A DNA stretch of 32,000 nucleotides from Rhodospirillaceae bacterium (GTDB taxonomy: Bacteria > Pseudomonadota > Alphaproteobacteria > Rhodospirillales > Rhodospirillaceae), in NCBI GenBank assembly GCA_963668495.1, contig OY764545.1, positions 1,188,219-1,220,218 on the forward strand, given 5' to 3'. The notes under the pieces were generated by a model. The model saw nothing but the letters and a program-made list of their open reading frames with translations, did no database searches and was not told the origin of the DNA. The position numbers were made by a program, and so were the translations under genes. Shown piece by piece: positions 1-32,000 of the stretch (its first letter is position 1; each line of letters starts with the position of its first letter).

Positions 1-457
1 AATTCTCAAGTGCGACCTTGCGATCTGCTTCTTGAGTTTCAATGTCGTGCAGCCGTTGATAAAGCGGCTCTATGACTTCAAGAGTTTTATCTGAGACATT
101 TCGACGACTGGAATGGAAGCCCAGAACGGTTCCGTGTGCATCGAAATTGGGTGTGACATACGCCAGAACCCAATAATGGTCGCCGTTCTTGCAGCGATTG
201 CAGACGAAGGCAAATATTTCTTCATTGGCCTTCAGGCGATCCCACAGCAGTTTAAATACCGCCCTTGGCATCTTTGGATGCCGGATCATATTGTGTGGCT
301 TACCAAGCAGTTCTCCTTCCGTATATCCACTGATATCGACGAAGGTCCGGTTAGCGTAGGTGATGATACCTTTGGGGTCGGTTTTGGTGACGATTAACTG
401 GTCGTCCTGAAATGTACGCGCGATACCGGTCAGGGGTGACTTTGTTTTTATACTCAT
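1..457 (-). CDS. PAS-domain sensor protein, N-terminal part (probably a PAS-containing chemoreceptor/aerotaxis-type transducer); 3' end runs off the window
   Basis: Absent from the ORF track because it is open to the window edge. My minus-strand translation starts at ATG (complement of 455-457), with AGGAG 7 nt upstream: MSIKTKSPLTGIARTFQDDQLIVTKTDPKGIITYANRTFVDISGYTEGELLGKPHNMIRHPKMPRAVFKLLWDRLKANEEIFAFVCNRCKNGDHYWVLAYVTPNFDAHG... The pattern ITYAN..F..ISGY..EL.GKPHN..RHP.MP..F..LW...NR.KNGD.YWV.A.V.P is the classic Aer/MCP-type PAS signature. Confidence 0.75.
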   Translation of the reverse strand, partial: MSIKTKSPLTGIARTFQDDQLIVTKTDPKGIITYANRTFVDISGYTEGELLGKPHNMIRHPKMPRAVFKLLWDRLKANEEIFAFVCNRCKNGDHYWVLAYVTPNFDAHGTVLGFHSSRRNVSDKTLEVIEPLYQRLHDIETQEADRKVALEN

Positions 458-636
458 ATTGCGTCTCCTGAAGAGCACATGAATGAGAGAGCTTCTTTTT
501 GGCTCTATGGTTACATCATTAAATGGTGACTTTGTTTAACAATGAAAGTCATTCGCAAGAATGTTTACATAAAAAAAGCGACGCTGGAGTAATTTCCAAC
601 GTCGCATCGGTGTGGTTCTGTCGTTCTTCTAACGCG

Positions 637-1110
637 TTAGACGAACTTCACAGAAATGATTTCATAGGACTTGCGGCCTCCGGGGGCGGCAACATCAACG
701 GAATCACCTTCGGTTTTGCCGATCAGGGCTTTTGCCAGCGGTGATTCAATGGAAATCCGACCAGCTTTAATGTCGGCTTCATGTGCGCCGACAATTTGGT
801 ATTGCTTTTCTTCATCCGTATCTTCGTCTGCCACCAAAACGGTCGCACCAAAGCGGACTTCATCCCCAGTCATCTTCGAAATATCGATGATCTGTGCACG
901 GCTGGTCAGGTCTTCCAATTCCTTGATTCGACCTTCAATGAAGCTCTGGCGTTCGCGCGCAGCGTGATATTCGGCGTTTTCCGACAGATCACCGTGCTCG
1001 CGAGCTTCGGCAATTGCGGAGATTACCTCCGGGCGCGCTGTACCTTTCAGATACTTCAACTCTTCTTCCAGACGGATAAAACCGTCTGGAGTCATGGGGA
1101 ACTTCTCCAT
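637..1110 (-). CDS. greA: transcription elongation factor GreA
   Basis: ORF track 637..1125 (-). [60 protein letters not shown] is textbook GreA. The track start at 1125 is a TTG. I prefer ATG at 1110, which has GAGGG about 8 nt upstream and gives the canonical MEKFPMT N-terminus. Confidence 0.93.
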
Positions 1111-1184
1111 GCTGGGAACCCTCAAACGTGTCAGGAGGAGTATATGCCTTCATTAATCGATCATGCGACGCTGTACGCCGCGCA

Positions 1185-4100
1185 TTAGATCGTCGGCAAC
1201 GAAGGATCAAAATACTCCTGCAGCGATTGAACTTCAAGACCTTCTGTCTTTAGGGCGCGGATACTGGCAATAACAGCCTGTGCCCCGGTGATGGTCGTGG
1301 TGTAGGCAATGCCCTGTGTCAGGGCCGTGCGGCGGATTGAGAAGCTATCCGCAACTGAAATTGCGCTGTCTGTCGTGTTGATGATCAGCTGCACTTCGTC
1401 AGACAGGATTTGGTCGACAATGTTGGGTCGACCTTCCATCACTTTGTTGACGACGGCAATCTCAAGTCCGGCATCCTGCATGGCTTTGGCGGTGCCACGG
1501 GTTGCGCAAACCTTAAAGCCAAGGGCAATAAGGTCTTGTGCAAGTTCAATGGCACGCGGTTTGTCGTGATCCTTGACCGAGATGAAGACCTGACCCTGCA
1601 ACGGCAATTTGGACCCAGCACCCAATTGTGCCTTGGCATAGGCGCGACCAAAGTCACGGTCAATGCCCATGACCTCGCCAGTGGATTTCATTTCCGGGCC
1701 AAGCAGAATGTCAACGCCGGGGAAGCGGTTGAACGGGAAGACAGCTTCCTTAACCGCCACATAGTTCGGCATGCCTTCGGTCAGGTTAAAGTCTGCCAGT
1801 TTTTCACCAGCCATAACGCGGGATGCGATTTTGGCAACAGGCAGGCCGGTGGCTTTGGCAACAAACGGCACCGTCCGGGAAGCCCGCGGATTGACTTCCA
1901 GCAGGTATACGTCTTCATCCTTGATGGCGAACTGGATATTCATCAGGCCGATGACTTGCAGTTCCCTTGCCAGCAGGCGGGTTTGACGTTTCATTTCTTC
2001 GATCAATGTCGGGGACAGGGAGTACGGCGGCAAAGAACAGGCCGAGTCACCGGAGTGAATGCCGGCTTCCTCAATGTGTTGCATGATCCCGGCGACAAAC
2101 ACATCGGTACCGTCAGAGATCGCATCCACATCGACTTCAATGGCGTCTTGCAGGTAGCTGTCGATCAGAACCGGGTTGTCCCCAGTCACGTGGACGGCGG
2201 TGGCAATGTATTCGTTCAGGCCGTTTTCATCGTGAACAATCCGCATGGCGCGTCCACCAAGCACATAGGACGGGCGGATCACGACCGGATAGCCGATTTC
2301 CGTCGCCACTTTACGGGCTTCTTCTGCCGTGCGAGCGGTGCCGTTGCGCGGCTGCCTCAGGTTCGTGCGTTGCAACAATTCTTGGAACCGTTCGCGGTCT
2401 TCAGCCACATCAATCGCGTCCGGGGACGTGCCGAGGATCGGGATGTTGGCGGCTTCCAATGCTTTGGACAATTTCAAGGGAGTTTGACCGCCCAGCTGAA
2501 CGATCACCCCTTTCAGGTAGCCCTTGCTTTGCTCTTTCTTTGCGATGCTGATGACATCTTCTTCGGTCAGCGGTTCGAAATACAAACGATCAGATGTATC
2601 GAAGTCCGTGGAAACGGTTTCCGGGTTACAGTTGACCATAATGGTTTCATAGCCGACAGCGGACAGGGCAAATGCAGCATGGACACAGCAATAGTCGAAC
2701 TCAATGCCTTGACCGATACGGTTCGGGCCGCCACCCAAAATCATGATTTTGGATTTTTCCGAAACCTCGGCTTCACATTCTGCAGGCATCAGGCCATTGC
2801 CCTCGTAACAGGAATACATGTACGGGGTTTTTGACGGGAATTCTGCGGCACAGGTATCAATGCGTTTGAATACCGGCGATACGTTCAGCACATCCCGACG
2901 GAAACGGGTGTCCTTCATGGTGCGTTTGGTCAATTGGGCAATGCGGGTGTCCGAGAAGCCCATGGCTTTGACCTGTTGCATTTTTTGCGCATTTTGCGGC
3001 AGGCCGTTGGCAATCAGGTCCGCTTCCATGTCGACGATGGCCTTGATTTGTTCAAGGAACCATGGGTCATAGGCGCAGGCCATCTGAATTTCTTCCAATG
3101 ACAGGCCATGGCGGAAGGCTTGGGCAATGGTCAGAATGCGGTTCGGGCGCGGTTCGGTCAGGACCTTACGCACAGCATCGCGAACAGCGGCAGGGTTGTC
3201 GCTGTTTGTGCCCGGAATTTCCACCTCGTTCAGGCCGTCCAGCCCGGTTTCCATGGACCGCAAACCTTTTTGCAGGCTTTCGGCAAAGGTCCGACCGATG
3301 GACATGGCTTCACCGACGGATTTCATCGATGTGGTTAACAGCGGGTCGGTATCCGGGAACTTTTCAAAGGTAAAGCGCGGGATCTTGGTGACCACATAGT
3401 CGATGGTCGGTTCGAACGATGCCGGGGTCACCCCGGTGATGTCGTTCATCAGTTCATCAAGGGTGTAACCAACGGCAAGTTTCGCCGCGACCTTGGCAAT
3501 CGGGAAGCCTGTGGCCTTGGATGCCAATGCCGATGACCGGGACACACGCGGGTTCATTTCAATAACAACGAGGCGACCGTCCTGCGGATTGACGGCAAAT
3601 TGCACGTTGGAACCACCGGTTTCGACGCCGATTTCACGCAGGCATGCAATAGAGGCATTCCGCATGATTTGATATTCTTTGTCGGTCAGGGTCAGTGCCG
3701 GGGCAACGGTAATCGAGTCACCTGTGTGGATACCCATGGGGTCGATATTTTCGATGGAGCAAACGATAATACAGTTGTCGTTTTTGTCGCGGACGACTTC
3801 CATCTCATATTCTTTCCAGCCCAGAACTGATTCTTCGACCAGAACTTCATGGACCGGGGACGCCGCCAAGCCAGAGCGAATGATGTCTTCGAATTCGGTC
3901 AGGTTGTAGGCAATACCGCCACCTTGTCCGCCAAGGGTAAAGGACGGACGGATAATCAACGGCAGGCCGATTTCTGCTTGGGCTGCTTTGGCATCGTCCA
4001 TGCTGCGGCAGATACGGCTTTTCGGGGATTCCAGACCGATTTTGTCCATGGCTTCGCGGAACAGCAGACGGTCTTCGGCTTTGGCGATGACTTCGCTTTT

Positions 4101-4454
4101 CGCTGCGATCATTTCAATGCCAAGGCGATCCAGCGTACCGTTGTCTGCCAGTGTCAGTGCCGTGTTCAGTGCGGTTTGACCGCCCATGGTAGGCAGCAAG
4201 GCGTCCGGGCGTTCCCGTTCCAGAATTTTTGTAACGATTTCAGGCGTGATCGGTTCCACATAGGTGACGTCGGCAGTTTCCGGGTCGGTCATGATCGTCG
4301 CCGGATTGGAGTTGACCAAAATCACGCGGTAGCCTTCGTCGCGGAGGGCTTTACAGGCTTGTGCCCCGGAGTAGTCGAATTCGCAGGCTTGTCCGATGAC
4401 AATCGGGCCGGCGCCGATGACGAGAATGCTTTTGATGTCCGTACGTTTTGGCAT
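1185..4454 (-). CDS. carB: carbamoyl-phosphate synthase large subunit
   Basis: 1089-aa ORF starting [58 protein letters not shown]. It has duplicated ATP-grasp halves (second half [25 protein letters not shown]) and a C-terminal MGS-like domain. It sits immediately downstream of carA. Confidence 0.97.
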
Positions 4455-4544
4455 GGTATGTGTGTCTCTTCGTGTCGGGCTTACCCGGCCTTAGCCGGGT
4501 TTGTATCTTAACGGGAACGAATGGAAGAAGGCGGCAGGCCGGGC

Positions 4545-5756
4545 TTATGCCTCGGCCTTGCTGTCCGCGATCAGGTCCATGAAACGTTCGAACAAATAAT
4601 GGCTATCGTTCGGGCCGGGGGATGCTTCCGGGTGGTATTGCACGGTAAATACCGGTTTGTCGGTAGCACGTACCCCTTCCACCGAACCGTCAAACAGGGA
4701 TCGGTGAGTGATTTCCACATTGACCGGGGCCGAGTCTTCATCGACCACAAACCCATGGTTCTGGCTGGTGATTTCCACTTTCCCGGTTTGCAGGTCTTTA
4801 ACCGGATGGTTGGCACCACGATGCCCGGTGTCCATTTTATATGTGGTCATGCCAAGGGCGCGTGCGGTGAGCTGGTGACCAAGGCAAATCCCGAACAGGG
4901 GCAAGCCCGCATCAATGATTTTACGAATGGTCGGTACGGCATATTCCGCCGTTGCAGCCGGGTCACCCGGTCCGTTGGACAAGAAAACACCGTCGGGTTT
5001 GTGGGCCAGAATGTCTTCTGCTGTGGCGGTTGCCGGAACCACCGTGACTTTACAGCCCACATTGGCAAGACAGCGCAGGATGTTGCGCTTTGCACCGTAA
5101 TCGACAGCAACCACATGGAATTTCGGTTGGGTCTGTTTGCCAAAACCTTCACCCAGTTGCCACTGGGTTTCGTTCCAGCGGTAGGTTTGGGTGCAGGAAA
5201 CCTCTTTCGCCAAATCCATGCCAGCAAGGCCGGGCCATGCGCGGGCTTGTTCCAGCAGGGCAGGCAGGTCGAAATTCCCATCCTTGGCGTGGGCGACGAC
5301 ACCGACCGGCGCGCCGCTTTCACGAATGCGGCGGGTGAGTTGCCGGGTGTCGATGCCGGTAACACCAACCAGATTATGGGACACCAGCCAGTCATTCAGC
5401 GGCTTGGTATTGCGCCAGTTGGATGGCGTGGTGATGTCGGTACGCAGGATCAGGCCACGGGCCGCAGGCGTAATGGACTCGATGTCTTCCGGGTTGGTGC
5501 CGACATTGCCGATGTGTGGGAAGGTGAAGGTGATGATTTGTCCGGCATAGGACAGATCGGTCAGGACTTCCTGATATCCGGTCATGCCAGTATTGAACAC
5601 GACCTCGCCAACGGCAGAGGTTTCGGCTCCGAGTCCTCGCCCCCAGATCAAGGTTCCATCACAGAGGACAACAACGCCGGTCGCGCCTTCCGGGCGCGGA
5701 AACGCGTTGAAATCCGGGTCGTACGAAACCGCTTCGGTGGGCTCTGTCGTGCTCAT
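4545..5756 (-). CDS. carA: carbamoyl-phosphate synthase small (glutamine amidotransferase) subunit
   Basis: ORF track 4545..5765 (-). The class-I GATase catalytic motif is present (PLFGICLGHQL), with the HPE triad region (QYHPEASPGP). The track start at 5765 is GTG. ATG at 5756 (MSTTEP...) has a better-spaced GGAAGGAAAG upstream. Either start is possible. Confidence 0.94.
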   Translation of the reverse strand: MSTTEPTEAVSYDPDFNAFPRPEGATGVVVLCDGTLIWGRGLGAETSAVGEVVFNTGMTGYQEVLTDLSYAGQIITFTFPHIGNVGTNPEDIESITPAARGLILRTDITTPSNWRNTKPLNDWLVSHNLVGVTGIDTRQLTRRIRESGAPVGVVAHAKDGNFDLPALLEQARAWPGLAGMDLAKEVSCTQTYRWNETQWQLGEGFGKQTQPKFHVVAVDYGAKRNILRCLANVGCKVTVVPATATAEDILAHKPDGVFLSNGPGDPAATAEYAVPTIRKIIDAGLPLFGICLGHQLTARALGMTTYKMDTGHRGANHPVKDLQTGKVEITSQNHGFVVDEDSAPVNVEITHRSLFDGSVEGVRATDKPVFTVQYHPEASPGPNDSHYLFERFMDLIADSKAEA

Positions 5757-5859
5757 CGAGTTCACTTTCCTTCCGTCTATGGTTGGTGTTTTGTCAAACT
5801 GGCGTTAACTAAGCCAACATGGCCGCCGCGTCAAGTTAATCGTTCAAAATATAAAAGTT

Positions 5860-5884
5860 GTTTTGTAACAATGGGTTACAAAAC
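5860..5884. promoter_or_regulatory. perfect 10-bp-arm palindrome (GTTTTGTAAC-aatgg-GTTACAAAAC) in the divergent carA / yqeY-like intergenic region; candidate operator
   Basis: Read directly from the sequence at 5860-5884. It lies about 95 nt upstream of the carA start and about 90 nt upstream of the yqeY-like start. There is no T-run on either side, so it is not a terminator. Confidence 0.3.
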
Positions 5885-5973
5885 GTGAAACAAATTGAAC
5901 GGATCGACGTAATGGGGTAGGGTTCGTTCTTTCCTTTTTTGTATTTAGTTCCAATTAACGGCGAGGCAAGATC

Positions 5974-6438
5974 GTGTCCTTACGAACTGCATTGAATGAT
6001 TCCCTGAAAGCATCCATGCGTGAACGCGACGAATTGAAAACGTCGGTTTTGCGTTTGATTCTGGCGGCCCTGAAAGATCGGGATATTGCAGAGCGCGGCA
6101 AAGGCAACGAAGACGGCTTGGGCGAGGAAGAGGTAATTGGCCTGCTGAAATCCATGGTCAAGCAACGTAAAGAAAGCATCAAGATGTACGAACAAGGTGG
6201 CCGTGATGAACTGGCCGCCCGCGAAGCCGGAGAAGTGGAAGTCATCGAAAGCTTTCTGCCGCGTCAAATGGATGATGATGAGACTCGTGACGCTGTGACT
6301 GCCGCCATTGCAGAAGTCGAAGCTTCCGCGCTGAAGGATATTGGTAAAGTGATGACCGCGCTGCGGGAAAAATATCCGGGGGAAATGGACTTTGCCAAGG
6401 CTTCGGCTATGACCAAGGCAATTTTGTCCGCCCAATGA
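5974..6438 (+). CDS. GatB/YqeY domain-containing protein
   Basis: 154-aa ORF (GTG start). MSLRTALNDSLKASMRERDELKTSVLRLILAALKDRDI...EEEVIGLLKSMVKQRKESIKMYEQGGR.ELAAREAGEVEVIESFLP matches the YqeY family pattern. It occupies the usual position upstream of dnaG. Confidence 0.8.
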   Translation: MSLRTALNDSLKASMRERDELKTSVLRLILAALKDRDIAERGKGNEDGLGEEEVIGLLKSMVKQRKESIKMYEQGGRDELAAREAGEVEVIESFLPRQMDDDETRDAVTAAIAEVEASALKDIGKVMTALREKYPGEMDFAKASAMTKAILSAQ

Positions 6439-6478
6439 GTGAACCCCGGTTCCGCCCGCGTCATGGAGCATAAGTCCC

Positions 6479-8344
6479 ATGTCGTTGCCTCATGGCTTTT
6501 TGGATGAGTTGCGTGCCCGCATCAATATTGTTGATGTGGTCGGACGCAAGGTCAGATTGACCCGTAAAGGGCACGAGCACACGGGCTTGTGTCCTTTTCA
6601 CAATGAAAAGACTCCGTCCTTTACTGTCAGTGCCGAAAAAGGCTTTTACCACTGCTTTGGGTGCGGTGCCCATGGTGATGCCATTTCATTCGAAATGAAT
6701 GCCAACGGTTTGCCGTTCATGGAAGCGGTGGAGCGACTCGCAACTGAAGCCGGTCTAGAGGTGCCTCAGGCCACGCCTGAGGAGGCAGCGCGGTCACGAC
6801 GGGCAAACTCTTTGCACGAAGTCATCGAAGCCGCCTGCCAGTTCTATGAGCAAAAACTGCACATGCCGGAAGGCCGTGCGGCCCTTGAGTATGCCAGAGG
6901 TCGAGGCCTGACAGCGGAAACCATGCGGCGGTTTCGTTTGGGCTATGCCCCATCCGGCAATGCCTTGCGTGCCGCGTTGACGCGGGACGGTTGGGAAGAA
7001 AGTACGCTGGTCGAGGCCGGTTTGATTGGCCGCCCGGATGATGGGCGTGCGCCGTACGATATTTTGCGCAATCGCTTGACGTTCCCGATTACGGATCGGC
7101 GCGGGCGGGTCATCGCGTTTGGTGGTCGCATTCTTGGGGATGGTCAGCCCAAGTATCTGAACTCTCCGGAAACTCCGGTATTTCATAAGGGGCGAGTCCT
7201 GTATGGATTGGCACAAGCACGGGCCGCAGCCTTTGAAAAGGGGCGTGTGCTGGTGGCTGAGGGCTACATGGATGTGATCGGCCTCAGTCAGGCCGGAATT
7301 GCAGAGGCCGTTGCCCCACTGGGGACCGCACTGACCGAAGGACACATGCACGAGCTGTGGAAGTTATCCAATGAGCCGTATCTGTGTTTTGACGGCGATG
7401 CCGCCGGACAAAGGGCGGCTCGTCGTGCTGCGGATCGGGCGTTGCCGGAGCTAAAGCCGGGGTATTCCCTGCAATTCTGTGTATTGCCCGGTGGTCAGGA
7501 CCCAGACGATTTGGTCAAATCCGGTGGCGTTGCGGCTATGGAAGCGTTGCTGTCCGCGGCCCGTCCGCTATCGAATGTCCTGTGGGACATGGTGCTGGAG
7601 GGGAGAGATGTCTCCACCCCTGAACGGCGGGCGGCACTGGAAAAGGATATATATGCGACCTGTGCCCGCATCGCGGACGAAACGGTAAAGGGGTATTACC
7701 AGCGTGATCTGCGTGACCGGATGTTTGCCTTGTTTCGGCAGGCGCGGGGCAGTGGGGCTGGCCCGGAGAGCGGCGCGCGCGGTGGGCCTGAAAACGGTTT
7801 CTCTCGCCCGCGTTTTCGTCGGGGCAAAGGCAATTGGCAGGGAAAATGGCAACCGCCTGAACCGTCAACGCCACCTCCGGCAAGTCCTATCGACTCGAAC
7901 CCGAATGCGCGGGAACTGGTTGCCGGATTGTCCTTGTGCCCCGGTTATGCCATCAAGCATTTGGACGGGTTAAGCCGTATGGATTTGCGCGATTCGCAAG
8001 CGCAGGCGTATTTGAGTGCATTGCTGGGTGCTGTCGCGGATTTGGATCCGGTGGAACAAGATGACGCTGCCATGTGTGTTGCGCTTCGGGAGCGCATTCC
8101 TGCCGGGGTACGTGCCCCGGTGGAGGCGTGGGCAGACCGAACCCGGTGGACCCAAATGGACCCATATGAACGGGAATGTCGGGTCGGGCAGTTGGCTTTA
8201 ACCATGCGAGATCAAGCCCTCGCAGAAGAAATTCAAGTTATTCAGTCTCTAATGGCGCAGGATTTTTCAGAAAATCTTTGGCAAAGATTGCGGGCGCTGC
8301 GACACGAACGGGAGAAGTTGCGCCAACTGGATGGGGAAGCTTAA
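6479..8344 (+). CDS. dnaG: DNA primase
   Basis: 621 aa. CHC2 zinc finger (CPFHNEKTPSFTVSAEKGFYHCFGCGAHGD). RNA-polymerase core and TOPRIM (VLVAEGYMDVI...CFDGDAAGQRAARRA). Classic dnaG-rpoD synteny. Confidence 0.96.
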   Translation: MSLPHGFLDELRARINIVDVVGRKVRLTRKGHEHTGLCPFHNEKTPSFTVSAEKGFYHCFGCGAHGDAISFEMNANGLPFMEAVERLATEAGLEVPQATPEEAARSRRANSLHEVIEAACQFYEQKLHMPEGRAALEYARGRGLTAETMRRFRLGYAPSGNALRAALTRDGWEESTLVEAGLIGRPDDGRAPYDILRNRLTFPITDRRGRVIAFGGRILGDGQPKYLNSPETPVFHKGRVLYGLAQARAAAFEKGRVLVAEGYMDVIGLSQAGIAEAVAPLGTALTEGHMHELWKLSNEPYLCFDGDAAGQRAARRAADRALPELKPGYSLQFCVLPGGQDPDDLVKSGGVAAMEALLSAARPLSNVLWDMVLEGRDVSTPERRAALEKDIYATCARIADETVKGYYQRDLRDRMFALFRQARGSGAGPESGARGGPENGFSRPRFRRGKGNWQGKWQPPEPSTPPPASPIDSNPNARELVAGLSLCPGYAIKHLDGLSRMDLRDSQAQAYLSALLGAVADLDPVEQDDAAMCVALRERIPAGVRAPVEAWADRTRWTQMDPYERECRVGQLALTMRDQALAEEIQVIQSLMAQDFSENLWQRLRALRHEREKLRQLDGEA

Positions 8345-8643
8345 ATCACGGGAAAAACGGTGAAAGCAGTTGACATTTCTTGATTGTCTCCGTAAATCCA
8401 CCGTTTCATCACTACGAGTCCCGTGAACACGCAAAGGCAACGCGCGTTGGCGTGGCTTGACTTTTGGTTTTGTCAGGACCAAGTCAAAGCCGTGATTTTA
8501 AGTCTTGGTCGTATGCGCGGCTCGTATACGGGGACATGAACGTCTGACACACAGTGGCAGCTCCGGGGCAGGGGCAATAGTCGAGGTCAGTGGCAGTGTA
8601 TTCCGGCGGTGGTAAACCGCAGGGTTGAGGGAGCGAAATTTTC

Positions 8644-10707
<2,064 letters not shown>

Positions 10708-10712
10708 TCTGT

Positions 10713-10746
10713 ACGGGGATAGTTCCTGTCCCCGTCTCCCACTTTT
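10713..10746 (+). terminator. weak stem-loop after rpoD (ACGGGGA-9 nt-TCCCCGT) followed at a distance by TTTT
   Basis: 7-bp stem at 10713-10719 / 10729-10735. The T-run is only 4 nt (10743-10746) and separated from the stem, so this is marginal. Confidence 0.3.
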
Positions 10747-10748
10747 GT

Positions 10749-10825
10749 GGGCCTGTAGCTCAATTGGTTAGAGCCGGCCGCTCATAACGGTCTGGTTGCA
10801 GGTTCGAGTCCTGCCGGGCCCACCA
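10749..10825 (+). tRNA. tRNA with CAT anticodon (elongator tRNA-Met, or tRNA-Ile2 read after lysidine modification), CCA encoded
   Basis: I folded it by hand. Acceptor GGGCCTG/CGGGCCC. D-arm GCTC-AATTGGTTA-GAGC. Anticodon stem GGCCG/CGGTC with loop CTCATAA. Variable loop TGGTT. T-arm GCAGG-TTCGAGT-CCTGC. Then A-CCA. The C4-G69 and C5-G68 pairs resemble E. coli tRNA-Ile2 (ileX) more than elongator Met, but I cannot decide between them. Confidence 0.9.
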
Positions 10826-10847
10826 TTCTTTTTAGAAGCAATGTGTT

Positions 10848-10857
10848 CCCCCCCCCC
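10848..10857. repeat. C10 homopolymer 23 nt downstream of the tRNA
   Basis: Read directly: gtgttCCCCCCCCCCttg. Confidence 0.9.
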
Positions 10858-10893
10858 TTGAATTCTCCCAGTGAGACATCCAAGGGGGACATT

Positions 10894-10989
10894 TTGTTTG
10901 TGCCATCATATCTAGAGCTATCTCGGCACAACGTGTATTATCTGCGTTGGCCTCTTCCAAAGGCTCTACACTCTCTACCCGGACGTTAG
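10894..10989 (+). pseudogene. relic of a tyrosine-integrase N-terminus (about 30 codons, then TAG)
   Basis: My translation of the frame containing 10900: (L)FVPSYLELSRHNVYYLRWPLPKALHSLPGR*. The R-H/G-x-V-Y-Y-x-R-x-x-x-P-K-x-L motif is the N-terminal arm-type motif of a subset of proteobacterial tyrosine recombinases. The same motif type occurs upstream of the 13008-14657 integrase (LYRRGARYYHRAAIP). The position and orientation (just 3' of the tRNA, same strand) are where an island integrase is expected. Confidence 0.4.
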
Positions 10990-11054
10990 CTATGAACGAC
11001 CACCTGAAAAGAAAAAAAGCATCAAATTACTATGGCTAAATAAACATATTACAT

Positions 11055-11094
11055 AACAGCAAAACAAAGGAGGGAGTTCAACAGCCCCCCTCCT
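11055..11094 (-). terminator. putative Rho-independent terminator for the small minus-strand ORF
   Basis: On the minus strand: AGGAGGG-13 nt-CCCTCCT (plus coordinates 11068-11094), followed by TTGTTTTGCTGTT. It lies 10 nt downstream of the stop at 11105. Confidence 0.4.
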
Positions 11095-11104
11095 AAGCAC
11101 CAGT

Positions 11105-11377
11105 CTAATCTTGTGAAGCGGGCTCTAAGCCGACACAAATATTTCGCTTATTGCTCCACGCACCTCCGGCATCAAGACAGGAATCTTGATATAGATAACC
11201 AGCCAACCAGAAACCAAAAGCAAAAGCTGCACCACCAGCCTTATCAATAAAGCCTTCCTTGCCTGCACCATTTACTTTACCGTCCTGAGAACTTTGATCC
11301 TTAGCGGCAAGCTGTTTAGACATCTCCATCAGCTCAGGGCCATCTTTTCGCAGCACCCCTGTAGGATCAAAACCCAT
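11105..11377 (-). CDS. hypothetical small protein (Gly/Ala-rich hydrophobic segment AGGAAFAFGFWLAGYLY)
   Basis: Track ORF 11105..11503, trimmed to Met43 (ATG at 11377) because the upstream part overlaps noncoding repeat copy A. No convincing RBS. A terminator-like hairpin follows. Alternative starts are at 11329 and 11323. Confidence 0.3.
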   Translation of the reverse strand: MGFDPTGVLRKDGPELMEMSKQLAAKDQSSQDGKVNGAGKEGFIDKAGGAAFAFGFWLAGYLYQDSCLDAGGAWSNKRNICVGLEPASQD

Positions 11378-11432
11378 TGGTTTTTGAACACGCAAAACCA
11401 CGCACCAAAGACCGCAGAAATCGTTGTGTTTT

Positions 11433-11555
11433 GATGGCCAATTTCGATGAGGTTTTATGAACGCTGTTTTCTGCAGCAGGCAGGCACAAAAAAAGACGAC
11501 CATCCCACACGGGGGAGATCGCCCGACCGTCTATAACGATAAGCTGCTCAGATTT
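11433..11555. repeat. copy A of a ~125-bp imperfect direct repeat (partner at 22201-22325)
   Basis: Hand alignment shows about 14 differences (12 substitutions, 2 single-base indels) over about 125 positions. Shared core: GATGGC..ATTTCGATG.GGTTTT.TGAAC.CT.TTTTCTGC.GCAGGCAGGC.CAAAAAAA(A)GACGACC..CCCACACGGGGGAGATCGCCCG(A)ACCGTCTATAAC.ATAAGC.GCTCAGATTT. Confidence 0.85.
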
Positions 11556-11644
11556 ATTCAGCTTAAAAAATTTAGCGCTGGTGTTGCTCAAGAGAGCACA
11601 TGAAGTGGGTTGCTCTGATTCAGTTACACAAAGCCAATCGGTTA

Positions 11645-12883
11645 TTAAACCATCCCCTGAACATCAGCTACTACATGCTTCCTGCATACTGCAAGTGCAT
11701 CAAAGATCACTTCGTCCAAATCCTTCAGAACATCACAATTGAGATCGTTTTCATTAACGCCAAAGTGATCAAGGAAAAATTTTGCCGACAGTTCTTCACT
11801 TTGCTTAACAGGGCCTATTAAGCGCTCCATTTCATCCAGGTATCGAACTGAAGGGGGCGCGTATGAAATAAAGACATTTTTACGTGCTGGAGGCTTCGAT
11901 GCTTGGGCTTGATGTATCACATCCTCACTTACATAAAGCATCATCCTATTCTCAACACCTGCCCTAAAGGTATTCCATACTATTTCTTCAACCTTAATGT
12001 CTTTAATGGTAAAAAAAGCAAGTGCATATGAGATCATTTCACAAGTAAGCAGTATATTGCCATCATTATTTCTACCTTCTTTCAAAGCAGACTTAATTGG
12101 CTTCTCCAGGCACTCTACAATGCAGTCAAGAACTTCATGAAAACTATAATGATAGCATCCGGGACTAACATCAATATCAGCTTCTTCTTCAACGGCTACT
12201 CGATCTAAATATCTAATAACCGTCTGAAACTGAGAGAACGTAAGCTTTGATTTCAGTTCATCAATTTTGCTATGGTCCGCTTCTGAATACGCAACAACCA
12301 TTTCAAGTGCTGCAGTCGCCGCATCAACTTTCCAGCTACTGATCTCATCTTCAAAGGCATCAAATACAGATGTAATCGCACCAACGTCACTGCCAAACAA
12401 CTCATCTAAAATTTCATTGGTGCGCTTAATGCAGTAAGACATAAGCTCGGACAGGAACAGTTGCTTATTAACATCGCCAAAATCTTTAAAACCAATCGCT
12501 TTATACAAATGGAACGATAATCCAAGCATAGAATTATCCTGCTCCATTATTCCAAAATAAGACGAAACATTTTCTGAGTACAATCCTGAAAAATCACTGA
12601 TACTTTCTTCAATATCATTGAAATAATATTGCCTAGACTTAGCAAGAAAACTATCAATTATTTTTTTAGATGCGTCATAATCTGACCGTTTATTTACCTC
12701 ATGAATCACAAGAACTGCGTATACACAAACAAACTCCGATCGGAGCCTAATAACTTCTTTCTTTCTGCCGAGGAATTTTGGCAATGGGTATTCTAAGATT
12801 CCAGCTGCTCTTTGGATGTGTTCGTTAACCGTGATGGCATTAACCATCATCGCCAAGTCATCTCCAGCATCCTCAAAATCCAT
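11645..12883 (-). CDS. hypothetical protein, 412 aa, acidic and predicted helical, no recognisable motif
   Basis: Track ORF 11645..12895. The track start is TTG. ATG at 12883 is preceded by GGAGGAGGTA. The region is strongly AT-rich. It lies on the same strand as the integrase, 124 nt downstream of it. Confidence 0.7.
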   Translation of the reverse strand: MDFEDAGDDLAMMVNAITVNEHIQRAAGILEYPLPKFLGRKKEVIRLRSEFVCVYAVLVIHEVNKRSDYDASKKIIDSFLAKSRQYYFNDIEESISDFSGLYSENVSSYFGIMEQDNSMLGLSFHLYKAIGFKDFGDVNKQLFLSELMSYCIKRTNEILDELFGSDVGAITSVFDAFEDEISSWKVDAATAALEMVVAYSEADHSKIDELKSKLTFSQFQTVIRYLDRVAVEEEADIDVSPGCYHYSFHEVLDCIVECLEKPIKSALKEGRNNDGNILLTCEMISYALAFFTIKDIKVEEIVWNTFRAGVENRMMLYVSEDVIHQAQASKPPARKNVFISYAPPSVRYLDEMERLIGPVKQSEELSAKFFLDHFGVNENDLNCDVLKDLDEVIFDALAVCRKHVVADVQGMV

Positions 12884-13007
12884 TACCTCCTCCAATAAAT
12901 TTACAAGCCACTCAGCCAGGCAAGAAAATTTTATGTGAACTCAAAAAAACGAGTAGTAGATTAACACCAATGCCAAGCACTATGAAAGGACTTCTACAAC
13001 CGTCCCG

Positions 13008-14657
13008 CTACTTCGGGAGCAGATGCGACAAATCCAGATCACGGTAACGGATGCGGTTCATTGCCTCTGATCTTTTCTGAAGCATGTATCCGCGACCATA
13101 GCGACGAGATTGACCATCCTCACCATGCCCCTGAATGGCATCCATAGTTTCCTTAGGAACATCACTGTCACGGCAGGCATCCTCAAAGGAGTGCCGGAAG
13201 CTGTGGAAGGCGTTCTTACTCCGTTTGACACCGACAGACTTCAGGAAACGGCTGAAGTGCTTTGAAAACGGCGATGAGTAATATCCATCCTCACCCATAG
13301 GCAGGTCTGGAAATACACGTTGCTCATTGCTCTGACGCTGCCTTTCCACATAATCCAGAAGCCCCAAGTCAATAAGCATAGGGTGCACGGGGATATCTCG
13401 ACGTGAGTTTGAATTCTTGAGGCGCTTGTCCTCACCATCCTTATTCACACTAAAATAGAGAATGCCATCCTCTTCACGGACATCAGCAGTATACAGCTGG
13501 ATAATCTCCCCAAGGCGCATTCCTGTAAACAAACTAATCAGCGGAACCCAATACAAGCCCGTGTCACGCAGGATAAGTGACCCTTGTTGCTGCCATTGAC
13601 GACGAGATTTGCAGCCAGTGAAGATTGGTGCCTTAAAGATTGTCCCCAGCTCCTCTGTCGAGAACGGGTCCCTTTCATCTCGCACATCCTTCGTTGTCTT
13701 GATCTTGAGGCCTTTAAAGGGATTCGCTAGGGCATCGTCAAAGTTCTCTTTGGCCCAGTGCCAGAAGGAGCTAACAAAGCCGATGAGTTTGTTGACGTTA
13801 CTGTCCGACATTGGTGGCAAACCGTCTTCTGCAGCCTTATCAGCCGCTTTATCAATAGGCAGCTCTTTCAGGACATCATACTTGTTCCAGTTGGCAGGCA
13901 GCTTCAACAATAGAAGCTTAAATACACGACCATCTGCCTTGGTGTACTTATTAATAGGCTTGTAACCAACGAGAGAAACAAAGTGCCCCATCCACACCCT
14001 GTGTTCTCGCTCGGTTTTAGCCACCCAACGAGTTCTTGCTTTCTCGGAAGCCCAATCTTCAACAGCAGCAGACAGCAAAGGGAAGGTAGGGCTGATACCT
14101 GTCACCTCTGTCTTAGGCGTCTCCACAACCTCGCCTTCATTTCGTAAGGCAATGTCCTTCCTTGCCTTAATGCTGGCAGCCTGTAGCGCTCGAGCAAGCT
14201 TCTTCCTGCTAGGGGATGATGGTGAGAGTCTGAGGTTAATATTTTCCCAACTCAGAACCTCATCGACCTCACCTAGATAGAACTCGTCAACCTTTCCACG
14301 GGCATAGTGATTCTTATCAACACTGCCTGTGTCCTCAATCAGTTCTGCATATTCTTCAAACGAGAGCGTAGGGAGGTCAGGTCTAGGCTCATCTTCATCA
14401 TAGAAGCCAGACAGTCGCAGTTCTTCATCCTCTTCCAAGCGATGAGCGTAGTAAATATCACTGATCTTAGTGATCTGAGCGTCAGATAGCTCTTTTAATG
14501 GAGGTTTGCTCTGTAACAGAAGCTGCTGGCGGAGGGCCTCAAACTTGCGATCCACTTCCACAGCCTTGATTCGCACAAGCCTAAGCGCTTCTGCGTGATC
14601 AGACGTGCCGAGAGAGAAGGTTTCCTCAGCCTTTGGGTAAGTATCTTTGATATCCAC
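13008..14657 (-). CDS. tyrosine site-specific recombinase/integrase (start uncertain; reading frame stays open up to 14711)
   Basis: 549 aa from GTG at 14657. Catalytic signature: R (FTGMRLGEIIQL), H-x-x-R (HSFRHSFEDA), H...Y (IQGHGEDGQSRRYGRGY). The 18 codons upstream of the GTG (DTRLYRRGARYYHRAAIP, 14658-14711) carry the conserved N-terminal YY-x-R motif. They have no in-frame ATG/GTG/TTG before the TAG at 14712-14714. Confidence 0.85.
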   Translation of the reverse strand: MDIKDTYPKAEETFSLGTSDHAEALRLVRIKAVEVDRKFEALRQQLLLQSKPPLKELSDAQITKISDIYYAHRLEEDEELRLSGFYDEDEPRPDLPTLSFEEYAELIEDTGSVDKNHYARGKVDEFYLGEVDEVLSWENINLRLSPSSPSRKKLARALQAASIKARKDIALRNEGEVVETPKTEVTGISPTFPLLSAAVEDWASEKARTRWVAKTEREHRVWMGHFVSLVGYKPINKYTKADGRVFKLLLLKLPANWNKYDVLKELPIDKAADKAAEDGLPPMSDSNVNKLIGFVSSFWHWAKENFDDALANPFKGLKIKTTKDVRDERDPFSTEELGTIFKAPIFTGCKSRRQWQQQGSLILRDTGLYWVPLISLFTGMRLGEIIQLYTADVREEDGILYFSVNKDGEDKRLKNSNSRRDIPVHPMLIDLGLLDYVERQRQSNEQRVFPDLPMGEDGYYSSPFSKHFSRFLKSVGVKRSKNAFHSFRHSFEDACRDSDVPKETMDAIQGHGEDGQSRRYGRGYMLQKRSEAMNRIRYRDLDLSHLLPK

Positions 14658-14817
14658 GGGGATCGCAGCGCGGTGATAGTAACGAGCGCCACGACGATAG
14701 AGTCGTGTGTCCTAGCATCTTTTCCATGGCTCCAATGTAACAGTCCAATGGAACAACAGGAACAAGAAAGCTTTTTAAAACATCAAGTTATTGGAATTAT
14801 TGACCTTTGAAATGCAT

Positions 14818-14832
14818 TGGCGGAGAGAGAGG
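14818..14832 (-). other. 15-nt tRNA 3'-end-like sequence (TGGCGGAGAGAGAGG = reverse complement of ...CCTCTCTCTCCGCCA); possible att core next to the integrase
   Basis: Read directly. It is the reverse complement of an acceptor-stem 3' strand plus discriminator plus CCA, of the type I remember for tRNA-Ser. Similarity to a tRNA stops after 15 nt. It lies 107 nt from the 5' end of the 13008-14711 integrase frame, in the tRNA-then-int orientation. Confidence 0.3.
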
Positions 14833-15008
14833 CAGACCAATTCACGTTTGTGAGAGTTCGTCAGCGCGCAAGGCGTTAAAAATAACTAATATAAAACAAT
14901 GCTTTAGTATTTGTATGCGGTTGTAGGTGTTTGTAGAAAGATGCTTGCAATCTTGTTTTGATGATGGGACAGTTGTGGGGACAGATCAATCCCGAAAGTG
15001 AGTGTCTC

Positions 15009-16214
15009 ATGGCGAAACGTGTCAAACAGCTGACCGTCACCGAAGTCAAAAACTTCAAAACATCCGGCATGCATGCGGACGGAAATGGCCTTTATCTCAA
15101 GGTCAAAAATGCTGGCGCTAAATACTGGATTCTCCGTTATACGTTCGGCAGTAAACGCTTTGATATGGGGCTGGGGCGCTTTCCTGATGTTACCTTACAG
15201 GAGGCGCGTAGCGCAGCTGCGGAACAACGCAAGCTCATTCGCGACGGCATCAATCCCATCCGCTTACGGGAAGAGGAAAAAGAGCAGCAAAGAAAAGAGG
15301 AGCTGCGCCACACCACATTTCAGGAATGCGCCATTCAATATATCGAGGCTCACCGCCCAACCTGGAAGAACGCTAAACATGCCGCACAGTGGCGCAGTAC
15401 GCTGGAGGCACACGCCTTCCCAAATTTTGGCGACAAGCCAGTTGGAGACGTAAATAAAGACGACATCGTCAAAGCCCTGAAGCCGATTTGGCAAAGTCGA
15501 ACGGAAACCGCGACCCGTGTCCGTAGCCGTGTGGAACGTATTCTCGACTGGGCAACCGCCCATGATCTACGAGAAGGGGATAATCCGGCACGCGGCAAGG
15601 GCTTTATCTACACACTACTGGGCGACCCGACAAAGCTTAAAAAAGGCGGACACCATAGTGCTCTGGAGTACAAGCAGCTAGCGGATTTTATGGCCTGGTT
15701 GCAGCGTAAGGATACCATTGCTGCACGGGCGCTTGAGTTCACGATTTTGACAGCTGCACGTAGTGGGGAAGTGCTTGGTGCTCATTGGGATGAAGTGAAT
15801 TTTGAAGAGCAAACTTGGACAATCCCGCCGCTGCGCACCAAAACCAATCGCGAGCACGTTGTGCCGCTCACGGGACGGGCGCTGGAAATACTGGAAACCA
15901 TGCAAAAGCATCAGTTTGACAGTTGCATTTTCCCTGGTCGCAAACTGGATAAAGGGATGTCCAACATGACCATGTTCAACATCCTCAAGCGCGGTGATGC
16001 TAAGGAACTATGGGGCGACATCACCGTTCACGGTTTTAGGTCCACATTCAAGGACTGGGCTGCCGACTGCACCGACTACCCCAACGAGCTCAGCGAAATG
16101 GCACTAGGCCACGCCATCGGCAACAAGGTCGAAGCGGCCTACCGCCGTAAAACCATGCTGGAAAAACGCCGCGATATGATGAAATCCTGGGCAAACTTTT
16201 GCGCGGCCATTTGA
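15009..16214 (+). CDS. P4-family tyrosine integrase
   Basis: Track ORF 14958..16214. I prefer ATG at 15009 (MAKRVKQLTVTEVKNFK...). The N-terminal arm-binding pattern is LT...V.N.K..G...DG.GLYLKV...G.KYW..RY.F..KR....LG..P.V.L.EAR. The catalytic residues are R (TAARSGEVLGA), HxxR (HGFRSTFKDWA) and H..Y (LGHAIGNKVEAAYRR). Confidence 0.9.
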   Translation: MAKRVKQLTVTEVKNFKTSGMHADGNGLYLKVKNAGAKYWILRYTFGSKRFDMGLGRFPDVTLQEARSAAAEQRKLIRDGINPIRLREEEKEQQRKEELRHTTFQECAIQYIEAHRPTWKNAKHAAQWRSTLEAHAFPNFGDKPVGDVNKDDIVKALKPIWQSRTETATRVRSRVERILDWATAHDLREGDNPARGKGFIYTLLGDPTKLKKGGHHSALEYKQLADFMAWLQRKDTIAARALEFTILTAARSGEVLGAHWDEVNFEEQTWTIPPLRTKTNREHVVPLTGRALEILETMQKHQFDSCIFPGRKLDKGMSNMTMFNILKRGDAKELWGDITVHGFRSTFKDWAADCTDYPNELSEMALGHAIGNKVEAAYRRKTMLEKRRDMMKSWANFCAAI

Positions 16215-17510
16215 TTAAAAATACCGTTCACAGAAACACAAACAACCATCCGTACCGGCCAGATCATCGCAAAAGTCGACCCTGAGGACTAGCTGGTTTT
16301 TCATGTGCTCATCTACTTGATGAAATTCTATTTCATATCCATTCTCAACCATATTAATTACGGCTGGGTTTGGATGACCGTATGTATTTGGTCCACTTGC
16401 TGCGTACGCAATATTCAAGGCGTGCATTTTATCTAGTACACGAGATGAAAAGTTATCTTTTGCGCCGTGATGAGGCAACATAATGACAGACGTCACAGGT
16501 AAGAATTGTTCATAATATTTCAGAAAGCAACTACGCCTTCTCTTTGCGCCAAGATGCGCATCACCAGTAAGCATCCAACCCGTCATTTCATCCATATAGG
16601 TATGAAACAAGAATCTCCGTCTCCACGGAAATTTGTCATATATTCTTCTGCAAGAGGAGCCCAAATAACACATCGAATGTACCATTTGATCTAAATAACT
16701 ACCCACATGAGATGGATGCGGTCCGATATAAAGCGTCATAGAAACTAAATTATGATTTTTCCATATTGCATCATAACAATTACGCAGTTTTTTTCGACCA
16801 TCTTCGCTGCGAAGACTTTGAATTATTTCATTTTTATCGAGCGGTGACCCAAACTCTTTAGCCAAAGCTCGCTTAAAAGCATCCATGCGCTTCACGGTAG
16901 GTTGATGCACATATGGGATCAATAACCAGTCGACACCCCTGCTAACAGTAACACCTAATACAGAATCATTTGATTGAATCCTGGATTTGTCTTCGGCATT
17001 TACGTTTCCCTCACTAGAATGCCAGGCACTTCTCAATATTTTATCACCTCCTCCATCCGGAGGTATCGATGGAGTGGGCACTCCCTCTCCATCATCATCA
17101 TTACCCTTTCTGAAAGTCACCGTTTCAATCCCACGCTCTTTAAACCAAGCAACTGGATCCGTAGCAACATCAAGAAATATGCCTTTTAACTGAGCTTCTG
17201 TGTCATCTCTAGCAACAGCAGCAATCAACATCTCATCAGAAAAATATGGAAGTACGACCTCTTTTACTTTTACTCGAGACAGTAGCTCATCAAGACCAGA
17301 GACATGATCGCTATCAAGGTGAGAAATAAATAAATAATCTATATCACCTCCCCTAGAGATAGAATTGACTTCCCGTGTTAAGGCATCGCTTTGATTAGAA
17401 CCACAGTCATAGACCCACCGAAAGCCAACCCCATCCGCACTAATCGTGCCACTGAATAAACCGCCCTGCCCAACGGCATGCTGTATCAACTCCACATTAA
17501 TCACATTCAT
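16215..17510 (-). CDS. metallo-beta-lactamase-fold hydrolase (ComEC C-terminal-like), putative effector
   Basis: 431 aa. N-terminal H.VGQGG..........W.YDCG...... then DYLFISHLDSDHVSGL (the H-x-[DH]-x-D-H metal motif) and later MLPHHGAKDN. This is the pattern of ComEC-type MBL nucleases/hydrolases. Its ATG overlaps the upstream stop (ATGA at 17507-17510). Confidence 0.8.
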   Translation of the reverse strand: MNVINVELIQHAVGQGGLFSGTISADGVGFRWVYDCGSNQSDALTREVNSISRGGDIDYLFISHLDSDHVSGLDELLSRVKVKEVVLPYFSDEMLIAAVARDDTEAQLKGIFLDVATDPVAWFKERGIETVTFRKGNDDDGEGVPTPSIPPDGGGDKILRSAWHSSEGNVNAEDKSRIQSNDSVLGVTVSRGVDWLLIPYVHQPTVKRMDAFKRALAKEFGSPLDKNEIIQSLRSEDGRKKLRNCYDAIWKNHNLVSMTLYIGPHPSHVGSYLDQMVHSMCYLGSSCRRIYDKFPWRRRFLFHTYMDEMTGWMLTGDAHLGAKRRRSCFLKYYEQFLPVTSVIMLPHHGAKDNFSSRVLDKMHALNIAYAASGPNTYGHPNPAVINMVENGYEIEFHQVDEHMKNQLVLRVDFCDDLAGTDGCLCFCERYF

Positions 17511-18382
17511 TCAGCAAGCCCTTCATCTCCAAAGAAATCAGCACGAGCGCGATCCGTAGCTTCCTTACCCATCATACTGATATTTATGCGCTGATTATCA
17601 TGTATGCTGAGGCTGTTATCCAAAATCAGACCTGCTATATCGGTTAGAAAATAACGGGCGTGCATATCATTATCGTACTGCACCAAGTGTACCGAGAGAT
17701 GATCTGCCAATGGCCCTAATGTAAACATCTGCTTCATATTTCCCATAAAGCGTTGTTCATCCCCCATGCTGTATGGTGAACGGCCGCGTCCAGCAGATGT
17801 ACAAATCCTCAGCTCAATCTGGTCAGCATCTAAGCGGCGGTATAGAACCCTAAAGATCTCATCAAACAAGTCTCTGCACTGTTGTTGATACGGATCAAAG
17901 TAAGGATCTACGATATGAATTTGTTTTGCCATGGTGAGCAAAGGATGCAAGGCAGCCATCAAGTTAGGCAATGTTTTGATCATTACGTTCGGCATACTGA
18001 CTTTGATTAGCTCATGCCCATCATCAAGTTCTACGGAGCTAACAAAACCATCCCCATCTGCATCCGATAGGATTGCCTGAAACTTATGATCATCATGTGC
18101 TAAAGTTACATTGAACTGCCATGATTGGTTATGATCGTAGTCATAACTTCTATGAAAATCCTGCAAGCAGGCTTTCTGCTCAGCCATCTGCTTAAGCTTC
18201 TCTACCACACGAGCCTTATTCATCTGGCTTGCACTATCCGCAGCCTTTATGACTTTACGCTGCCATTTTTGAGGAAAAGCAGATATTCGACGCGGATTGC
18301 CAAAATCGAATAATGCGCTGATTAACTTAAGATTATTAAAGTCGGCTGCAAACTCAGGATCAACGGCATACTCTAATAACAT
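17507..18382 (-). CDS. hypothetical protein, 291 aa, middle gene of the ATPase/MBL operon
   Basis: Good RBS (GGAGGA 11 nt upstream). The start overlaps the ATPase stop (TAATG at 18380-18384). No family recognised. The C-terminal half (IHIVDPYF....ELRICT....HARYFLTDIAGLILDNSLS) reminds me of HxK-less PLD-like / MIT_C-like folds, but this is unverified. Confidence 0.7.
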   Translation of the reverse strand: MLLEYAVDPEFAADFNNLKLISALFDFGNPRRISAFPQKWQRKVIKAADSASQMNKARVVEKLKQMAEQKACLQDFHRSYDYDHNQSWQFNVTLAHDDHKFQAILSDADGDGFVSSVELDDGHELIKVSMPNVMIKTLPNLMAALHPLLTMAKQIHIVDPYFDPYQQQCRDLFDEIFRVLYRRLDADQIELRICTSAGRGRSPYSMGDEQRFMGNMKQMFTLGPLADHLSVHLVQYDNDMHARYFLTDIAGLILDNSLSIHDNQRINISMMGKEATDRARADFFGDEGLAE

Positions 18383-19812
18383 TAGAATAATTCCTCCGCA
18401 CGTTCATCGAAGAAGCCCGTTGGCCAACGTTTAGTGAATTCACCTGTTTCATCAATGCCTATATTGGTGACTTTCATCTCATCATTCTGACTTTCAAAGA
18501 ACAGGATGGATACATCACCGTGATTGAGTTCAGGGGCATGGTCAGAAACTTCACCTTCATAAGCCTCTCTGATGCGGCGAAGAAGTCGAAGGATTAAATG
18601 CTCACTATGCGTTTCAATGAGGAACAAGCAATCACGCTGGATTTGTGATGCAAAGAGATCTCCCAATCCAACTTGAACCTGCGGGTGGACATGCAGTTCA
18701 GGCTGCTCCACTGCCATAATGCGGGTGGATCGTGATAACGCACAAGCAACCACAGGAATAAGCTGAGACAAGCCGACACCGACATCTTGCAACGTGAATT
18801 CTCGATCTGTCCCAGGGTTTACGAGCCGCACCCGAGGCTGGCGAGCCATCAAGGACCGATCACTATTCAGAATACCTTTTACATTGCTGGAACGCGTATC
18901 ATAGAGGTTCAATCCATATCCAGCATTTAGGCGATATGACGGATACAGCCAACCTGACACTAAGCCCCCCAGGTCACTTTCCGTAGAGTGTAATAGCCGA
19001 TCCCATGCTCCTAAACCATTATACCAGCGGCTTTCAGGCATGGAGGAAAGCCCTTCAAAATTACGAGGGATCATTTCTCGGATGGGCCCGATATGCCGGA
19101 ATTTTTTTAGATAATCACAGAAAACTTCTCCTACGCTTACAAGAACTTGAGAAGCAACGTGATCGCCATATTCTAGATACTCATCCCCTGTGTCCTGGGC
19201 ATATTCCAGCTTGTGCCCCCACTTGGGCAGGACCGTGCGCAAATTTGAGATTTGAATTGGTATCCATGGAGAAAATGATTCCTCAACATCATCACCAAAA
19301 ACACGCTTCAAAACAGGGTGCGTAATATCATAATCAAAGAAAGTGTTCTGCTTGGGACCATTGGGCTGGCTAAGCTCAGACGCAAATTGACCATTTATAT
19401 CGACACGATAACGAATTGGCATCGGGCAATTATCAAGGTCACTCCAGCCCATAGTGACAATCACCTTAGCTGTATCAACATACTCGCTAATATCAATGTT
19501 CTCAGGGGCTCCATAGGTACGGAGATCCACGTCACTCATGTCCAATTCGAAGGCAAGTACGACTTGTCGATCAAGGTCACGGTTATGGACAAAGTTGCGG
19601 AAGCCGCCGAGGTTAATGCCGTCACCACCTTTTTCGGTAATATCCGGATCAAAGTTGCCATTCACCAAGATCTCATAGGCTAAATGCAGAGCATGGATGA
19701 TTGTGCTTTTGCCTGTGCTATTTGCACCAAACAGCAATGTGATCGGGCGGATTGGAATGCGGATTGTATCGCCAATCCCTTTGAAGTTTGTAATCTCAAT
19801 TGCTGTTAACAT
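18382..19812 (-). CDS. ABC-type AAA_15/AAA_21-family ATPase (PtuA/OLD-ATPase-like, no TOPRIM), probably with a DUF3696-like C-terminus
   Basis: 476 aa. N-terminal I.NFKGI......I.P.TLLFGANSTGKSTIIHAL (Walker A). Distal signature/Walker B block MAVEQPELHVHPQVQ and LFLIETHSEHLILRLLRRI. C-terminal WPTGFFDE. Confidence 0.85.
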   Translation of the reverse strand: MLTAIEITNFKGIGDTIRIPIRPITLLFGANSTGKSTIIHALHLAYEILVNGNFDPDITEKGGDGINLGGFRNFVHNRDLDRQVVLAFELDMSDVDLRTYGAPENIDISEYVDTAKVIVTMGWSDLDNCPMPIRYRVDINGQFASELSQPNGPKQNTFFDYDITHPVLKRVFGDDVEESFSPWIPIQISNLRTVLPKWGHKLEYAQDTGDEYLEYGDHVASQVLVSVGEVFCDYLKKFRHIGPIREMIPRNFEGLSSMPESRWYNGLGAWDRLLHSTESDLGGLVSGWLYPSYRLNAGYGLNLYDTRSSNVKGILNSDRSLMARQPRVRLVNPGTDREFTLQDVGVGLSQLIPVVACALSRSTRIMAVEQPELHVHPQVQVGLGDLFASQIQRDCLFLIETHSEHLILRLLRRIREAYEGEVSDHAPELNHGDVSILFFESQNDEMKVTNIGIDETGEFTKRWPTGFFDERAEELF

Positions 19813-20058
19813 AATCTATTACCCAACGAATTGTTCTAGGTCGCCATATGTTGATGGCTACAAGTGTGCCTAACTATATGCATTGTCATACTGCCACCTG
19901 AACTGATGGGCAGCAGGAACGGCAGCTAGTCCTACCTTCAGCATCAATAAACTTTAAGAACGCTACTCTTGAGGGAGAATGTAGCGCGACATATAAGGGT
20001 GCGCTTGATACCATACATTGCAATTAACATAACCGCCAGTTCGCGCACCAGGAGGGAC

Positions 20059-22122
20059 ATGTTTTATTTTCTGCCACGAGGGACAATTTCAGATTTTATC
20101 AAACTTGCATCTACTTTCGTGCACCTAATAACAGATGAGAACTGTAGGGATGTCAATGAAGAGGCCTATGAAGATGCAACGACACAGATAAAAGAAGTTT
20201 TACAACAGGATGAAGGTGACCCTGTAATTGCCATATTCCAACTGATGAAAACGCTAGAAATTGCAGTTCACACGGGTGATGTTTCAAAACACATATGGCT
20301 CTTAGCTGACACAATCCATTCTGCCGTTAACAGTTGTAAAGTATGCGCCTCATTAAAAGATAAAAAGTCTTGGGGTATTGCTTTGCAGCACGCTGTATCC
20401 GCAATAAACAGCACGCAAACAGATACCTCCATGTCTATGCAATGGAGAGGCTCGATTATTGCTAGCGAACTCGTAAGGCTAAAAAGGGTAGGAATTCCTT
20501 ATGAGATAGGTGAAGGCAACCGCTTCCTATCTGAAAAAAACACCAGGAGACTGTGCCTAAGAATTGAAAAGGATATAATAAAGGTTGGTGGGGAAGCTGC
20601 AGCTAACGCACTCCTAGATCTAATGCGTAGAAGCAATAGAATTCAACACGGAATGCTAATTCATGCGAGGAGCGTATCGCAGCTATATGGAAAGTCCAAA
20701 GCAGGCACACCATGGCATTATATCTACTCCCTTTGCATGAAGCACATTGATAAGCCGAACTCTTCTCGCGATCCCGCGAAAACAATGCAACATATGGAAG
20801 ATCTATCTGTTGCCTTGGCAGCAACTTATGATGTCGAAACGCATAGTGCGTACGAATACATGTCGATTTCACCTCATTCTTTTCTATGCATTCTCAGGGA
20901 AATGATTGTTTACGATGAGTTATTCGCATTCCCGCAGATGCATCCTAGAAGTGCTGCCTTTATCCTAAAAAATCTGCTTCCGGCGCTACAAAAACACAAA
21001 CTAGAGCTGCCTATTGCTAACGATGGAATCTGGAATAGTGTTTTTGAATGGGTACTTGAAGCATCCAATGGCGCATCCATCAAAGCTGTGCATCCCTTCC
21101 AGCTACCCATGAACAATGCCTCACAGGAGGCTCTTGATAAAATATTTGCTGCACTACTGCTGAAGCCATCAAAGCGGAATCAAAAATACCTAACCCCTAC
21201 AGATACTTTTGAAAGAACCAGCACATTTTTTCCCATTATTGAGAAAGATGCCTCAACATATTTAATTCAGCCAAAAGGGATTGCCTCACGCGCTCTTATT
21301 GAAAGGCTATTTGATCTTATTCGCACCCATAATGGCGAAGAAACAGACAAAAAAATAGGGTTTGCATTCGAGACTGTAACAGAGGCTATCCTCAAACATT
21401 TCAACCTAAATGTGACCTTTTCCAACGCGAAATACATTCCGAGCAAAGGGTTTGATGCTGAGATCGACTTCGTGATTGAAACGGATGAACGAATTTTCAT
21501 CATCGAATGCAAAAAGAAACCACTGAAAACCGCATCAAAAAGAGGTGAGTATCTAAGTCAGCTTGATGACTTCAATAAAAGTTATCTCAAAATGATGGAC
21601 CAGTTAACAAAGCATGAATTGTATTTGCGGGAAAATGGAAAAATCATTTTCTCTGATAAAACTGTCCTAGAGTTAAAAGGAAGAAGCATTGAAAAAATTG
21701 CACTGAGTCTGTTGGATCATGGCTCAATACAAGACAGAACGCTTGTTTCAGAAATTTTCCTTTCCCTTATGAATGCAAAGATGGGAGCAGAAAGAAAAGA
21801 AGCTGAGAAGATTATAAAAGTAACGAATAAGCTTCTGTCCTCACTGCAAAACACCATGGGGAATTTGGAATCTCTCCCACATGATTATGGAAAAGACTTC
21901 TGGCATGGCTACATGTTTTCAACCTGGTGGTTAAGCGCAGATCAACTCTTTTTCATTTTGGAGCAAAGCAATGATTTATGGAGTGGATTGCGGCGGATAC
22001 GGCATTTAACCTACAGAACATACGATTTCTTCTATGAATTCACACAAGCAGCAAAACTGGGGGAGATCTCCTCAACCCTTGTTACGCACGCAGAGAAAAC
22101 TTCAGCCAGGGCGCAGCTGTAA
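20059..22122 (+). CDS. large hypothetical protein with a C-terminal PD-(D/E)xK (NERD/restriction-endonuclease-like) motif
   Basis: Track ORF 19969..22122 (TTG start). I prefer ATG at 20059, directly after AGGAGGGAC. Nuclease-like core: GFAFETVTEAILKHF...GFDAEIDFVIETDERIFIIECKKKPL (E ... D ... E-x-K). The ~480-aa N-terminal part has no motif I recognise. Confidence 0.7.
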   Translation: MFYFLPRGTISDFIKLASTFVHLITDENCRDVNEEAYEDATTQIKEVLQQDEGDPVIAIFQLMKTLEIAVHTGDVSKHIWLLADTIHSAVNSCKVCASLKDKKSWGIALQHAVSAINSTQTDTSMSMQWRGSIIASELVRLKRVGIPYEIGEGNRFLSEKNTRRLCLRIEKDIIKVGGEAAANALLDLMRRSNRIQHGMLIHARSVSQLYGKSKAGTPWHYIYSLCMKHIDKPNSSRDPAKTMQHMEDLSVALAATYDVETHSAYEYMSISPHSFLCILREMIVYDELFAFPQMHPRSAAFILKNLLPALQKHKLELPIANDGIWNSVFEWVLEASNGASIKAVHPFQLPMNNASQEALDKIFAALLLKPSKRNQKYLTPTDTFERTSTFFPIIEKDASTYLIQPKGIASRALIERLFDLIRTHNGEETDKKIGFAFETVTEAILKHFNLNVTFSNAKYIPSKGFDAEIDFVIETDERIFIIECKKKPLKTASKRGEYLSQLDDFNKSYLKMMDQLTKHELYLRENGKIIFSDKTVLELKGRSIEKIALSLLDHGSIQDRTLVSEIFLSLMNAKMGAERKEAEKIIKVTNKLLSSLQNTMGNLESLPHDYGKDFWHGYMFSTWWLSADQLFFILEQSNDLWSGLRRIRHLTYRTYDFFYEFTQAAKLGEISSTLVTHAEKTSARAQL

Positions 22123-22200
22123 TCTGTAGCTAATTTGAGCTGTCGAAAATTAGAACTCTCCCGCTGAGCGTGTGGCAGGAATCAGGAGTCCATGCATTCC

Positions 22201-22325
22201 GATGGCTGATTTCGATGGGGTTTTCTGAACACTATTTTCTGCGGCAGGCAGGCGCAAAAAAAAGACGACCGCCCCACACGGGGGAGATCGCCCGAACCGT
22301 CTATAACCATAAGCCGCTCAGATTT
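22201..22325. repeat. copy B of the ~125-bp imperfect direct repeat (partner at 11433-11555)
   Basis: See copy A. It lies in the 233-bp convergent gap between the 20059-22122 gene and the RT gene, beginning 30 nt 3' of the RT stop. On the minus strand it contains AGACG...CCCC-cgtgt-GGGG...CGTCT followed by T8. Confidence 0.85.
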
Positions 22326-22355
22326 TTGCGACAAAAACAAAGCAGATACTAAGAA

Positions 22356-23828
22356 TCAACTTATGGCTTCTGCACGACGCTTAAGTTCCTGTAGAACTTC
22401 TCGATAACGAGTAATGTCAGCCCCTTCTTTCAGGGCCTCAAAGCTTGATAGGTAACTCATATATCCTGTCAACCGCCGGATCAGATCTGGAGACGGCTTT
22501 TCCTCTTTCCTCGCGTTATTAAACGCTGCGCGTATCCCTCTCCTAAAATCTCGTGGAGGCCGCGCTTGTTCATTAACCACAATTCCAGTGACCCTTTGCT
22601 GGCCATGAGCACTTACTATCCTGGTTTTCCGATCATTAATCTCTAGAGCAAAGCGTTCACGTAAAAGATCACGAGCGATACCAATTGCCTGCACAATCTC
22701 AGCTTTGTTGTCGCCGCTGACAGTCAGGTCATCTGCATATCGCGAGTATGTCAAACCGACCCCAGAACAATGAGAATCCATGATCACATCAAAATCATAA
22801 AGGTATGCATTTGACAGAACTGGACTTGTAGGCGCTCCCTGAGGCAAAACACCGTGAAATGTTGACAGCTTAACAAGTATTTCAGCGGAGCGATTGCTCA
22901 AGCCATAATCCATTAACATCCGGTGTATGTTCACAGATGTCACGCTGCCGAAGAAGTCAGAAATATCAACTCCGGCCACGAACTGCTTCCCCGTATGTAG
23001 TGATGCATTGGAGTTGATCGAACCACCAAGCCGATAGGAATGCACACTCTCATGCACAGGCAAGCAAATGTAATAATAGTCAGCTAAGAACTGCTGGATC
23101 ACCTTTAAGAAGGTACGAGGGCTGTTAATGCTCCGCTTGCCACCACCACGTTTAACGAGGTCAAACTGCCTATAGTGACGAGTGGGGGCAAAAGCAATCT
23201 GTGCGATTAGCCTCGGGGAAATACCAAGCATCAATCCTATCGTTTGATAGTCCAGCTCTAGTGCAGGAGCAGGCTTCAGGGAGGCAACTGCTAACTGGGT
23301 TATATTACTAAATGACAGAAACGGAAGAAAAGAGGGGCCATGTGAGGGCTGCGATTGACCAGTTTCATCTATCAACTGCATTGAGAAGCGAGGCCAATAA
23401 AGTTGGCCTTGAGGAAGCGAAAGACCGGCTTTATTGGCCTCGCGTCCTTTTATAAAGAATCTATCATCCACAGACGGCGCAACGCCGCCCAATTCAGATG
23501 CAACATCCTCACATGACTTTATCAGTCTACCTTCACGGGACCTTTTCAGCAAGTAGAGCCTAATCTTGTCACGAGACAACCTCTTACGTTTTGACAGATA
23601 GTTATTGCCATGATCTGTAAGGGTAAAGAGATCAGGGTCGCGAGAAACACGCACTAACCGCTTCTCTTTTTCTTGGATCATACACAGCTGCTGAAACAAG
23701 CTCACATCTGGAAGCTTCCCTGCTTCGTCAAAAACAAGCTCGAAATATCTTTGCACTTCGGCTGCTGCAACTGGCTGCAGAATACCAATAGCCCAAAGAA
23801 GCAGCTCCTGATTATAGACTGACTTCAT
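22356..23828 (-). CDS. retron-type reverse transcriptase with a ~215-aa N-terminal extension
   Basis: 490 aa. RT motifs: KRGGGKRSINSPRTFLKVIQQFL; retron-typical NAxxH (SINSNASLHTG); VAGVDISDFFGSV; LPQGAPTSPVLSNAYL; YADD box (SRYADDLTVSG); retron-typical VTG (QQRVTGIVVNE). AAGGAG RBS. The ATG overlaps the upstream stop (ATGA at 23825-23828). Confidence 0.85.
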   Translation of the reverse strand: MKSVYNQELLLWAIGILQPVAAAEVQRYFELVFDEAGKLPDVSLFQQLCMIQEKEKRLVRVSRDPDLFTLTDHGNNYLSKRKRLSRDKIRLYLLKRSREGRLIKSCEDVASELGGVAPSVDDRFFIKGREANKAGLSLPQGQLYWPRFSMQLIDETGQSQPSHGPSFLPFLSFSNITQLAVASLKPAPALELDYQTIGLMLGISPRLIAQIAFAPTRHYRQFDLVKRGGGKRSINSPRTFLKVIQQFLADYYYICLPVHESVHSYRLGGSINSNASLHTGKQFVAGVDISDFFGSVTSVNIHRMLMDYGLSNRSAEILVKLSTFHGVLPQGAPTSPVLSNAYLYDFDVIMDSHCSGVGLTYSRYADDLTVSGDNKAEIVQAIGIARDLLRERFALEINDRKTRIVSAHGQQRVTGIVVNEQARPPRDFRRGIRAAFNNARKEEKPSPDLIRRLTGYMSYLSSFEALKEGADITRYREVLQELKRRAEAIS

Positions 23829-24442
23829 AGGGTTCTCCTTGGCCTTCCCCTGCCATCTTTATCGATCATCGTTTTTCGAAGGTTGAATCGGTTGATTAGC
23901 GGCTTCACATCATACGTATTGTAGTTGACATATTCTGTCTGCCCAAAGGCTGCCACAATATTGGCAGGTCCCTCATTAAAGTAGCTCTTACTGTCCTTAT
24001 ACTTTTCGTCAACGAGTAGAATGAAGTCCTTCTCAGGACCGTTTTGTTTGATGGCTCCTTTTGGATGGGCAAAATGCCAACTAAACAAGCCTAGCTCACA
24101 GAACGCACCAATTGCTGTCTTTCCAGTCACAATAATTACGGCATCACAGTATTTTGCAATGTATTGAAGCTCATTGTCTTGTGCATCTTTACCAACATGA
24201 ATGCGTGGATTTTCAAGGCCGTCATCTTCGCCAAGAACAACATCAAAGCCATTTTGTTCCAGTTCATGCTTGATCTTAGCTCTAAGGATTGCGGCCTCAT
24301 CATGTCCTGGCCTTTCTGGGTCCTCAATGACATCCTTTATTGCAGGCCCACAAAGAAACACAATGAAAGGAGTGTCCTCTGATTCTTGCAATAACGCTTC
24401 ACGGTGCATTTTAAAGGTTTCGTCTTTAAACCCAGCGGGCAT
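23825..24442 (-). CDS. nucleoside 2-deoxyribosyltransferase-like (NDT/Rossmann-like) protein, putative retron effector
   Basis: About 205 aa. FIVFLCGPAI (compare the YLAGP N-terminal motif of NDT-like proteins) and CDAVIIVTGKTAIGAFCELGLFS (compare D.vv..l.....G...ElG.A). The gene order NDT-like then RT is that of type II (Sen2-like) retrons. ATG at 24442 shares its A with the hsdS TGA; the track's GTG at 24445 is the alternative start. The domain call is by eye only, and a TIR-like/SLOG fold is an alternative. Confidence 0.55.
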   Translation of the reverse strand: MPAGFKDETFKMHREALLQESEDTPFIVFLCGPAIKDVIEDPERPGHDEAAILRAKIKHELEQNGFDVVLGEDDGLENPRIHVGKDAQDNELQYIAKYCDAVIIVTGKTAIGAFCELGLFSWHFAHPKGAIKQNGPEKDFILLVDEKYKDSKSYFNEGPANIVAAFGQTEYVNYNTYDVKPLINRFNLRKTMIDKDGRGRPRRTL

Positions 24443-25629
24443 CACAAGTCTCCACGAAATGCGCGTTGGGAGAGGGACGAAAACAACTGATCACATGCTT
24501 CAAGGTCAGTTGAAAGTTTGACCCCAAGAAGCCGAACTTTATCAACGATCCGTCTATATTCTTGCTGTAGCTCAATAGGCGGGATCGTAATACGAATTTC
24601 CTGAACTTCTTGCGCGTTGATATTCGCCATACCCACGATATTTTTGCACATCCCTCTTAGAGTCGCCTTGCCGTGGTTTGAATTTAAATACCCTGATATG
24701 TAGTACGGATCAGCCAGATCGTTGGCTCTCATACGAACGAGATAACCAGCAAAAGCGTATTGCTCATCTCGATCAAATACAGCCGTTTTTCCTACAAGTT
24801 CCTTGCTATTCGTTCTGTTAAACAGGATATCGTCTGCACTAACGAGGTACTTACTATGTTCATGCTCAGGAAGATCAATGTACTTTAAATCAGATGTATC
24901 AATCCTGCCTTCATAGGTCAGGTTTCCCATCCTTAGAATTGGGAATTGCCCGTTTTGCACATCGGCCTTTGCTGAGGTCCCGTACTTTGCCTCAGAAACA
25001 AGATCTCTAATCGTGCCCATTGGCCAGCCTTTTGGGTTCGTCACAGGATCGCCGAACATGTCGAGGAAGGTTGCGCGAAGGAAATCGTCGGCCAGTTGTA
25101 GGGCTTGCTGGCGTTTGCGGCGGATGGCGTCGGCCTTATCCAAAATCGCAGCAATCCGCTTTTGCTCTTCGAGAGGGGGCAAAGGAATCTGCAAATCTGC
25201 TAGCTTTGCTTTGTTGAGCGTTTTGCCCATAACAGCCCGGTCAGTCCCTTGCATTAGGTCAATGACCTGCAATGACCAATAAAGATATTTTGCATCAAGT
25301 AAGGTGCCGTTCTTAATTGGAAGAGCCGCGATTGCCTCATTGGTGTAAATTGGCACCCCAGAAATAGCTACCTTTCCAATTGATAATTTAAAGCTTAACA
25401 GCACCGTTCCAGCCGAAACAATTTTACAGTTGCATTCCTCAACTGCTGCGTCAGAGATGCGCTCCTTCGTACGGGAAACACACTCGTCACCTTTCATATC
25501 GGAAATAGCTAACCACGGGTTAGCCCCACCCCAATATCTTGTTTCGTTCCTTGATGGTGTTTTACCTATGTTTATTTCGCATAGGTCAGCTAGACGACAC
25601 CCCTTCCAACCATATTTTTTTGTGCTCAC
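24442..25629 (-). CDS. hsdS: Type I restriction-modification specificity subunit
   Basis: 395 aa. Two target-recognition halves are separated by the conserved central helix ([44 protein letters not shown]). The protein ends with the conserved distal helix ([16 protein letters not shown]...[14 protein letters not shown]). The GTG start overlaps the hsdM stop (GTGA at 25626-25629). Confidence 0.92.
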
Positions 25630-27140
25630 CCCAGCATCTCCTCAAGGTCTTGCATGTCTTGAGCGATATCGGCGTGAAGGGCCTTCATACGAGCAAGGAT
25701 TTCCTGCGGTGGATCGTATTCTTCTTCCTCGTACACCACTTCTTTGTAACGGCTGAGGGAGAGGTCGTATTTTTTGGCCTTGATCTCCTCGGCTGACACA
25801 AAGAACGCTTTGCTGCTTTTATCTGTATCGTTCTGTGGATCGCGCTCTTGCCAGCGTTTCAAGCAGTCGGGTAGATCGTTCTCTGCCACTTTCTCCCGCT
25901 TATCATCAAGACTGAAACCATCGGCCTGCACATCATAGAAAAACACGTTGTCCGTCTGACCGCCTTTGGTGAAAACCAAGATAGCAGTGGAAACACCTGC
26001 GTAGGGCTTGAACACACCAGACGGCAGCGAGATCACAGCCTCCAGCTGGTTTTGCTCGATCAGCATTTGCCGCAAAGCCTGATGCGCCTTGGAAGAGCCA
26101 AACAATACACCATCTGGCACAATGGTTGCTGACCGTCCGCCCAATTTCAGCATCCGCAGGATCAGAACGAGAAACAGCAGTTCCGTCTTTTTAGTTTTGA
26201 CGTTGGCCAGCAAGCTAGGGTGGACATCATCGTAATCGAGGCTGCCCTTAAACGGTGGGTTGGCAAGGACCACATCCAGACTGTCATTGGCAAACTGCGG
26301 GAAACGATCCGGGAAGTTGTTGGCCAGCGTATCTTGATAGTGAATATCCGGCGCATCCACACCATGCAGTAACAGATTCATGGCGGCAATGCGCAGCATG
26401 GTGGCATCAAAGTCAAAACCATGAAACATGCCCCGGCGCATATGCTCCCGCGCCTCGTCACTCAGCAAGTCCCCGGTGTAGGTGGTTTCATCGGTCACTT
26501 CGTCAACGATAACACCCTCCGGTGAGGTGTTCTTCCTCACCAGGTACTTGGCAACCTCCACCAAGAAACCAGCCGTGCCACAAGCCGGATCACCAACAGT
26601 TTCCATGGGTTGCGGCGCAACGATGTCGATCATCAGGTCAATGATATGACGCGGTGTGCGGAACTGACCGTTGATGCCTGCAGTGGTCAGTTTGCTCAAC
26701 AGGTATTCGTACAGGTTGCCTTTGGTGTCTTCATCGCCCAGTGGCAGATCGTCGATCATCTCCACCGCCGAAACCAACAGGCTCGGCTTTTGGATCATCA
26801 ACTGGGCATCTTTCATGTATTCGCCAAAGGTCGCCCCGTCGACCATGGTGGTCCTGAAGTGCGGGAAGACCCGATCCCGGACCAGTGGCATCAGTTGCTC
26901 TGCGCCCATGTGACGAAAATTGGACCACCGCAGGTCTTGATCCTCTGGCCCGAATAGACGCGGGAAGTCCTTACCGGACAGGCGAGCCTTTTGCTCGTTC
27001 TTGATTTCGGTCATATCCAAGTGGCGGGCAAACATCAGGAAAGTGATCTGCTCGATCACCGTCAACGGATTGGCAATGCCGCCCGTCCAAAATTCGGTCC
27101 ACAGTTTGTCGATACGACTGCGCAAATCACCTGTAATCAT
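25626..27140 (-). CDS. hsdM: Type I restriction-modification N6-adenine DNA methyltransferase subunit
   Basis: 504 aa. HsdM N-terminal domain ([25 protein letters not shown]). SAM motif ([12 protein letters not shown]). Catalytic NPPF ([10 protein letters not shown]). The ATG overlaps the hsdR stop (ATGA at 27137-27140). Confidence 0.96.
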
Positions 27141-30100
27141 TGGAGGGTACTTTCATCACTACTACTGTTGAGGTTGCCTTGCGGCTTAAACGTTTTGACA
27201 ACGTTCAGCAAGTCCTGACGTTGTTCATCGTTCGGGAATAGACCAAATACGCCCAGTTGATCCAGTTTAGTGAACGGAGAGTCAACCAGCTGCTCAACCT
27301 CAACACTGCCGTTCTGGGCAATCAAGCGTTCCAGAAGGCGTAAAAACTGGGTTTGCTTGGCGCTGAGCGAAGGGTTGCGATGGACAAACTCCTGGAACCG
27401 ATCCCGCACCGCGTCCACATCCATGCCAATGATGTTACGGATAATCAGGTCCAGATGATCAGCTAGATCCGGGTAGAACTCCCGCAGAATATTCAAATCC
27501 ACATCCGGGTGTTCGGTCAAAACCATGGAGATCAAACGATCAAGGTCGGTTTGTGATACGGGTTGCCCTGCCCGGATCTTCTGCAAAGTCGGATCTTTAT
27601 CAAACAGCGCGCTCAGGGCTTCTTCTACCCGTTTGCGGTAAACAGCCTGATCAATGGAGATGAGCCCTGTTGTCGTCTGTCCTGTTCGGATGCCATCCGG
27701 GTCTTCCTCAATATCGATAACCTTTGGCGTGATGGGTTTTGCCGAAGATGTGTCCTGATACTGCATAATGGATCGCAGCTCTGTCCGTACGTTTTCCAGC
27801 TGTGCCAGCGAAACCGCAGCCCAGAACGGGCCAGACTTCACTTGCTTGATGGTTTCCGCTTTGGCCTTGACCTGATTGAGGTTCATACGCAAGCGGTTGA
27901 CAGCGTTCAGCAGATCGCCCTTAAGACCCTCAAAGGCTTGTGTTTGCTGGATCAGGGCGGTTTGCATCTGGGTCATCAAAAGGTCAAAACCATAGGCGTC
28001 GCTTTGTCCACGGATATTGATCCACTGCGTCAGGGGGCTGATCTCTGCCCGTAGGGCCTGCACAGTCATGGGGTCAAATCGCTCGATCACGCCTTGTTGT
28101 TGGATGGTTAGGACTTCCTGCCACTTTTCCCGCACAGCAATACTATCCGCAGGCAGACTGTTAACGTCCTGCTCCAGCAGCTTTACCGTGTTGTTGAAAG
28201 AGTCCAGTTCCGGTGCGTTCAGGGCGGCCTCAGCCAAATCAATCCGTGCGTTGAACAGGCGTTGCATCAAAGACGTTGGGGCTGATGGTTCGGCTTCCGG
28301 CTTGTTCTGCTCGAAGTACTCGAAATTTGCCCAATGGTCAAAAATGCGGAATACGGACTTATCAAGTCCCGGACCAAACAAATCTTCACATAGGCGAGTG
28401 CCACGTCCGATCATCTGCCAGAACTTGACCTTGGACTTCACAGGCTTGGCAAAGACCAGGTTGACCACTTCCGGTACATCAATGCCCGTATCCAGCATGT
28501 CCACGGAGATCGCGATGGTCAGATCCTTGTTGTTGCCATCACCTTTGAAATCATCAATCAGCTGCTCTGCACGAGGATCATGATTATCGATGACCTGACA
28601 GAACTTACCGCCATACTGCGGGTAGAGTTCGTTGAATAACTTCTCCAGTATCTTGGCATGGGTATGCCTGCGGGCAAAAATGATGGTTTTCCCAGGAAGT
28701 TGTCCGCTGGCGTCGCGGATACCATTTTCCATCAGGTTACGGATGATGTGGCGACCCGTGTCTTTATTGAATACTTTGTTGTCAACTTCATTGGCCTCAT
28801 GGTCCAAATCTTCATCGGCTTCGCCATCTTCCTCAAGCTGTGCCTTTTGCTCATCGGTCAGGTCTTTGTAGTGGATGCCATCACGCAGGAATTTGGTGGT
28901 GTGGGTGAAAACCTCATAGGGCACCAGCCACTCGTCCTTAACCGCATCTTCCAATGCGTAAAAGGCGGTGGGGTCCTGATTACTACAACCAAACAAACCA
29001 TATGTATTGCGAGAGATGAACTCGACAGGGGTTGCCGTCAGGCCAACCTGAAGCGCATCGAAATATTGGAAAATCTGACGGTAGCGATTGTAGATGCTGC
29101 GGTGGCTCTCATCGGCAATAACCAGATCAAAGAACCCCACATCAAACGCCTGAAAGATCGACTGCATGGCCGGATATGTGGCGACAAAGATGCGGCTCGT
29201 GTTGTCGTTTACAGACCTGCGCGAGACCACAGTCAGCGGTTCGCTCATGTTGTCGTTGAAAGCGTTCTTGGCCTGCTTCACCAATTCCTTACGATCACAG
29301 AGGAACAGAATACGTTTTGCCCAGTTTGCCCGCACCAACAAGTCCGTTAATGCAATGGCAACGCGGGTTTTCCCTGTGCCTGTGGCCTGAACGATCAAAG
29401 CTTTTCTGTGCTTGCTGCTGAAATTCTCACAGACGCGCTTGATGGTTTCGACTTGGTAGATCCGCCCGGCGATTTCTGCTTTTGGCGTGAAGGTATCAAG
29501 CTGCGCCTTATTGCTGCGCTGAAACTTGGCAAGATTGTGTAGGCTAGACTTGGAATAGAAGCCGAACAAAGGACGCGGAGGATAGCCCTGCGCATCATCC
29601 CAGATCCAAGTGTTGTAACCGTTGGTGTAAAAGATGACTGGGCGAAAGCCGTAGGTTTTCTCTAATCCCTCGGCATACAGCTCTGCTTGTTTACGGCCTT
29701 TCTCCTCGGACACGGATGTTTTCTTGGCCTCGATCACAGCCAGCGGCAAACCATCATCATCCCACAGCACGTAGTCGATATAGCCAATGCCCGTTGGATT
29801 GGGCTGGTGTTCGACTTTTTGCTCCAGCGTAACTTGATCCGGCTTATTGATATCCCATCCAGCCTCTGCCAGCGCCACGTCAATCAAACGCTTACGGGTT
29901 GTGGCTTCATCATACTGGAGTGCATCAGCAACCATCTGACTTTTGGCGGTGGTTTCGGCTTCAACAGCTAAGGCTTCATAATCTGCTTTGACCTTTTCAA
30001 GTGCAGCCAGTGCTTCCTCTAACCTAGCTTCGGTTGCCTTTTGCTCTTCAACGGCAGTGACCGCCTCGGCCTGCTGGTCTTTCGGCTGCTGGAATTTTGC

Positions 30101-30493
30101 AATGTCTCGCGGTTGTTGCCCTAGGCACCGCACAGCAAACCAGGCTGACGCCTCGAACAGCTCCTGAACAATCCAAAGGGCAGCTTGCGTTTCAACAGTC
30201 CCACCGTGGGCGGCCTTGTTGCCCTCTTTACGGGCGGCATGGAGTTTGTTGCGGATGACCGGGGGAACTGCGCTTTCAAAAGGCTTGGTGCGGAGGAGTT
30301 CGTCGAAAGTTGCACCTTGCGCCTTTTCGAGTCTCAGTTCCCAGTAGATGGCTTTGGTCAACTGTTCGGCAAGGGTGCGTAGTTTAACAAGGGCGCTAGC
30401 GGGATCTGCGTGGGCGTACTGTTCAGCAAAGCCGCCCAAATCAGCCAAGATCGGGCGATCCTTACGCAGGATCTCGAAATTCACAGACTCCAT
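27137..30493 (-). CDS. hsdR: Type I restriction enzyme R (endonuclease/helicase) subunit, with a DUF4145-like N-terminus and an EcoEI-R-type C-terminal region
   Basis: About 1118 aa. PD-(D/E)xK nuclease ([22 protein letters not shown]). SF2 motor: Walker A ([13 protein letters not shown]), DExH ([10 protein letters not shown]), later motifs ([13 protein letters not shown]). Track start GTG at 30496. The adjacent ATG at 30493 is better spaced from GGGGGA. Confidence 0.96.
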
Positions 30494-30788
30494 CACATCC
30501 CCCAGCAGACAAACTTAATACGGCAGACTATCACCAAACTCAGTGGTTGTGAAACGTCTTAGAATGCATGTGCTTAGCCGACATTCATCCCATTACAGAT
30601 AGATATTACTACCCTGAAGGCGCTGGAGGTTTGGCTTTGGCGTCGTGATGCCCTTTCTGGCGGAGGCCGGGAAGGGCTTTTATATGGAGGCTGTAATGGC
30701 GATGATGTCCATCCCGACGGCTCTGGTATTGGCGAAGCTGGTGCTGGAAGCCGCCGAAGAACTTACCAAAGACGATATCTAATCTACC

Positions 30789-30826
30789 GCACCCTCGGCC
30801 ATATGGCCGGGGGTGCTAGCTTTTTT
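30789..30826 (+). terminator. strong Rho-independent terminator
   Basis: 12-bp stem GCACCCTCGGCC-atat-GGCCGGGGGTGC (one G-U pair), then tagc + TTTTTT (30821-30826). It sits 7 nt after the stop of a possible 44-aa ORF and 23 nt before the start codon of the CobS-like gene. Confidence 0.7.
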
Positions 30827-30849
30827 GCACAAATTAATAGGAGGCCAAT

Positions 30850-31860
30850 ATGGCTGAAGATAAACCCACCGCCATCACGGCGGAGGATGAATTGACGCGC
30901 CTGCAACCCATGGATATGGATGCAGGTGTTTTGTTTAGCGGGCAAACATCGGGTCGCATGATTAAGGGCTATGACCGTGTCTGCACTTACACCCCGGCGG
31001 TGGATCTCAACTATGTATTTCACGACACCATGAGGGAAATTGTGGTGTGGCTGATGTCGCCGTCAGATCCGCTGTATGTGTTCGGACCAACTGGCTCCGG
31101 CAAGACCAGTTTGATCCGTCAGTTGGCTGCCAAGCTGAATTACCCGGTGTTTGACGTTACCGGACATGGTCGATTGGAGTTTGCCGATCTGGTTGGCCAC
31201 ATGACCGTTATCGACGGTTCCATGCGCTTTGAACATGGACCGTTAGCCTTGGCTATGAATCACGGCGGATTGTTCTTATTGAATGAAATCGACCTACTGG
31301 ATCCGGCGACACTGACTGGCCTCAATGGTGTGCTCGACGGCGATCCGTTGTGCATTCCGGAAAATGGCGGTGAGGTGATCAAGCCGCATCCCATGTTCCG
31401 CCTAGTCGCCACCGCCAATACCAATGGCGCGTCAGATATCTCGGGCATGTATCAGGGAACACTACGCCAGAACCTCGCCTTCATGGATCGGTTCTGGCTG
31501 TGTGAAGTCGGCTATCCTGAACCGGATACCGAGCTTACCTTGTTAGAGAAAGTCGCCGGCGATCTACCGTCTGAGATTCGCTCTCGTATGGTCGATTACG
31601 CCAACGAAGTGCGGGAGCAGTTCATTGGTAATGGCGACACCCTCAGCTTTGCCGACCGTATCGAAGTCACGTTTTCCACTCGTACCCTACTGCGTTGGGC
31701 CGACCTAACCCTACGCTTCCAACCTTTGTCGTTACAGGGGATTTCCCCTGTGACCTATGCACTGGATCGTGCGTTAGGTTTTCGTGCCTCACCTGAAACT
31801 CGCGCCATGCTGAACGAGTTGGCACAGCGCATCTTTAGCACATCCAGCGAACCTGACTAA
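30850..31860 (+). CDS. CobS/MoxR-like AAA+ ATPase (mobile-element-associated type)
   Basis: 336 aa. AGGAGG RBS. Walker A (FGPTGSGKTS). Walker B (GLFLLNEIDLL). Sensor region (RLVATANT). The overall pattern matches the CobS-like ATPases that travel with vWA/CobT-like partners on phages and integrative elements. Confidence 0.8.
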   Translation: MAEDKPTAITAEDELTRLQPMDMDAGVLFSGQTSGRMIKGYDRVCTYTPAVDLNYVFHDTMREIVVWLMSPSDPLYVFGPTGSGKTSLIRQLAAKLNYPVFDVTGHGRLEFADLVGHMTVIDGSMRFEHGPLALAMNHGGLFLLNEIDLLDPATLTGLNGVLDGDPLCIPENGGEVIKPHPMFRLVATANTNGASDISGMYQGTLRQNLAFMDRFWLCEVGYPEPDTELTLLEKVAGDLPSEIRSRMVDYANEVREQFIGNGDTLSFADRIEVTFSTRTLLRWADLTLRFQPLSLQGISPVTYALDRALGFRASPETRAMLNELAQRIFSTSSEPD

Positions 31861-31942
31861 CTCCCTACTCATAATCTGCACAGAACCCGCCGTCTCTTTC
31901 TGAGTGCGGCATTTTTTGTGCCTGCATCAAAGGACCATATTC

Positions 31943-32000
31943 ATGACTACCGACATTACCGTTCTCAAAAGCCTGATCGCTCTGCGTTTGGACATCAACA
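31943..32000 (+). CDS. start of a further ORF (MTTDITVLKSLIALRLDIN...), truncated by the window end
   Basis: ATG at 31943 with AAAGGA 8 nt upstream. Only 19 codons are visible, so the function is not assessable. Confidence 0.3.
   Translation, partial: MTTDITVLKSLIALRLDIN

Follow-up and report, generated by a model that had tools for sequence, protein, structure and literature searches.

In this study, we found that the ABC ATPase gene of this locus and the gene directly behind it, referred to here as MID, form a pair whose gene order and motifs are conserved, that MID ends in a domain of phospholipase D (PLD) fold, and that no third gene is conserved with them. We consider it rather probable that the pair is a two-gene anti-phage module and that the MBL-fold hydrolase gene behind it is a separate gene, placed downstream by chance. 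The pair is best read as an unnamed, widespread relative of Menshen NsnB-NsnC and of HEC-03 that lacks NsnA. A sequence-only reading of the locus had instead proposed a three-gene system made of the ATPase, a middle protein, and the hydrolase.

All three reading frames were confirmed within the window, that is, the whole 32,000-nucleotide stretch of DNA analyzed here (Table 1). The tight coupling described by the sequence-only reading was present. TAATG holds the ATPase stop and the MID start with a 1-nt overlap, and ATGA holds the MID stop and the MBL start with a 4-nt overlap. All motifs quoted earlier were also found, namely LLFGANSTGKST, EQPELHVHP, ETHSEHL, and WPTGFFDE in the ATPase, IVDPYF and HARYFLTD in MID, and SHLDSDH and LPHHG in the MBL protein. 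Overlaps of 1-4 nt occur at every adjacent minus-strand gene pair in the window from hsdR to the retron RT gene, among them hsdS and the retron NDT gene, which belong to unrelated systems. A gene overlap in the window is therefore no marker of a common system. No match to E. coli genomes was obtained when the operon was searched by megablast.

Table 1. Features of the window discussed in the text.
Feature	Position	Strand	Remark
ABC ATPase gene, 476 aa	18382..19812	-	ORF confirmed; NsnB/HEC-03 (DUF3696) type
MID gene, 291 aa	17507..18382	-	Conserved partner of the ATPase, likely effector
ComEC-type MBL-fold hydrolase gene, 431 aa	16215..17510	-	Pfam Lactamase_B
hsdR-hsdM-hsdS, type I R-M (EcoEI-type HsdR with DUF4145)	24442..30496	-	Pfam; context
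Left copy of ~135-bp direct repeat	11432..11565	.	Candidate att-like boundary
Right copy of ~135-bp direct repeat	22212..22335	.	Immediately 3' of retron RT gene

The ATPase belongs to the AAA_15/AAA_21/DUF3696 clade of ABC ATPases, kin of AriA, PtuA, and GajA, as had been proposed. Pfam gave matches to AAA_15 (1e-19), AAA_21 (2e-14), and, at the C-terminus, DUF3696 (2.7e-8). The best PADLOC match was NsnB (6.8e-44), followed by PDC-M55A (6e-35), HEC-03B (2.9e-29), and AriA (4e-20). Matches to AriA, GajA, and PtuA were partial, and those to AriA and PtuA cover the P-loop and signature regions only. BLASTP against the published, validated HEC-03 ATPase showed 26% identity over the full length (E 3e-21). 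Walker A was located at G29-T37 (Lys35) and the H-loop at ETHSEH (H402). Arg takes the place of the Q-loop (GPIR245), GxG (DVGVG) forms the signature and VEQPE (E369-Q370) Walker B, and WPTGFF lies in the C-terminal DUF3696 region. These motifs, including the Arg, GxG, and E-Q changes, are kept across 19 family members. As Walker B has E-Q and not D-E, we suggest that the ATPase acts as a slow-hydrolyzing switch.

MID consists of two domains. The N-terminal alpha/beta domain (residues 1 to ~130) has invariant A6, P9, P37, W40, and W88, and it showed no match to PIN or any other fold. The C-terminal domain (~132-290) is a single-copy PLD fold with D159 and H241-x-R243-x4-D248. In the AF2 model of MID (pLDDT 95.5, pTM 0.90), the top Foldseek matches in the PDB all belong to the PLD superfamily, namely SauUSI, Streptomyces PLD, human PLD2, and TrmBL2 (E 4e-4 to 1e-2, probability 0.99-1.0); MIT_C itself (PDB 2YMB) is absent from the Foldseek list. 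H241 and R243 do not vary among 86 sequences, and D159 is nearly invariant. The motif H241-A-R243-YFLT-D248 fits the HxK(x)4D type, with Arg replacing Lys. PADLOC matched MID to the BrxL C-terminus (4.8e-5) and NsnC (0.031). MID has no Pfam match, and nothing meaningful came from Pfam on 25 MID members or from searching PDB sequences with the MID profile. The AF2 model, Foldseek, and PADLOC thus agree with the earlier hint of a PLD/MIT_C-like fold at the MID C-terminus. An effector role for MID is more probable than the joining role supposed earlier. By fold and motif, MID is a PLD-superfamily member; it is a predicted nuclease and the likely effector of the pair.

We next describe the pair in other genomes. 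The MID family emerged only with profile searches, a word-indexed protein search having given 3 matches. It has at least 1,740 representatives (50%-identity clusters) at E ≤ 1e-3 and 964 at E ≤ 1e-10, and its members are ~280-330 aa and matched along their full length. The loci beyond the window were sampled mostly from short metagenome contigs. In 31 of 36 clustered loci, window included, the gene immediately ahead of MID encodes an ATPase homolog, and the remaining five are on contigs with less than 1 kb ahead of MID. Four further loci (L060, L061, L067, and L068) have the same order. The ATPase stop and MID start overlap by 1 or 4 nt in nearly all pair loci. The family occurs on chromosomes and plasmids in Proteobacteria, Deinococcota, and Planctomycetota-type MAGs; scans of viral contigs found no MID relatives. 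In RefSeq, the two proteins are annotated no further than 'AAA family ATPase' and 'hypothetical protein'. MID, the predicted effector, has no model in Pfam, NCBIfam, or PADLOC, and a literature search, in which DUF3696 appeared in 5 papers, found no paper describing the ATPase-MID pair.

The nearest described systems are Menshen and HEC-03, neither of which the sequence-only reading had named. Menshen consists of NsnA-NsnB-NsnC (Li et al., NAR 2025, PMC12065111). NsnC joins an N-terminal inactive-PIN-like domain to a C-terminal effector, which in one class of variants is PB-PLD1 (MIT_C-like) with D/E and HDR motifs, and an NsnB4-NsnC2 complex via DUF3696 was predicted with AF3 (PMC12065111). 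The ATPase resembles that of Menshen in its DUF3696 tail, Arg in place of the Q-loop, GxG signature, and altered Walker B, and MID resembles the Menshen partner as a two-domain protein with a C-terminal single-copy PLD fold bearing Asp and H-x-R. Both have the ATPase gene ahead of the effector gene, translational coupling, and frequent type I R-M association. However, Walker B is E-Q in the pair and E-N in Menshen, and MID scores only 0.03-0.002 against the NsnC model. NsnA (ParB-DUF262/ParBDB) is absent from the window and from all 39 related loci. DUF262 had no match among the window neighbors or the upstream genes of related loci, and no ORF bearing DGxQR adjoins any pair. The Menshen census would have missed the pair loci, because it was seeded from DUF262.

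HEC-03 (Payne et al. 2024, bioRxiv 10.1101/2024.01.29.577857) has been validated as a two-gene system and lies within Hma/type I R-M loci. Its DUF3696 ATPase and small nuclease-fold protein protect E. coli, and both genes are required (10.1101/2024.01.29.577857). As in HEC-03, the DUF3696 ABC ATPase gene is followed by an overlapping small nuclease-fold gene inside or beside R-M-type systems, and the two ATPases share the EQPE, GxG, and HSEH motifs. The HEC-03 partner is a 157-aa VapC-like PIN protein, whereas MID has 291 aa and a PLD domain. The MID profile aligned to the HEC-03 PIN protein with an hhalign probability of 2.3%, and Pfam gave no PIN match for MID.

More distant systems were also compared. 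In PARIS (AriA-AriB) and Septu (PtuA-PtuB), as proposed below for the pair, an ABC ATPase oligomer restrains a nuclease effector until a trigger arrives, and the N-terminus of the window ATPase matches the AriA and PtuA models. Their effectors, in contrast, are TOPRIM/DUF4435 (AriB) or HNH (PtuB) proteins, and they have no DUF3696 clamp. No TOPRIM (as in AriB, GajA, and OLD) or HNH domain (as in PtuB) was found in the three window proteins. The label 'ABC-three-component' (ABC-3C) used earlier does not hold for this locus. Published papers equate ABC-3C with Lamassu, which has a different ATPase clade and whose defining parts are absent here. In Lamassu, too, an ABC-superfamily ATPase occurs alongside polymorphic effectors, which include MBL-type LmuA. 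Its LmuB, however, is an SMC-like protein that has a coiled coil and LmuB_C; the middle component comes from the Pfam MC families, and the effector is fused N-terminally to the LmuA core. Neither the ATPase nor MID matched LmuB_C or MC models in Pfam, and LmuB was not within the best 25 PADLOC matches of the ATPase. Locus L006 carries a true Lamassu, which gave the expected Lamassu matches for comparison.

The proposed mechanism is modeled on Menshen NsnB-NsnC, PARIS, and Septu, and by this analogy we infer the ATPase-MID complex, its trigger, dimer activation, substrate, and phage protection itself. An oligomer of the DUF3696 ABC ATPase would keep MID inactive, with the MID N-terminal alpha/beta domain gripped by C-terminal DUF3696 helices that pair around it as a clamp. 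The ATP-bound state of the ATPase would then change in response to a phage cue. As linkage to type I R-M is frequent, this cue may be an anti-restriction protein or foreign nucleic acid. MID would then be freed or rearranged. The predicted PLD domain bears only one HxR(x4)D half-site, and therefore a second copy would be needed for a complete active site. The active MID dimer would cut nucleic acid and halt the infection. In place of the one-off triad stands a widespread two-gene family that can be tested. To the Menshen/HEC-03 group of DUF3696 ATPases it adds an NsnA-less form with a predicted single-site PLD nuclease, which offers a simple model for ATPase gating of an effector that needs dimerization. 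The pair often stands immediately behind type I R-M operons, which points to a possible R-M back-up.

The third protein is a ComEC-type MBL hydrolase, as first read. It matched Pfam Lactamase_B (2.5e-7), its profile matched solved ComEC MBL domains (7.5e-8), and its match to the C-terminal part of TIGR00361 (3e-7) is far below the family cut-off. The metal-motif residues H64-x-D66-x-D68-H69, D317, H347-H348, and H379 are invariant in 25 homologs. ComEC MBL domains are the nearest solved relatives and share the fold and the HxDxDH, D, HH, and H metal motifs, but the window MBL is a soluble, stand-alone protein of 431 aa without membrane or OB domains. The fold and metal motifs are also common to the defense MBL effectors Avs1a, PDC-M48B, MBL-type LmuA, and RT-associated MBL. 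The window protein differs from Avs1a and ComEC in scoring far below the family cut-offs and in having no fixed partner gene. Its C-terminus is ~19 aa longer than in the homologs and abuts the integrase stop codon.

The MBL family has about 220 homologs and is distinct from the pair. Scanning genomes with the MBL protein alone gave nothing, and an MBL alignment was needed to find loci; scans of viral contigs gave distant relatives only (22-33% identity). The proposed co-conservation of the triad was not borne out. MBL was missing from all 39 other MID loci, and neither the ATPase nor MID was present in any of the 24 other MBL loci, where the neighbors vary. Upstream of MBL, the loci have complete defense systems that differ from one another: PifA (1e-191), DruE, HsdR, short pAgo (3e-213), Ppl-like, LmuB-like, PLD, HNH/EVE, and AbiU2. 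The gene after MID also varies, being MBL (window only), GIY-YIG-like, HATPase_c_3/SduA_C-like, Fic, RtcR, Dcm, NACHT, or SIR2. MBL is therefore probably an independent defense-island nuclease and not a conserved partner of the pair. It remains true that the three genes together have no model in PADLOC, Pfam, or NCBIfam.

Some observations speak against the two-gene reading. MBL and MID share the ATGA overlap, orientation, similar GC, and the same repeat-bounded element, and MBL is likely co-transcribed with MID. In the closest locus, L001, a nuclease-like gene also overlaps the MID stop by 4 nt, which could mark a variable third slot after MID. A true three-component system in this lineage, with MBL captured as a second effector or processing nuclease in a polymorphic third slot, is nevertheless unlikely. 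It would explain the MID/MBL ATGA overlap, the same 4-nt overlap joining L001 MID to a 307-aa GIY-YIG/T5orf172-like protein, and the co-oriented gene after MID in 20 of 25 loci, and extreme partner-gene polymorphism is already documented in Menshen. However, the downstream gene mostly belongs to another system or is a regulator (Fic, RtcR, Dcm, NACHT, SIR2-DUF87) behind a gap of 10-250 nt, and nothing co-oriented follows MID in L002, L044, L046, and L048. Unrelated systems such as the hsdS and retron NDT genes overlap in the window too, and the MBL family has its own, different neighborhoods.

Slightly less probable still is that MBL is a promiscuous 3' 'tail' accessory, a ComEC-like nuclease serving any upstream defense system, here the pair; it might, for instance, degrade DNA once the upstream system has acted. 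The upstream neighbor is co-oriented in 20 of 23 MBL loci, as opposed to 9 of 22 for the downstream neighbor, diverse complete defense systems lie upstream, and MBL in locus L015 also overlaps the upstream ORF by 4 nt. However, at the usual distance of 40-480 nt MBL could have a promoter of its own, co-orientation is common in defense islands, and the counts come from crude ORF calls in GC-rich loci and from only 23 loci, several of them closely related. Moreover, no mechanism ties one hydrolase to sensors like PifA, pAgo, and DruE. We give as little weight to the form in which MBL is a system-agnostic add-on nuclease that here joined an NsnA-less ATPase-PLD system as its third component, through translational coupling. 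If that were true, defense would have a modular 'tail effector' layer missed by current catalogs. The 'tail gene' pattern of MBL is a separate lead.

The defense-island setting described earlier was confirmed, and it includes a retron II-A (RT 8.9e-141, NDT 1e-31), a type I R-M system, two integrases, tRNA-Met, and a low-GC stretch. Among informative loci, the pair lies directly after type I R-M hsdR-M-S in about half, and hsdS immediately precedes the pair, or is separated from it by one gene, in L001, L003/4, L005, L044, L045, L056, L057, L060, L067, and the P0243 locus. The window R-M genes cluster with those of L001, L003, L005, L044, L045, L056, and L057, and the same R-M family also precedes the pair in L060, L067, and the P0243 locus. 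It is nonetheless very improbable that the pair is a type I R-M accessory, a PrrC/RloC-like back-up or regulator needing Hsd that in the window is an orphan or uses the nearby R-M: the adjacent hsdS in many pair loci and the agreement of identity ranks across loci between HsdM/HsdR and ATPase/MID would fit this, but about half of the loci with sufficient upstream sequence have no R-M (L039, L043, L046, L052, L061, and L068 are R-M-free), the repeat-bounded element of the window includes the pair and excludes R-M, and HEC-03 functions without its surrounding system.

The two copies of the ~135-bp direct repeat are ~88% identical, with a 22-nt core that is exact in both (0 expected by chance). 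They bound a candidate 10.8-kb integrative element containing both integrases, MBL, MID, the ATPase, and a 717-aa gene. An early reading, in which the pair followed R-M and the retron was inserted between them, was weakened by these repeats, which place the pair on a separate element. Rfam found the tRNA as the sole RNA in the window and no retron ncRNA. On the minus strand, the right repeat copy contains a hairpin followed by a T8 run.

The three minus-strand genes that the sequence-only reading had put forward as a candidate system were found exactly as claimed, in coordinates and lengths, and all of the motifs quoted for them were present in the sequences. They encode an ABC ATPase, a middle protein (MID), and an MBL protein. 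The ATPase/MID junction reads ...TTC TAATG TTA..., with one base common to the ATPase stop and the MID start. The MID/MBL junction reads ...GAATGAATG..., and the MBL start overlaps the MID stop by 4 nt. The defence-island setting was also confirmed, with a low-GC region, an adjoining tRNA-Met, two integrases, a type I restriction-modification (R-M) system, and a type II-A retron (RT 8.9e-141, NDT 1e-31; PADLOC). Overlaps of 1-4 nt were found between all consecutive genes of the minus-strand run that leads from hsdR to the retron RT, including hsdS and the retron NDT gene, though these are members of different systems. Since all of these neighbouring pairs overlap, overlap is the local norm and does not prove a shared system.

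Features of the island (positions in the window)
Feature	Position	Strand	Length	Remark
ATPase	18382-19812	-	476 aa	
MID	17507-18382	-	291 aa	
MBL protein	16215-17510	-	431 aa	
Direct repeat, two copies	11432-11565 and 22212-22335		~135 bp	~88% identical, exact 22-nt core
Retron II-A, NDT-like effector	23825-24445	-		directly after hsdS, stop/start overlap
Retron II-A, RT	22356-23828	-		
717-aa protein	19969-22122	+	717 aa	divergent from ATPase; C-terminal NERD/PD-(D/E)xK-like region
416-aa ORF	11645-12895	-	416 aa	lowest-GC stretch of window (0.38), beside 549-aa DUF6538-type integrase

As had been proposed, the third gene encodes a ComEC-type hydrolase with an MBL fold. It matched Pfam Lactamase_B (2.5e-7), its family profile matched solved ComEC MBL domains (7.5e-8), and the metal-binding motif residues were all invariant in 25 homologues. 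The family has about 220 members, mostly alphaproteobacterial, with approximately 45% identity to the window protein. An ATPase or MID homologue was looked for at 24 loci of this family (L006-L029), and none was encoded. No neighbour cluster was common to more than four MBL loci, and a different complete defence system stood upstream each time. Among the upstream genes were PifA (1e-191), Druantia DruE, type I HsdR, and short pAgo (3e-213), and in further loci Ppl-like and LmuB-like ATPases, a PLD protein, an HNH/EVE protein, and AbiU2. The MBL C-terminus in the window (…FCDDLAGTDGCLCFCERYF; 16215-16275) was about 19 aa longer than in all 24 aligned homologues, with the stop codon directly adjoining that of a convergent P4-type integrase (16214/16215), which suggests that the 3' end of the gene was rearranged.

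The gene after MID was compared between the window and 39 other MID loci (L001-L005, L030-L059, L060, L061, and the RefSeq plasmids L067 and L068; membership was checked). It varied almost everywhere and was an MBL gene in the window only. Elsewhere it was a convergent HNH gene (L002), SIR2-DUF87 (L067), or, in further loci, a HATPase_c_3/SduA_C-like protein, Fic, RtcR, Dcm, or NACHT. Because the three genes are not co-conserved, the proposed triad did not hold, and a conserved core of two genes, ATPase and MID, emerges in its place. The triad is probably an accident of neighbourhood. A real triad particular to this lineage appears unlikely; in L001, the place after MID is taken by a 307-aa GIY-YIG/T5orf172-like protein, likewise with a 4-nt overlap. 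We give still less credit to the MBL as a promiscuous tail accessory, although it tends to end a co-oriented run (co-oriented neighbour upstream at 20 of 23 loci and downstream at 9 of 22), with gaps to its neighbours of mostly 40-480 nt.

MID had no match in Pfam or NCBIfam, and PADLOC gave weak matches to the BrxL C-terminus (4.8e-5, model positions 555-670 of 698) and to NsnC of Menshen (0.031). In RefSeq (L067, L068) it is named 'hypothetical protein'. A word-indexed search for MID returned 3 matches; when 1.84 billion representatives were searched with a profile, 1,740 relatives passed a threshold of E<=1e-3 and 964 one of E<=1e-10. All were about 280-330 aa long and matched end to end. 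An ATPase homologue lay directly upstream of MID in 31 of 36 clustered loci, the window counted, and the remaining five were contigs with less than 1 kb before MID. The two genes overlapped by 1 or 4 nt in nearly all of these 31 loci. Their identities to the window also dropped in step across L001, L003, and L005 (ATPase 69/64/53% vs MID 53/46/40%). Many comparison loci were short metagenome contigs, on which ORFs were called by a simple script. In four metagenome loci (L047, L051, L048, and L055), the ATPase or MID gene was disrupted or frameshifted: the ATPase of L048 was split, and in L047 and L051 the ATPase 3' end had given way to an ORF on the reverse strand. Decay of the copies or errors of assembly may account for this.

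The ATPase contains AAA_15, AAA_21, and a C-terminal DUF3696 domain (Pfam), and its best PADLOC matches were NsnB of Menshen (6.8e-44), PDC-M55A, HEC-03B, and AriA. Its motifs were kept in 19 family members: Walker A GxNSxGKS; YIGPxR, with Arg at the Q-loop place of ABC ATPases; the signature DVGxGxSQ (GxG, not SGG); Walker B hhhhEQPELHxHP (E-Q, not D-E); and ETHSEH together with WPxGFF, the latter in DUF3696. The E-Q-P-E that stands for D-E was found at residues 369-372 of the window ATPase (19264-19278), in every intact aligned family member, and in the HEC-03 ATPase. Replacing E by Q is the classic way of abolishing hydrolysis in ABC ATPases. As the clade carries this change in Walker B, its sequence suggests that it may be an ATP-binding switch.

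We compared the ATPase-MID pair with known systems. A previous report described the motif departures of NsnB as EN, Arg, and GxG (PMC12065111), and the ATPase family departs from the ABC motifs in ways of the same kind. However, NsnA was absent from the pair loci, so the pair is not Menshen as defined. HEC-03 protected E. coli, and both of its genes were required (bioRxiv 10.1101/2024.01.29.577857). Its validated Pseudomonas cichorii ATPase, annotated 'DUF3696 domain-containing protein', aligned over its full length with the window ATPase (26% identity, E 3e-21) and had motifs in common with the family. However, its 157-aa PIN partner had no detectable similarity to MID, and the pair is not HEC-03 because its putative effector is not a PIN protein. 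The pair is thus a variant of the Menshen/HEC-03 kind that lies outside both as defined, and by analogy it probably works like NsnB-NsnC and HEC-03. The earlier assignment to ABC-three-component systems ('ABC-3C', Lamassu in the literature) was rejected, as the defining LmuB and MC components were absent. A ParB-DUF262 protein was looked for at all pair loci, and none was present. No name for the pair was found in Pfam, PADLOC, or NCBIfam models or in the literature. That ATPase-effector pairs are polymorphic is well established; this one, however, represents a large unnamed family with a predicted PLD effector that has no library model and should be open to clear experiment.

A working model can be drawn by analogy with PARIS, Septu, and the AF3 model of NsnB4-NsnC2, in which the NsnC N-terminal domain is clamped by paired DUF3696 helices (PMC12065111). 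An ATPase oligomer would hold MID sequestered via the conserved N-terminal domain of MID. A phage cue would change the ATP state of the ATPase, in which the E-Q of Walker B points to slow ATP hydrolysis, and MID would then be set free or repositioned. The single-HKD nucleases Nuc and BfiI pair their sites to complete an active site. Two single-site PLD domains of MID would likewise pair into a complete active site, with nucleic acid cleavage as the putative last step. PARIS senses the anti-restriction protein Ocr, and given this and the linkage of the pair to R-M genes, an anti-restriction trigger would be a reasonable first guess.

Where upstream sequence was long enough, about half of the loci showed this linkage, with the pair right after hsdR-hsdM-hsdS or one variable gene later (L001, L003/4, L005, L044, L045, L056, L057, L060, L067, and the P0243 locus); the others with enough upstream sequence had no R-M. 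The R-M genes at pair loci were EcoEI-type, the same family as in the window, and identity ranks agreed among loci. An extra gene separated hsdS from the ATPase in L003 (7181-8032; 283-aa membrane protein with a weak Saf_2TM match), L005 (7142-7903; 253 aa), and L045 (2987-4396; 469 aa), and these genes were mutually unrelated.

In the window, the two copies of the direct repeat bracket 10.8 kb that holds the 416-aa ORF, both integrases, MBL, MID, ATPase, and the 717-aa gene, with the retron and R-M outside. The exact repeat core is not expected by chance. Each copy also has a hairpin plus T-run on the minus strand, just 3' of a gene. The repeat may represent a duplicated att site from a nested integrative element, and the segment looks like such an element, with all three genes among its cargo. 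Since the R-M lies outside the element that carries the three genes, their nearness to it in the window may be a hot-spot effect. The retron msr/msd RNA was not found with Rfam, and the 416-aa ORF had no match in Pfam, PADLOC, or NCBIfam. The 717-aa protein matched Pfam NERD (1e-4), with weak GapS1 and CARF-PDDEXK matches. Its gene was not kept beside the pair in other loci; it is a possible single-gene defence candidate in its own right.

Follow-up and report, generated by a model that had tools for sequence, protein, structure and literature searches.

The last two genes of a five-gene operon in a Rhodospirillaceae bacterium form what is, by its sequence features, a type II-A2 retron, overlap-coupled to the specificity gene of a Type I restriction-modification (R-M) operon and carrying its putative msr-msd ncRNA inside the reading frame of its own reverse transcriptase (RT). 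Type I genes adjoin several other retrons of this type, a recurrence which suggests that both defences work as a pair. All positions given below are counted from the first letter of the window, the whole stretch of 32,000 nt that was analyzed (GCA_963668495.1 OY764545.1:1188219-1220218).

Organization of the operon

The minus strand of the window between positions 22356 and 30496 carries five open reading frames (ORFs), encoding HsdR, HsdM, HsdS, a 205-aa NDT-like protein and a 490-aa RT, in that order. Start and stop codons overlap at each of the four junctions, with ATGA joining hsdR to hsdM (27137-27140), GTGA joining hsdM to hsdS (25626-25629), TGATG joining hsdS to the NDT-like gene (24440-24444), and ATGA joining the latter to the RT gene (23825-23828), all on the minus strand. 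The original prediction had described such an overlap-coupled unit, in which a retron-type NDT and RT pair lies directly 3' of a Type I R-M operon with zero intergenic space, and our analysis recovered every ORF and every junction in its place.

The first three genes are identified from their domain content as an intact Type I R-M operon. The hsdR gene (27137-30496, minus strand) encodes a restriction subunit of 1119 aa with DUF4145 at its N-terminus and EcoEI_R_C at its C-terminus; ResIII and HSDR_N complete its Pfam matches, and the PADLOC model REase_I PDLC03047 is matched over its full length (E 6e-298). The hsdM gene (25626-27140, minus strand) encodes a Type I N6-adenine DNA methyltransferase of 504 aa, with Pfam domains N6_Mtase and HsdM_N and a match to PADLOC MTase_I (E 1e-181). 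The hsdS gene (24442-25629, minus strand) encodes a specificity subunit of 395 aa with two target-recognition domains (TRDs) and a complete C-terminus; Pfam Methylase_S is matched in two stretches, and residues 8-395 cover positions 3-392 of the 392 in the PADLOC Specificity_I profile. All three subunits, including both TRDs of HsdS, are complete, and full-length Pfam and PADLOC models match them.

On its 5' side, the operon has a single non-coding stretch of appreciable length (30497-30849, minus strand), which lies upstream of hsdR and is presumed to hold the promoter region of the five-gene unit. A second assembly keeps this stretch along with the hsd module, the similarity extending to window position 31062. 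A promoter scan of the stretch returned zero hits on the minus strand, and promoter and terminator scans inside the operon returned a number of sites not above that in shuffled sequence. The same stretch was considered as a retron ncRNA and rejected (fold z = -1.2, zero CM hits). On the 3' side, the MFE fold of 22123-22355, taken with the sequence, revealed a terminator-like hairpin of 8+4 bp followed by U7 (22256-22293, minus strand). This hairpin lies 63-100 nt past the RT stop and probably ends the transcription unit; the consensus terminator scan did not list it.

Composition changes along the operon. GC3 is 0.60 in hsdR and 0.65 in hsdM, compared to 0.46 in hsdS, 0.41 in the NDT-like gene and 0.44 in the RT gene. 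The break falls between hsdM and hsdS, and GC3 places hsdS with the retron. An AT-richer 3' part had been proposed from rough counts; GC3 agrees with this proposal and gives it a sharp boundary.

A retron of type II-A2

The RT ORF (22356-23828, minus strand) encodes a winged-helix domain, an ncRNA-encoded linker and an RT domain, in that order. Its translation contains NASLH, YADD and RVTGIVVN, and 27 homologues all retain residues N274, A275, H278, Y364-D367 and V413-G415. The best PADLOC model was RT_II-A PDLC02940 (E 9e-141, with residues 1-485 aligned to positions 1-475 of 477), which scored 468 bits versus 214 for the next type, a margin that serves as a proxy for placement in clade 1 of the retron RT phylogeny, where type II-A2 belongs. 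In both sequence and fold, retron RTs rank first among solved relatives (TM 0.77 to 7v9x_A; AF2 model pTM 0.81). The NAxxH, VTG and YADD motifs, the RT_II-A match and these solved relatives sustain the retron identity originally proposed for this RT. Full-length homologues, 480-500 aa long, number about 1,700. A group II intron or DGR origin of the RT was considered as well and ruled out, the best matches being retron RTs.

The NDT-like gene (23825-24442, minus strand) matches PADLOC NDT_II-A (E 1e-31) and precomputed Pfam PF28093 (STM3845). Its start was placed at the ATG at 24442, since homologues align from residue 1, and the public gene call likewise gives 205 aa. The family profile matches the NDT-like domain of the Ec86/St85 retron effector (7v9x_C) with E 8e-08, in an alignment confined to residues 26-162 of the Ec86 effector, which has 307 aa. 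Foldseek searches with the 205-aa protein (AF2 model pTM 0.82) returned MilB, DNPH1 and Rcl as top matches, with weak scores (E about 5e-3). The invariant residue E116 sits in the ELGLF motif. The PADLOC and profile matches, complemented by the weaker Foldseek matches, bear out the NDT-like nature of the protein.

Residues 1-100 of the RT (23529-23828, minus strand) are predicted by AF2 and DSSP to form a winged-helix DNA/RNA-binding domain, with an H-H-H-beta-beta topology over residues 7-100 and pLDDT of about 90. This region has normal coding periodicity and is conserved in all homologues. A sequence search with this domain found zero solved-structure matches, and its homology to the C-terminal domain of the Ec86 effector is undetectable by sequence.

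In the type descriptions available from Mestre et al. (2020, NAR, PMC7736814), II-A2 retrons have an NDT effector without a DNA-binding domain and a winged-helix domain on the N-terminus of the RT. The NDT-like effector of the window has no C-terminal winged-helix domain and a predicted DNA-binding domain occupies the N-terminus of the RT, features that identify the pair as a known kind of retron, the II-A2 of Mestre. The original prediction had assigned the layout to that of Sen2 and Eco1; the type II retron pair stands, but the layout is specifically II-A2. Eco1 (Ec86, II-A3) and Sen2 (St85, II-A1) share with the window a homologous NDT-like effector domain, the retron RT fold, and an msr-msd-like RNA that includes both an a1/a2 and a long stem. 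However, their ncRNA is intergenic and their DNA-binding domain is on the effector, whereas here the RT bears that domain and the ncRNA is part of a coding sequence. Compared with II-A2 retrons as described in the consulted part of PMC7736814, the cassette of the window differs in its overlap coupling to a Type I hsdS and in the placement of the ncRNA within the RT ORF; the location of the 'IIA2' ncRNA is not stated in that part of the source.

An ncRNA within the RT gene

The DNA that encodes the linker of the RT doubles, judging by covariation and CM matches, as the msr-msd ncRNA of the retron (23337-23517, minus strand, codons about 104-164). The element is closed by a stem with arms a1, GTCATGTGAGG (23507-23517), and a2, CCTCACATGGC (23337-23347). 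Enclosed are an msr-like hairpin of 8 bp, GGGCGGCG-TTG-CGCCGTCT (23472-23490), a long msd-like stem-loop of about 27 bp that is the presumed template of the msDNA stem (23384-23447), and, between this long stem and a2, a short hairpin of 5 bp, CAGTT...AACTG (23360-23378), all on the minus strand. The terminal inverted repeats a1/a2, the msr hairpin and the long msd stem-loop expected of a retron are all found, and an invariant G at window position 23501, 5-6 nt past a1, is a candidate for the residue whose 2'-OH would prime branched msDNA.

The consensus structure (RNAalifold) has 53 pairs. In 13 homologous sequences, 91.4% of cells pair, compared to 37-42% when slid, and 37 of the 53 pairs exhibit double changes, compared to 9-16 when slid; none of 500 shuffled controls was as good in pairing and covariation. 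Double-sided changes occur in 12 of the 13 pairs of the a1/a2 helix and in 18 of the 27 pairs of the long stem, the msr-like helix is 99% paired with 3 covarying pairs, and 4 of the 5 pairs of the short hairpin covary. The CM scored 200 bits at 23337-23517, its sole sense-strand site in the window, a score that equals that of any family member. All five loci held out of CM building matched at the same ORF position, with 112-193 bits. An Rfam search matched no family. The original prediction had left the retron ncRNA unlocated.

At the protein level, this stretch is without codon periodicity (0.35/0.36/0.37, versus 0.42/0.32/0.67 in the RT domain), and the peptide that it encodes (RT residues 102-166) is predicted to be disordered (AF2 pLDDT 25-56). 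In L003, an unfused relative, the same ncRNA element lies between a 98-aa winged-helix ORF, homologous to the N-terminal domain of the RT, and a 347-aa RT ORF. With the ncRNA inside the RT ORF, the 2.1-kb cassette would need no upstream non-coding DNA and could consequently couple translationally to any preceding gene, here hsdS.

Recurrence of Type I linkage

Type I genes adjoin 5 of 16 sampled II-A2 lineages, a small sample that was chosen by length of assembled sequence and is mostly metagenomic, and in four of these lineages the hsdS stop and the start of the retron are no more than 8 nt apart. Hsd genes were absent from all of 78 other retron loci (Fisher p = 8e-5; the most conservative count gives 0.006). 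The hsdS gene overlaps the NDT-like gene by 8 nt in L092 and is separated from it by 1 nt in L103, two lineages that may be non-independent. In L099-102, an orphan half-HsdS precedes the retron by 7 nt, and in L099 hsdM and hsdR are absent within 8 kb. In the P0006 locus, the order is reversed: the retron is upstream, 200 nt away from hsdM-hsdS-hsdR. Identity among the hsd partners of the window, L092/L103 and L099 is 25-30%, which points to at least three unrelated hsdS partners among the linked II-A2 lineages.

The linkage is thus not unique to one strain, but it is not a conserved synteny either: 9 of the 16 lineages are free-standing with an upstream gap of their own, and the hsd-linked lineages are not monophyletic. 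Consequently, the retron can do without hsd. In one lineage it closely follows a Lamassu-like ATPase gene instead, so that other operons than hsd can host it, and II-A2 retrons are also found near PD-Lambda-4. Between the free-standing L085 and the hsd-linked L092, similarity begins at the ATG of the NDT-like gene and stops near the RT stop, which defines the portable unit as exactly NDT plus RT, a self-contained cassette.

These patterns match what would be expected if a promoterless cassette survived only 3' of an expressed operon, with the retron and the R-M enzyme acting independently of each other, a possible but somewhat doubtful account. The exact NDT-RT boundaries of the portable unit, its free-standing and Lamassu-associated occurrences, its presence near PD-Lambda-4 and the scattered phylogeny of linked lineages all favor it. 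The site downstream of hsdS would be favored because hsdS alleles often recombine between hsd loci, spreading an attached cassette; replacement of an hsdS-NDT-RT block would account for the change in GC3 between hsdM and hsdS, and the orphan half-hsdS of L099 with its retron resembles such a block in transit. However, this account sits poorly with the strong enrichment of Type I neighbors relative to other retron types, attachment to the 3' end of hsdS leaves the geometry of P0006 unexplained, and the known triggers of II-A retrons are anti-restriction activities, so that selection could keep the pair together.

Relation to Type I immunity

Two systems provide precedents for defence genes attached to hsd loci. 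PrrC is an abortive-infection effector that is encoded inside the EcoprrI Type IC hsd locus and serves as a back-up once a phage disables restriction. Its gene also directly follows hsdS. The Ronin toxin, RonA, works with an HsdS/HsdM decoy, is tightly linked to hsdS/hsdM, is triggered by Ocr, ArdA and Aop1, and is found in certain loci without hsdR (Silas et al. 2023 preprint), which parallel the orphan half-hsdS and retron of L099. In the window, as in these systems, a putative abortive-infection effector is attached to an hsd locus; its gene has a start/stop overlap with hsdS, and the arrangement recurs in four other lineages. However, PrrC is a single ATPase-nuclease physically bound to the R-M enzyme, whereas the window encodes a three-component retron, and RonA is a 61-aa membrane toxin without RT or RNA, whereas the window has a complete hsdRMS.

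Eco1 and Sen2 provide the experimental model for type II-A retrons, in which the RT-msDNA restrains the effector and methylation of the msDNA releases it; Ec86 senses methylation of its own msDNA stem, which its NDT domain contacts (10.1101/2023.08.16.553469). In Asa1 and Squ1, the trigger is an N6-adenine methyltransferase of the phage (PMC12548924). Methylation of msDNA, a phage anti-restriction tactic, is known to fire type II-A retrons (10.1101/2023.08.16.553469, PMC12548924), and together with the comparative data these triggers make a functional partnership with the R-M system plausible.

The best reading, which we infer with middling confidence, is that the retron at the 3' end of the hsd operon constitutes a second-line, abortive-infection back-up that is co-expressed and co-inherited with the Type I enzyme. 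A promoter upstream of hsdR would drive all five genes, and the RT would make msDNA by copying the long stem of the msd within the mRNA. The RT-msDNA, helped by the tethered winged-helix domain, would keep the NDT-like effector inactive, as in Ec86/Sen2. Phages that pass the Type I enzyme would then face abortive infection. The likeliest trigger is a countermeasure of the phage against restriction in which the msDNA stem becomes altered or sequestered; one example would be the action of a phage DNA methyltransferase, shown in the cases of Ec86, Asa1 and Squ1. The released effector would deplete nucleotides or nucleosides, and linkage to hsd would ensure that first-line and back-up defences are expressed and inherited together. 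A difficulty for this reading is that HsdM, too, methylates N6-adenine: a retron that senses methylation and shares an operon with it must escape self-triggering.

A closer relationship can be envisioned, the guard of the original prediction in concrete form, in which HsdS and HsdM together contribute to the sensor and HsdMS binds or methylates the msDNA stem or docks the retron complex. An Ocr/ArdA/Stp-like DNA mimic that blocks HsdMS would then change the state of the msDNA and release the effector, by analogy with PrrC-EcoprrI and Ronin, which lend this idea precedent. The NDT start lies no more than 8 nt from the stop of specifically hsdS, not hsdM or hsdR, in four lineages, translational coupling would fix stoichiometry, the half-hsdS with its retron in the lineage lacking nearby hsdM and hsdR is decoy-like, and type II-A retrons have been proven to respond to methylation of their msDNA stem. 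Nevertheless, we consider such direct sensing unlikely: most II-A2 retrons are without adjacent hsd genes, the long stems of hsd-linked L092 and free L085 are nearly identical, so that partner-specific adaptation of the stem is not visible, and the base of the stem is conserved although the TRDs of the three HsdS partners bear no relation to one another, which argues against site-specific stem recognition by each HsdS. We likewise give little credence to the broader proposition that type II-A2 retrons are dedicated Type I partners, whose msDNA stem HsdS/HsdM would treat as a stand-in for their substrate or as a place to dock. The retron would then report either that DNA mimics have inhibited the methyltransferase core or that foreign methylation has occurred, leading to NDT-mediated abortive infection. 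If this were true, the in-ORF ncRNA would represent an adaptation that allows the sensor to be coupled translationally to hsdS and carried along with hsdS alleles.

Compared to these readings of the locus as a working defence, a modulating effect of the RT or its cDNA on the R-M complex, offered as an alternative in the original prediction, is highly improbable, and so is the notion that the retron is a decaying remnant. Nothing specific beyond co-location speaks for either, and we know of no retron that acts on an R-M enzyme. Decay is contradicted by the locus itself, in which both retron ORFs are intact with all catalytic motifs, the invariant residues of the effector are present, and the ncRNA, at its 200 bits, matches the CM as well as any member of the family.

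Organization of the operon

The minus strand of the window carries, from position 30496 down to 22356, five open reading frames (ORFs) that run in the same direction. The genes hsdR (27137-30496; 1119 aa), hsdM (25626-27140; 504 aa) and hsdS (24442-25629; 395 aa) each match Type I restriction-modification (R-M) models over their full length, and are followed by a gene for an NDT-like protein (23825-24442; 205 aa) and by a retron RT gene (22356-23828; 490 aa). The original prediction of one hsdR-to-RT unit with overlapping junctions was borne out when the ORFs and all four junctions were read directly: ATGA for hsdR/hsdM (27137-27140), GTGA for hsdM/hsdS (25626-25629), TGATG for hsdS/NDT (24440-24444) and ATGA for NDT/RT (23825-23828). 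An AAGGAG motif lies 7 nt 5' of the RT start. Consensus scans revealed no excess of promoter-like or terminator-like sites over shuffled sequence within the five-gene unit, and folding places a hairpin followed by a U-run at 22256-22293, 63-100 nt 3' of the RT stop.

The 3' part of the unit had also been described as AT-richer, and GC3 values agree, dropping from 0.60-0.65 in hsdR and hsdM to 0.41-0.46 in hsdS, NDT and RT. This break suggests that hsdS and the retron came in together. The same hsd module occurs in a second assembly (L091 6079-12078, equivalent to window 25064-31062) at 99.97% identity, with an upstream context that differs beyond window 31062; a 1-nt indel in this assembly leaves an hsdS call of only 97 aa, and its contig stops within hsdS. 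Exact look-up with the RT and hsdS proteins of the window returned no contig. Residues 2-198 of HsdR (gene 27137-30496) carry DUF4145 and match PDC-M16A (E 5e-33), a candidate defence protein. As an accessory domain, this N-terminal stretch of ~200 residues is missing from the HsdR of two other retron-linked loci, L092 and L103.

Identity of the RT and the NDT-like protein

The PADLOC model RT_II-A covers the entire RT (E 9e-141), and the PADLOC models of all other retron types matched it only from about residue 195 on. Among solved structures, the retron RTs Ec78, Ec86, Ec67, Kva2 and Ec83 were found at E ~1e-27, against 1e-6 or worse for group II intron and DRT RTs, and the top 13 Foldseek matches of its AF2 model were retron RTs. 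Sequence and fold thus place the enzyme with retron RTs, as proposed, and not in a non-retron clade. The 205-aa protein was recognized by PADLOC NDT_II-A (E 1e-31) and, in precomputed annotation, by Pfam PF28093. A 30-sequence profile of its family aligned with the NDT-like domain at the N-terminus of the Ec86/St85 (Retron-Eco1/Retron-Sen2) effector (7v9x_C residues 26-162, E 8e-08). Its AF2 model (pTM 0.82) had as nearest matches, with weak scores, the NDT-superfamily N-glycosidases MilB, DNPH1 and Rcl; an unrelated fold, which would have spoken against the original prediction, is not indicated. The pair fits type II-A2 as described in the text of Mestre et al. 2020 (PMC7736814), which combines an NDT effector lacking a DNA-binding domain with a winged-helix domain at the RT N-terminus. 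In the window RT, AF2 predicts a winged-helix domain with confidence at residues 7-100; a profile of this N-extension matched nothing among solved structures.

A structured RNA within the RT reading frame

The msr-msd RNA is the defining part of a retron, and its location was in question because the original prediction reported no intergenic space in the unit. Rfam searches, at the gathering threshold and at E <= 10, recovered no retron msr family, only one tRNA and chance matches. The gaps flanking the unit were rejected as ncRNA sites, both the 353 bp upstream of hsdR (fold z = -1.2 vs shuffles) and the 233 bp after the RT (z = 0.07 vs shuffles); neither had a covariance model (CM) match. 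Upstream of NDT in free-standing relatives, where a Sen2-style ncRNA would lie, sequence conservation was absent, and an a1/a2 heuristic gave only unconvincing candidates.

The N-extension of the RT itself encodes a hairpin with 26-nt arms. Its position, but not its sequence, is kept in every homologue examined. Comparison loci L001 and L002 have perfect stems of 31 bp and 22 bp at the same place, with different nucleotides and amino acids. When the 390 nt around this hairpin were folded in eight homologues, a common architecture emerged: the long hairpin is preceded by one of 7-8 bp and followed by one of 5 bp, and a long-range stem closes the whole, which spans ~180-190 nt at ORF nt ~306-505. 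RNAalifold on a plain MAFFT alignment found 53 pairs, 30 of them with compensatory double changes. Paired cells make up 89% in this eight-sequence set and 35-43% once the 3' partners have been slid; the 30 covarying pairs compare with 5-8 in slid and 12.5±2.3 in shuffled controls (0/500).

A CM trained on the eight sequences, with L092, L094, L098, L099 and L103 held out, gave a full-length sense-strand match in all five held-out loci (112-193 bits), always at RT nt ~302-502. In the window it found exactly one sense-strand site, 23327-23527 (-), at 200 bits, which encloses the element delimited at 23337-23517. In the 13-sequence alignment, which was fitted to the CM and is hence biased towards structure, the proportion of paired cells is 91.4% (37-42% slid), and covariation is seen at 37 of the 53 pairs (9-16 slid; 0/500 shuffles). 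The embedded element has the canonical msr-msd layout set out in the text of Mestre et al.

The ORF is genuinely maintained open across this segment: none of the 12 full-length sequences with DNA contains an in-frame stop, and ~1,700 protein homologues of 480-500 aa include the N-terminal domain as well as the RT. Mean pairwise differences at codon positions 1/2/3 are 0.49/0.35/0.67 for the winged-helix domain, 0.42/0.32/0.67 for the RT domain and 0.35/0.36/0.37 for codons 104-164, the ncRNA segment. To judge from these substitution patterns, codons 104-164 evolve unlike coding sequence. In the AF2 model, residues 102-166 have pLDDT 25-56 and are flanked by two confident domains. Because the segment lacks codon periodicity and has low pLDDT, the 'conserved motifs' of the linker, REANK and GQxYWPRFS, are most simply explained as by-products of RNA constraint; GAGGCCAATAAAG and CTTTATTGGCCTC are reverse complements of each other.

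An unfused order was found in a more distant relative from a Terriglobia MAG (L003 8897-11065), which has an NDT homologue (hhalign 98.7%), a 98-aa winged-helix ORF (88%, E 3e-6), the ncRNA element in intergenic DNA (CM 42 bits) and a 347-aa RT. This locus likely represents a step in the evolution of the fused II-A2 ORF, or its ancestral state. No statement that a retron ncRNA lies inside an ORF came up in the literature text searched, although such a position may have been depicted before.

Recurrence of the association with Type I genes

A genome search showed that the hsd adjacency is not confined to the window. Type I genes adjoin II-A2 retrons in 5 of the 16 lineages for which gene context was obtained, a small, metagenome-heavy sample selected on the length of the assembled piece. 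The window, where every junction overlaps, is one of the five. L092 (with L093 and L088) has the order Mrr_cat-hsdR-hsdM-74 aa-hsdS-NDT-RT, with an 8-nt hsdS/NDT overlap, and L103 (with L104 and L105) the order hsdR-hsdM-hsdS(589 aa)-NDT-RT, with a 1-nt gap. In L099-L102 a 308-aa half-HsdS (PADLOC Specificity_I, E 6e-80) lies 7 nt before NDT, with neither hsdM nor hsdR within 8 kb. In the P0006 locus, NDT-RT is followed after 200 nt by hsdM-hsdS-hsdR, all on one strand. The HsdS of L092 (4941-7388; 815 aa) is covered by specificity models over residues ~1-580 and carries a C-terminal extension of ~235 aa directly before NDT.

The hsd proteins of the window share only 25-30% identity with their counterparts in L092 and L103, which belong to one family (hsdR 60%, hsdM 64%) and may have a common origin. 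The L099 HsdS is distinct from all of these, and the hsd-linked RTs are not monophyletic. No relatives of hsdM, hsdS or hsdR were detected at 78 non-II-A2 retron loci (1.13 Mb) with ten hsd query proteins from four loci. The difference between 5/16 and 0/78 gives a one-sided Fisher p of 8e-5, or 0.006 under the most conservative count. The background loci came from a genome-contig scan with generic YADD/VTG motifs, which returned mostly other retron types and only L001 and L002 as II-A2. A metagenome scan with the N-extension profile added 6 loci only; no II-A2 member was found in viral contigs, and no full-length one in E. coli genomes, plasmids or phages.

Pure hitch-hiking of the retron with hsdS, with which the GC3 break would agree, is an unlikely explanation of the association; the recurrent position just after hsdS and the orphan half-hsdS argue for something beyond chance. 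It is quite improbable that the retron is a direct guard dependent on HsdMS, a role the coupled layout would suit. An obligate HsdS-specific sensor is hard to reconcile with a stem that is nearly identical whether a relative is linked or free, and with the many free-standing II-A2 members. Free-standing retrons make up 9 of the 16 lineages, with gaps of 140-540 nt. In one further lineage (L094 3457-9464) the cassette follows, after a 13-23-nt gap, a Metallophos protein and an SMC-like ATPase of 901 aa (PADLOC LmuB, E 1e-15), and the retron is here coupled to a Lamassu-like pair instead of hsd. L002 encodes a 415-aa NDT_II-A protein (8757-10004) whose LmuA-like region (E 1e-16) is either inserted or N-terminal; this could be the II-A2 variant with a protease to which Mestre et al. 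refer.

The RTs of hsd-linked L092 and free-standing L085 are 80% identical, and nucleotide similarity between the two loci extends from the NDT start codon to near the RT stop. Because similarity is bounded in this way, NDT and RT make up the portable unit. On this comparison the cassette consists of NDT and of RT, which contains the ncRNA, and measures ~2.1 kb; it has no requirement for upstream DNA and can therefore join hsdS by overlapping stop and start codons. ORFs right after the RT in L092, L103 and L099 were rejected as members of the system, being mutually unrelated and missing from the window.

Proposed function and significance

To our knowledge, retron triggers are known in few systems only, and none for type II-A2. 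The recurrent, coupled link to Type I genes offers a concrete hypothesis for the II-A2 input, namely escape from, or inhibition of, restriction. As PrrC and Ronin show, Type I restriction can have a back-up in abortive-infection effectors encoded within hsd loci. In Ec86, RT-msDNA binds the NDT-like effector, the msDNA stem touches the NDT domain, and Dcm methylation of this stem by phage switches on nucleoside depletion (10.1101/2023.08.16.553469). The trigger of Asa1 and Squ1 is a phage N6-adenine methyltransferase (PMC12548924), and the Ec86 authors regard both kinds of methyltransferase as phage anti-restriction devices (10.1101/2023.08.16.553469).

By analogy with these systems, we give an even chance to the retron being a second line behind the Type I enzyme. 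The five genes would form a single transcription unit, and the RT would use the stem within its own mRNA as the template for msDNA. The complex of RT and msDNA would, with the tethered winged helix, hold the NDT-like toxin in check, and the retron would fire once a phage that had passed the Type I enzyme perturbed the msDNA. As such a second line, it would be a further example of the few back-up effectors that reside in hsd loci, such as PrrC and Ronin.

One and the same sequence clearly serves as structured RNA and codes for a disordered linker, with constraint at the nucleotide and not the codon level. Since the template RNA is inside the RT frame, intergenic-only ncRNA searches would miss II-A2 retrons, and msDNA synthesis would use up the RT's own mRNA, a consumption that could serve as built-in feedback. 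For engineering, the editable msd stem of II-A2 retrons sits in coding sequence. The II-A2 NDT+RT type, Type I R-M and the idea of abortive-infection effectors in hsd loci are already known. In the literature text searched we found no description of retron-hsdS linkage, of a recurrent and often translationally coupled II-A2/Type I association, or of a linker-coding ncRNA in the RT frame, although these may have been depicted before.

Genomic neighbourhood

A tRNA gene (10749-10822, +) follows dnaG-rpoD, after which GC drops from 0.54 to 0.45 (10823-22355). Integrases are encoded by two genes, 13008-14657 (-) and 14958-16214 (+). These features place the retron-hsd operon in a tRNA-adjacent genomic island. 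Three minus-strand genes coupled by overlaps (16215-19812) probably represent a further defence system. They encode an AAA_15/DUF3696 ATPase (18382-19812; PADLOC NsnB, E 7e-44), a 291-aa protein without family (17507-18382) and a metallo-beta-lactamase-fold protein (16215-17510) with weak LmuA, PDC-M48B and RTasMBL matches. At the other end, strong G+C-rich plus-strand hairpins with T-runs (30650-30677 and 30789-30816) lie between hsdR and a divergent AAA_5/CbbQ-type ATPase gene (30850-31860, +), and no plus-strand gene terminates at them. Convergent with the RT is a gene (19969-22122, +) whose 717-aa product contains a NERD nuclease-related domain, and NERD and Mrr_cat genes also lie beside the II-A2 retrons of L099-L102 and L092.
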